64,000 nucleotides of DNA from Macrostomum lignano (taxonomy: Eukaryota): NCBI GenBank assembly GCA_002269645.1, contig NIVC01000869.1, forward strand, positions 359,687-423,686, written 5' to 3'. This document shows, piece after piece, positions 1-64,000 of the stretch; within the stretch, counting starts at the first letter, position 1, and every line of letters begins with the position of its first letter. The translations under genes were made by a program, and so were the position numbers. The notes beneath the pieces were generated by a model. The model was not told the origin of the DNA. It was given only the letters and a program-made list of their open reading frames with translations, and did not search any database.

Positions 1-65
1 GGGTTGCGGCCTTGCGGCTCTTTGCCTGTGTTCTGCAGGAAGTCCCACCTTTTTACTCCCAGCCA

Positions 66-1583
66 ATGGCTTCTAACCGAAATAACCAACCGGCTGTGGA
101 TGACACAGTGCCTCCGGCCTCGGCTGGGGCCGTGGACTCCGCGGCCATACCACCTGCTACCATCGGGGACGCCTCGGCGAGACCCGTGGAGCCAACTCTG
201 AGCGGTGCCTCCGAGAAGACACCTGCTACTCCAGCTGCCAAGCTGAGCAACACCTCTGGAGCTGCCCGCCGTCGACTTAACAAGGCGAGGCGGGCCAAGG
301 AGGGCGGAAGCCTAACCGGCGCCAGAGGCCAACGGCCCGCGGCAGCGGAAGCCTCCCAATCTGGGGCGGTGGCGGAAGAGGGCCTCGAGCCCACTGAAGT
401 CCCTGCCCAGGATAGGGAGGCCGATGCAGCCGGGAGGGTGGACAGCCCACCTGAAGAATGCTCCACCGACCCCCAGGCCTCCTACGCTGATGCGGCAAAG
501 AGGCAACCGGCGATCGTCATTCTGGGGAAGGACGCGCGCCTGTCTCCCGACCAGCTGAAGCAGGTGAGAGGTGCCGTTGATGGCCTCCTGTGGAAGCAAA
601 CTCTGAAGGGCACGCCTCTGAACATTCATTCAAATGCGACGAGAGACTCGTGCCTTCTCATTTGGCCCAGTGATGCTGACTCGGGTCGGCGGCTTCTTGA
701 GCTGCTGCCCGAGCAGAGCTGGGACCTCAATTTAGCCTTCTGCAGAGAGGACGAACGCTTCCGGACCAAGAGGCATCGAATCTGGGTTCCGGCCAGGAGC
801 GTCGTTACCTCTGCTGACGAGCTCCGGAAAGGACTGCTTGCAGTCAACCAAGAGCTTCCCGCCGCGGGCCTAGTGGTGCATGACACCCTTAGGCGCACCG
901 ACGGCACTGGCTTCACAGCCATCCTGGGGCTGTCGGACGCCTGGATGAGGCGCTATCCGCACGGCAGCTTCATCAACGTCGGTCTTTGGAAGCTGCGCAT
1001 CCGCTCCTACGAGGCCGACCCTCCCCGTGGCAGTGAGCAGGGCGGGCGGAATGCCGAAGCAGCTGGGGCCGAGGCGCGAGCTTCTGCTCCGGCTGCCAAA
1101 GCAAACCGCCCCGCCCGGCAGCACGGCTGTGCGGATAAAGCCGAGCGCGCTGCTGAGGGCGGAGGCGACCTACGCCCGGCGCGCAGCACCAAGCGGCGCG
1201 GCCTGTACCAGCGCGCAGCTGAAGCGGTCCGCACCGCCAAAATCACCCAGCTGAGGCGAGAGGTCGCCGGGACGCCTAGGCGCACCAGTTCGTCCAGGGA
1301 GGGTGGGGACGTCCCAGCTGGGCCCAACCCCTCGGGGCAGGGCCGACTGGAGACGGACCCGCCTGCCCAGGCGGCTGGCTGCTCCAGGGCATTGGGCCAG
1401 TCTGAAGCGGAGGACCCCGTGGCCGGTGGGCGAAGGGCGGCGAACGCTGCCTATTGCCTTACGACCAATCGGGGGCCTTTTGCTGAAGAGGAGCCCATGG
1501 ACACCGGCGACCCCGACCCGAAGCTGGTGAGCGCCGAGGAGGAGGAGGAACTCCTGGCGGCTGCAACATCCGATCTGCACTGA
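66..1583 (+). CDS. ORF1 (gag-like) of the non-LTR element
   Basis: Long open frame from ATG at 66; its TGA overlaps the ORF2 ATG (TGATG at 1581-1585). Position supports the call; no zinc knuckle seen. Confidence 0.7.
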   Translation: MASNRNNQPAVDDTVPPASAGAVDSAAIPPATIGDASARPVEPTLSGASEKTPATPAAKLSNTSGAARRRLNKARRAKEGGSLTGARGQRPAAAEASQSGAVAEEGLEPTEVPAQDREADAAGRVDSPPEECSTDPQASYADAAKRQPAIVILGKDARLSPDQLKQVRGAVDGLLWKQTLKGTPLNIHSNATRDSCLLIWPSDADSGRRLLELLPEQSWDLNLAFCREDERFRTKRHRIWVPARSVVTSADELRKGLLAVNQELPAAGLVVHDTLRRTDGTGFTAILGLSDAWMRRYPHGSFINVGLWKLRIRSYEADPPRGSEQGGRNAEAAGAEARASAPAAKANRPARQHGCADKAERAAEGGGDLRPARSTKRRGLYQRAAEAVRTAKITQLRREVAGTPRRTSSSREGGDVPAGPNPSGQGRLETDPPAQAAGCSRALGQSEAEDPVAGGRRAANAAYCLTTNRGPFAEEEPMDTGDPDPKLVSAEEEEELLAAATSDLH

Positions 1584-4500
1584 TGCCAGCGGCTACCTGG
1601 TGTCTGCAGATCAACACCCAGCACTGCGTGACGGCGTCAGTCAACCTGATGCGCACGACAGAGCAACAGCTTCCGGGCCTGGTCTTCGTACAGGAGCCCT
1701 GGATGACTAAAGGTAAGCCAAATAATGTGCCATCTGGCTACCACTGTTTTTGCATGGCGGACTCTCAGCCTCGCCCAAGATCTCTGGTCTTTGCTGCAAA
1801 AGCATTTAAGGCATGGATGAGATCTGATCTCTCGACTGGGGACATCTGTGTTGTTCAAATCAATAACCTCATTCCAAATAAACCTGTGCTGGTAGCATCT
1901 GCCTATTTCCCAGGCGATGCCCCAGTAGTCTGCGACGCACTAGTCAACCTCATTGACTACGCCGCGTCCCGTCGGTTCGAGCTGCTCATTGCAGGGGGGC
2001 GTAAATGCACACCACCTGCATTGGGGCAGCAAGAACACCAATAACAGAGGCGAGGAGCTGCTGGTCTACGTCAGCAGCACAAACCTCAATTTCTGTAACG
2101 TGGGATTGCACCAACGTTCAATAATGGGCGGTGGGCCGAAGTCATCGACACCACCATCGCCTCACCCGGACTGCTTTCCGCAGTCACGGGCTGGCGAGTG
2201 TGGGACGAGGACTCACTCTCGGATCACCGCTTCATCCGCTTATGCATTGGGCCGACCAAGCAAAAGCCTAAGGTCACTTGGAGTCGGAACGTCAGGAACA
2301 CCGATTGGGCCGCCTTTGGCTCAAAGCTGAGCCGCGGCCTTCGGGATCTTGACCCCCCCAGTGACCTCTCTGACTGCCAGGTGGTGGATGATCTCGCCTC
2401 CTCCCTAGGAGGGGCGATCACCACTGCCTTTGAGGCAGCCTGCCCTCTAAAGGCCTATAAAGGCAAGAAATCTGCTCCCTGGTGGAACCCAGAGCTCGGG
2501 GCCCTTCGGTGCCGAGCCAGGACCCTCCAAAGGCGAGCGCTCAAAACCAAAGACCCATCTGATATAGAGGCCTATACCCCTGCGATCCACGAGTTTAAGG
2601 GCCAAGTCAGAAGGGCCAAGACGGCCAAGTGGCGCCAATATTGCGAAGGGCTTGAGGGCTCTCGCCCCGTAGCCCGCGTGGTTAAGGCACTCACTAATGA
2701 CCGTTTTTCTAAACTCTCTGTTGTGAAGAGACCTGATGGCTCGGTCACAGAGAGCTCGGAAGAGACTCTAGAGCTCATGCTCAACAGTTTTTCCCTAAAT
2801 CTCCGACTCAGCAGGGCCCGCCCGACCACACAGTGGGAGGGCAAGGCCTAGCAAAGTCTATGATCACCAAAGACCGCATTATTAGAGCGGCAAGGTCCTT
2901 TAACCCGTTCAAGGCGCCTGGGCCCGACGGCATCTACCCAGCGTTCTTGCACGAGGCGGTGAAAAACCACCGCTTCCTGGACCTGCTCTGTCGTCTCCTT
3001 CGAGCTTGTGTGGAGCTGGGCTATGTATCAGTTGCGTGGAGAGACGCCCGGGTGGTTTTTATCCCCAAGCCTGGAAAGAGCGACTATTAATCGGTGAAGG
3101 CCTTCAGGCCTATCAGCCTCACTTCTTTCTGCCTCAAGCTCCTCGAGAAACTGGTGCTTTGGCGCCTACTTTCGGTCTAGCTGAAGCGCTTCCCACTCTC
3201 GCAGGATCACCACGCCTTTTGCGCGGGCAGGTCTACCGAGAGTGCCCTCCATGTCATTGTTGACTTCCTGGAGAGGGCCGTTCTTGGCAGCGGACTCCGC
3301 ACATTTAAACTAAAGCCAAAAAAGCCCTGGTTGTCCTGGCTCAGATCAGGCGCGCCGTGGGCACCACCTGGGGGCTCACCCCCCAGGAAGCTGTGGTGGA
3401 TTTACACTGCCATCATCCGCCCCTCGATCAGTTACGCCAGCCTCGTGTGGGCTAGCGGCCTGAGCGTCAAGAGCAACCTCGACGCTCTCTACAAAATCCA
3501 GGGCAGAGCCTGCCGCATGACTATGGGCGCTCCACCCTCTACTCCTTTTGAAGGCATGAATGCCTTCCTCTGTGCCCCTCCTTTGGATATTTATATCAAA
3601 GGAGAGGCGGCGAAGAGCACCCGGCGTCTTCTGGATGCTGGGGTGGCCTTCAAGAAAGTGCGGGCCTTTAAGAAGCGGTCGCTTATCCCGCACTCTGACC
3701 TCTGCCTCAAGGCTCTCGAGGAGTGTGGCGGGCTCAACATCCTCACGGACTCGATCCCAGCCACCCTTCTCCTGAGCCAAAGGTATAAGGTCACCATTCA
3801 GCCTCGACACGAGGCGAGTGACAGCTGGAGCGACTCTGAAGTCCACTGTTACACTGACGGCTCTATGAGGCATGGTCTTTCAGGCTTCGGAGCTTGCGTC
3901 TTCTTCAAGGGAGAAGTGGTGTGGAGCTACTCCCAGCACACTGGGCTCAACTCCAGTGTTTTTCAGAGCGAGGTGCTTGCCATCAGCTCCTGCGCGGCAG
4001 AGCTGCGCCGAAGGCAGCTTAGCGGCCGGAAATTTATTTTTCACTCTGACAGCCGAGCAGCCCTTCGGGCCCTCTGCCGCAGCACCGCCAGCTCCAGGTC
4101 CGTCCTGGACTGCAACACCCAGCTCAACGGGCTTGCGCTAGGCAACCAGGTGGAGCTCAGATGGATCCCGGGCCACGCCGGCTTCCTCGGCAACGAGCGC
4201 GCTGACCTGCTGGCCAAGGCTGGCTCCGCCGGCGCGCTTTTGGGGCCGGGCCCGGGTGCCCCCATCCCCGCCTCGGTGATCAATTCCCGCGTTAAGCGCT
4301 GGGCTGACTCCGAGCATCTCCGCAGGTGGCACGACACCCGGAATTGTAGGCAATCCCGTGCTGCCGTCCCCTGTCCCTCTCCTCTCCTGCGTAGAGCCCT
4401 CCTCAGGCTCAACCGCAGTGACCTCAGAGCAGTTAGCATGGCCCTCTCCGGGCATGGCTGCTTCTCTCGCCACCGCTTCCTTCAGGGCCAAGTACCCGAG

Positions 4501-4740
4501 GAGCGGTGCCCCTTCTGCCGCTCAGGCAGTGAAAACGCCGAGCATTTTATCTGCCACTGCCCGGTTTTCACCAGGGCCAGGCTTACTCACCTCGGGCCAA
4601 ACCCGGTTCTCTCCGACGTTTGCAGGCCCGAGAGCATCCCGCTGCTCGCCCGGTACCTCAGGGACACCGGACGAGCTGATTTCTTCCCCACCGTCGGTGA
4701 GGAGGACCGCGCTGCAGGCGAGACCGACGGGTCCCCCTGA
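1583..4740 (+). pseudogene. ORF2 (APE endonuclease - truncated RT - RNase H - CCHC), frameshifted
   Basis: APE motifs LQIN..H, VQEPW, SAYFP, D/GxNAHH..WGS, SDH; RT start KAPGPDGI and RPISLTS; RT core (YADD region) missing near 3290; RNase H YTDGS, SVFQSE, SDS, WIPGH...GNERADLLAK; CPFC..ENAEHFICHC. Confidence 0.9.
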
Positions 4741-4856
4741 GCGACACCACTTCAACGGAAGTCGTTGGTCGCCAGGGGCTAGCGGAATGGGCGGTCTCCT
4801 CCGCCTCCTCGCTGCATCCGCCGGACGCCCCCTGCAGCTAAGTCAAGTAAGTCAAA

Positions 4857-6123
4857 GATAGCAAGCATCCTCCCAGACAGCAAGCATCCTCAGAAAGCAA
4901 GCATCCCCGAAATAGCAAGCATCCTCAGACAGCAGGCATTTCCCCAGACAGCAAGCATTCCCCTAGGTAGCAAGCATCCTGCAAATAGCAAGCATCCCCA
5001 GACAGCAAGCATCCCCCCAGGTAGCAAGCATTCCCCAAATAGCAAGTATCCTCCCAGACAGCAAGCATCCCCAGATAGCAGGCATTCCCCCAGACAGCAA
5101 GCATCCTCCCAGGTAGCAAGCATCCCCCCGATAGCAAGCATCCCCCAAGATAGCAAGCATCCTCCCAGGTAGCAAGCATCCCCAAATTATCAAGCATCCC
5201 CCAAATAGCAAGCATTCCCAGACAGCAATAATCCCCAGATAGCAAGCATCCCCAGATAGCAAGCATCCCCAGACAGCAAGCATCCCCCCAGGTAGCAAGC
5301 ATTCCCCAAATAGCAAGTATCCTCCCAGACAGCAAGCATCCCCAGATAGCAGGCATTCCCCCAGACAGCAAGCATCCTCCCAGGTAGCAAGCATCCCCAG
5401 ATAGCAAGCATCCTCCCAGACAGCAAGCATCCTCAGAAAGCAAGCATCCCCCCAGGTAGCAAGCATCCCCCAAATATCAAGCATCCCCAGACAGCAAGCA
5501 TCCCCAAATAGCAAGCATCCTCAGACAGCAAGCATTCCCCCAGGTAGCAAGCATCCCCCAAATATCAAGCATCCCCCAAATATCAAGCTTCCCCAGACAG
5601 CAAGCATCCCCCTAGATAGCAAGCATCCCCCAAATAGCAAGCATCCCCAGACAGCAAGCATCCTCAGAAAGCAAGCATCCCCCCAGGTAGCAAGCATCCC
5701 CCAAATAGCAAGCATCCCCCAAATATCAAGCATCCCCCAAATATCAAGCATCCCCAGACAGCAAGCATCCCCCTAGATAGCAAGCATCCCCCAAATAGCA
5801 AGCATCCCCAGACAGCAAGCATCCTCAGAAAGCAAGCATCCCCCCAGGTAGCAAGCAACCCCCAAATAGCAAGCATCCCCTAAATAGCAAGCATCCCCAG
5901 ACAGCAAGCATCCCCAGACAGCAAGCATCCTCCCAGGTAGCAAGCAACCCCCAAATAGCAAGCATCCCCTAAATAGCAAGCATCCCCAGACAGCAAGCAT
6001 CCCCAGACAGCATGCATCCTCCCAGGTAGCAAGCAACCCCCAGATAGCAAGCATCCCCAGACAGCAAGCATCCCCAGACAGCAAGCATCCTCCCAGGTAG
6101 CAAGCATCCCCAGATAGCAAGCA
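4857..6123. repeat. Degenerate minisatellite, AGCAAGCATCCCC(C)AG-type units of about 16-18 bp
   Basis: Dozens of tandem AGCAAGCATCC units with variable linkers. Confidence 0.95.
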
Positions 6124-6140
6124 TGACCACTGGCCAATGA

Positions 6141-6290
6141 CCACAGCAGATGTACACCATTGTCAGACAGGAGTCTCCTGTGGCCATTGTGACCCGAGCA
6201 ATGGGTGGCCCTTTAATGCCGATATTCACCTTCGGCAAGGAGGATTTAGTTTCCAGGAAAATCTAACTGTTGATTCGGACGATGCTCAAC
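6141..6290 (+). pseudogene. Fragment of an FkbM-like methyltransferase paralog
   Basis: Translates PQQMYTIVRQESPVAIVTRAMGGPLMPIFTFGKEDLVSRKI*LLIRTMLN, matching PQQLYTIVRQGSPLANVTRAMGGGRIPIFTFGKEDLISRK...LLIRTMLN of the 48274-49425 protein; internal stop and small deletion. Confidence 0.85.
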
Positions 6291-7284
6291 TAGTTCAAAA
6301 AGTACTGCTTGCCTCAATTTTTGAGATCGTATGTAGATAGATCGTACGTATGAATTGAATTTCGCGCTCTAAATCCGCTAGTTTCAGTTTAAATGCAAGC
6401 TATTTGTCCACCAGCGCATTGTAGTACTCGCAGTTTCGCTAAATGTTAGGCACTCGGCCCTGCGTCAAAGTTGACCTCATTCATGCTCTGCCCTGCTAAA
6501 AGATCATTTGTTAATCCTGTTCTCTTCAGCTCGAAATTTTACTGTATCTTCTTTATTACAATTACAAGATTATCATTGTGGCATTTGTTGGATTTCCTCA
6601 AGTTTGCGTCTGGGTGCAGAACAAGGCTGCGATCCAGCTTCCCAAGCCTGACAAGCAGCAGCTGCCAAAGCAGTGAATTGGCTTGCGCTGCCAGCGCTGC
6701 AGTCCCAACAGAGCACACGGGGCACAACGCTGGTCGGCTCTAGACTGAATCGATCGATATTTGCAACCCTCCCCTCTCCCCGCCTCCCGCTCTGCGCGTC
6801 ATTGCATTGTGAAGAGAAAAAGTCTCCGCGTTCAGGGCATTGAAATGGAAGCAGAGTTGAGGCTGAGGCGGCTGATTGGGAGGATGGGTGAGTCGGTCTC
6901 CTCCCTCCCTTCAGTCCGCGAGTCCCCCCGTTTCTCAAGAACAAGAGGCTGGTGAGGAGAATGAAGGAACAGAGGAGGCAGGGCAGGGACGGAGCTGTGG
7001 CTGCCTGACACTCGGGCTCTCTGTTTGTCTTCGCTATCGATAATAATGGAAAGGGGGCCGGTTTGAGGGGATGGAGAGGTGAGATGGGAAACGTAGCCGT
7101 GACAATGGGGAGGCTTACAGCAGTGCACTGAACTAGCGAGCAGCTGGAGATTAATGAGTGCGGACGGTACGGCTTGCTTCAGTCCCAGTTTTACGTTTTT
7201 GCTTTAGCAGCCCGCGGGCGCTGCCTATTGTTGCAGAAGCGGAAAGCCCGGAGTGACAAGGAGGAGGAAGAGATGCAGACGGCT

Positions 7285-7799
7285 CATGCGGATGAGATGG
7301 GATGAGATGGGGTGGGATGAGATGGGGTGGGATGAGACGGGTGGGATGACATGGGATGGAATGAGATGGGGTAGGATGAGACGGGTGGGATGGGATGGGG
7401 TGGGATGAGACGGGGTGGGATGAGACGGGTGGGATGAGGTGAGGTGAAATGAGACGGGGTGGAATGAGACGGGTTGGGATGAGACGGGGTGGGATGAGAT
7501 GAGGTGAGATGAGACGGAGTGGAATGAGACGGGTGGGATGAGATGAGGTGAGATGAGACGGGGTGGAATGAGACGGGGTGGGATGAGATGAGGTGAGATG
7601 AGACGGAGTGGAATGAGACGGGTGGGATGAGATGAGGTGAGATGAGACGGGGTGGGATGAGACGGGGTGAAATGAGACGGGTGGGATGAGATGAGGTGAG
7701 ATGAGACGGGGTGGGATGAGACGGGGTGGAATGAGACGGGGTGGGATGAGACGGGTGGGATGAGATGAGGTGAGATGAGACGGGGTGGGATGAGACGGG
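7285..7799. repeat. Pentamer-based satellite (GATGA/GATGG/GACGG/GGTGG)
   Basis: Tandem 5-bp variant units. Confidence 0.95.
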
Positions 7800-7841
7800 T
7801 GCATCCGCCGGACGCCCCTGCAGCTAAGTCAAGTAAGTCAA
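7800..7841 (+). mobile_element. About 42-bp copy of the 3' end of the non-LTR element
   Basis: TGCATCCGCCGGACGCCCCTGCAGCTAAGTCAAGTAAGTCAA, matching 4813-4855 apart from one C. Confidence 0.85.
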
Positions 7842-7864
7842 GCATTAGTCCATTTCTAAGCTAG

Positions 7865-8057
7865 TGCAGTAATCCTTGATTTATCCAGTGCAGTCATGCT
7901 TGGTTTATCAAGTGCAGTAATGCTTGGTTTATCAAGTGCAATAATACTTGGTTTATCAAGTGCAGTAATCTTTGTTTTATCAAGTGCAGTAATGCTTGGC
8001 TTATCAAGTGCAATAATATTTGGTTTATCAAGTGCAGTAATCCTTGGCTTATCAAGC
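7865..8057. repeat. 24-bp tandem repeat (ATGCTTGGTTTATCAAGTGCAGTA), about 8 copies
   Basis: Direct inspection. Confidence 0.9.
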
Positions 8058-8412
8058 GCCAGCTATAGAGGGGGCGCCAGCTACAGAGGGGGCGCCAGTT
8101 ACAGAGGGGGCGCCAACTACAGAGGGGGCGCCAGCTACAGAGGGGGCGCCAGCTACAGAGGGGGCGCCAGCTACAGAGGGGGCGCCAGCTACAGAAGGGC
8201 GCCAGCTACAGAGGGGGCGCCAGCTACAGAGGGGGCACCAGCTACAGAGGGGGCGCCAGCTACAGAGGGGGCGCCAGCTACAGAAGGGCGCCAGCTACAG
8301 AGGGGGCGCCAGCTACAGAGGGGGCAACAGCTACAGGGGGGGCGCCAGCTACAGAGGGGGCGCCAGCTACAGAGGGGGCGCCAGCTACAGAGGGGGCGCC
8401 AGCTACCTACAG
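8058..8412. repeat. 18-bp tandem repeat (GCCAGCTACAGAGGGGGC), about 19 copies
   Basis: Direct inspection. Confidence 0.95.
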
Positions 8413-8919
8413 AGGGTCGTCAGAGGTTCATGTGAAGTGAGTGCTTTGAAGGTGACTGCAGCTCAAATTGTCACAAGTTGCCTAATGTAGCACAAACCTT
8501 GTGCAGCAGAGTTGAGTACTCTTACTTTGTTTAGAACTCCCCTTTCCCTCTATCATCTCCCTCTAAAAAGCCATATTTCGTTACCTGCATAAAGCTTGGC
8601 TACACCTCTGTCTGTCTCCCTGCTCACTCTTCTCAACCTCACCTTCTACTAGGGTTTGATGGGCAGTACAGAAACAGAAATAGGTAGCTATGACAACCAC
8701 GCTGGCCAATGAACTGCCACCCTGACTCTAGCTGCTTCCATGTTTCTCTCCGAGAGCGCACATAGGCATTAAAATTGAGGAGCTGACTTTACTGCCCCCC
8801 CGTATTATTGTCTCATGGAAACAATAAATGACCGCGAGCGATTCAACTCCACGGATGAAACTGTAGAAATAGATCGGTTCACGTTAGGTTGGACTATACT
8901 GTAGAGCGAGACCCGAAGC

Positions 8920-10095
8920 ATGCAAAATTGTACCAAATACTCGTATTTGAAGCCACTACTGGCGCTGATGCTTGGCAGCACCATGGCGTGGCTGCTGGTA
9001 ATCACACTGCAATCGCAAGAAAGAATTCGCAGTATCAACGCCATCGAGCTTGAGCGGGGCCATGCTAAGCAAGCTGTTTTAAATCCGTCAGAGGCAGCTG
9101 CTGTCACAACTAAAGCAACAACGGCCGCAGACTTAGCGAGATCGCTAAAAACTCTGCCGCCATCGAAAGACCGCGTCATGTGTAAAAGCTTCGATGAATT
9201 GCGCAACTTGGACTTCCAGCAGACGGCGCTTCAGGACGCTCTGTGCAGCGGGGTCAAAGCATACGAGAAAAAAAACAATGGATTCCCCTTGTGCCGCCTG
9301 CCGAACCCGTTCGATGAAAGAATCCTCGGCATCGTGCGGTCCGGCAGCGCCACCGCCGATCTGCTGGACATGAGCAATACGAAAATGAAAATGTTCGTCT
9401 ACGCCGAGAAGGACGCCATCTCCGAGGCGATCAAAAAGCATCATATTTGGGAGTCTAATTTGGTTCACGCAACTATGAGACTGGCGCAGAAGGTGCCGGA
9501 TGTGACTTTCCTAGACGCCGGCTGTAACATTGGCGTGTACAGCTTGCTGGCGGCGAGACTCGGCCTGCCCGTTGTGTCGCTGGACGCGAACATCCGCAAT
9601 CTGCTGCGACTCCGCCTGAGCCTCACTGCGTCGGCACTGGACACTGTGCTCGTGTGGAACTTCATCAGCTCCGGAGACCAGCTGAGTTACCTGAACTTTC
9701 CGAGAGACTGCAACGTCGGCGGAGCAACAAAGTTCGGTAGAGCCATCGCCGACACGATCCCCGTGATGCCAGTACGCAGCGAGCGTCTTTGCGACCACAT
9801 CAAGACAAAGAATGTCGTCATCAAGCTGGACATCGAAGGCGGAGAGGCTGACTTTCTAAGGACATCCGGCTGTCTGTTTAGCCAGTTCAACGTCGCCGCA
9901 GTTCAGATGGAGTTCCTCCAAATGCACATGCAGGGCAATGACCGGGCCACCATTGTCGAGTTTTTCACTACCAGAAACTACACGTTGTGGGAGTCTGTGT
10001 CCTTCAAACCGCTGAACGTCACGACGATGAAAGCAACTGACGTGATTTGGATTCACGAAAACTTCAAGTACCTGGTGCATCCGCGCAAGCAGTGA
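8920..10095 (+). CDS. FkbM/Methyltransf_21-like SAM-dependent methyltransferase, type II membrane anchor, single exon, 391 aa
   Basis: N-terminal hydrophobic segment; FLDAGCNIGVYSL (motif I), VVSLDANIRN, VVIKLDIEGGE, VQMEF. Confidence 0.85.
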   Translation: MQNCTKYSYLKPLLALMLGSTMAWLLVITLQSQERIRSINAIELERGHAKQAVLNPSEAAAVTTKATTAADLARSLKTLPPSKDRVMCKSFDELRNLDFQQTALQDALCSGVKAYEKKNNGFPLCRLPNPFDERILGIVRSGSATADLLDMSNTKMKMFVYAEKDAISEAIKKHHIWESNLVHATMRLAQKVPDVTFLDAGCNIGVYSLLAARLGLPVVSLDANIRNLLRLRLSLTASALDTVLVWNFISSGDQLSYLNFPRDCNVGGATKFGRAIADTIPVMPVRSERLCDHIKTKNVVIKLDIEGGEADFLRTSGCLFSQFNVAAVQMEFLQMHMQGNDRATIVEFFTTRNYTLWESVSFKPLNVTTMKATDVIWIHENFKYLVHPRKQ

Positions 10096-10540
10096 GCGGC
10101 AAAAGATTGCCGACCGTCGTTAAGCTGGGTCTGCCGCCGCTAAACCAGCGCTGCAAACTAACTAATCCATGGAATCTGTCCGATTTTGAAAATGCGACTA
10201 GTTTGCCACTTATTTCATTAATTGATTACAGGTGCGTTACTGCGCGGCGATAGTTATTTCCTCCGTTTTTAGGTAATTGTATAATTCTAAACATTACTCT
10301 CTACCTTGATTCCCCATGCATACATTGTTATACTGAATATTATCTTAGTAGCCTCAATAGCCTTGCGATCTGTTAAATTGTTTTTGAGCACATTTCTGAG
10401 TATATATTTACGTAATTTAACACTAGTATCTCTTTATATCAAACTTTTTGACATTACCTGACTGCTTTGCCATTCGAAATGCCAAATATAATCATAATAA
10501 AATAAAATGACGCAATGTTAGCGCGTGATCCATGAAAGGC

Positions 10541-11510
<970 letters not shown>

Positions 11511-11895
11511 TAACTCTAATCTCTACACGTAATTATACTTTGGAATTCATCCGGTGGGTTTCGGATTCCATTCCAGATATCTGTACGCATAGAAGTCCTT
11601 ATGCGTACAGAGTGGGACTGCTTAGTAGGACTGCTGCTTGGTGAGAGTAAATGAAACAATAAGCTTCTGTCATTCACCTCAGCCAGCGTTTTGGTTTCAA
11701 GTATGGAGAAACCAATTCTAAAGAAGTGCACTGCAGCTCATGAATAGTAGCTGAAAACTATATGGAAGGCATTAGGGGAGACCAACACGGATGAGAATTG
11801 AGAGCTGCGATTGAAACACAATGAAACACAATGAAAACGATTGACTGTCAATTGATTGACAGAATGACTGTTCAACTTGCAGAACTCCCACAAGG

Positions 11896-12568
11896 GTGAA
11901 CAGAGTGAACAGAGTGAACAGAGTGAACAGAGTGAACAGAGTGAGCAGAGTGAACAGAGTGAACAGAGTGAACAGAGTGAACAGAGTGAACAGAGTGAAC
12001 AGAGTGAACAGAGTGAACAGAGTGAACAGAGTGAACAGAGTGAACAGAGTGAACAGAGTGAACAGAGTGAACAGAGTGAACAGAGTGAACAGAGTGAACA
12101 GAGTGAACAGAGTGAACAGAGTGAACAGAGTGAACAGAGTGAACAGAGTGAACAGAGTGAACAGAGTGAACAGAGTGAACAGAGTGAACAGAGTGAACAG
12201 AGTGAACAGAGTGAACAGAGTGAACAGAGTGAACAGAGTGAACAGAGTGAACAGAGTGAACAGAGTGAACAGAGTGAACAGAGTGAGCAGAGTGAACAGA
12301 GTGAACAGAGTGAACAGAGTGAACAGAGTGAACAGAGTGAACAGAGTGAACAGAGTGAACAGAGTGAACAGAGTGAACAGAGTGAACAGTGTGAACAGAG
12401 TGAACAGAGTGAACAGTGTGAACAGTGTGAACAGAGTGAACAGAGTGAGCAGAGTGAACAGAGTGAACAGAGTGAGCAGAGTGAACAGAGTGAACAGAGT
12501 GAACAGAGTGAACAGAGTGAACAGAGTGAACAGAGTGAACAGAGTGAACAGAGTGAACAGAGTGAACA
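11896..12568. repeat. 9-bp tandem repeat (GAGTGAACA)n, about 75 copies
   Basis: Direct inspection; the ORFs called across it are repeat artefacts. Confidence 0.98.
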
Positions 12569-13598
12569 TTGCTTCCGAAGCTGATGAGAGGGTTAAGTAC
12601 AGAGCCCCTATCGAATGGGTTTTTAATATTTTTGTTAACTTTCTTCCTAAGCTTTTTCTAAACAACGTTGTTTCACTGTAGTACAAGTAACAAAGCTTTC
12701 TTTGGCTCTTTGTACGGTAGTGTGGGCAATGCGCATGCACTGCTCTGACGTAAGGTTTATGCACAGATGACGGTGGTGCCTATGAATTTAGCGTGACCCA
12801 AACAAGGCATGGAATAGTTATAGAAGATTAATATTTTTGCAGATAAGGTTTGCTCAGAATTGGCAAAGTGGTGAAAAGAACACCTTAGGAACGTTAGCGA
12901 CAGGACAGCTATACGAGCGTATATCATCTGCGATGCAAACTTAAAAAAAGAAGACAGTAAAAACTGCTTGGCATTGTCTGGGAAGTGTTCCCAGAGTTGG
13001 AAGTTTTTCATTCATTCACATTGTTTAAGGTACAATAAAGTGACACAAAGTGTCACATCAATGCAGCCCGAGAGGGACTGTTGGGACGGACTGCAATGAA
13101 GAAAGCTGCAGGTCCCTGAGAGCACTGTGACGGGGTTGACGGGCAGAGAGGTGGGATGAAAGCTGTACTGGCCAATTGAAGCTGAAGCTGTATATCCCAA
13201 TGCGCATTGCTGACTGACTGACTTGTACACAAGCCGTTCTATTTTTGCTGAACCTAGTGCGAGAAAGCCAATGGCCTATCGACAGAAATTTGCTAGGCTA
13301 GAGGTGGGAAAGCATAGATAGTTATCCCTAGGATAGAGTTTCTGAAACTCTCTTACCTTTAGAGGAACCAGAGTTGACATCTTCAAGCCGCGATAGACCT
13401 CAGTTGAGTACAGAGTGAGTTTGAAATTGAACTGTTTAACTTCCAGCCTTAAACTATTAAACAATTTTCAGACATCTCAACGAGGTGAGTAGCGTTTACA
13501 GGCAGTTTACTGCTGCAAATCTAACTCATCTAGCTGTATTATTTTTACAGTAAGCCACTCAGAAGCATTACTGAACCCGCCCATCAACACTGCAGGGG

Positions 13599-16039
13599 AT
13601 GAGGAATCACGCAAAGGCCATTTGGTTTTTCATTGTCTGTGTACTTGTTTTCCTGCTTGGCGCGCATGTTTACAGACGGGCATCGAGCCCTAAAATGGAA
13701 AATGGCTCCAGCAGCATCCGGATCTCGAAATCTGAAGCAGTTGGAGCCTCTTTGATAACTTTCGAAGCTTCTGATTCCCAAGCGACTGGCGCCCAAACCT
13801 CTGGTGCCCAAGCTTCAGCAAAGCAAACCTTGGTCAATGAAGCCTCACTAAAGCCTCCGAAAGCTCCTGTAACCCAATTCCCACAAGCCGCCCAGACCGC
13901 CGCAACAAAGCAAGTAAAGCCAAAAACGACGTGCTTCAAAGTGAAATTTTTGCAAGAGGAGGTAAGTTTCAGGCAGGGCATTGCTTGTGGCGAGTACCAA
14001 GTGACTTCTAAATGCGCCTGTTTTTATAAATTTGCTCGTTTTTATAAAGGCGATTAACTTTGCTTGTACAGTGTGCAACCGATCGTTTTCGGTGGCTTCT
14101 GAAGGCGTCTCACGGCAACCACCTTGAATGTCTGCTATCCCCCTGCAACGACCGACAGAGGTCTTCAATGAACAGATACAATGCTTTGTAGCTTACTGTG
14201 GCTCATAGTTAGTCCCAACCAAACAGCTGCAGCAGAAGAAATGGAGATAATCTTCTCTACAGATTGGCTATATATTTTTAGCCTGGCCTGCAAACTGGCT
14301 TGGACGAGATCGGGTTGGTGACGTCATGTCTGTCCACCCACTCCTCTCTCTCCGTCTCTCGCAAGTGCACTCACAAAACATGTGATCCTGCAAGGTCAAG
14401 TGTAGCCTTTGCAATACTAAAGTCCAACACGTAACATTTGTTAATGAACTTATAGTTAGATTGATACTTTATATTTATATGCCAAATATATTAAAATTGG
14501 TTCTCAATTCATAGATTTGATAAGCCATTTTGATAGATTTGTTTAAAAGGAACACTTCTTACATGTATGAGTGCGTTTTGCTCAAGCAACTCATAGTAAA
14601 AATTTCTTTCGAAAAGATTTATGGCCTATAAGCATCTTCAAGAGACCACTAGATAAATCAGCTCCTTTTTCAACCTTCGAGCATTGCAGCTGGACAGGAT
14701 TTGCACCTTGAATCCGAACCCCGCCATCTGCCGCATTGCCACAATCTCCCACCTGGACCGCAGCGAGTTCAAGACGGCCCGTCTGAGACACCCCACCGGC
14801 TACATCACCATGATGGTTCACCCTTCGTGGGACTTAATCTCACAGGCCATCATCAGCAATAACGTGTGGGAGTCGGAGCAGACGAATTTTATTCGCAGCG
14901 CGCTGGAGCTGCTGCCAGGCGCAGGGCTGCTGGACGTTGGCAGCCAGTTGGGAGCTTACAGCCTGCACGCTGCGCAGATGGGACGCCAGGCGGTGGCGAT
15001 CGACGCCTTCTACCAGGTGAACCAAGTGGCTATGTTGTGGTCGTAAATCGAGGATTTGGAAACTTTTTTACCTCTGGCTGCGGTCCAGATAAGAGAGAAA
15101 TGGGAGAGAACGGAGGAGAGAGAAGATCGAGGAAAGAGGAGATGCGATGGACGAGAGAGATGAGACGAGAGAGGAGAGGAAGAAGAAGACAAAAGACATT
15201 CACAAAAACAGACATTATGCAAAAAGGCTGGCTCCCCTCTAAAAAGGGAAAAAGGACGATTAAGTACGATTAAGTACGAGCGTACTTCTCAATATGAATG
15301 TCGCCAACAAGGATAATTGCAAATTCTAATAGTTCAGCTGTTCATAAAGTTTATAACTGAAACATTGTGTTATAAATGCACTCCAAAAATCTATCCAAAA
15401 AAGATTTTGTGCAAGTAGCTTTCAAGCATCGAAATTCAGATGTGCATCAATGAGTGCACGCGCACCCTTCAGGCAGCACCCTTCACCGCAATCCGATTTT
15501 GAATTCTGCAGAACTCCATCCGCCTCTTCGCCTCAGTGACAGCGAACGGCTTTCAAGACCGAGTACGGGTGTACTGGAACGCCCTTGGTCTGAAGAGCAA
15601 CGGCAAGATGAACATGCTCTTGCCAAGCACCTGTAACACCGGAGGTGGCCGCCCCGAGAACAAAGACTCCTCCAGCATATCCGATTTTATCGACGTGCGA
15701 ACGGCTCTCCTTGACGAGATCGTCATTGGAGATGGCTGCTTCTCCGGCGTCAGCGAGCTCGTTGTGAAGGTCGACATGGAATCTCATGAGTGGCTGGTAA
15801 AAGCCACCGGTACCAAAGTCTTCAAACGCTTCAAAGTGTCCGTGATCATGATGGAGTGGGAGGGCACGAAAATACACCACTCGGATATAGCTCCCGGCAT
15901 CATCGAGTTCTACAAGTCGCTCGGCCTGCTGCCGCACAACCTGGTCGGCACCCGGTTGGTGCGGCTGGGCGAGGACTTCAAGTCTTGGCCGTGGGACGTC
16001 TTCTGGGCAACGAAGGAGTTCGCAGCCAAGAAAGTCTGA
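13599..16039 (+). CDS. FkbM-like methyltransferase, type II membrane anchor, 3 predicted exons (13599-13961, 14690-15016, 15512-16039), about 405 aa
   Basis: Exon 1 has the TM segment and ends GAG|GTAAGT; exon 2 (CAG|CTG...CAG|GTGAAC) has LLDVGSQLGAYSL and AVAIDA; exon 3 (CAG|AAC) has VVKVDMESHE and IMMEW. All junctions are phase 0 and join into one frame. Confidence 0.8.
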
Positions 16040-16849
16040 AGGTCCTTCTCTGATTTCTCGAAATCCCTGCAATAATATTTACTTCATTGGTTAGTCTGGA
16101 CTAATAAAATCTAACTTTAGTAAGTACTGATTTCAAATGGCAAATTAAGATGCCTTGTACGAGTACATCTGCTTCTGCATAATGCTTACTGATACTTGCG
16201 TATTTCTGCACCCTGAGCTGTTATGGTGCCAAACGTGTTTGGCGGACAAAAGAAACTCTAGGTACTGTTTTACTTTATCTATAGTATGCTCGTACAAACT
16301 GACCATGGATTAGCCGATACCTCTGAAGATTTAGCGTTCGGCATCCTGCTCACCGGATGCTTATCCTTTGATATAAAATATTTCTATTCCTAAACATTTA
16401 TTCATAATCATTTATTTCTAAGCCTTTACATTTATTCATAAAATATTTAAGCTAATATACATATGCTGTTTCGAGTAAACCTTATTCTTTATTAATATAC
16501 TATATTAAGAAATCCGGTAGTAATTAAAATGTCTGATTCGTGCTGTTGTTTCTCTACACTGGTCGTTGGTCTAGTGTGACCAACGAAGGTAGTAAGGAAT
16601 AGCATGGATTACTAATCTGAAAAGGCTCATATTCATTTTTTTATTTCGAGTTTTCAAGGCTGTCGTTCTAATGGTGGGTTGAATGAGAGATCATTCTATT
16701 CCATTCTCCTTCCGTTCTTTAAAACCACTTCCGAACTGAGCCATATTCCATTCATTTCCGTTCCGGTTGGACATAGAATTCTAGATAGTAACCTGGAAGG
16801 GAAGGCTTTTTTTAGGCGTACATAACCGGGCCGAGATAGGACACTGCAC

Positions 16850-17780
16850 AAAATGTCTTTCGTTATGGAGGTCACGCAGCTCTGGCAGGTGTTGAATGTA
16901 AAAACAACGACAGTCGGCAAGCACAAGAGGACTTGCAGCAGGGATCCCATTGCGTCGGACACCGACTGGAAGCTAGAATATTTGTCTGACTATACGCGAA
17001 AGTGGAAGGACAGCAAGAGCCGAGGCATGAGTGACAAACGTTTCTGGCCCTAAGCCGCACTCTCTCTGCTTTGGTTGAGGTGTCTCGATACCTGCTTTCT
17101 AATCTGATGTTTAAGTATGTCCTCCTTGGAGCGCTGCCATCAGATCCACTAGGACGATTTGGGCGGTATCGGCACCGCAAATGATTGAACTACTATGTGT
17201 GCTGCAAGGACGTTCTGGAAGCTGAGAAAGCTATCCGATCAGTATCATTACTGCAGTTTAGCGGTGTCCGGCCACTGGCTATCCGATCCCTGTCCGCCAA
17301 CGCAAGCGTTGAGAGTCGTGGTCAGTCGATGGAGGCTGAAGAGATTGCCAGTCAGTTGAAGATACAGATGCTAATGTTGTCTACTACATGGCAGAAAGGT
17401 TTGTTAGAGCCATCACCGCTCAAAGAAGTTGTACGTCATGCAATGAGCTGCTATTGTCTGTAACAAACGACAAAAATCGATGGATCATCCACTTTTCTGC
17501 GACAAGTAAATTGTAGCGGGTTGACTGAACCTTCAGAGCTTGCTTTTTCCGCCTGCAAGGCAGCCTAGGGGATCATCTCTCAGTTACAGACCTGCCAGCA
17601 GTTTCTGAATTCTCGGTATCGACAGGTTGCTCTATTTGAAGCAATCAGTTCAGTGGTCTTGGAGCGCCTTCCAAATCTTCCAAACACGCTTCCAAACACA
17701 CTGCGAGTTCCAGCACCGAATTCTGCAGCCTCTGTTCCGGAAGATATTCAATGCTGCCGCCAAGAATTAGACCAGTCGCC
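16850..17780 (+). pseudogene. P-element/THAP9-type transposase C-terminal relic
   Basis: Frame-hopping translation gives TLSALVEVSRYLLSNLMFKYVLLGALPSDPL-GRFGRYR..NYYV..DVLEAEK and GLTEPS, typical of the P transposase C-terminal region. Confidence 0.75.
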
Positions 17781-18282
17781 TGACTGCCTCCAGAGAAGCC
17801 GTGTCAGGTCGAAAAGCGGCCAAGTTTAATTAATGAAAAATCGATAAATGTTTTCCAATAATGTAAAAAAATTTTTTTTGCTGGTTTTCTATTGTTTCTG
17901 GATATAATTCTCAATTGAACAAATAGAATGCTTTCAGTGAATACTGATGTTTTAATTTACAATGCTTAGAAGACTGAATTTTGGCTCTATTCATCGGAAA
18001 ATCCAATAAAGCGTAAAAATTTATCCGGAAATCAATTAAAAGAAACATTTTTAAAACCGAATCCGCCATTCAGAACAATATGCACTCAGCAACATTGAAA
18101 AGTTTCCACCCTAGCGCGCGAATGGTCAACTTGGATTTTAGACTCCTGTAAGCTGCTGCTGTCTGCTCCATCTGACTGTTTCCTTCGACCTGTCTGGCGT
18201 CTATGACCCAAGTTTTTGTCTATGGTCCAAGTGCGTGTTGACGAGATCATCAATCGTCTATGGCACAAGTCTGGCGACAAAA

Positions 18283-19140
18283 ACATGATTTTTTACATGA
18301 CGCTTCTATGATTTTTTACATGACGCTTCTATGATTGTTTACATGACGCTTCTATGATTGTTTACATGACGCTTCTATGATTTTTTACATGACGCTTCTA
18401 TGATTGTTTACATGACGCTTCTATGATTGTTTACATGACGCTTCTATGATTTTTACATGACGCTTCTATGATTTTTTATTATTAGTTCTTAAATAAAAGC
18501 TTTCAATAAAATAAAAAGTTTCCACTACTAATACGAGTATTCGAACCCAGGTCGCTGCATTAGCAGTCCAGTCTGTTCACATCTAGGCTCGAATTTATAA
18601 ATGAAATTGTAGCACTTATATAATTTAACACTCACTCACGAAGCAGTTATGACATAATCAATTTCTCAGGCAAGTCAGTATCAGTCTTAATTAAAGTTGA
18701 CAATATGGTCACTCAATCTAAATCAAGTCTAGTGCTATATGCTTTCAACTACGTTTACAACACTGTGACGCAATTGAATTCAATGTCAAAATTTAGCCAG
18801 TACACAGACGATAAATAAAAAGCCTATGTGATGTAATCTATTTCAGAATCAGAATTCAACCAGTCAGTTTTTCTCTAGCATTCTTACAATGCATTTCAAG
18901 TCGAAAAGTTTGCTTGACCTTTGCAAAAAAGCATGCTTTTCGAATATTTAATCCCTTTAGCATTGAGCAATTTCTTAGCCACGATGCATGTACCGTCACG
19001 GAAAAATTTCTGATCGAATGGTGCAAGTTCGAACAAAATCGGCTGAGCCATTTTCGCAAATTGTAAAAAATCATAGAAGCGTCATGTAAAAAATCATAGA
19101 AGCGTCATGTCAGACATGAAAGAAGTGTCATGTAAAAATT
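18283..19140. repeat. Foldback-like insertion bounded by 23-bp tandem units (TTTTACATGACGCTTCTATGATT) in inverted orientation
   Basis: About 8 copies at 18283-18480 and 2-3 reverse-complement copies at 19065-19140. Confidence 0.7.
18532..18590 (-). other. tRNA-derived (SINE-head-like) remnant
   Basis: Minus strand ...TGGACTGCTAATGCAGCGACCTGGGTTCGAATAC resembles an anticodon arm plus T-arm/B box; acceptor stem not recognisable. Confidence 0.35.
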
Positions 19141-19932
19141 AAATGAAGCTATTGTGCTGTGTGCTGGGGAGAATTACTGAGATGTCAAGGCTCACAGAGA
19201 ATAACTGAGATTATGGGGGGGGGGTTCTGAGATGTCAAAGCAAAAGTCAGAAGCTACTTCAAAGTACATGTAGTTTACTCAATTTTTTATTGCATTCTTT
19301 GTTGTCTCGCCACGGGGGGCGGCGCTGATAGAAGAAGAGTCGTAAAAAATAAAAGTAGCACTATGTATAGATAAAAGAAAAGTCATGTCGAAGTTAAAAT
19401 ATTCATTTGGGAATTGCTACGATGCCAAGGCTTGGAGGGAATCGCTAAAGTGCTGTGATTCTTAAAGAAGGAATCACTAAAATGTCAAGGCTTAGGGGAG
19501 AAGAATTGCTGAGATTTCAAGGCTTTAGGTTGGGTTAAAGTTAGGTTTAGGTCAGGTTTGGGTTAAGGGTTAGATTTTAGTGGGTTTCAAGGTTAACAGG
19601 GGATTTTTCAGATATCAAGGTTTATGGGGGGCATCTCTAACATGTCAAGGCTTACGGGGGGAATAGCTGAGATGTCAAGGCTCACGGGGGAATAACTGAG
19701 ATGTCAAGGCTAATTTCAGAAGCTACATGTAGTTTACTGAAAACTTTTTTTCATTATTTGTTGGCTCTTCACGGGAGGGATCGCTGATCCCTTTCGCTGA
19801 AAGAAGCTTCATGTCGAAGTTAAGAGATTCATTTGAGAATCTCTACGATGTCGAGGCTTGCAGGGAATCGCTATAATGCTGTAGTGCTATAATGACTCTC
19901 GGAGAGAATTACTGAAATGTCAATGCTTTAAG

Positions 19933-19990
19933 GTTAGGGTTAGGGTTAGGGTTAGGGTTAGGGCTAGGGATAGGCTAGGGTTAGGGTTAG
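19933..19990 (+). repeat. Interstitial telomeric repeat (TTAGGG)n with variants
   Basis: About 9 GGGTTA units, some degenerate; a more degenerate tract at about 19525-19575. Confidence 0.9.
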
Positions 19991-20760
19991 AAGGTTGACA
20001 GATTTTTTAAGATTTCAAGGCTTATGGGGGCATTGCTGAGATGTCAAGGCTTACAAGGGGTTGCTGAGGTATAATGCAAAGAGACGCTTACATGTAGTTT
20101 ATTAAAAAAACTTGTACTGCATTTTTTTGGCTCCCCAACGGGGGGCGCTGATTGCTAGTTTTGAAACTCTAAATATACACGGCTGGCGCGTGGGTGGAAA
20201 CTTTTCAGTGTTGCTGAGTGTAATTAGGCAATTCTATCTCGGCCCGGTATGTACGCCTAAAAAAGCCTTCCCTTCCAGGTTACTATCTAGAATTCTATGG
20301 GTCGGATGGTAAGCAAAGCTTACTGATGTGAGTCGAGATTAAGATGGTAAGCGGTGCAAAGTTATCGTTTGTATTTGACGGTTGAATCGGGACTCTTGAG
20401 AGCGTAGCTCTAGACGGGGTCTTAAGGGGAAGAAGGGATGAAACCGAGAGGGGAGCTCTGCGAAAGAAAGAGTGTAATGCCATAGACTAACAAAACAGTA
20501 ACAGAACGAAAGTTGAGCGAAGCTTAAGTCACATAGTATACAACATAGACAGAAAAACAATAATGCTTTAAAGCTATAGGCTGAGCTCTAATGCACAACA
20601 CTTACCATAGACATTTTTTAGGAGGGACGACATTCCCAGCCTATGATTATTCTAGTCTGGTTAAAAATGAATAGCCTAAGAAAAAGAGTAAATCATAAAC
20701 ATAGATTTTTTGCGACTGAATTAGATCATTCTTAAATTACAGTATGTAATAGTCATAACT

Positions 20761-21325
20761 ATGGCATCATTACTGGATAAAACAGACAATCAATCGATTT
20801 CCGACATAATGATGTCCGATGACGGAGAGGCCTTCATATCAGAGGACGAATCTTGTAAGTTCGATGGCCCAACTGCGGTAGACGAGGAGACGGAAGAGCT
20901 TTCCTGGAATGCTGTAGTTGCTGGTCAAGATGTGCTGGAGAATTTAAACGAATTTTTTGGGACGCCTGGACTGAATCCAGGAATTACGATTCCAGATTAT
21001 GTTGAAGAAGCAACGCCCTTTTTATGGGCCTTTTATACCGGATAGCCTCTTTGAAGACCTGGCAAAGTGGACCAACCGAAGAGCCTGGGCAGCGATTCAC
21101 TCGGTCGACGCTGAAGACCTGCCTGTGAGTTTTGCACATTGGAGAGACTGCAGTGCAAATGAGATAAAGAAACTCCTTAGGAATGTATCTTTACATGGGC
21201 TCCAACAAAAAGACCGAAATGAATGAGTATTGGAGCACAGACAGCTACTACATAACACCTTATTTTCAAGCGGCTGAAGATCTCTCTCGGGACCACTTCA
21301 AGCAGCTTCTGGGTCTGCTCCGTTT
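20761..21325 (+). pseudogene. piggyBac-like transposase, 5' fragment
   Basis: Acidic N-terminus, LFEDLAKWTN, EIKKLL.MYLYMG..K.TEMNEYWST..YITPYF..LSRDHFKQLLGLLR. Confidence 0.8.
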
Positions 21326-21479
21326 GTTGTCTGAGCGGGCCCCGCGATCTGAGTTGTCGATGACAGGCGAGTCACCAACCAGCAATGCCCTGGGTGTCAA
21401 TTGGCGGGCCAAGGAAAATGTGCTGTTAGTCACCATGGATGAATTAAATAGCAACGGAAAGATTACAACGAAAGCCTGC

Positions 21480-23640
21480 TGCGAAGCATTGCCATGCGGT
21501 TTCCTAGCTCCATGTGTTATTCGTGGAAAGAGCATGCTTCAGGGGATTTGGCAGCACGATGTGACTTGGGACGAGCCGATCAATCGGCGATGGCGGAGAA
21601 GGCATCCCAATGGATGAGCGAACTTTCAGTTCTTCAGCAAGTTGCTGTGCCGCGTTGTCTGAATCCACAAGGCGGTCAAGTGGCTTCTCAAGATGCGCAC
21701 GGAGCTCTACTGCCGAAGCCACCATATGGATGAGGAGTTAACGGTGTGATTCGTAGCGTCAAAGTCGAAGGTAGACCCACTAATGACTGTCGGCGTCCCG
21801 AGGCTTGAGTTGATGGCCGCGGTGCTGGGAGTTCGGCTGACCAAGACCATCGCCGAGGCTCTGGACATATACATTTGATTAACACCTCTTTCGACCGATA
21901 GTCAGAACGTCCTGTGGTGGATACGGAACCGGAGCCGGGCGTTCAAACCGTTTGTTGCCAACCGAATCGCATTGATTCATCAAGAGGTGAAGGTAAATCA
22001 TTGGAGATACGTGCCAACAAAGTTGAATTCAGCAGACATTGTCTCCAGAGGCTGCAGCGCATCTGAGTTGCCGAAGTTGCGATTGTAGTTTCAAGGACTA
22101 GAGTTCCTGCAGCAGAAGGAAGAATGTTGGCCGGAGAGAAGGATTCCGTTAATGCCGGAGGACGCAGAGGCTTCCAAGAAACGTGATGGGGTGGTCGGTC
22201 GGGGCCCAAGTGAGCAGCGTTAGGAGCGGACATTCGTCGCGGAAGCGGAGACAATAGACAAAGGACGACGGTTGGAACCAACTCGATTCTCTGACTTCAG
22301 AAGGCTGCAGCGAGTCATGGCCAATGTGCTGCGCTTCTTGAGGAACTGCCGGAAAATTCCAGGTTTTCGAGAGAGCGGCGAGCTGAAAGCGGACGAGCTG
22401 GAAGATGTGGAAGAACGGCTCGTGAAATCCGCACAGGATGAAGCGTTCACCCGACAAAGCTGCGGTGCCACGAAGCTGCAGTGCTTGCAGCCCGAGATGG
22501 ATCCGTCTGAAGTGCTGAGGGTCGATGATCGGCAGAAGTTCGGTCAGCAGTCTTGACCGCGGTTGCATCGAACTTTTGGATCATCGGAGCCAGAGAAGTG
22601 ATTCGTCAGTGGGAGCTCGAGTGCGCGGTTTACAGGAAACGACGAGCCCGTCCCGCAACGCAGCAGATGGCACCGCTGCCAGAAGCGCGTCTTGCCTTCT
22701 TGTTAAAAGCATTCACGCATGTGGCGGTCGACATTGGAGGTCCGTTCACCACTGTTCAGCGATGAGGCAAGCGACGCCAGAAGCGCTACATAGCTCTTTT
22801 CACGTGCCTAAAGACATTCGAGGTGCATTTAGAGATAAACTTCGGGCTCGACACTGACTCATCTTTAAATGCGTTCTACTGCATGGTCAACCGTCGAGGT
22901 CTGCCAAAGATCATGCACTCGGACAATGGCGGAAACTTTGTAAGAGGAGCAGAAGAGCTCAAGCAACTGGAAAGTGTAAACAAGACCAAATGGCAAGAAA
23001 AGACAGCAGTGCGCGGTGTGAAATGGTGCTTTTAGCCGCCGGCAGCACCACATTTTGGTGGAGCGCATGAAATAATGATCCGCGCAGCAAAGCGGATACT
23101 GAGCGCGATCCTCGGCAACGCGGATGTTAAGGAGTTGCACTCAGAGATCACCGGAGCAGAGGCGCTTATCAACTCACGCCCAGTCACGTACCAGACGGCT
23201 AACCCGATGGGCACCGTTATTAAAATGATTGGGCACCGTTATTAAAATGATTGGGCACCGTTAACGACCAATCATTTTCTTCACGGACAAGCCGGAGGCA
23301 GTTTGCACCGGATGTGTCGGAGGATGTAGCGATCAATCCAAGAAAGCGTTGGCGACGGGTGCATGACCTCATGACGCATGTGTGGCGGCCATGGGTGCGA
23401 GGGTGGCTTACCCGGCCTGCAGCCGAGGCCCAAGTGGATCGACCAACACAGAAACCTGAAGGAAGCTGACGTATTGCTGCAGGTGGTCAAGCCCGATACA
23501 CCGCGAGGCGCGAGACCAATGGCCACTAGGACGAGTGGTTTCGGTCTTCCCGGGTCAAGACGGTCGCGTGCGAGCAGCCAAGGTTCAGGTCGGTCAGGCT
23601 GTGCTGGTGCGGACTGTGTCCAAGCTGTGTGTCATTGAGA
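21480..23640 (+). mobile_element. BEL/Pao LTR retrotransposon pol relic (RNase H - integrase)
   Basis: GFLAPCVIRGKSMLQGIW..WDEPI; VPRLELMAAVLGVRL; FKPFVANRI..WRYVPTKLN.ADIVSRG; HLEI..LDTDS..RRGLPKIMHSDNGGNF; P.APHFGG.HE; many stops and frameshifts. Confidence 0.88.
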
Positions 23641-24159
23641 CATCAAGAACTGAGTAGCTGATTGTGACAGAGACTGTGACAGAAAAAATGACTGTTTTTG
23701 CTAGTTCGGACGTTCATAGCAACTGTTTCTTTTACTTTTCGCAATTTTTTTTCGAGTTTTTTTCTTTTCAAATGAATTGTTTCCGTCTTTTGCATTGCTT
23801 CGTTTTCTTTTTATTGATTTTTCATTTCTTCGGTTATGTGTAACTTTGAGACGTAGTGCTTTTGAAGTTAATTCGATCGTTTTTTGTGTTAATTGTTTCA
23901 CGGATAGCGAGCTTTTGCTACTCGCAGTTTTCAGCTCATTTCAGGCACGAATTCTCTTTGACATACTAATTATTGTAGTTGTTTATCAGCAGTCTTTGTT
24001 CTTTCACACAAAGATCCTGCTTCGTTATGCATTTTGTTTGCGCGTTTTTTGTCTTTTCTCGCTGGTGGAGGGCTGAACTCAGTTAAGCTTGTTACATTAT
24101 TCCATTTTCGGTTCCTCGCCGCTGCAATATTTCTCCTTTTTCGATCCTTTGGTTGCTGA

Positions 24160-27100
24160 CATCTTATGTCTAGAAGAAGGGAATGTTTAGGAGAGGGCCT
24201 CACTCAGTCAGTTGTATCGATTCACCTATGCGTACTTTTCTGTCTTTTCATCATTCCATTAAGTTTTTTGAGCGCGTGCAGGTTATATGTACGAGCGTAC
24301 GTTTCAGCCCGTACGTACGTTTCAGTCCGTACTCCCAAAAACGGAGTGTTTTTGGTTTTCGTTCGTTCTGGCTCGTAGCCGAAAAGGAAGTCTCTTATTG
24401 CGCAGACTCAGTTTCTTGCATGAAACTTTAAAACAAATTCGAGTGTAGCAGAGTATAGAAGCAAGTTAATCGTCCTAATTCAGACTTAGAAAGCTTGCGA
24501 AAAAGAGCACCATATGGAATTTACGAGTATGTAGCATACTTGGACGCCAGTTTGCTCTACTCAAGCTGCATGATTCAACCTTTACCAGTTGGCGACTTTG
24601 TGTTGCTACGAGTATCACGTGTTGAAATTGGCAGCATAGTGTGATTGCAGATTATTTGGAAAGTCCAAGGGTTAAAAGTCGACTATTGGATTGGTTAGAC
24701 AAGTTTTGTAAAGACGAACAAGGAGCAATGTTCACTGTGGATCCTCGCTTTTTGCATGACTCGACAGCAGATCTTCTGCTTGCAATTGGTCACGAATGAG
24801 TTGGCGAAGACAGCCTTAGTAAACAGATGATACTGGACTGGCTAATGCTTTGTAATGGGAAAGCATTAAGCTCGGCTTTAGAAACTCGGCTTCAGAAGCT
24901 CGGCTTCTGAAAGCTTCAAAATTTATTGGGTCTGTGCTTCACAAAAAGAAGTACGTAGTGCATCATCGAGCTCTTCGTTTGTATCTAGAGTTGGGAATGC
25001 ACTTAACACGGGTTTACCGCGTAATTCGATTTACAGAACAAACAATTTTGCGATCCTATATTGAATATGTTTTGTTTTAGTTGATTGATTAAATTCAATT
25101 CAGTTGGAGACACTTGAGTCTCGCTCAATATATTTATACTCATGTGCACGTTGAAAACAGTGTTACGCAATCGAAACAACGATACCATGATTGAACGCAC
25201 GATGCATATAAGGTAATTGGACAATTCTAGCCTCAAAGTTAGTTAGTTACAACACCTAGGCCTGATGCACAGTCACTACATTCTCCCCCCTTCCGGAAGA
25301 GGATAACGCGCCGGTTGCCGTCCAGCTCGAGTCGACCTTCGGAGCGCCGCCTCGGGTAGCGGCTCGCCAGGCGGTGGTGGCGGCGCCGTCGCCGCCCTGG
25401 CCACCGGCTCAGGCAGCAGGAGCGCCTCGAACAGCTCGTCCGCTCGGTCAGCTGCGCCGCTGTGTGCTGTCGGGTCGTTGCACTTGATCAGGCGGCTCGC
25501 GTGCCACTTTGTACCGTCGGACAGCACGAAGGTGTTGCGCCCTGCTCGGGAGGCGATCTTGAGCGGCTCCTTTAGTCGGGTTGCCAGCTTGTGCGCCCGG
25601 TGCGGCACCTGCCGCCAGACCCAGTCTCCGGCCTCGACTGCTGAGTCTCGAGCTCGCCTTCGCTTGTTGGTGTAGTCGGCATTCTTGGCCTGCTTATGTG
25701 CGATGCTGTGGCGCAGGTCGTCGTCGCTCGGCAGTTGTTCTTGAGTCGGCCTGAGCAGCTGCAGTCCGGACCGCAGGCCCGATCATCAGCTCGGCTGGAG
25801 TCAGCCCGGTGAGAGCGTGCTGGCTGGTCCTGTAGGTCTTGAGCACCAGGTCGATGGCGTCCTCGAACTTCGCTCCCGCCCTCAGGTTCGCTGCCAGGCC
25901 CTCCTTCAGACTCCGGTTGAATCGCTTGACTCCGCCGTTTCCTTGCGGGTAGTACCGGCTCGCTCGGCTGTGCTTGATGCCCTCGGCTCGCAGAAACTCT
26001 TCGAACTCGTCGCTGACGAACTGGGATCCGTTGTCGCTGATCAGCATCTTTGGGACTCCCCACCGGCCGAATAGCTTCCGAAGCGTCTTGATGGCAGAGG
26101 TGACGGTTTCCATGGCTGCAATCTCCGGCCACTTGCTGTACATGTCGTGGATCACCAGTAGGAACCGCTGATGCCGTGGAGCCGCCGCGACCTCGCCGAA
26201 GATGTCGATTTCGATCTTGTCTCATGGACCTGCTGGCCACTCGACTGGTGCCACGATCGTCTGTTGAGGCTTGCCGGACTTCTCCGCCAGAGTGCAGGCC
26301 GTGCAGTTCTTGACGTAGTCCTCCACCTGCCGGTCAATTCCAGGAAACCAGACCGTGTCGAGGCACCGCTGCTTTGACCGAACAACGCCCGGATGCCCTT
26401 CGTGGGCCTCCTCGATGACTTGAAGTCGCAGGCTCGTCGGGATGATAGAGCGTTCACCACGACCGAGGCACTGACCGTTGTTCCAGCAGAACAGCTCGTC
26501 CCGGACGTTGAAGTACGGCTTCAGAGAGCTGTCCACCTTCGTCAGCCAGCCACCCGAGATGTACCGCAGAACCGCCTGCAGCACTTCGTCCTCCTTGGTC
26601 GCCGTTGCCAGTGCGTCTGCCGTCAGCGTTGTCTTCGAGTCGACGACTGTGTAGACGTATCCCTCCTCATCGGTCTCCTCGGCTGGAACGCGCTCCGTCG
26701 TGGTGGCCCATCTGGACAGCATGTCCGCGCACTTGTTGTGAGCGCCAGGGATGTGCTCAAACCGGACGTCGTAGCCTCGAAGTCTCTCGACCCATCGATG
26801 AATGCGCAGAGGCCTGTGCCCCATGCCTTTCGAGTCAATCATTGAAACATTGAACGGCGTAAAGTGGCAAAAATGAATTCGAACGCGACCTTTTCAAGTT
26901 GCTAAACAATACCTTTTTTATAAAGTTTCTGCAACGAGTTCGAGATCGGCTTAATTTTCGCATGTGCTCGCAAGCAGAAAAATTGGCGAAATATTTTTCC
27001 CGCGAAGATTTTCTTGATGCAGTAGTTTATAATGAAAGTCTAGCCGGAGTTAGCCTCGCTCCACAACGTGTTGCGCTAGACAAACCAATTATAATCGGTG

Positions 27101-27400
27101 CTGTAATCCTAAAAATTGCAAAGACCCTTGTATACGATTTTTATTACAATCATGCTCAGGTTTACCATTCACTAGCCAGTGCTCGAGTACTCGCAGGAGA
27201 TACAGATAGCCTAATGCTGGCTCTAGTCATGAGTAAACCGAACGAGACTCCTTGCGATACGTTTTTCAAAGATTTGGCAGAAAATGTTTTGCTAGACACG
27301 AGCAACTATTCTCCAAAGCATGCCCTGTACTCGACAAAGCACAATGGTCAACTTTTAGCAGTCTCACTTGCTTGGTATGCACTGCTTACCATAGAATCTG
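24160..27400 (+). pseudogene. Decayed protein-primed DNA polymerase B (Maverick-type), split by an insertion at about 25065-26845
   Basis: YLDASLLYSSCMIQPLPVGDF (~24525), VDPRFLHDSTADL (~24735), KKKYVVHHRALRLYLELGMHLTRVYRVIRF..ILRSYIE (~24945-25065); resumes as KNEFERDLFKLLNN (~26870), KPIIIGAVIL.IAK.LVYDFYY and GDTDSL. Confidence 0.75.
25263..26845 (-). mobile_element. Gypsy/Ty3 LTR retrotransposon 3' fragment (RNase H end, integrase, PPT, start of 3' LTR)
   Basis: RIHRW..RLRGYD..FEHIPG..N..AD.LSR; HEGHPG..R....WFPGID..V..YV..C..C; DMYSKWPE, SDNGSQF, P.GNG; polypurine tract GGAAGGGGGAGAA followed by TGTAGT at about 25279. Confidence 0.9.
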
Positions 27401-27523
27401 TGCGCAGACAGCAAGCCCCTTTGCAGTGAGACTACCTTTTTTACGGTAACACTCCTACCATCTTGTTTGTTATCATTTTCTTGCTAAACTGGTCAGTATT
27501 TACTCACTGATAACCTACACTAC

Positions 27524-28300
27524 ATGGCGTCTGCTTTTGGGATCGACTACATGACCTCTGACAGTGAAGCAAGCCTCGACTCCTACTTAACAACAGACGA
27601 GGAGCCTGGCGAGGAGGTTGGTATCGAAGAAGCACTGGATGACAATCCTCCAACGATAGAAGGGTCTGACGGCGAGGAAGGACATGAGTTTGCAGATGGC
27701 GATGCTGCTGAAGTTGAGAATGTTCGGCGACTTGTCGAGCCTGGGTCCGATGAAGGGACAGAATGTTTTGAATTTACCGGAACTGCTGGCCTAAATCCGA
27801 ACTTTTTTAACTCCTGAGGATTTTGAGAAGGATAAATAATTACTTTTACAAAATTTTCTTTCTGAAGAGCTTTTCCAATGCCTCGCTGAATGGACAAACG
27901 CCAAGATGGCCACCATGCTGATGGAACTGGATCCTGATACGGGACTGCACCGCAAGCGAGATGAAGAAGCTAGTCGGCATGCACCTGTACATGGGCCTGA
28001 ACAAAAAGTCCGAGCTACATGACTACTGGAGCACAGACGATTTTCACTGCATACCTTACTTTCAGAAGCCCGAGGCGTTAGCTCGCGATAGATTCAAACA
28101 GCTGCTGACATTTCTGCGCTTCTACGACAGCAGGGAAGAAGCAAGCGCCGACCCACTACACAAGATTCGTCCATTCATGAATCTGCTCCAAGCTTATTGC
28201 AAGAACAACTACCAGCCTGAATTTGAAGTGAGCATTGATGAGTCATTGATACTTTTTAAGGGCCGACTTTGTTTTAAACAGTACATTCCTATCAGTAAGT
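27524..28300 (+). pseudogene. piggyBac-like transposase, second 5' fragment
   Basis: EMKKLVGMHLYMG..K.SELHDYWST; RDRFKQLLTFLRF; DPLHKIRP; VSIDESLILFKGR..FKQYIP; breaks off about 60 bp before Maverick-1. Confidence 0.88.
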
Positions 28301-28360
28301 TGTAAGTATTGTGTTGGGATAGCTAATTTTAAATATATGGGCATTCTGTATAAAGAGATT

Positions 28361-28903
28361 AGTAGAAGGCATGAGGGGGCTTCTGGGACAAAATTTTTCA
28401 CGTCCTCCATAATTCCATTAAATCCATCTATATTATCCCCGACAGAATCAGAAAAAAAGGGGGGTCGCACTCGCTCACAAAACGTCCTCCATAATCCCAT
28501 TAAATCCATCCATATTATCCCTGACAGAATCAGAGCATAACAGGTGTCCTACTTGTTCCGAAAACTTCAAACATAATCCCATTATAATCCACCAACATCC
28601 ACCCATAGCATCTTCGAAACAATCAGAAAATAATCTGCATTCTTCTCCCCATGGGGCCCACATTCAATTCGCAACGTGCTACCAGATCCCTAAGACTTTA
28701 AATCATCAGCGCAGGGTCCTTACCCTTTGAAAAAAAATTAGCTCGTAATTTCTCAATAAAAATGTTTCCAGTTGTCTCTCCAGGTTCCTATTATACTCAG
28801 CCTCATCCATTGTACAAATCCAAGTACCAATGCAAACTAGAATGCAGCGAATACATGAGAAAATATTGGCCCGACGTTGATATCAATGTCCCTAATATTA
28901 ATC
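28361..28903 (+). repeat. Left TIR of Maverick-1
   Basis: Near-identical reverse complement of 43819-44351; contains an internal duplicated unit (ACGTCCTCCATAAT..AAATCCAT..GACAGAATCAGA). Confidence 0.95.
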
Positions 28904-28998
28904 AAGCACTTAAATCTCACTGGTTTGAAAAACACGGAGTAGTCATTAACAATTTTGACAGCTATTATAACTTTGCTGAAGTTATAAGGCAGTTGTAG
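28762..28998 (+). CDS. Small 78-aa ORF straddling the left TIR boundary
   Basis: ATG after an A-run as in other genes of the element; a paralog at the right end conserves the protein beyond the TIR. Confidence 0.6.
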   Translation: MFPVVSPGSYYTQPHPLYKSKYQCKLECSEYMRKYWPDVDINVPNINQALKSHWFEKHGVVINNFDSYYNFAEVIRQL

Positions 28999-29334
28999 TA
29001 GCCAACTACACGGTTGTACCCTGTAGAGTGCAGACGCAAGATCTAAAAATACTGACAAAATCATGTGCAGCATATAGCGGCTCGTATTAGTTACATTTGT
29101 AAGCGATAGCTTACTGATGGTAAAGCTATTTGAACATGGCGCGAATTCCTCACATGGTGGACTAGAAAATGTCGCCATGTGCAAGGCAAGGACTTGGTGC
29201 AAGGGCGTATAAATAGCAGTTCCACTCAGCTGGCTAGAGGTGGAGCCGACCTCGCGTGGCTATGACTGACTGACGAGGGCAAAAAAGCCCAAAACCGGTC
29301 TCAGTCTGCCCCGCATGGTTCGATTCCCACTGAT

Positions 29335-29495
29335 AACATGATTTTCACGAACGTTCGTAAAAATCATGTGCAGCATAAAGCGGCTCTCAGTGGTTACATG
29401 ATTTTCACGAACGTTCGTAAAAATCATGTGCAGCATAAAGCGGCTCTCAGTGGTTACATGATTTTCACGAACGTTCGTAAAAATCATGTGCATAA
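29335..29495. repeat. 60-bp tandem repeat containing a 32-nt imperfect palindrome, about 2.6 copies
   Basis: CATGATTTTCACGAACGTTCGTAAAAATCATG repeated three times at 60-bp spacing. Confidence 0.9.
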
Positions 29496-29496
29496 C

Positions 29497-29732
29497 AAGA
29501 ATTCGCACGAATTCAACTGTGCAAAATAGCATTTTTCTGAGAAAGACTAGTGCGCAGTTGGATTCGCGCCATTTCCTGTCTTAACAGGAATTCGCACGAA
29601 TTCAACTGTACAAAATAGCATTTTTCTGAGAAAGACTAGTGCGCAGTTGGATTCGCGCTATTTCCTGTCTTAACAGGAATTCGCACGAATTCAACTGTGC
29701 AAAAAAAAGCTTTTTTTCTGAGAAAGACTAAT
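29497..29732. repeat. About 89-bp tandem repeat, about 2.5 copies
   Basis: GAATTCGCACGAATTCAACTGT...CTGAGAAAGACTA units. Confidence 0.88.
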
Positions 29733-29973
29733 GACAGACTTGTGTTTGTTATGTGCGAATACTTGCGAAGTTAACCAACTTTTGACATCGGGCATCTTTT
29801 TGTGTCCGATTTCTTTTGTGTTTTCAATCCTTTCACTAAATACTGGTTAGAAAAAAAATAATGCTTGGTCAGTCCAAAAAGCGTGAGGTTGCCTACTAAT
29901 AAGTAATATGACTAGAAAAAATATACTAAAAATTCGAAATAGAACTGAAATAAAATATTTAGTTATTTTAACA

Positions 29974-30837
29974 TCACATTCTCTCAATGATCAACGTCAG
30001 TACAAACTCTTCACCGTTGAAATCAACACCCACCCCATCTTCAGTCTCAAACTGTAGCACAATCTCGTGAATCTCCTTATTACTCAATACAACTCTTTTC
30101 ACTGGATTTGGTTTCTCTACCACCATCTGTCCTCCAGCTACAGAGTTGGAGATATTGTACAAAATATTCGTTCGCTTTCCCTTAAATACCCAATCAAGAC
30201 TGAGATTAGTTCTGATTAGAATATTCAAACCCTTTACAATGTCTGCTATATTGGGTGCTAAGAACAAACCGCGTACACTTTCCCGGGCCATGCTAACGGT
30301 CCCCAATGCTTGAGTGGCGGTCCGCGCCGCGGATTCTGCCTTATAAACTTTCTTCTCGAATCCCAGTTCCCTATACCAAGTGTCATCTTTAAACTCAACC
30401 TCCGCATCTTTGTGAACTTGCATGACCACTCTCATTACAGTGAGATCATAGGTTAGTTTGACAGGGAACAGTTTCTTCTCTGGCTTACTCGCATCAGGTG
30501 TCTCAAAATGGCCTCTCTTAGTAAAGACATTTTCTAGAAAGTTATTGTAGGTATCCACACTTTGCGTGCTCACATGGAATACCACAGGGTCTGCTGCTGC
30601 ACCTTTCCATTTGTAATAAAACTTATTATTTGCTGCCATCACATTGGGAACGTTTGACCAACCAGTGAAGTCGTTAAGATAGACATGGTAATTAGCGCCT
30701 GGATCCAGGCGAATCGCCTGCTCTAATTTTTCAACAAACATCCCGTTTGAGTCATTAATTCGCCCAGTTATTGTAATAGGAATGCTCTCCTTAGAGTGTG
30801 AAACAATGTTGTTTAGTCTTTCAGCAATCGCTTCCAT
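29974..30837 (-). CDS. Minor capsid protein (penton-like)
   Basis: IRLDP..NYHVYL.DF.GWSN.PN; NNKFYY; ILIRTNL....KGKRTNILY; EIHEI.LQF..EDG..VDFNGEE..LTL.I; adjacent to the MCP gene. Confidence 0.8.
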   Translation of the reverse strand: MEAIAERLNNIVSHSKESIPITITGRINDSNGMFVEKLEQAIRLDPGANYHVYLNDFTGWSNVPNVMAANNKFYYKWKGAAADPVVFHVSTQSVDTYNNFLENVFTKRGHFETPDASKPEKKLFPVKLTYDLTVMRVVMQVHKDAEVEFKDDTWYRELGFEKKVYKAESAARTATQALGTVSMARESVRGLFLAPNIADIVKGLNILIRTNLSLDWVFKGKRTNILYNISNSVAGGQMVVEKPNPVKRVVLSNKEIHEIVLQFETEDGVGVDFNGEEFVLTLIIERM

Positions 30838-30860
30838 TTTTTTTTCACATAAAAAAATAT

Positions 30861-32146
30861 TTAAACTTTACTCGATGAATTGTTGATCATGTTAAGCTTC
30901 ACCTTCCTCTCAAATGCATAGATAATGTACAAGTCCACGGGTGTTGCGGCAGTCCTTTCAATGTTAGTCACGATATTCACAGGGCTGTTATCAGTAGGCA
31001 TTTGTCTGGCAGACACATCAGCTCCAAACATTGGATATAGAGTTCCATATTGAAGAGCAGTGATAGCAATTCCATTGTTCTCTTTCACAGCCAAGTCGAC
31101 CAACTCGCTGTAAAATTTGCTAATCTTGTTCTGACTGAAATCTCCATTTTGTGGCAGTGCAGGGTAAAGATTATCACTGATTTCATGCTGAATGGACCGC
31201 ACGTCTCCATGCATGTAGCGTATAATGCTATTTGGGTTTCTCATATTAATAATGATATACCTTGGATTGCTGCATGATCCCTCTTTGATGCAGATGTTTG
31301 TTCTAGTTTCGTTTCGCTCATCTCGACACATGTAGGCCGTGTATGCAACATCAATGTCCTTCTCTATTGCCTTAAGATAGTCTGCTTTTAGTGCAGTCTT
31401 TGGCTCAATGACTTCCAAATACAGCTCGATTCCGGTTAGCTTCACCTCCATCCTTGTGTGGTCCGCCCCAGTCCACAACACTCTACTGCGATCATCTCTA
31501 GTCAGTCTAAATGTGTAGCTAAAGTTACTAGTCAGTCGATTAAATGTATTACAGAATCCACTCATGAATCTCAGTGGTACAAATACATCAACAGACCGAT
31601 ACTGCGGGTTCTTAGCAGCATCATCAGCACCTTGCAATGCATAGTTGTATCTCTTCTTCCTATTTTTATAACCACTGTCATTGATATCTCCTTCTTTTTC
31701 ATCTGCAATAAAACCCGCACCACTTCCCAACTGAATAAAATCAGGATTCTCGATCAAACAATGAGCGTCATAGACAATTCCAAAGTTGGCGATTCGCTCC
31801 AACTCTGTGCTCCCATTCGATACACTAAACTCCTTGAACATGTACGCCCAAAAGTTACTGATCAGAGCCACATCCGCATCATGCTTGTCAACGTTAGCAC
31901 GAGCCGCATCCGCACCACCTTTTGTCTTGAATTGAAATGTCATATGGAAGCCGCTCTTAAGACTGTGCACACTAACCAGAGACGAACATCCATTGTATGT
32001 AAATGTCAGTGTTTGACCTGGACCCAAATTAGTTTCATTCTGTTCTCGTGACTCGGAACTCTAACTTGTGTCGCTTTGATTGTGCTATCATCACTCAAAA
32101 TAGGCTTGTTAATTTTGTAGAAAACTGGTGTCAGTGGGTCGTTCAT
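30861..32146 (-). CDS. Major capsid protein (double jelly-roll), one frameshift near 32045
   Basis: Start MNDPLTPVFYKINKPILSDDSTIKA at 32146 joins by frameshift to NLGPGQTLTFTY; about 425 aa; motifs VPLRFMSGFC, PRYIII, LYPMFGADVS; context next to penton. Call rests on motif memory and synteny. Confidence 0.75.
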
Positions 32147-32176
32147 TTTTTAACTAAAAATAAAATAAAATAAGAA

Positions 32177-32776
32177 ATGAAGCGAAAAAGTACACAGCAG
32201 ATATCTGAATTGGAGAAGCTAGCACAAGCAGAGAAACGAGTTACCGGGCTAATAAATAAGGAGCAACAATCCTACAATGAGTTTGTCCAAGCAGCCACAG
32301 AGTTTCATAAACCCGGGTATGGAGAAGCTAAGAAAAATATTGATCAGGTCAAAGAAACTATCGACGACATACAGGAAACCCAAGTGCAAAAGGTTTTGGG
32401 CAAAATTCCAGAAGCACCACAGATACAGCCGCAACCACAACAACCACAACCACATCAATCACAACTAAAAGTGACAGATAACATTTTTGGACCAGTAGAG
32501 CGTGTCGAACATGATGGGAAATATGTATTTGGAATAAGTATGTGGAGAAGAAACATTTATAATGAACCAGTGGAATATTATATCGACATAAATAAGAAAC
32601 ATATTTCTGTTGTCAAAGGCTCGGAAACTAAGAGCATTCCTTTCACAGAAACCTTACTGACTTTTATGACCAAGAACCAAGAGAGAATCTCGGACAAACA
32701 GCTAAAGAACTATAGAGATCTAGTGACTTTTGCTCTTGCTAGAGATATAGCAATACTAAAGGCCCAGAAGTCCTGA
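32177..32776 (+). CDS. Maverick-1 hypothetical protein (199 aa)
   Basis: Clean ORF after an AT-rich leader; no recognised domain. Confidence 0.55.
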   Translation: MKRKSTQQISELEKLAQAEKRVTGLINKEQQSYNEFVQAATEFHKPGYGEAKKNIDQVKETIDDIQETQVQKVLGKIPEAPQIQPQPQQPQPHQSQLKVTDNIFGPVERVEHDGKYVFGISMWRRNIYNEPVEYYIDINKKHISVVKGSETKSIPFTETLLTFMTKNQERISDKQLKNYRDLVTFALARDIAILKAQKS

Positions 32777-32847
32777 GACTTACGTATGATAACGGTGTCA
32801 ACCTGACTAGATTCAAAAAGTACAATCACTTTAAACAATGGTTCGAT

Positions 32848-33228
32848 TTGCCAGATCAGGCGGAAGTCATAAAATATCTAGAACAACAACAACAACAGCA
32901 ACAACAACCACAACCACAGCAGCAGCAACATTTCACAGAAGTACTCAGGCAACTGGAAAATGCAGATCCGACTCAAGTAGCTGAATATAAGAAACAAAAC
33001 CCAACAGATTGGCAACACTTAGAACAACACTCTCCAGATCGAATGAACAGAATCAAGCAAAGAGTTTTCACACCTCAACAAAGACAGGCACCACATGACA
33101 GTTCCATCTCTGAAAGTGAGCAGTCTTTTGCATCACCTCCCCAGCAGCCACAAGCCCAACCAACTCCACAACCTCAAGACCAACCGCCCTCAACTGGAAA
33201 AGGCATGCTGAATTCTACAAGCGGTTAG
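32848..33228 (+). CDS. Maverick-1 Q-rich hypothetical protein (possibly part of a longer frameshifted ORF)
   Basis: Open frame with poly-Q; boundaries uncertain. Confidence 0.45.
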   Translation: MPDQAEVIKYLEQQQQQQQQPQPQQQQHFTEVLRQLENADPTQVAEYKKQNPTDWQHLEQHSPDRMNRIKQRVFTPQQRQAPHDSSISESEQSFASPPQQPQAQPTPQPQDQPPSTGKGMLNSTSG

Positions 33229-33387
33229 CTGTTCTTCTAGGAGCGGCAAAGACCGGAATGAAAGACGAGAATAGAAAAGAATTTGTCAACATCCTGGACA
33301 AAATGCTTGAGAGAAAATATATCGATAAAAGAGCAAGAGAACTTTTGCTTTCACGGTTTAACAAAAAATAAATTTCTATTTAAAAAG

Positions 33388-33777
33388 ATGCCAATTATTT
33401 TCGAAAAAGACATTGACAAATACTATGACAAAGAGGAACTTAATCTCATTAAACGCGGATCTGGACTTTTCCCTGCAGGCCACTATCCAAGAAAAGAACG
33501 CTCTGGGAATGGCCTTGCTGATTTGATCGCTCAGGGGGCTAAGATTTTTAAGGTCATTGGAGAGAACAAAGAGAACATCAAGAACGTTGCCGAAGCGGCT
33601 GGCAGTGTAGCCACAGCAGCCAAAAAGATAAAGGATACTGTAACACCTAAACAAGAGATTCAACCTCCACCGGCCCCGCTGGCCCCGCTGGCCCCAAATC
33701 CAGACAGTGTGGACCCTGCAGTCTATGAGAAGATGAGAGCTAGCATTAAAAAAGGAAGTGGTTTCAAATTTGACTAA
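33388..33777 (+). CDS. Putative virion core/membrane-active protein with GxG-type cleavage motifs
   Basis: RGSGL, SGNGL followed by the amphipathic-looking ADLIAQGAKIFKVIG, and C-terminal KGSGF. Confidence 0.55.
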   Translation: MPIIFEKDIDKYYDKEELNLIKRGSGLFPAGHYPRKERSGNGLADLIAQGAKIFKVIGENKENIKNVAEAAGSVATAAKKIKDTVTPKQEIQPPPAPLAPLAPNPDSVDPAVYEKMRASIKKGSGFKFD

Positions 33778-33820
33778 AGGTACTTTCCGAGGGTACAAGA
33801 AATGTAAAGGTACAAGACTA

Positions 33821-33990
33821 GTCCCAAAATGACACAATTAAGTACCAAAATGACACATTTAAGTCCCAAAATGACACATCTAAGTCCCAAAATGACACAT
33901 CTAAGTCCCAAAATGACACATCTAAGTCCCAAAATGACACATCTAAGTCCCAAAATGACACATCTAAGTCCCGAAATGACACATCTACAT
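33821..33990. repeat. 21-bp tandem repeat (GTCCCAAAATGACACATCTAA), about 8 copies
   Basis: Direct inspection; lies upstream of the ATPase start. Confidence 0.95.
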
Positions 33991-34026
33991 TATTTATTAT
34001 TTAAATTTTTTTTCATCATAGAAAAA

Positions 34027-34826
34027 ATGGACTTTTCAAACGACTTCAATCCTCACTGGACACGTAATCAGATTAAGTTTTCTCATCATGAGTCAATCCC
34101 GAGTCACTTCAGATGCATTTTTGTTGGTTCATCAGGTTCAGGTAAAACATTCAGAGTCTTTAACATGCTTCTTAGACCTGGCTTTATCGACTATGACACT
34201 CTGCACATCTACTCTCCCACACTGTATCAAGATGAGTATAGAATGCTGATTGCAGGGCTTCAAAACAAGCTGAACAAAGAGGACATTATTGCATGTTTTA
34301 ATAACCAACAAATCCTTCCCAGCAACCCAGAAATTGTAGCTGCCGAATATGCAAAGCACCTCAAAGACAATGAAAAATGGCAGAACATTAAAGTGTTCAC
34401 CTATGGAGATCCACAGGCTGATCCAAAGACCAAACTTCTACCCCAACCAGATGAGCTAGAAAAGGGGAGAAAGCATTTGATCGTCTTTGATGATTGTATG
34501 ACAGGCCCACAGAAGCAGATAGAAAACTATTTTACAAGAGGCGACATAACAATTGTAATGTAATTTACATTGCACAGAATTGGTTCGAGCTCCCGAACAA
34601 AACAATTCGTGGGAACTGCAATCTGATTCTCCTGTTTCCAACCATTCCACAGGACAGGTTAAAAAGATTTTACAATGAGGTCATTGCGCCTGCCTATTTC
34701 ATAAATCCAACAAAAAACTCAAGCAGAAAGATTTCACAAGAGGAATTCGTTAATCTTTGCTATGACAAGTGGAATCAGCCTTACCAGTTTGTGATTATCA
34801 GCAAAGAAAAAAGAACTGTAATTTAA
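34027..34826 (+). CDS. DNA packaging ATPase (A32/FtsK-HerA type), one frameshift near 34545
   Basis: Walker A VGSSGSGKT, Walker B LIVFDDC, then G|RHNN..VIYIAQNWF..KTIR.N in the next frame. Confidence 0.92.
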
Positions 34827-34842
34827 AATTTGCTATTAAAAG

Positions 34843-35450
34843 ATGTCGATAAACTTTGCAGGTGAATCCATTTCTGGCAACAGCGCTCTTACATCAGCTC
34901 AGATATCCATCCTTGACAGGCGATATATCAACAGCGACGAAAAGATCCCAGAGATCAAACTGAATAAAAACAGACTGAAAACCCTAGAGCGCTCCATGCA
35001 CCAGTTGCAAATAAACATGGAAGATCTCAGGCTTAAAGTAGCTAGGCAGAAGTTTGAAAGTGAAAGCTTTATGTGCCGTTGTTAAACGCAACTAATGAAC
35101 TAAGGTCAGAAATAACTTCGATAGTCTCGCTAATCAACGGCTTGAGATCATCAGTTAATCTTCTGGGAAATTCCACTGATAGACGGATGCGTATTCTCGA
35201 AGGAGGAGTTTTCACAAACACAGCTAAAGTAAATAATTTAGAAGAGTTCATGAACCAGTCAACAGCGTTGCATGATAGAATTAAAGAAAACGTCGCAACC
35301 AACACAGTTAAAGTCAATAATTTAGAAGAGTTCATGACTCAGTCAACATCGTTGCATGATCGAATCAAAGAAAGACTTGAAGCATTAAAGAGAAAGGATG
35401 TATCACACAGTAGCTATCTAAACGGAATGTATAGCTTTGGGGTAAAATAA
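34843..35450 (+). CDS. Coiled-coil hypothetical protein (two overlapping ORFs, probably one frameshifted gene)
   Basis: 34843-35085 and 35073-35450 overlap; internal repeat TAKVNNLEEFMNQST / TVKVNNLEEFMTQST. Confidence 0.45.
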
Positions 35451-35751
35451 TAAGGAGGCTTGATCGTCTGGAGAGAACACTCAATCTTCGTGATATTGCT
35501 ATTGATGAAGCAGAATCTGCTGCTCGTCCGGTCATGTCTACAGATCGAGTAGAAGGAGCTCTGGACCCCGCCGGAGTAATCCGGCACGCTCTCAAACGTC
35601 AGCCGCCCAGCCGCTGCCTGCTGGACTCGCGATCCTCCGGCGTCACGAGAGCCGCCTAGACAACCGGCGGTGCAGATGGAATTATCAAAAAGAAAACAGA
35701 TCTTTCAACCGGATAGTTTTTTATTTTTTTTTATTTTTTCTAGAGAAAAAA

Positions 35752-36489
35752 ATGGCCCAACAAAATTCTCTATACGATCAGTCTCAATACGTTGAACCTA
35801 AAATACCGACAGCACCAAACTCAATGGCACCGAATTCGAACACACAAAACCTGGCACCGAATCTGAATGCACCCCAATATGAGCAACAAAAACTCTACCC
35901 TGTCATTACTTGTAACTCTCAGCAGTTTCGACTGGTGGAGATTCAAAAAATGCGAGATGATCTTGAAAAAAATATTTTCCATAACACAAAGAAAATTAAG
36001 CGCTATGACAACCACTGTAAATTTTTCGACTACAGCAATATGATTCTAGGATCTGTGTCTGTTCTATCTGGATCTGCTGCGGCTGTCTCAACGTTGCCAG
36101 CCATCACAGTCCCAATCGCAATTCCACTTGGTTCAGTAGGTGCTGCATGTGGACTTATTTCAGCAATTACTGGAGCAGTAGCGCGAAACAGGCGAAAAAA
36201 ACTAAAGCAGCTACAGGAGAAGCAAGTAAAAGAGAAAGGGGTGCACACTTCAATCATAGGGTACATTTCAAGGGCAATCGATGATAAGTTCATTTCAGAG
36301 GATGAGTTCAAAACCATTCAGGATCTTTATGAACAATCAATTCGAATGAACTTGAACATGGTCGGTACTGATGACATGAGTCAGCTGAGAAATGAACTCG
36401 AGAAAGTTCTTCAACATTATGCGGAAAGAAATTCGGCAAAAAATTCGGCAAGAAATTCGGTAAGAAGGACGACGAGAAATGTACAATGA
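35752..36489 (+). CDS. Conserved Maverick membrane protein with hydrophobic hairpin (resembles the adintovirus family termed gasderminX)
   Basis: FRL.EI...; KKIKRY; two hydrophobic Gly/Ala/Ser-rich helices; basic RRKKLK; ISRAIDD..ISEDEF. Family name is from memory of the pattern, not a search. Confidence 0.6.
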   Translation: MAQQNSLYDQSQYVEPKIPTAPNSMAPNSNTQNLAPNLNAPQYEQQKLYPVITCNSQQFRLVEIQKMRDDLEKNIFHNTKKIKRYDNHCKFFDYSNMILGSVSVLSGSAAAVSTLPAITVPIAIPLGSVGAACGLISAITGAVARNRRKKLKQLQEKQVKEKGVHTSIIGYISRAIDDKFISEDEFKTIQDLYEQSIRMNLNMVGTDDMSQLRNELEKVLQHYAERNSAKNSARNSVRRTTRNVQ

Positions 36490-36493
36490 ACTT

Positions 36494-36895
36494 TTATGAA
36501 ACACAGGTACGAATAATTTCCTTGTAGGTCTTTCGTGTTTTGGTCATTGCATACAAAACAGTCATGCACAGCTCACCGCAAATATCACTGCTAAGACCTT
36601 GGAGAATAAAGTCTGAGCGATAAATTTTTTTATTCTTTTTTCCCTTCATATAATTTCTTAGCTCTTCTGGTACTGCCGTCCCATAGCTATCAAAGTAATA
36701 ACACTTGTGCTTGCGATCGGGATCAATCACCCAGCAAACCCAATGAGATCCTGGCTTGTCGGTGGTGTCAAAGTTCATGATGCCGCATTCCTTTCTTAGA
36801 GGAAAATCAGGCAGATTGTCCCTCATAAATATTCCTCTAAAGTTTGGGATTTCCAGTTCGTTAGCCAAATCTTCAAGAAAGTTATTTGTTGTCAT
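36494..36895 (-). CDS. Adenain-like cysteine protease
   Basis: FRGIFMRD; GIMN.D...GSHWVC; YYFDSYG; LQ...SDICGELC (His, Asp, Gln, Cys). Confidence 0.92.
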   Translation of the reverse strand: MTTNNFLEDLANELEIPNFRGIFMRDNLPDFPLRKECGIMNFDTTDKPGSHWVCWVIDPDRKHKCYYFDSYGTAVPEELRNYMKGKKNKKIYRSDFILQGLSSDICGELCMTVLYAMTKTRKTYKEIIRTCVS

Positions 36896-36948
36896 TTTTT
36901 ATGAGGTTTATTAAACTTTCTCTTAAACCTAAACCCAACCTCCACCTC

Positions 36949-38526
36949 CTAAACCCAACCTCCTAAACCTAATCTCCAGTGCCCGAACGGTAGACTGTTG
37001 ATATTGTCATCAAAAATGAATCTCTTGTTATCTGCACCTGACAGCCCAATCTTCTTTTGCTGAATTGTGTGAATAATATGGTTTTTGGATTGTAGCTTTG
37101 AGAACTCATGAGATGTCTTTTTGTTGCAATTTAAGGCGTCTCTGTATTCAGCTTCATTAATTTCCTTCCTAACCACACGTTTCGGAATTCCCTTTGATTT
37201 TTTAATTGGGTCTGACGAATCACATTTTACAAAATAGGACTTTGCTCTCAACCCAATGAATTCAGTGATTATGTCACCAGCAATCTCGTCCTTCATTTTC
37301 CCAATCACTTTCTTGTTAGTGGCGTCAAAAATTTGATCGCCATTCTGTGTCCTACAAGATTCATCATACTCAGACAAGTCAAACAAATCTTTTTGCTGCA
37401 GCATGTCCTGATAAATGTCTTCTGTTTGAATGTCCATAATAAAACTGTCTGTGTCAGTGTACAAGAGTTTCATTTTATCCTTGTACTGCTGCTTCATGCC
37501 ATAGAAGAATTGGTACATCAAACGTTTTGATTCGTCGAGAACAGTGACACCTGTATAGATCGGCTTGCGCAGCGTCACCTTGGTTTTGTAAAATATGATC
37601 ACACCTAAGTAGCTATTAAAGATATGGAGTTCTTTGAATGTTGGCTTTGACATATTTGCCTGAATAACATCAGGCTCTGATGAGGTAACAAGTTTCAGGT
37701 TTGTTCTTTTGCGCTCATTTTCAAGAGTCTTGCCATAGACAGAGTTGTTGGCCAACTTAAAGAGGTTCTTGTCAAAGTCGTTGGTTGCTTTGGTCCTAAA
37801 CTGGGTATTCTTATCAATGTAGGGTTTCATCCAAGCTTCCTCTGTAAATGTAAGAGCCCTGTGAACTTTGGTGACCCTACAACCAAGTGAGATAAAATAC
37901 TGAAGCAGTTTGTAATGGATTTTGTAACGTGTCTTGTTGTTTAGATTTTGTGTTAGTTTCTCTGTATGTTCTTTTTCTGTTCTTGACAGGTGCCAAGTTC
38001 CATTATTATCATTGGGAGTTTCGATTATTTTCGGGCACTTGATATTCTCCGGGAAGGGTGGAAAGTCAGAGAAATAGTCGTGAAGCTCTGGTGGAATGTA
38101 AACATCAACTTCATAAATGGCAGCCAATGAAAAGTCCCACTTTAGTTCTGATGAGGGTAGCCATCGAAAATCTCTAACTGGAAGATCTTGACTCATCGCC
38201 CACCCGTAGAGATTATTAGCGTCCAAGTAAGTAATGTAGTTTGAGGGCTGCTCCTTATTGTAAGATCCAATGTAGGGATTGTTTGCTTTTGCATACCTGT
38301 TAACGCAAATTGAGATTCCCCCTCGCTTTGACGATTCGACAAAATTGTACATGTCAATGTCTGTAAGAAGTTCAATGTACCAATCTGGATCTTGATCCCA
38401 TTTCATTTTAAGCAAAGATTCCCAGCTAGTGGCAGGCAGAGACACATAATGTGCTGGATCGAGGCCATATGCTGTGTACCAGGTGTATCTGAAGGTTTCA
38501 AACACATCGGCCAGCAGAAACACATT
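36949..38526 (-). pseudogene. pPolB, C-terminal polymerase part (detached from the N-terminus)
   Basis: LLADVFE; YLDANNLYGWAMSQ.LP; FKLANNSVYGKT; LLYTDTDS; NKKVIGKMKDE; FIGLRAKSY. Confidence 0.95.
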
Positions 38527-38535
38527 AGCAAGAAA

Positions 38536-38599
38536 TCAGAGAGGGCAAGTTAATCGTCATCTGGAGTTGCCATAGCGACGGGTAAACGATAGACATCAT
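38536..38599 (-). ncRNA. Box C/D snoRNA copy 1
   Basis: C box ATGATGT, C' ATGACGA, D box CTGA; guides ACTTGCCCTC (anti-18S GAGGGCAAGU) and CGTTTACCCG (anti-28S CGGGUAAACG). Confidence 0.82.
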
Positions 38600-38785
38600 T
38601 GATAGTGGATAAAATCGAGCAGCTGAGCTCGCACTGGGACTTACAGAAAAATCCGTGGGTTATGAGCGACCGCCTCTGCCCACGACTGGCTCTGAAAGAG
38701 TGCATTGGAAGCTGATAATCAAATACAGATGCACTTTAAACAAACGTATAATGAAGACTTGACCAGTTATTAACGGACAACAAAA

Positions 38786-38849
38786 TCAGAGAGGGCAAGT
38801 TGGTCGTCACTTGGGGTTGCCATAGCGACGGGTAAACGGTAGGCATCAT
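38786..38849 (-). ncRNA. Box C/D snoRNA copy 2
   Basis: C box ATGATGC, C' GTGACGA, D CTGA; guides ACTTGCCCTC and CCGTTTACCCG (11-nt match to 28S CGGGUAAACGG). Confidence 0.85.
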
Positions 38850-39040
38850 AAAAATCGCAGAGTTCAGGAAAATTTGTCATGAAAAGGCATCGCTGAAACT
38901 TACAGCTATAAAGTGTTCAACTCCTGCAGCACTGCTACAGATCTACAAGACCGAGCCTGAAAGGTTAATGTAAGCGGACAGACCGATAAGACAAGTAGTA
39001 TATAAGAGTATTTTATTTGTATTTTAATAAAATATTTTAG

Positions 39041-39104
39041 TCAGAGAGGGCAAGTTAGTCGTCACTTGGGGTTGCCATAGCGACGGGTAAACGATAGGCA
39101 TCAT
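39041..39104 (-). ncRNA. Box C/D snoRNA copy 3
   Basis: ATGATGC-CTAT-CGTTTACCCG-T-CGCT-ATGGCAACCCCAA-GTGACGA-CTA-ACTTGCCCTCT-CTGA. Confidence 0.85.
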
Positions 39105-39290
39105 GTACTTTAAAAGACTCGCAGGTGCAACAGAGCAATCGAACTTGACTCACCGATATTCGCTATCCGTATGTGCAGGCCAGCTGCGAACTCCATGGGT
39201 GGCCCTGTAAATGCAATCAGTTTGATACGTCAGTAATGAATCAAATTCCAGGTCTTTGTGCCACTAGTTCTGTACTTTTGACAGACAAAA

Positions 39291-39355
39291 TCAGAGAGGG
39301 CAAGTAAGTCGTCACACGGGTAACCATAGCGACTAGTAAAAACAATGAACATCAT
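39291..39355 (-). ncRNA. Box C/D snoRNA copy 4 (18S guide intact, 28S guide diverged)
   Basis: ATGATGT...GTGACGA..ACTTGCCCTCT-CTGA; the 5' guide reads TTGTTTTTACTAG instead of CGTTTACCCG. Confidence 0.8.
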
Positions 39356-39516
39356 TTATTTATAGACTAAACACAAAATAGAAATGAAAACTTATGGACA
39401 CCAACTCACCTATACAGATCCGCAGTTTAAGAGTCAGAGAGCGAGAGATGGCGACTGGCATTTTACTCGGCTGTCAGCTGAAACACGCATTTTGAGTCAG
39501 CTGATTGTGAAGCGGA

Positions 39517-39713
39517 GATCTTACTTCATTAGCTAACACTGGGGATGGGATCTCACTTAATTAGTTAACACTGGGGATGGGATCTCACTTCATTAGCTAA
39601 CACTGGGGATGGGATCTCACTTAATTAGTTAACACTGGGGATGGGATCTCACTTAATTAGCTAACACTGGGGATGGGATCTCACTTAATTAGTTAACACT
39701 GGGGATGGGATCT
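39517..39713. repeat. 32-bp tandem repeat (TAACACTGGGGATGGGATCTCACTT(A/C)ATTAG(T/C)), 6 copies
   Basis: Direct inspection; abuts the pPolB CHIC codons at 39714. Confidence 0.95.
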
Positions 39714-41356
39714 GCAGATGTGGCAATGAGTTGCTGATAAGAAATTGCTTTCATCCTCCTCAGTCATCATTATTGGAACAGGTTGAAGGGTGCTAATTAC
39801 TTTTTGCAACTCTAACATTCTGGCAATAAACTGCTCCACACACTGCTCTCCAAAGAAATAATTATACTCAACAAGTCCTTTTGTATTAATAAAGGCATAT
39901 GCTACTGAATTGGGGACATGTTTTTGTGTTTGAGTTTGTTTTTGTGTTTCCGGCATGATTGAGCATTCGAAATCAGCATATACAACAAATGGGAGCTTCT
40001 CCATCTTGTGATAGTTCTTAAACCGAAGATACTTCTCTTCAGCTGAAGGAAGAGAGCAGTTTTTTGGGGTGATCCTCGCATGATAATTCATGCTCTACTA
40101 GTTTTTTTAAACGCTCAGGTCCACTGTAATGCTTGAGGCACAAGCGGCAGATGGCAACAGCCTCGTGATGATTATTCAACTGCTTGTGAATGAGTCTTGA
40201 AAGATCTTTAATCCAAACATAGTGAGCCTCCTCTAGTAAATTACCAATCACTAGAAGATCAACTTCAGTCCGCCTTTTCCCCTCGGGATCTAAAACGTCT
40301 TTGCTACATCTGACCGGTTGAACTTTCTCAGTTTTTTCACTCCATTCAAAGACTGTGATTCTAATTTTGTTATTAAACACTTCTTCTAGCTTTGGGATCT
40401 GAGAGATCGCCAAGCCTCCTTTGTCAAACCTGATTCCCTTCTTTTCGCATTCAATGAGATAGTAGTTGAAATAATTTTGATAATTTGAGGTTCTTTCGGG
40501 GTGGTGAGGGACACTATCATGAAAAAGTGCAGAAAGAACTACCCACAGAGCACAGCAATTGTCTTTATTTTTAACATTTATGCAAGCTTTTTTGCCGGCT
40601 AGCTTATGCGGGAGCTCTATATAAGAGGAGGCTTTAAGTGGGTCATATTTCATGACCATGACAGTCGCTCTTTGGATCCCTCCCACGACCCATCCGGAAC
40701 CTCTGGATGTAAACGCTTCAATTTTCTTATTGACATCTTGAAGGAAAGGATCCAGTGTGTCTGTTGGGGTGAATGGCTTTGCCTTTGTTGTCATGTAATA
40801 CTCGAGATGCTCTGTGGGTTTTGCAGGCATATAAAACGCAATCTTGAATGATATCTGTAGTTTAAAGGTCTTGCGTGTTTTGAGTGTGTGATCAACAACT
40901 GATTGGATGCTGTCTGTATAGTCGTAGATGTTTGCGGTGGTATCCTTAATTGGGATTGTGTACTCTATGTAATGTTCTGTAAACTTCCTCTGTGCAAAAT
41001 TAATCTTTTCAATGGCAAGCTCCGACTCTTTTAAATGGATTAATTGCTTTAATTTCTCTTGTTCCTGCTTATTTTGTGGGTACTTTGCTTTTTCACCAGT
41101 GAGAGTTTCGTATTTGTTAATTAAGTTGCGACTCCTCTCTTGGTGTTCCTTTGCAGGATTTTTTTATAGGCGCATACTGGTTGGATTCTAATTGATTGAT
41201 GATTTCCAACTGTTTTTCATAGCTTCCCAGGTGACCAGGGTCGGTGTTAAACTTTTGCTTGCACGCTTTTCTTAGTAAATTACTTTTGTCTTGAAATGAG
41301 ACGCCTTTTGAAAAATATTTGTTGACTAAATCTTTTGCTGGATTAGCTTTTGGCAT
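39714..41356 (-). pseudogene. pPolB, N-terminal part (terminal-protein-like region up to the CHIC motif), frameshifts near 41110 and 40060
   Basis: GSGW; PL.ASSYI.LP..L..KKACINVKNKD; HYVWIKDLSRL; CRLCL; PFVVYADFEC; FL.ATHCHIC, then abrupt break. Confidence 0.9.
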
Positions 41357-41478
41357 TTTTTCTATAAAATAAAAAAATTTTTGAGGGTGACCACCCTGAT
41401 AGAAAAGTTGAACTGTTTCTACATCCTATAAGTAGCGTTAGGTTTATGAAGCTGGATAAAGTGGGGTTTTAAACCTCA

Positions 41479-41925
41479 TCACATCCGCATTATTGTAAAC
41501 CCAGCATTGTGCAGTGTCATGATTGCTTTGACAATGTCAGACTTGCTTACAGAATTTTCATGCTCACAATCATCATGATCGGGGCAGCCCTCTCCTGCCT
41601 TAATTGTTATACCTTTGTCTCTTGCAATCTTTTGCAATTCTAGCTGGTGGGCTCTATCATTCCCAGCTTTAACAGCAGTTGCTACACCTCCAGCTACACC
41701 ACCTGCGGCACTTACAGCGCCTGCAATGATCGGAATAAGAGCTGCTAATGGTAGGATTCCTCCTGACTTTTCATCTGTGATGCTGTGTCTTTGTTCATTA
41801 CACTGAACTATTTGCTGCGTGGGATCGATTTTTACTTTGATACCTTTAATTGATATAAGACCTGGTTTCTTTGATTCAATGATTTTATTGAGTTTATTGA
41901 CGGTTCTGGTTTCAATCTTTGTCAT
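41479..41925 (-). CDS. Protein X-like virion protein (GG-[FI]LP hydrophobic motif)
   Basis: KSGGILPLAALIPIIAGAVSAAGGVAGGVATAV; a homologous motif occurs in Maverick-2 (QHGGFLPFLAPI). Confidence 0.65.
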   Translation of the reverse strand: MTKIETRTVNKLNKIIESKKPGLISIKGIKVKIDPTQQIVQCNEQRHSITDEKSGGILPLAALIPIIAGAVSAAGGVAGGVATAVKAGNDRAHQLELQKIARDKGITIKAGEGCPDHDDCEHENSVSKSDIVKAIMTLHNAGFTIMRM

Positions 41926-41941
41926 TTTTTATTTTAATATT

Positions 41942-42937
41942 TTAATTAATTTCTGTGTCAGCCGGTATCACTAGGAGTTCAGCTCTAGTGAATGACCGTG
42001 TGGGGGATTTAGGGTTAAAGGCCTGAGATAAAAAGTAATAGTCACCGGAGTCGGAGGTAAAATGTCTGTCTATTTTATGTACATCAAGGCTGAAGTATGG
42101 ATCTGTAGCTCTTCTTTTGGTGTCCTTCTCTAGCTCTCCAGGTAGATATAAAAAGCGTAGAAACTCAGAGTTTGTCAGTATGTATGGTGATTCAACTCCT
42201 GGAAGCTTAGGGTAGTTTGAGGTGTCTGTTCTATGAGATGACTTAAGTTCGACAGTGTGTTGTTTAATTGCATGGGATGGTTTCAATCCAGTCATGCGCG
42301 TGACTTCATTGTTCAGTTGTTCTATAACAGTGGGGAGCCGGTCTGTCCATTTTGAATAGTACTGACCACTTTTTAGTTTCAGCTCCTCTGCTGTCTGCTT
42401 AGTGAATAGCCTCTTGGCTAGAGTTAGATTGAATCTTTCCACAAAAGCCTGGTCTCTGTGGAGCTCAGTTCTGCCATAGCGAATCTCTGTATTTTTCTTT
42501 TCCATAAGGGATTTGACTGCCCCATTGAATTCCTTACCCTGATCGACCATGAACATTTCTGGATAGGTTAGAGGAGAGGTTTCATAGATCTCTTGCAGTG
42601 CGCTGGCAACAACCTCTGACTTCTTCGTCTTGAGTGGGCGAGCTTCCTTATATCTGGAGGCAACGTCTGTAATTGTAAGAGCATACTTGTAGCCTGAGTC
42701 GTTGGGGAGAAACAAAAGATCTGCTTGGTGCGCTTCATTAGGTTTATAGATGCTAAAGTGAGGTCTTGTAAATTTTACTGGTGGGAAATAGACTTGAAAG
42801 ACAGCCTGCTTAGAGAGCCACTTTTCTACTTTAGCTTTTGGTTCCTTACTTAGTTCTGCGAGTTTGGTGACTGCATTTTTTCCTACAAAGAATCCTTTGT
42901 CACTGTAGTAGAGTTTTTTAAGTTTCTGATCTGTCAT
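41942..42937 (-). CDS. Retroviral-like (DDE) integrase of Maverick-1
   Basis: HQADLLFLP; YKYALT..DVASRY; DQGKEF; QAFVERFN.TL; intact from MTDQKL at 42937. Confidence 0.93.
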   Translation of the reverse strand: MTDQKLKKLYYSDKGFFVGKNAVTKLAELSKEPKAKVEKWLSKQAVFQVYFPPVKFTRPHFSIYKPNEAHQADLLFLPNDSGYKYALTITDVASRYKEARPLKTKKSEVVASALQEIYETSPLTYPEMFMVDQGKEFNGAVKSLMEKKNTEIRYGRTELHRDQAFVERFNLTLAKRLFTKQTAEELKLKSGQYYSKWTDRLPTVIEQLNNEVTRMTGLKPSHAIKQHTVELKSSHRTDTSNYPKLPGVESPYILTNSEFLRFLYLPGELEKDTKRRATDPYFSLDVHKIDRHFTSDSGDYYFLSQAFNPKSPTRSFTRAELLVIPADTEIN

Positions 42938-42967
42938 TTTTTTAAAAAGAAAATTTAAAATAAAATA

Positions 42968-43480
42968 ATGCAACGCTCTGTTGGTAAGTTAGATTCACAT
43001 GGACTGATAGAAAAGCTTCCTCATCCAAACAAAGGCTGGACGATTCCCGGCTATAAATATTGCGGGCCTTTGAATCCACTTGAAATACAGTTAGATACAA
43101 ACAATAATCCAAATCCTGGGCATGAGCCTGTGAACGAGCTAGACTCTGTCTGCATGTGGCACGACGTTAAATATAGAGATTTTCCTGAGGAGAAGAATCG
43201 CTGGGACAAAGAAATGCTTAGGAGACTCGACAATATGGGGATTTCAAGCGGATTTCGTGAGTCGATTGCTCGGAAATTAGTCAAGGCGGTTATTTTTGGT
43301 AAGTCTAAGTTGGGGTTGGGGGTGTGCGTCGGGGGTGGGTGTACGGGGAGAGAGGGTGGGTGTGCGGAGTGCTCGGGAGCAGGGTTTATTTTGTGCGCTC
43401 CTAACAATGAATTGGGAAGGCTCTTGAAAGATATGGGGGTAGAGAGAGCGCGCGTGGGGGGAGAGAGATTTTCACTTTAA
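42968..43480 (+). CDS. Parvovirus VP1u-like phospholipase A2 (PLA2X-like)
   Basis: IPGYKYCGPLN (Ca-binding loop), PVNELD..C..HD..Y (catalytic HD), D.EML. Confidence 0.88.
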   Translation: MQRSVGKLDSHGLIEKLPHPNKGWTIPGYKYCGPLNPLEIQLDTNNNPNPGHEPVNELDSVCMWHDVKYRDFPEEKNRWDKEMLRRLDNMGISSGFRESIARKLVKAVIFGKSKLGLGVCVGGGCTGREGGCAECSGAGFILCAPNNELGRLLKDMGVERARVGGERFSL

Positions 43481-43564
43481 CTGAGCCCAGCCGAGGAAGA
43501 ATTCCGTCTCGAGGGAAGGCCAGAATGCAAACGATTTCGGCCTCGCGCAAGGCCAGAATGCAAA

Positions 43565-43715
43565 CGATTTTGGCCTTTTGGCCTTTTTGGCCTTTTGGCC
43601 TTTTGGCCTTTTTGGCCTTTTGGCCTTTTGGCCTTTTTGGCCTTTTGGCCTTTTGGCCTGTTTGGCCTTTTGGCCTTTTGGCCTTTTGGCCTTTTGGCCT
43701 TTTGGTTTTTCGGTT
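43565..43715. repeat. 9-bp-type repeat (TTTTGGCCT)n, preceded by a duplicated GGCCAGAATGCAAACGATTT
   Basis: Direct inspection. Confidence 0.9.
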
Positions 43716-43959
43716 TTTTAACGCAACTGCCTAATGATTTCTGCAAAGTTATAGTAGCTGTCGTAATCTTTTACGTAGGTTACTCCATACTTATGAAACC
43801 AGTGTCTTTGGAGAGCTAGATTAATATTAGGGACATTGATATCAACGTCGGGCCAATATTTTCTCATGTATTCGCTGCATTATAGTTTGCATTGGTACTT
43901 GGATTTGTACAATGGATGAGGCTGAGTATAATAAGAACCTGGAGAGACAACTGGAAACA
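43716..43959 (-). pseudogene. Right-end paralog of the TIR-straddling ORF, with a GAA>TAA nonsense change
   Basis: MFPVVSPGSYYTQPHPLYKSKYQCKL*CSEYMRKYWPDVDINVPNINLALQRHWFHKYGVTYVKDYDSYYNFAEIIRQLR. Confidence 0.7.
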
Positions 43960-44351
43960 TTTTTATTAAGAATTTATTTTTTTCAAAGGGTAAGGACCCT
44001 GCGCTGATGATTTAAAGTCTTAGGGATCTGGTAGCATGTTGCAAATTGAATGTGGGCCCCATGGGGAGAAGAATGCAGATTATTTTCTGATTGTTTCGAA
44101 GATGCTATGGGTGGATGTTGGTGGATTATAATGGGATTATGTTTGAAGTTTTCGGAACAAGTAGGACACCTGTTATGCTCTGATTCTGTCAGGGATAATA
44201 TGGATGGATTTAATGGGATTATGGAGGACGTTTTGTGAGCGAGTGCGACCCCCCTTTTTTCTGATTCTGTCGGGGATAATATAGATGGATTTAATGGAAT
44301 TATGGAGGACGTGAAAAATTTTGTCTCAGAAGCCCCATCATGCCTTCTACT
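43819..44351 (-). repeat. Right TIR of Maverick-1
   Basis: Reverse complement of 28361-28903; followed by the TSD GAGATT. Confidence 0.95.
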
Positions 44352-44424
44352 GAGATTTTAGCACACGTTTATCTAAGAAGGCTTTTGCGCATGTTATCTA
44401 AAAGCCCCCTCTTTCCTTCTACTG

Positions 44425-44886
44425 TCAAGGCTTACTAGGAGAATTGCTGAGATTTCGAGGCTTACTGAGAGAATTGCTGAGACTTCGAGGCTTACTGGGA
44501 TAATTGCTGAGATTTCGAGGCTTACTGGGATAATTGCTGAGATTTCGAGGCTTACTGGGATAATTGCTGAGACTTCGAGGCTTACTGGGATAATTGCTGA
44601 GATTTCGAGGCTTACTGGGATAATTGCTGAGATTTCGAGGCTTACTGGGATAATTGCTGAGATTTCGAGGCTTACTGAGAGAATTGCTGAGACTTCGAGG
44701 CTTACTGAGAGAATTGCTGAGACTTCGAGGCTTACTGGGATAATTGCTGAGATTTCGAGGCTTACTGGGATAATTGCTGAGATTTCGAGGCTTACTGGGA
44801 TAATTGCTGAGATTTCGAGGCTTACTGAGAGAATTGCTGAGACTTCGAGGCTTACTGAGAGAATTGCTGAGATTTCGAGGCTTACT
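44425..44886. repeat. 30-bp tandem repeat (GAATTGCTGAGATTTCGAGGCTTACTGGGA-type), about 15 copies
   Basis: Direct inspection; related units are dispersed at 19170-20070. Confidence 0.95.
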
Positions 44887-46773
44887 TCTTATTCCTTTCT
44901 TTGAACAAATTTACCCGAATAAGGTGATTTTTAAACTGAAATAGGAACGCTTTAAAGATGTGCTTTCATTTTAAAGGACTCTCATAAATAATTTTTGTTT
45001 CTTGCTTGTTGGGTGCCCCAAAGGGGGGCACTACACTGCTAGTACATACTATTATACTATTTGTTCCGCAAATAGAGTAGGTAAATACTTACTCTAAGTA
45101 GATTGAGTAGCTTTGAAGCCGGTAATTCGAGCCATTGAAATTTTATTTTTAAGCTGCACAACAGCGGGCAGATAGTAGGGGACCTTTGTGACGCTTGGCG
45201 AGACCCGCAACTCAATTGGCAAACGAATGCGTCCACCTAAAATGCTGTATTATACACTGAGAAAAGACCAAAACTACAGTACAGTGCTACAGTGCGTGAT
45301 TCCTAAAAATGCGTGTGAAATGCTAGTTTCATTATCTACCGATCAATCACAATAATCGGTTCATAAAAAGTCCTGTCTGTAGACGGATAAACGGCTAAAT
45401 GCATCACAAAAAAAAATTCTAAAAATCTAATTTATATCTGATGGCTACATGCACCAGACGTCAAGGACAACTTAACTTATCATTTCTTATATTTTAAGTA
45501 GTCCTTGGCTTACCGTGGCGAACGAGCTGATGACTAAATAAACTGTATTAAACAAGGGTCTTCTGGCTCGAATGCCGGCATGATATTTACCGTATTAGTT
45601 GAATATAAGAACCACTGTAGTAGAGTCTGCTACAGTGGTTCTTGGTTGAATACTTCCCAGATTAGGCTAAACTCTAGCCTTGCGGGAGTTCTAGCACTTG
45701 TAATTAGGAAGCGGACCTACAACCTCCTCATCCCACAATGGGCCCTGCTACTGAGCAGTTAGGCACATCTCGCTGATTGTCTTTCAATTATGCATGAGAC
45801 GCGAGCACAGCTCAGTAAGGGAACGGAAATAGGAGGTTTGGCAGTATAGTCTTGCTCCAGCCGCTGCGCTCAGGCCATTGCATGGGACTCTGGACCTTCT
45901 CTCGGAGATCATCCTTTCGTTACCATGGCTTCCTCAGCACAACGGGCTCCACACCCCTCATTCCCTCAATCTTCTCAAGCTGCAGGCAGGATACTCCATA
46001 TATGCCCCTATCGACAGGGAGCCCCGATAATCATGCTTGCCTATCATTGACTCTCAACTGAAGCGCTGAACTTTATACTACAGAGATAGGAGTTGAATTC
46101 AAAGTTATTTGAAGAAATTTGAATAAAACAGACTCTCTGTATCGAATTTGTGAATAGCTAGCACAAATTCGAATTTATGGTTAGTTGCCTCACTCTAGTC
46201 AGCAGCATTCCCGCCCTCGCTCTTGAGCTGTCGTTTGTCGGTGGGCGCACCTCCCCCCTTTCCGGTCTGCCTGCTCCCTGCCTGCGCTTTGTTCTCTGTC
46301 TGCAGTCACTGGGCCGCTCGGCCTGTGGCCTGCTCTTTTTCAAGGATTTCTCTGTAACTAGAATCTGCAAAAGTATTCATTTTAGAGAAGGCCCAAGTTG
46401 GTAAAGAAGAAAAATTTACTTCGGTTTCTCATCCAGGTTCTAGAAGAGAAATCCCCGTCTTTGTGCGTTCTGCATCCAGTGGTCACTGGTGGTTTCACTA
46501 GTGGCCCGCCCTTCCCCTTTTCATGCGGGAGCCAGTCACATGACAAGCTCTGTTTTCTCGCAGGCCAAAGTGCAATGAACACCTTTACTGTACATTTGGT
46601 CCGCCGTGCTTATGGTGGAACCCCCTGGCCCGAAACCATTGCCCTCCTTTAGGCAGGCACTGACGTCAGTTGCTACAAAAGATACCACGTCACGCAATAT
46701 CTTGCGTGCTCTGCTGCAATGGGGTTCCCCAGGCTATAAGTGAGGACCCCTGAGCTAGCTGTGTTTCCGGCAC

Positions 46774-46776
<3 letters not shown>

Positions 46777-46830
<54 letters not shown>

Positions 46831-46832
46831 TA

Positions 46833-46866
<34 letters not shown>
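46777..46866. repeat. (CT)n microsatellite; a second tract at about 47565-47620
   Basis: Direct inspection. Confidence 0.95.
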
Positions 46867-46879
46867 AAAATCGAACTAA

Positions 46880-47560
46880 GGGAAGAAATCTGGATTAAAA
46901 AACTGGGGACTGACAAACCACCAGGTACGAACATCAGGGTTGACAATCATCTTCTCCGACCCATCCCTCTGGTCCTTCCTTTTCACCCATATACGGCTTG
47001 CCAACGAGATTGCTAAAAACTTTGAGAAGCTACAAAATAAACCAGGCTCCCGCATACTGCCCGCATTTACACGGCAACGAAATTTACAGAGCCTCCTGGC
47101 TCCCAATAAGTTGAAGTCCCAGCCAGGAAACCATTGAATCGTTTTAACCAATGCGCTCTTTTTACCTATAGAACTACAATATTTATTCACTTTGTCGTGT
47201 ATTTTATTCAAACTGCTTGACTGTACGCACAAATATCTATTTTTATGCTCCCACCCTCAATACCGCATTTTATTTAATCGTACTTCGAAAAAACAATTTT
47301 TTAATACTCGTATACTAAAATATACCATCGCTTAAACTGACCGGTTGAAAGCCTCTGGGACAAGTTAGAGCTAGAATGAACCCAGTTTAAATGTACACCC
47401 CTCATATGTACAGCAGCTCAGCGATTTTATTAGACTGAGAAAACTAATACTTAAAAGACCAACTTGCACTGCATGAAACACTGATTTTTGGCCTGACGAA
47501 GAGCCCAGAGGCTCGAAACCGGTAGCCCATACTAAATTAATTATTTTTTAAACACGCCGT
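46880..47560 (+). mobile_element. Penelope-like retroelement fragment
   Basis: LREEIWIKKLGTDKPPGTN (GIY-YIG C-terminal motif), PIPLVLPFHP..PAFTRQRNLQSLLAP (PLE linker-like) and a downstream hammerhead; flanked by (CT)n tracts. Confidence 0.65.
47489..47528 (+). ncRNA. Minimal type I hammerhead ribozyme (Penelope-type)
   Basis: TGGC-CTGACGA-A-GAGCC-CAGA-GGCTC-GAAA-CCGGT-A-GCC: core boxes, stem II, palindromic stem III (ACCGGT), GUA site, short stem I. Confidence 0.78.
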
Positions 47561-47565
47561 GACCT

Positions 47566-47615
<50 letters not shown>

Positions 47616-48273
47616 CCTCTGAGATTCTCCTCAGTTCTCAACGAGTATATTAAATTGCGAATCTACCATTATCCTGAATCAGTTTTCATCCCGAAACCAG
47701 TCCAGTGAGTCTGCTCTGAGGCTGACACCGCCCTCCCAGTCGCCCCGCTATGCCCGGAAGGATCTGCATGCTGACTAGTCGTCTGAAATCGCAAATCCGT
47801 GGGTTATACTGAAGACCTAACAAAACCATCCCAAGCGCAAAGCCTCTATTTCACACTTATCTTTTTAGTGGAATTTAGAAAGTGACGTAAAAGGCAAATA
47901 AGGAATTTTTATATTTTTTCGCAAACTGAGAAGAGGCAAATAGGCAAAGCCTAGAGTTTGTGAATCATTAACAAGTACGAGCGTAACGTGCCAACATTAA
48001 TTATCGGAAAGCAAACATGAACGGTACAAAAATATTTCAACAGGTGTTCAAATATTAATTAGAAACACGCGTTGCACTGCGGTTGGCAATATTATATGTA
48101 CAAATTTATCCATTAGCTGGCACAAACCAAAATGTAAATGTTGAAATGACCACGCTTTCATCCTCGCTAATTTTTTCATAGAAGCATTTAAAAGAACTCA
48201 TTTAAAGAACTTTCTAATTATTAATAATTTATTAATTGCAATGCCTAATTTTTAAGCATGTGTCGAAAAAAAT

Positions 48274-49425
48274 TCAAAATTTCTTAGCAACTTGAGCCAC
48301 AAAGTCGTTTCTGACCCACAGTCCGTCCCATTCGTTGAATGTAGCGATGTTCTGCACTTGGAAGCTACCCATGGACAGCAGAGAGAAGTTCCTCGAGGTC
48401 ATGAAGTGAGTCACAAACTCGTAATGTTTGGACGATTGCGGTCGCTGACCGAGCTTCCGCCAGAACTCCATCTGCAGCGCCATGATGTTGAGCTCTCTAA
48501 ACAGCTTCTCACCAGTCTTCATGAACAGGTGCTCACCGGACTCGATATCCATCTTGACGACCACATTCTTGGTGCCGATGTGCGCTCGAAGCTCGTCCGC
48601 TTTGACAGTGGTCACGGGAATCGTGTCCTCGATTGACTTCTTGACCTGCCGTTTCCAGTCAGCCAATCCGCCCGAGCCGCCTCCAACATTGCAATTCATG
48701 CCGTCAGCGTCCCAGCTGATCCGCTTGACCGCCACGTCGTCACTGATGAAGCCCCAGAAGAGCCTCAGCTTGTCGTCAAGCAAGTTCAGCCGCTTCGCTG
48801 ACATCTGCAGCCTGACCAGTGTGCGAATGTTTGCATCGATGGCCACCACGGGATACCCGAGCTCTCTGGCCTGCAGGCTGTAGATGCCAAGGTTGCTGCC
48901 GATATCGAGGAACGTCGCAGAGTTTTTCGGAAGCTTCTGTAACAGGTTGAGCATCGTCCGAATCAACAAAGTGTCCCATGCGCCGTTCGTTAGCATTTTC
49001 CTGGAAATCAAATCCTCCTTGCCGAAGGTGAATATCGGAATTCGTCCGCCGCCCATCGCTCGGGTCACATTGGCCAGAGGAGACCCTTGTCTGACAATGG
49101 TGTACAACTGCTGCGGTAAGTTCCTGTTCAGCTCGCACAGGGGAAACTTGCCCCTGACTAACTGGTAGGCCAGCGTCTTCTGACACAGCCGGTGCTGCAG
49201 GCTGGGGTTCGTGAAGTCGACATTGCGGAGCTCGTTGTACGGAGGACAGTTTTTAATCATCTCGACATCGCTCAGTGTTGGTAGCGACTCTTCAGCGTTC
49301 AGGCCTTTGTTTCGAACGAAATTTAATTTTGAAGCGCTCGAATTGTTGGGCCTCATTAGAAATGTCACCGCAAATAAGAAAACTACAGCGCAGGCCAGCA
49401 GTACCAAATTATGCTTTGTTCTCAT
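48274..49425 (-). CDS. FkbM-like methyltransferase, type II membrane anchor, single exon, 383 aa
   Basis: TM LVLLACAVVFLFAVTFL; FLDIGSNLGIYSL; VVAIDANIRT; VVVKMDIESGE; LQMEF; shares CNVGG with the 8920 paralog. Confidence 0.87.
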   Translation of the reverse strand: MRTKHNLVLLACAVVFLFAVTFLMRPNNSSASKLNFVRNKGLNAEESLPTLSDVEMIKNCPPYNELRNVDFTNPSLQHRLCQKTLAYQLVRGKFPLCELNRNLPQQLYTIVRQGSPLANVTRAMGGGRIPIFTFGKEDLISRKMLTNGAWDTLLIRTMLNLLQKLPKNSATFLDIGSNLGIYSLQARELGYPVVAIDANIRTLVRLQMSAKRLNLLDDKLRLFWGFISDDVAVKRISWDADGMNCNVGGGSGGLADWKRQVKKSIEDTIPVTTVKADELRAHIGTKNVVVKMDIESGEHLFMKTGEKLFRELNIMALQMEFWRKLGQRPQSSKHYEFVTHFMTSRNFSLLSMGSFQVQNIATFNEWDGLWVRNDFVAQVAKKF

Positions 49426-50084
49426 TGCATTGACTAGTGTGGAGCAGAGCAGAGTTAATTGCGTTTAGTTCTAGTTTAATTTCTTGAGATTTAGTGATTG
49501 GGACTCAGTGCTGGCAGTCCAGCTTATATGCACTGAGATCCTCAAATGAACGCAGCCCCACCAAGATCGCCTGGCCAACTAGAATTGGTCCTCATTCAGA
49601 AGGCGGGTGCGCGAAAGAGTATGCACTATCGTACAGTTTAAAGTTTCTTCACCAGGGACTGGATGAACCAGAGTTCCAGGCCACCAGACTGTACGGATAC
49701 AGAATATAGATTAGAGTTATGGTTGGCACACGGTGTGCCATTCACACGCTTGCCCAGTGCTGCAAAATGTGTGCAAATTGGTGAGTCGAATGGGAAGGGA
49801 GGCAACTCGGTGTGCGCAGTTCGAGCAGTCTTCCCGTGTCTTCCTACAATTGTCTCGGCTGAGCCATATAATTCTAACATCTGGTCGGAACTGGACCCTT
49901 TGCCTCGAAGAGCCACTTTGCCTCGGTCCCGCCACGCTCTTGTCAAGGGGGTTCACAAATCCCAACGTTTACTTTTCTGTAGTATAGGATTGTTCAGGTT
50001 TGAGAAAATTCAGTCAGCTCTGGTACGAGCCACCATGTTCATCTATCTCTAAAATGCGCTACTACTGCATGAGACAGATGCTCT

Positions 50085-50280
50085 GCTCTGCCTTTAACTG
50101 ACACATTTGCTGACACAACCGACACATTTGCTGACACAACTGACACATTTGCTGACACAACTGACACATTTGCTGACACAACTGACACATTTGCTGACAC
50201 AACTGACACATTTGCTGACACAACTGACACATTTGCTGACACAACTGACACATTTTCTGACACAATTGACACATTGAATA
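50085..50280. repeat. 21-bp tandem repeat (CTGACACATTTGCTGACACAA), about 8 copies
   Basis: Direct inspection. Confidence 0.93.
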
Positions 50281-51298
50281 TTGAATAAACTTACCGAGAT
50301 TCGCACAGAAAACTAGAGACCAATACTCTGTCGAACACTCAAGTAGACTTTCAGCTGGATAGCTGAGGTTGCCAAAGGCCGCTTGAGGAACATTCGCACT
50401 TTTACCGAGAGTCTCAGTCAGTCAGCAACATGCATGCAGACGACCGCTGAGCTGTCAGAGCTGGCATGAGTCAAACTCTGACAGAACAGCTCGCTGCTGG
50501 GTTCCTCATATTCTTCAACTGATGAGGCAAACGATGGGGTCTTCAGTTAGGAGCGTCGGTTGCGTTTATCGGGGAACAGCTCATGCTGTCCCAGCTTGAG
50601 AATCCTGAGTTTTGAAGAGTTTACTCAGTTTTATAAGGAAAAACAGATGATCAGAATCGGTTGCTGCAAACAGAGGTCATGCAATATTTGTATTAGAAGG
50701 CGCTCTGAAACTCGCGCATCTTCAGTATGCGAATCAGCTGTGTAGGTAAACTCCGGCTAGGGAAGCCTCTCTATCTCATGGATGGCCTCTCATCTCGTAT
50801 CTCTTCTCGTCTCCTCTCTCCTCTCTCTCCTCTCCTCTCTTCTATTCCCTCTCCTTTCCTCTGTCTATGGTCATAAAAGACTGCTAACGGCTTTTTAGCT
50901 GCGGCTTGGACTGCTTTTCCGTGACATCCTCCGGGCGTGAGAAGGCGGAATGCACTCATTGCGACATTTGCGGCTGCTCAATAACAGTATTTACCTAGAG
51001 TTGACTTCTTAGCTTCTCTCGCTTTATGTGCAATTATTATTTGTTTTGTTCATTAAATTCTTAACTTTGTAAAACAACTTTGCAAAATCGTAAAAAATTG
51101 AACGACTGACAGCAGAACATGAAATATAGCAACGCGAAATGTAAAAACTAAAGACAGTTTCGTCATTATTGACAATCATTAGAAATGAATTTTTAGTATA
51201 TAGGATTCTGGCAAAGGATCGCGATCTCCAGCCTCAGTTTCTCATTTCGCAGAGGCAGTTTTTTCCAACAGCAGCTCTTTTTCTAGTCCTTATCACCG

Positions 51299-52175
51299 GT
51301 GCAGACAGCTTTACGCTTCAATAGCTTCCTCTCAGGCCTCGCATTTGTAGAAGTGCTCTCACTGAGGAGTACCATCGGGATGTCGAACTGCCTCGTTGAC
51401 TGGGCGTGCCGCCCACATTGTCGCGGCTCATCAGCGTGGCTGACTCAGGACTTTGTTGACTCGGCGAGCCGCCCACATTGTCGCGGCTCATCAGCGTGGC
51501 TGACTCAGGACTTTGTTGACTCGGCGAGCCGCCCACATTGTCTGTCGCAGCTCATCAGCGTGGCTGACTCAGGACTTTGTTGACTGGGCGAGCCGCTCAC
51601 ATTGTCGCGGCTCATCAGCGTGGCTGACTCAGGACTTTGTTGACTCGGCGAGCCGCCCACATTGTCGCGGCTCATCAGCGTGGCTGACTCAGGACTTTGT
51701 TGACTGGGCGAGCCGCTCACATTGTCGCGGCTCATCAGCGTGGCTGACTCAGGACTTTGTTGACTCGGCGAGCCGCCCACATTGTCGCAGCTCATCGGCG
51801 AGCCGCCAGTTTTGTCACTGCAATCATGAAATATCTCCGAATCTTCGACGGCCAAGCCGTTCACGCCCGCGCTCCCACGACCAATAACATCCAGCACTAA
51901 GTTGTCAATTTCACTTAGCTGTTTCTCGTGGCCTCCATCGTTACCAGTCCTTCTCGATTCATCGACTTTCTTGAGTGCCGCCAGTCGCAGATTTCTCCAT
52001 AGTGTGTCGCGCAACTGCATTACTGACTTGAGCGTCCAGGATGGACTTTATCTCCGTCCACGCTCGCAACTTTTTTCTTTTTTCGTCCGCTAAATCATTG
52101 AACTTCCCCATCAGCACGTCTCTTCTGCGTAGAATCTCCGTCAAAAGATCTTCTTGCTCTCTGTCTAAACCATTC
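51299..52175 (-). pseudogene. Myb/SANT-like DNA-binding protein (Harbinger ORF2 type), copy A, frameshifted
   Basis: LLTEILRRRDVLMGKF..EKRKKLRAWTEI; QLRDTLWRNLR...KK; C-terminal 20-aa repeats. Confidence 0.7.
51400..51800. repeat. 60-bp tandem repeat, about 6-7 copies, inside Myb/SANT copy A
   Basis: GCCGCCCACATTGTCGCGGCTCATCAGCGTGGCTGACTCAGGACTTTGTTGAC units; minus strand reads SRDNVGGSPSQQSPESATLM. Confidence 0.93.
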
Positions 52176-53333
52176 TTCTCGTATTAATCAAAAATTTAGA
52201 TTAATTCAATCGGCCTTGCTTTTTTCGCAAGTTATTGGCACTCTATGCTAGGCGACCTCAATAATCTTTGTTTGCAGCACAAGAATCTGAACAGTAAAAC
52301 ATTTGTCTATGGCCAAATCCACGAATCTTTAGTCAAGCAGCTAAAAGTGACAGTTTATTTTAGTCTTTGGTCTGAAGCAAAGGCAGAGGACTTGTTTCTT
52401 GTTTCTTGGATGCGAGTCCGAAGCTTATGCTTCAGACCATAGACTAAAATAAACGGATATAATGTATTTATACCACGCTTGGCCATATAGCTCGTAACAT
52501 TGGTAGATTGTATTGCTACGCGCACTCGTGTTTTGGCCATTATTCGACTCAGTTGCATACTATACAAGTGCATTGTATTTTTACTTTTACCCAGCGCCAT
52601 GTCATTATTCCACAACTTTGCGGTCATTATTTAACACTTTTGTCGCTGTCATTATTCAACATTTTTTGGCTCTGGTGCTATTAGCTGTTTTGCGATTAGT
52701 TTACCATAGACGAAACACACAGAGCTATACGAGGTCTACCATATACTTAGATGGGCCATAGACAAAACAGTTTCCTCAGAGTCCGTCTTTGATTATGTTA
52801 TGTGATTCTCAAAAATTAAAACGCTCTCTCTACAAAGCAACTATGGCTGCGCTTATTAATTGGAAACATCTTCTCGTGGACTCGCTACGAGCGTAAATGG
52901 AGTCAAGATGGACGAGTTGCAACTGCTGTCTGAGCACAGTTCAACGGACCACCACGATGACCAGGCCTTGCGGGATTTCATTGATTGGATTGAGAACGAC
53001 CATGGAACTGAAGAACAGCCGGACCTGCCGGAAGTGGATGGCTTCAATGAGCAGTTGGGAACTGCCGCTTTGAGAACTGCAGCTTTAATTTCGGGGCGAG
53101 TAAGTAAACATTCGCTGTAAAATCTTGACTACAAACTGATGAAGAGTGTTGCAAAAGTTAAGCTTAACGAAATTATCTTTTCTTCATGCAATTTGGCGTT
53201 TTCAACATTGCATTTGTTCGATATCAATTAATAAGTATATAATATTTCAAGGAAGCCTCTACTGTCAAATGGTTCACGGGTTTATCTGTTAAAATACACT
53301 TAATAGCAGTTACGTAATTTCAAATTCTTATGT

Positions 53334-53845
53334 CTATGGCCTAGAACCGAAAAGTGTGGAATAATGGCCAAATGGTACATGGTACATTGATGGTACCTGC
53401 GCTGACGTACTTGGTATTGGGTATTCTAGACTGAATCTGACGTCACGAGCCTTTGTCGGCATCCCTTCCTTCTCCTTTGTCGGCGTCCTTTCCTTCTCCT
53501 TTGTCGGCATCTCTTCCTTCTCCCTTGTTGGCGTCCCTGGAGTAGAATCGTCGACGGGCAGTCCAGTCACACCGGCACTGTCTTTCCCAATGATATCGAG
53601 GATCAGGTAGTCCAATTCCGTTAATTGCTTTTCAGTGCCAACGTCACTCCCTGTTCGTCGATTCTCGTCAACCTTCTTCACGGTTGCCATTCGAAGGTTC
53701 TTCCAAAGGACGTCTCGCAACTGGCCGATGTCCTTATTAACTCCGTGCGTCTTCATAGCGCCCACCACCTCGTTCCATGATCGCGCCTTCTTACGTTTTC
53801 CGTCTGCGTAGTTGTCGAACTTGCCGAACTGGGATTTTTTTGTCA
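53334..53845 (-). pseudogene. Myb/SANT-like protein copy B (5'-truncated)
   Basis: QFGKFDNYADGKRKKARSWNEV..QLRDVLWKNLRMATVKKVDENRRTG, homologous to copy A. Confidence 0.72.
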
Positions 53846-54015
53846 ATGCGGATTTTAAACAACGCTTTCGGGTAAATCCCGCTACTGAAGAGGCGCTGCT
53901 GCAGCAAATCGAAGAACAACTGGCACCGGCAAGCAGGCAAAACTGTGCGATATTCCCCAAGAAAACAGCTTTTAACGACACTTCGATATTACGCTACCAA
54001 TGGCTCTCGACCGTA
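53846..54015 (+). pseudogene. Harbinger/HARBI1-type transposase N-terminal HTH fragment
   Basis: DFKQRFRVNPAT.EALLQQIEEQL..NCAI.P then, after a frameshift, KQLLTTLRYYATNG. Confidence 0.65.
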
Positions 54016-54054
54016 GCCATTCGGATGTTTTTACACAGGTTGTCTCTTAGTTGA

Positions 54055-54267
54055 TTAGCATTCTTGTGGACTCCCAAGCTCCGCTTCCACTTCCATGACC
54101 ACATTCCATGCAGCCGACTTTTTTCTTCTCCCGTCCGAATAGCTGTCGAACTTTCCTAAAATGATCTCCTTCCGCTTTAGAATCCTCACCAGGAAAATAA
54201 ATTCTCTTCGATTCAAAAGAGACCATGTTAGTATCTTGCTTGTGTTACGTAAAAACTCACTGAGCAT
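54055..54267 (-). pseudogene. Myb/SANT-like protein copy C (N-terminal fragment)
   Basis: ILKRKEIILGKFDSYSDGRRKKSAAWNVV. Confidence 0.65.
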
Positions 54268-54859
54268 ATTTCTACTCCCACACAGAAAAGCAATCGTCCA
54301 TGGCTAGACTTGTCTTAACACGGATTTTAGTCGTGGATAAAAGGACATGCATTTTAGCATTGCTTTATAAAATCGATTTTTACCATGTATTAAATAAGTG
54401 GATATTTTACCCATTGGTAGCCGACATGGATTAGAGTCTTTATACAATTGGTGCTATTTAGAAGGTTGAGATTAGGAAACATAGGAACATTTAGGGCGGG
54501 GCAAGCAGGTGCCTCTACCTAGCAGGCAAAGCGAACAGAAAGGCTTCCCAGCAACGGGGGGCTTTAGATCCCCAACGCCTGTGGGAAAGATTTTCTTATT
54601 GCTATGATTCCCAGTACAAAGCTCATCACGTCCTCCACCATTCAACCGAAGAAGTATTTCTTTCATCTACAGAGGTCATCAGTAGAAGATCTGTCACCAA
54701 GTATTTTTCAGAATCAAATTGTGATAGAAGCGCTTCTCTGCTTCAATCGCTTCAAGCAACTGAAGCTACAAGCGCAAAAGTCCACGATAGGAATCAAAAG
54801 TTTTGGCGATACCAGGAGATTCCCCGCTACCCCAACCGCTATCGCCCTCATCATCATTC

Positions 54860-55600
54860 CCCCTCAGCATTATTCACCCCTCTGCACCATTCCCCCTCAG
54901 AATCATTCCCAGCTGAATTATATTCCTCTCAGAATCCTCCCCCCCTTATCATGATTCCCCCTGAGCACCATTCTCCCTTAACATCGTTCTCTCTCAGCAT
55001 CATTCCACCTCATCATCACTTCCCCACAGAATTATTCCCTCAGAACCATTCCCCTCAGAATCATTCCCCTCAGAACAATTCCCCTCGGAATAATTCCCCT
55101 CCCCCAGAATCATTCCCCTCAGAAACATTCCCCTCAGAATCATTCCTCTCAGAAACATTCCCCTCGGAATAATTTCCCCCCCCATAATCATTCCCCTCAG
55201 AACCATTCCCCTCGGAATCATTCCCTTCAGAACCATTCCCCTCGGAATAATTTCCTTCAGAATCCGTCCCCTCAGCATCAGTCCCCTCAGCATCATTACC
55301 CCTCAAGAATCATGAGGGTAAGAATCATTCACCCTCATCATTATTCCCCCTCATCATTATTCCCCCTTATTATTGTTCCCCTCATTATTATTCCCCTCAT
55401 TATTGTTCCCCCTCATTATTATTCCCCTTTATTATTGTTCGCCTCATTTTTATTCCCCTCATTATTGTTCCCCCTTATTATTATTCCCCTCATTATTGTT
55501 CCCCCTCATTATATTCCCTCTCATCATTATTCCCCCTCATCATTATCCCCCGCATTATTATTCCCCCTCATCATTATTGCCCCTCATCATTGTTTTCCTG
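54860..55600. repeat. Two adjacent degenerate minisatellites (ATTCCCCTCAGAAT-type; CATTATTCCCCCT-type)
   Basis: Direct inspection; the ORFs over them are low-complexity artefacts. Confidence 0.9.
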
Positions 55601-56356
55601 AATTATCATTCTGTAATTAATACAATTATTAGGAGGCTCAATCAATCAAAATGGCGCCGGCTGAAATATTTTCCCACTAACGTTCGTAGCTGCACATATT
55701 GCGACCACGGTGATGACAGAGGTGACAGTTTCCTACATGCGTCAGATATTCAGGACCACTTAGTTTAATATCCCTTTTATTCGAGTGTGTCAAGTAGTCC
55801 CTGTCATACTTATATAGCTGCCTGATAACTCCTACACAGTAGCTACGTAAGTAGTAAGCGTTTTTTACGCCCATAGCTCGTTTTTACATGGCGAAATCAA
55901 TAGGAAGTTCCAAGCACTAGTTTAATGGGGATACACGCATAGCCTGTTTTTGCATAGCAAAACCAATAGGAAGTCCCAGCCACTAGACGATGAATTTCTA
56001 TCCTACCCAGGCGCGTTACCAAATCTCGTCCCCGTCATGTTCTTTCTAGCCACACTCTTTCTTCTACATACGTGGTCGTTCAATGCTGCGACCGTCTGTG
56101 TCACAGCCAAATAAAAAAGGCACATACACACGCATCGCTCTATTGCCACAATGCTTTTGTGGATCAGTTCGTTTGTAGATGAAAGCTTTTATATTTTTTT
56201 GTCCGGATAAAAAACTATCAGGTCAAGCTTGCATTAAAACAGTGAAACGCTAGCTTTTTACCGGCGGCGCAGTAGGGGTTGAAGAACATGCTTGAGAAAA
56301 AGGCTCAGAGAGGAAAACGCGCGCGAGAAAGGGCTGTTGCGAGCCCGACCATGTTG

Positions 56357-56812
56357 TCACATCACCCAGTGGATGAACGAATTTAGATCCTTTCCACTAG
56401 CAAGTTTAAAAAACAGATAGAACAGAATCCAGGCTCCACAGTGGGCGGTACGGGGATCCTGCACCGCATAGCGCGTGTAACGCCAGTTTTTTGGATCTCC
56501 ACAATTTCGGCTCATCCACTGGGAGATTTCAGGCAGCGGGTGCAAACCTAGCGGATCAAAGTATTCACCTATCCTAGCTCGTCTAACAGCGCCAATAGGG
56601 CCTGCACAGACCCAGACAGCAACCCAGTGTTTTCCGGGCAAATTGCTAGGGTCCGTGTTTACGATGAAAAAATAGTTACGCGTGTCTTGAAAGTACGGAC
56701 TCGTGTTTAGAGTAGGGATCGTTGGTAGAGAATTGCTTGGGTAAACTCCCATAAAAACTGCATCAGGATAAATACGCAATAGTTTTAGGCAGACCGAGCG
56801 CAAAAAACACAT
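56357..56812 (-). CDS. Adenain-like cysteine protease (Maverick-2)
   Basis: FMGVYPSN.LP; FIVNTDP.N.PGKHWVAV; EYFDPLG; VQ...T..CGAWILFYL. Confidence 0.9.
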   Translation of the reverse strand: MCFLRSVCLKLLRIYPDAVFMGVYPSNSLPTIPTLNTSPYFQDTRNYFFIVNTDPSNLPGKHWVAVWVCAGPIGAVRRARIGEYFDPLGLHPLPEISQWMSRNCGDPKNWRYTRYAVQDPRTAHCGAWILFYLFFKLASGKDLNSFIHWVM

Positions 56813-56842
56813 TAGTTACGCCAGATAGGATAGTAGTGTTAT

Positions 56843-58172
56843 CTACTTCCATACAGATCCAGGTACCACGTCGCGGAACTCCGTCAAATGCAGCTGCTTG
56901 TCGAATAGTCCGCCCACGATGACGTTGTAGACTTTGTCCGTGGCAGTCGCGAAGCGTAGTTCCAATCGTACATTGCCCTCTTTATATACCTGTGCGCCAG
57001 CTCCGACACCCACCTCACTACCCAGTCCGAAGGCGTAGATAGTGTAGCCGGCTTTGTACTCTGCCATAGTGAACCCCAAGTCGCGGTTACGCAGATGCAA
57101 CCCCAGCTGTTGCAAAAACCACCCGTACTCCAAAACGCAGTCCCCACTATCGCTGTAGTCGGTTTCGAGGGTCTTGTCGGCACCGGCTCCCCATTGACAA
57201 ACACCCCCAAACTGCTCAGGTTGGCATGTTCGAATCTAAACGGGTTTGTGTCCACACTTCCATTGAACGCTTTGTTGCTCACAAAGGCCAGAAGTAGAAG
57301 TTTCGGAACGCCGCTTGGGAAGAGATTTTCACGCGTGTAGCTAGACGTACCACTCGTAACAGTAAACGTGCTCATCTGTAGCTGATTTATTGGATAGATG
57401 GCATTGTGCTGTTTCAACCCCGCAGCGTGCGCAGCGAGTACACTCGGCGAGGGGGATACGTAGCGTACACGGAGCTCGGCCTTTAGCACCTCTATCTCGT
57501 AGCTCTTTAGCGGGTTTTCACCTATCGCACCGACCATGAGGGCGAAGGCAGCGGAAGACGGAATCAATTTTATTCGTACAGGAGTTTTAGACAACAGAAA
57601 CCGCGGCTGGCGGCACATGTCCAAGAACAAGGGCCCCGATAAGCGGCACTCTCGACCCCCTGCTATCAATGCGCGTCGGCGTTTAGCGCCAACGTTCGCG
57701 TCGCCGGCTGAATGCATTTGTCCAGCTGTGTCTTTGTAGAAACCCCAGGGCGTTAGACCACAGGTTTGAGCATCCGATCCATATTCTAAAAGCGTCAGTA
57801 GCATGGCTTTGTAGGGGTACATGAAGGTTCCGCCTTCGACTACAGTGTCTCCAATAGTAGTTGTACATCGCGGAACAGGCTCGCGATAGGCAAATTAGTC
57901 AGCGCTACGTTGTTCTTCGTCGCATCGGCGGCTACTCCGTCCGAGTCTCGTACACGTATGGCCAGATTTAGAATCGTCTCTTGTAGATCCAGGTAGAGTG
58001 CATCCCCTGCGGAGACGACTTCGAACTCGATTGGGGCACCTTTTGAGAGTCCGTGTTGCGGCTGAATGTGGGTATACTGGCTGTCCACTACACTGTACTG
58101 TACAGCGGCTGCATCAAAAAGGGCCAATTCGCTTTTTAGTACTACACTGTCAGGGCCAAGCAACTGGTTCAT
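56843..58172 (-). pseudogene. Major capsid protein (Maverick-2), frameshifts near 57830 and 57135
   Basis: KSELALF..QYSV..PIEFEV..LYLDL.ET; YPYKAML.TLLEY; FYKDTAG; P.LLLLAFV.N.AF.GS...NPF.F; RLELRF. Confidence 0.85.
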
Positions 58173-58326
58173 TTTCGGTTTTCAAGGAGACTAAACAGCG
58201 ATTTAGCAGCAACGGCCTTGCGATTCCGCTTTTTCTTCACCCTTCGTCGCTTCTTCTCGGTTAGACCCTTTCCTCGCTGGGTTTTTGCCGGTTTTCCACG
58301 AGTGCGAGCTTTCTTACCCCGTTTGC

Positions 58327-58628
58327 TTATAGTTTTCCGGGACGTTTTCTTCGGCTGCGTTTTGTGGGAACAGCTGCGCTCGACATCTTGTAACCGCCTC
58401 CCGTGTGCTTTCGTTTGCGATTAACGTTTGTTGTCTCGTTGCTAGTGCCTGATAGGTATTCCAAGCCCCGTGCCAAAAGATCCTTTCCCGCACTCCGCAT
58501 AACCGGGATCAACACTCGATTAGAGAGGTTGGAAAGGAATCCATAGCCTTCGTAGATCGGAATCGCTCGGGCGGAGGATCCTCCCCCGCTTTGAGTGGGT
58601 CCGAATAGAATCGGTATATTGGATCCAT
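58327..58628 (-). CDS. Basic core-like protein (pVII-like), frameshift near the 5' end
   Basis: MDPIYRFY|TQSGGG..IYEGYGFLSNLSNRVLIPVMRSAGKDLLARGL plus an R/K-rich tail. Confidence 0.6.
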
Positions 58629-58665
58629 CAAATTTTTAATTGTTATTATGTTCCCATTTCACAGT

Positions 58666-60119
58666 TTACTTATAAACGCGCCGAAAAAGCCGTCGAGTTC
58701 GCTCATCCAACTCGCCTTCTTTCAACCACTGATTCCTAAAGGCCTCAACTCCTTGCCATTTCACTAAATACCGCCACTGACCGTCTGAGTCTTTTTCGTA
58801 AGCGTCTACACGCTCGATGACTGACGGCTCCGTACTTTCTTTTGCTACACGCTGTAGTTCTCCCTCATTGAAGTAACCCTCTAGTGTGCTATTTCCGTCT
58901 TCCGGATTCTCTAGTTTATACGACGCTGCTCGGCGAGGATTCGTAGCACGGATCCGAAACACGGTGTTGCTCCACACTGTCGAATAGCCCTTCTCGAAGG
59001 CACCCCGCTGTCGTGCGATTCTTACCCAGTCCCTACCTTTAGTGTTGATAGAGGCTGCTGCGAGGCTTCATGCTCTATAATCTCAGACCCGATGATTCCT
59101 TGTAGACGCGGATCCACCGCCGTGTTGTGAGGACTCTGACCAAACAGCGCCCGGTGAGGGCTTGAGTTCAAATTTCGTTCCATTTGGGGTAGAATGTCAT
59201 ACCAGCGTTCTAGGTTTCGAGCCCGAAAATAACGGCTGAGCCGCTCTTTCAGAGTACGGATTAACCTTTCAGCGATCGCAGCCTTGTAATTGCTTTGGCT
59301 AACAAAAAAGCGTACACCCGCCCGTTTTAGTACAGCTTGAGTTTCACGCCCTAGGAACTCCTTTCCCGCGTCACCCTGAAGATAGAGAGGTCGGAAGCCT
59401 TCACGAAACAGATTTTCAAGTGCGGCGCCCACCTCTTTAGCAGTTTTTGTTCGTAGAGGTCGCAGACGTACTTCGCGAGTGAAACAATCGATCAAAACGA
59501 GGATGTAGCGGTATCCCTTGTTTTCTGACTTGTATTGAGGGAGATCAGCCAGGTCGATTTGGAATTGAAAACCAGGGATATGTGGTACACCAATTCTGCG
59601 GGTTTTGAATATTCGTTTAGTTTTGCGAAACAGGTTATATTCTTTGGTATCCCGGGCCCATTCGTCAACGATTTCTGCCGCTCGTTTTGATGCTAGTGAC
59701 GGAAACTGGGTTTTAACATGTCTTAATAGCTGTTGCTTACTTCCCGCAAAAGCAGTAGGGCGGTCCAAATCGTAAAATTGTCTGTCTAAGAAGTTCTTGA
59801 CGTCTAGCGAGTTGTTCTTTCTAGTCCGTTCTTTTGCGTTTTCGGACAGCTGCCGGCTCTGGTGTTTCGCTTTCGCATCTGAGGTCTCTTTTTCGCTGCC
59901 ATCGGTTTTTGTATCGGTGATTCCTCCCGCACCGCTGCTCTGTGGCAAGTTATCAGTTGATGCAGAGCGCGTCACCGTCATGCAGCACCTAATGTTCTGT
60001 ATGGTGATATCGCCCGCGTCGGGAGTGTCCTCGTTATGGTGGAGTGCCCCGCCTAAGCAGCCTTGCAAAAGTCTCACAACCAAATGAAAAACAAAGCGTA
60101 AAATTTCGCGTAGTTCCAT
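58666..60119 (-). pseudogene. Retroviral-like integrase with C-terminal chromodomain-like region (Maverick-2), frameshift near 59025
   Basis: FQIDLADL; YRYILVLIDCF; LQGDAGKEF; KAAIAERLIRTLK; then W...FRI, GYFNE.ELQ and YLVKWQG....NQW. Confidence 0.9.
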
Positions 60120-60189
60120 TATCAGAGTGTGTTGATACTCAATCCGCGATGCGTCCGACCAGTTAGCTTATAGCTGCTACAATATTTAA

Positions 60190-60986
60190 CTACAAACTTA
60201 GCTTGTCAATGTCTCGTAATTTTCTAGGAAATCCATTTCTTCGTCCCGTGTTTCTTTGTCCTCGGTAAAGGCGGGTGGTAGCTCTTTCTCTGCTGCAGCT
60301 GACAATTCCGTTCGAAATTGTTTTCCGACAAGCTGAGGATCCGCTTTTCGTTGACGCAGGTAACTTAAAAAGTTTTCCAACCCGCCTGGCAGGCGCCCCA
60401 TGCCTCTTCAGGGGTTTGTCGCGAACTACGTAGTCCATCAGATCGCGCATCTCCGTTTCGGTTAGTTCGGTGCCGTTTGCCGCCAGATTTGCTTTCTCAT
60501 TTTCGATGAAAGTTTTAAGACGTCGCCAACGTGCCTGAAGTGCTTTTGGAATGCGTGTTGTTTCGCTCTCTTCCTCCGCGCTATTGACTAACGGCTCTTC
60601 ACTCGCTTGAGGGTTATCATCTGGCTTCAAAAACTTCTCGCGTGTTTGTAGGAGCTTGCTTTCCATTCTGTTTCTTGCCAGACGAGCAGGCGAATTCGGG
60701 TAGATTGATCCGTAGCAATAATCTCGTCTAACCCATCGATTTTCTGTTTCATCCGCACGAGTTCTTGTCCCATCGTGTCATTTGGCATCTCCAAAACCTT
60801 TGCTCGTTCGTCAGCGCACTTGTTTTGCGCGACCAGCTGCGAATATTCTGAGATGGGAATAACAACCATCTTTTGCAGTGCCTCGTGTGAGCGAGTTCCC
60901 ATATTTTCAGTTTCGTTTGTTCTGTATGCTGCGCACGAGACTAGCAGTACCCGCAGCTGTACCTGCAATGCCGGAGGTGATTCCAA
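60190..60986 (-). other. Maverick-2 hypothetical ORF(s), fragmented over several frames
   Basis: Overlapping ORFs 60627-60986, 60190-60666, 60198-60401; MVVIP.SEY motif; true boundaries unclear. Confidence 0.4.
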
Positions 60987-61359
60987 GAGCCGTGGTGATG
61001 GATGGTAATGCTGCCGTTACTGCGGCCACAATCGGCGCGAGGAAAGGCAGAAAACCTCCGTGTTGTACAATGATTCTTTTTTTCTCAGTCAGAGAATGAC
61101 CACCCGAAATGAGCTTCTGAATAGGTCGACAATGTTTTTCTAATTTTTTCCGGTCCGCGTGGCGGAGTGGCACTCGCTGCCGCACGATATTGATCAAGAA
61201 CTCGACTATACAACGCACTTCTGCTAGACTGAGAGTCTTAAGGAAATCTCGTCTGGTTTTTCTATCACGCAGTCGAGCAACAATGTGCAGAATTTCCGCG
61301 CAGTTTGTGATCGAAGATGCACTCTTTCTCGCTTTTTGCGTTAATCGTCGTGCGGCCAT
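60907..61359 (-). CDS. Protein X-like virion protein (Maverick-2)
   Basis: Basic N-terminus; E...NI....VPL; KK.I.VQHGGFLPFLAPIVAAV; hydrophobic tail. Confidence 0.7.
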   Translation of the reverse strand: MAARRLTQKARKSASSITNCAEILHIVARLRDRKTRRDFLKTLSLAEVRCIVEFLINIVRQRVPLRHADRKKLEKHCRPIQKLISGGHSLTEKKRIIVQHGGFLPFLAPIVAAVTAALPSITTALGITSGIAGTAAGTASLVRSIQNKRN

Positions 61360-61410
61360 ATCCTAATCTCCTCACTCTATATTTAATGATGTGCTTGTTT
61401 GCTTATAAAT

Positions 61411-62419
61411 TTAGTCGGTTTTTGGGCGGAAATGCAGCACCACTACGCAATGTGCATCCGGCTGGAAAGTGAGAGGATTTCCCTGTTCGTCACCTAACCG
61501 AATGGTGATTTCGTCGATATTTTGCCGATTCGTTGGCAAATAGTAGGGATTTGTGATCATACCGTCTTGGGGCTGAAGTTGGCCCCCTGTTTGAGGGTGC
61601 AACGCCATAATCCGTAGAAGGGGCACAAGGTGACTGCCAACCGCTTGGTATTCAATTATGTCAGTGTAGCAGTGCATGTAGACAGTCTTTCCCCGAACGA
61701 TTTTTTCGCTGGGCGATGTTAGCGCTATGGCTCTAATCATCCAGGCCTTGTTCTTCTGCCAATACTTATCTAGCGCTCGGTCCCCCTCGCTCTTCCCAGG
61801 CGCCTGTCCCATTATCACCTCTGTACTACCAATTAGAGCTAAAGCTTCGCTTGGTCTCAGACGGAAATCGAAATCAGGGTCGGTTATGTATTCAGTTGAG
61901 CTTTTCGCTCTCTCGTAATAGCTTTTATAGCTTCCTTCCTCACCGATGAGTGGACTCCGAGTAAGAGATTCAATGCTATGGAAATCACTATCCTTCCCAC
62001 GCACTATTTTCCACTGATCGAAGCCATAGACACGCATGAAATGTGAAGGTAAACGGATTGCTAATTGACTCACGCCACCGTTTCGGAGATACCACAGGTA
62101 CTGCCGCTCTTCCGGGCGACAAAGCAGATAGGCTTCCAGGTCGCCTCCCTGCCAAATTTTTGTCAAAGCAGCCTGCTTCACTGAAAGATGTGGACTAATA
62201 TCAACCGAATAGGCAATAACCCTGACCTATCGGAGGCACATAACCAATGTTTCCTATAGCACCTCTGCACAAAAGCTCGACTAAAGCGACCTCGTACGCG
62301 TTTGCGGTCCCATAACGTCCGATAAGGTTCAGAGGATTTTTCAATCGCACACGAAACTCGTTTGGAGTGTTGGATGGGTAGCTTTTGTCGTTTGAGGGAA
62401 GAAAAACGTAGAAGCTCAT
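61411..62419 (-). pseudogene. Minor capsid protein (penton-like, Maverick-2), frameshift near 62190
   Basis: MSFYVFLPSN....N....FRV.L..PL.L..YEVALVE; Y.DIIE.Q.VG...VPLLR; NPYY.P; IDEI.I.L.DEQG..L.F; V.LHFR. Confidence 0.85.
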
Positions 62420-62468
62420 GTTTGTTTCCTTGGTGGCGATGGTTCAGTCTTGAAACAACATGGCTTGC

Positions 62469-63172
62469 TTATAATCCAGGCGCCTTTAGTTCTCTGTTGC
62501 CAGGCCCACCATAAGCTATCATCAGCTCTCCCGCAAACACGCCTGTTCGAAGTCGCAAGAAATCTGGCGTATCCTGACGCAAGTCGATAAGTAGATATGA
62601 GTACGGTTTTCCATCGGTTGCGTCTTCGTAGACTTGGACGAGATAGTTACTTTTTTTTGGATACATCTGTTTCCCAAGATTCAAAACTGCGGTTCGATCT
62701 CGTACCGAGCGGGTTAAACAGATGTAGCTTGTAGATAAGCTTCTTGTTCGTGCCTCCGCGTCTGAACGACTGAACAGATTCTGGCATAGGTATATGCAGT
62801 TTAATGGGAAATGGTGGGCGTGTTTGGTGAAGACAGCTGTGAAGTCGGCGGATTTAGCAATCTCACTTTGCAGATCGTCAACAACCAAAAGATCTCCCGA
62901 TCGTAAGCTCCCTAACAATGCGCCCGTAAAACCCCGAATAAAATGTATTCCTTCGGAGTTGCCCAACAAGCCCGAATTTTCCCGCGTTCCTGGTCATGAA
63001 GATCGGTCCCGTGACACCAGACTAGCCGTTGTGGTGGTTTCTTAAACATGGCTACTCTTTCTTTGATTAGACGCAAAACCCATTCTGTCTTCCCAGATAT
63101 CGAAGGCCCCGCCACGATGATGGTTGAATCAGGCGCGAGGCGCAAATCGTAGATAGGCGGCTTTGTCTCCAT
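62469..63172 (-). pseudogene. DNA packaging ATPase (Maverick-2), frameshift near 62965
   Basis: IIVAGPSISGKT (Walker A), LLVVDDL (Walker B), FTK.AHH, QNLF, RT.SL, PYSYLLIDL. Confidence 0.9.
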
Positions 63173-63177
63173 GTAGC

Positions 63178-63614
63178 TCAGGCGCTCGCTTGTTGCTTTA
63201 CTTGCATAACTTTTGCTACAAATTTGGCGGCTAGTTTCTCACCCAAACCACTGCTTGGATCGTGGGCTATTTCTCGCGCGCCCTGTTCCAGCAAGCGGTC
63301 CGCTTCGAGACGGTCTTTCGTTTCAGAGTTCTTCTCGTAGGCCTTATCGTGCAGCATACACAGCCTATCTAACCTATTTTTCCCGGTCTGGCCTTTGGCC
63401 AATCGTTCTTTCAACCTAGTACCCGTCCACAGAATTGGTAGCCCGGAAGATGTAGTTCAAACGGCAAATGGTTAATAACCCAATTTACAATACCACTTCC
63501 TCTCTGTAGTCGCTGATTCCGTTTTGCTCTACGGCTACTAGTAGTAGTAGTTCGAGATTTTTTTTTAGTTTTTCTTGCGCTCTTTTTCAAGTGCCTGCTC
63601 TGGTCTCTTACCAT
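63178..63614 (-). pseudogene. Parvovirus-like PLA2 protein with basic N-terminus (Maverick-2), 1-nt frameshift near 63425
   Basis: ELHLPGYQFCG|GTRL..RL...G.NRLD..C..HD.AY; R.EADR.L. Confidence 0.88.
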
Positions 63615-64000
63615 TTTCTGCTAGTAATATTTTGAAGTCATAGCTCGTAGGGAAATTTGTTTTGCTTATACAATCTGTTGACTATTACGTCGATTGGTGG
63701 TAGCGTATATTTTGAAGTTGTTTAAAACAAGAGAATATTAGAGTTTGAGTTTGCGGTGCTAGCTACGTTTAGATTTGTTAGTGTCATCATTATCAGGTCC
63801 CATTACGCCGCGCAAAAGCTTCAAATTCCGGTACTGCCCAATCCGCCCGTTCCGCGAATGCGCTTCGGCGGCTCGATAGGTCCTTCGTTCTCTTCTTCAT
63901 CGACGAGGACAGGGATGGTCTTGTCATCGTCGTTGACTAGTCCCTCGTCGTGCGCCCTGGTCTTCACTTCTTCTCCTTCCTTTTTGCCAGGCCTGCCTGC

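Follow-up and report, generated by a model that had tools for sequence, protein, structure and literature searches.

Host-derived RNA genes have been reported within Polinton-type elements. In a collection of Polinton-like viruses and virophages, 22 snoRNA and 22 snRNA matches were counted, and three captures of host rRNA in Polinton-like elements were judged probably non-functional (PMC12220804). Cargo genes described from nematode Mavericks include wosp proteases and krma kinases (PMC10680173). snoRNA genes also travel by way of RNA, as retrocopies (PMC1687206) and, in platypus, as snoRNA-derived SINEs (PMC3072357). Host RNA genes in Polinton-like elements are thus already in print, and the locus described here is no new system. 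In a literature search that left most subscription papers uncovered, none of the titles listed dealt with snoRNA clusters carried by animal Mavericks.

The window analysed here is a 64,000-nucleotide stretch of the Macrostomum lignano genome (contig NIVC01000869.1, positions 359,687 to 423,686). It holds one Maverick/Polinton copy, recognised from its terminal inverted repeats (TIRs), its target site duplication (TSD) and Pfam matches to integrase, protease, double jelly roll and PX. The features of the element are as follows.

28355..28360, + strand: left 6-bp TSD, GAGATT, perfect
28361..44351, no strand assigned: Maverick/Polinton copy, 15,991 bp
28361..28941, + strand: left TIR, about 580 bp
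30864..32149, - strand: major capsid gene, frameshifted near 32040 relative to two siblings (Pfam DJR-like, E 1.5e-5, below cut-off)
33994..34823, + strand: ATPase gene (P-loop), frameshifted near 34506-34542 (comparison with sibling ORFs)
36497..36898, - strand: adenovirus-type protease ORF (Pfam Peptidase_C5, E 1.3e-4)
36952..38525, - strand: 3' part of pol (polymerase core), frame open; the junction interrupts Exo III
39712..41359, - strand: 5' part of pol, frameshifted near 41150-41163 and 40066 (tblastn with sibling ORFs)
41945..42988, - strand: integrase ORF, open (Pfam rve, E 8e-9, above cut-off)
43781..44351, - strand: right TIR
44352..44357, + strand: right 6-bp TSD, GAGATT, perfect

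Like other Mavericks, the element combines long TIRs and a 6-bp TSD with a retroviral-type integrase, a protease, an ATPase and a jelly-roll capsid, and protein X was also detected by Pfam in a scan of 26 frames of the window. The motifs of a protein-primed family B polymerase are present, in a gene that is broken in this copy. A sibling segment matched DNA_pol_B_2 weakly (E 3e-4 and 7e-4, below cut-off), and the window's own pol pieces gave no Pfam match. The two TIRs differ by 20 substitutions and 2 gaps over 571 aligned bases. Compared with the frames of three siblings, themselves partly broken, the copy is frameshifted twice in pol, once each in the major capsid and ATPase genes, and also in two unnamed ORFs. 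The extra pol base near 40063-40066 is missing in contigs from all four sequencing runs compared. A sequence-only reading of the window had held that TIRs, integrase and capsid genes are retained; the TIRs and the integrase are, whereas the major capsid ORF, 432 aa long in siblings, is frameshifted. The intact pol, capsid and ATPase frames of an autonomous element are lacking, and the copy is incapable of replicating by itself.

Several other observations concern this element and its surroundings. A phospholipase A2-like ORF lies at its end (42959-43477, + strand; Pfam PF08398, E 5e-13), and siblings have one too. Identity to two siblings is 76-86% in the capsid region (29974-32914), as against 94-97% in pol, a contrast that points to module exchange between subfamilies. 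One sibling (C975:125228-131117) folds back at 128419 within pol, giving an inverted duplication. The left flank is a repeat with matches of about 90% elsewhere in the assembly, and its part 28200-28310 (+ strand) presumably resembles a piggyBac transposase fragment. Retroelement frames (RNase H and integrase domains) and an FkbM-type methyltransferase-like ORF occupy 3181-4737, 26225-26893, 59025-60167 and 8905-10092 of the window, and short inverted matches join 6140-6302 and 9874-9915 to 48463-49117.

Between the two parts of pol lies the captured DNA, whose features are listed below. X numbers denote public sequencing runs.

38526..39711, - strand: captured host DNA, 1186 bp, replacing about 617 bp of pol (donor alignment and sibling comparison)
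38536..38599, - strand: predicted C/D snoRNA 4, in an intron cut 10 nt past box D and without its own 3' splice site
38645..38691, - strand: exon 4, 47 nt (splice signals in the sequence)
38786..38849, - strand: predicted C/D snoRNA 3, 10-nt 18S guide and 11-nt 28S guide (intron 38903-38692)
38904..38956, - strand: exon 3, 53 nt (joint in X12 and loose end at 38904)
39041..39104, - strand: predicted C/D snoRNA 2, 18S and 28S guides (intron 39153-38957; GT..AG joint in X12)
39154..39204, - strand: exon 2, 51 nt, opening an ORF of 18 codons with its stop in exon 3 (joints in the run contigs)
39291..39355, - strand: predicted C/D snoRNA 1, 18S guide kept and 28S guide degenerate (intron 39409-39205)
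39410..39516, - strand: upstream region with exon 1 of the host gene (a splice donor follows 39410; joint in X12)
39517..39713, - strand: 32-bp minisatellite, 6.2 units, the last six units of the donor (36, 19 and 19 units in the donor contigs)

The polymerase had been read from the letters as normal up to THCHIC and as resuming near 38526, with the 32-bp repeat and a snoRNA gene fragment between, on the strand of pol. Both points hold: the codons end at 39714, resumption is near 38525, and the repeat and the snoRNA gene fragment lie between on that strand. The limits first given were 38527..39713; the bases belonging to the insert only are 38526-39711, flanked by microhomology with the Maverick that is 2 nt long on the 5' side and 1 nt long on the 3' side. 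Neither junction has a TSD or a TIR, as had been noted.

The Maverick family has 402 candidate places in the 764-Mb assembly, of which 38 were scored (93-98% identical). Both anchors are held by 17 of 19 sibling loci, at a spacing of 633-655 bases as against 1206 in the window, and these 17 resume at the same bases as the window's pol; the other two hold a single anchor only. At the site of the replacement, all 35 paired siblings have a segment of 579-635 bp, with a mode of 617 bp (11 copies; about 206 codons). The pairs exclude one copy without a 3' match and two whose 5' match ends earlier. Alignment to intact relatives thus puts the loss at about 617 bp of pol. What was lost is an endonuclease-VII-like insert together with Exo II and the greater part of Exo III: the segment holds a DHxH motif and Exo II, and ends within Exo III, in all 17 siblings compared, and a sibling frame has a weak match to Endonuclease_7. 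The exonuclease had been described as wholly absent from this copy, which overstated the loss: Exo I survives on the upstream side of the insert, at 39980-39966.

A genome-wide search located the donor. Three near-full matches to the insert, 93-96% identical, were found elsewhere (11 of 11 candidates scored), none in a Maverick context. The three contigs (C1680:202700-207600, C3306:24400-36400 and C3171:40500-44800) are colinear across the 20-30 kb compared and look like haplotypes of one locus. The insert aligns to one of them in a single piece (1304-2503 of that donor locus, 94.9%), with introns and upstream minisatellite included. It runs from the last six minisatellite units through the upstream region to four micro-exons with the first four C/D snoRNAs, that is, the contiguous and unspliced 5' end of a host snoRNA host gene. 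These alignments identify the donor and measure the deletion, and they support the proposal of the sequence-only reading that host DNA was captured by replacement.

Over about 990 bp, 27, 44 and 47 substitutions separate the insert from the three donors, and the donors differ from one another by 39, 40 and 3. Its divergence from the assembled donors thus falls within the 39-40 substitutions between donor haplotypes. At 20 sites the insert differs from all three. Contigs of run X1 are identical to the insert over 133-176 nt and, among the matches listed, cover 9 of these 20 insert-specific sites, so a close native allele still segregates. At the native locus a single double-guide C/D snoRNA is repeated in tandem, with 13, 20 and 10 copies per contig among the matches listed. 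Its units are set apart by a 23-bp minisatellite, the copy number of the array is polymorphic, and in all three donor contigs the first snoRNA copy is without the 28S guide.

Since introns and upstream repeat are retained, the insert was copied from DNA. A snoRNA retrocopy was rejected, the insert being contiguous and unspliced, with introns kept and no TSD. The minisatellite is native to the upstream region of the donor and is not a repair product. A Helitron insertion, considered because of the 5' junction A|TC and the 3' end CTAA, was rejected as well: these ends fall within donor sequence, one in a minisatellite unit and the other in an intron, and the 617-bp target loss and the single copy also contradict it.

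Each of the four RNAs in the insert has a box C, a box D and a 10-nt guide to positions 557-566 of the species' own 18S rRNA, and copies 2-4 have a second guide, of 10-11 nt, to its own 28S rRNA. Boxes C and D, an intronic position and an antisense guide placed by the 5-nt rule are thus all present. The box D guide points at G560 of 18S, in the same register as the Rfam SNORD103 guide, and the 5' guide agrees with the Rfam sn2343 consensus guide and pairs over 10-11 nt with 28S. A lone 10-nt rRNA match is weak (400 of 2000 shuffles give one), the D' box is non-canonical and the C'/D' motif is degenerate. The middle of the snoRNA also matches 10 nt elsewhere in 28S, but this match has no D-like box behind it and was set aside. 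Neither the window nor 80 kb of donor loci gave an Rfam match at gathering score. Weaker matches were to SNORD103/85 (E 0.27-1.1) and sn2343 (E 9.5); RF00188 (SNORD103/SNORD85) scored 16.7-18.7 bits, below its gathering score of 45 bits. Box D lies 84-94 nt from the 3' splice site in the three complete introns, and joints in run X12, predicted to be RNA, show removal of the first intron and of 38957-39153, the latter with GT..AG ends. Because of the C/D boxes, the intronic position, the agreement with Rfam guides and the intron removal in X12, the identification of these RNAs as box C/D snoRNAs, predicted to guide modification of both 18S and 28S, is supported. The 18-codon ORF of the spliced exons is as expected of a non-coding host gene, and the pyrimidine tract at 39448-39429 is, we assume, 5'TOP-like.

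By comparison with the SNORD87 guide, the 28S target is presumed to be equivalent to human Gm3744. At the 18S site the insert snoRNA is predicted to work like SNORD103/SNORD85. The human targets are 18S Gm601 for SNORD85/103 and 28S Gm3744 for SNORD87 (PMC11550049, PMC3349704). The insert snoRNAs share guide register or consensus with SNORD103/SNORD85 and SNORD87/sn2343, and they differ from SNORD103/85 and SNORD87 (28S Gm3744/G3723) in that both guides reside in one 64-nt RNA.

A separate observation outside the window concerns the same 28S target. A dispersed element of 298 bp, bounded by 14-bp terminal inverted repeats and flanked by 8-bp target duplications, is common to 6 of 8 sampled loci at 93-99.7% (L084:875-1172, with the same offsets in L085, L086, L088, L089 and L091). 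Its middle is a 65-nt piece of 28S rRNA, 86% identical, that contains the target of the snoRNA 28S guide. Across the assembly, a 27-base pattern taken from this element matches 1531 times, a count to which true rDNA contributes. By its structure the element is probably a MITE, presumably hAT- or P-like, that captured and amplified a piece of rRNA, and it is arguably more interesting than the Maverick capture.

The sequence-only reading had gone further and proposed that the Maverick could be mobilised in trans and spread or amplify snoRNA genes. Junction patterns were scanned over the whole 764-Mb assembly, and each junction 30-mer has 1 match at up to 2 mismatches. The insert is in 0 of the 35 paired siblings. 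The guide 24-mer has 47 matches, 43 in the donor and 4 in the window copy, and all 56 matches of a minisatellite 32-mer are in the donor or the window copy. With single-copy junctions, insert-free siblings and no guide or repeat copy outside donor and window, there is no sign that the captured fragment has spread; mobilisation and amplification of snoRNA genes by this Maverick are not supported in the one assembly. Several copies with the same capture junctions, the mark of a Pack-type element, were not found in that assembly. The snoRNA is already present natively in 10-20 copies per haplotype, to which the window copy adds at most three processable genes. As far as one assembly can show, the locus is probably the dead one-off capture that the sequence-only reading had named as its own alternative.

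We therefore consider it highly improbable, and the least probable of the readings weighed here, that a non-autonomous Maverick serves as a mobile, expressed snoRNA cassette, spreading or multiplying guides for rRNA methylation. With an upstream region, exon 1 and three complete introns, the insert could be transcribed on its own; TIRs and the integrase ORF are intact, and nematode Mavericks do bear cargo genes (PMC10680173). However, the capture is single-copy, and with 43 native copies the added dosage is small. The RNA data also count against it. A spliced X12 contig has non-insert letters at 39411-39413 and 39429, so that its transcript comes from a native allele. At some sites X1, X2 and X7 each show the non-insert letters only, as would be expected of individuals that lack the window copy, and among the joints listed for the four runs none connects pol to the micro-exons. 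A stronger version seems to us very improbable too. It would have the insert as a self-contained transcription unit expressed from the Maverick, with the TIR-intact copy moved in trans to several sites in the population, and perhaps a host promoter reading into the exonuclease-less polymerase core via a cryptic pol acceptor.

The same counts bear on the stage at which the host DNA was gained. It may have been acquired extrachromosomally, by template switching of the element's own polymerase or by repair of a linear intermediate, followed by one integration with help in trans and no amplification. The element has two TIRs and a perfect 6-bp TSD, the abundance of the family (402 candidates) means that helpers may exist, and pieces of host rRNA occur within Polinton-like viruses (PMC12220804). 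Against this, the 764-Mb assembly has no second or parent copy with either junction, the many other lesions fit a long residence, and a chromosomal break is the simpler cause. We regard acquisition before integration as unlikely.

Of 24 public sequencing runs listed, four were compared, all as contigs. Contigs drop rare variants, and the runs need not come from the assembled individual. No contig bridging either junction was found among the 32 of 1418 pieces listed for the four runs. Of the loose ends listed (24 of 102), those at 38525 run into the donor (X2, X7) and those at 39712 into sibling pol (X1, X12). The site is 24 kb from the contig end and in a multi-copy family. An assembly or library chimera, in which a read from the donor locus was wrongly merged with a Maverick copy, would account for these observations. 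A chimera would, however, more often show one junction and match an assembled donor. Here there are two clean junctions with colinear resumption 617 bp on, and the insert allele is unlike all three assembled donors at 20 sites. Given also what the runs and their contigs are, an artefact of this kind is quite unlikely. Of 97 candidates for another allele of the insertion site, 40 were scored, and none is an insert-free allele (all are repeats, at best 90% identical), so capture after integration is no more than probable.

We consider a one-off, DNA-templated break-repair capture in an integrated, decaying Maverick copy the most probable explanation (about 0.7). One or two chromosomal breaks would have occurred inside pol of a single integrated Maverick. 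The ends would then have been joined to DNA copied from the 5' end of a non-coding snoRNA host gene, a transcribed locus not linked to the Maverick, with about 617 bp of pol lost, 1186 bp gained and joining via 1-2 nt of microhomology. The captured DNA would not have been copied onward. Here we infer both the repair pathway and a capture later than integration. Outcomes of error-prone break repair include deletions at short microhomology with templated insertion, and duplications from ectopic donors, and templated insertions of 10-1000 bp are described in rice (PMC7407515). A segment of 1.2 kb from an unlinked locus exceeds the templated insertions described there, and this counts against break repair.

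The capture looks genuine, and the locus is a clean, base-resolved example of the entry of host DNA into a Maverick, in which donor allele, lost segment and microhomologies can be read. Such a capture is the first step of cargo acquisition, usually seen only long afterwards. Were the same junctions found at several sites in a population, or RNA with insert-specific alleles, there would be a DNA route of snoRNA mobility beside the known RNA route.

Like snoRNA retrocopies, the insert places snoRNA genes at a new locus; retrocopies go via RNA, whereas the insert, with introns and upstream repeat, came via DNA (PMC1687206, PMC3072357). Like Pack-MULEs and Helitrons, the window Maverick holds a host gene fragment of 1-2 kb, introns included, between DNA transposon ends and would depend on help in trans, but those elements often form amplified families, and this one is unamplified and of another transposon class (PMC6431247). 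It shares with nematode cargo Mavericks the presence of host sequence within a Maverick. The nematode cargo consists of protein genes spread across species, in contrast to the cargo here, which is non-coding, single-copy and destroys pol (PMC10680173). The likeness to Polinton-like viruses and virophages lies in host-derived RNA genes inside Polinton-type elements bordered by TIRs and TSDs. The captures described there are in protists, whereas the present one is in an animal-type Maverick and brings spliceosomal introns (PMC12220804). It differs from them also in that its donor locus, deletion and microhomology are resolved.
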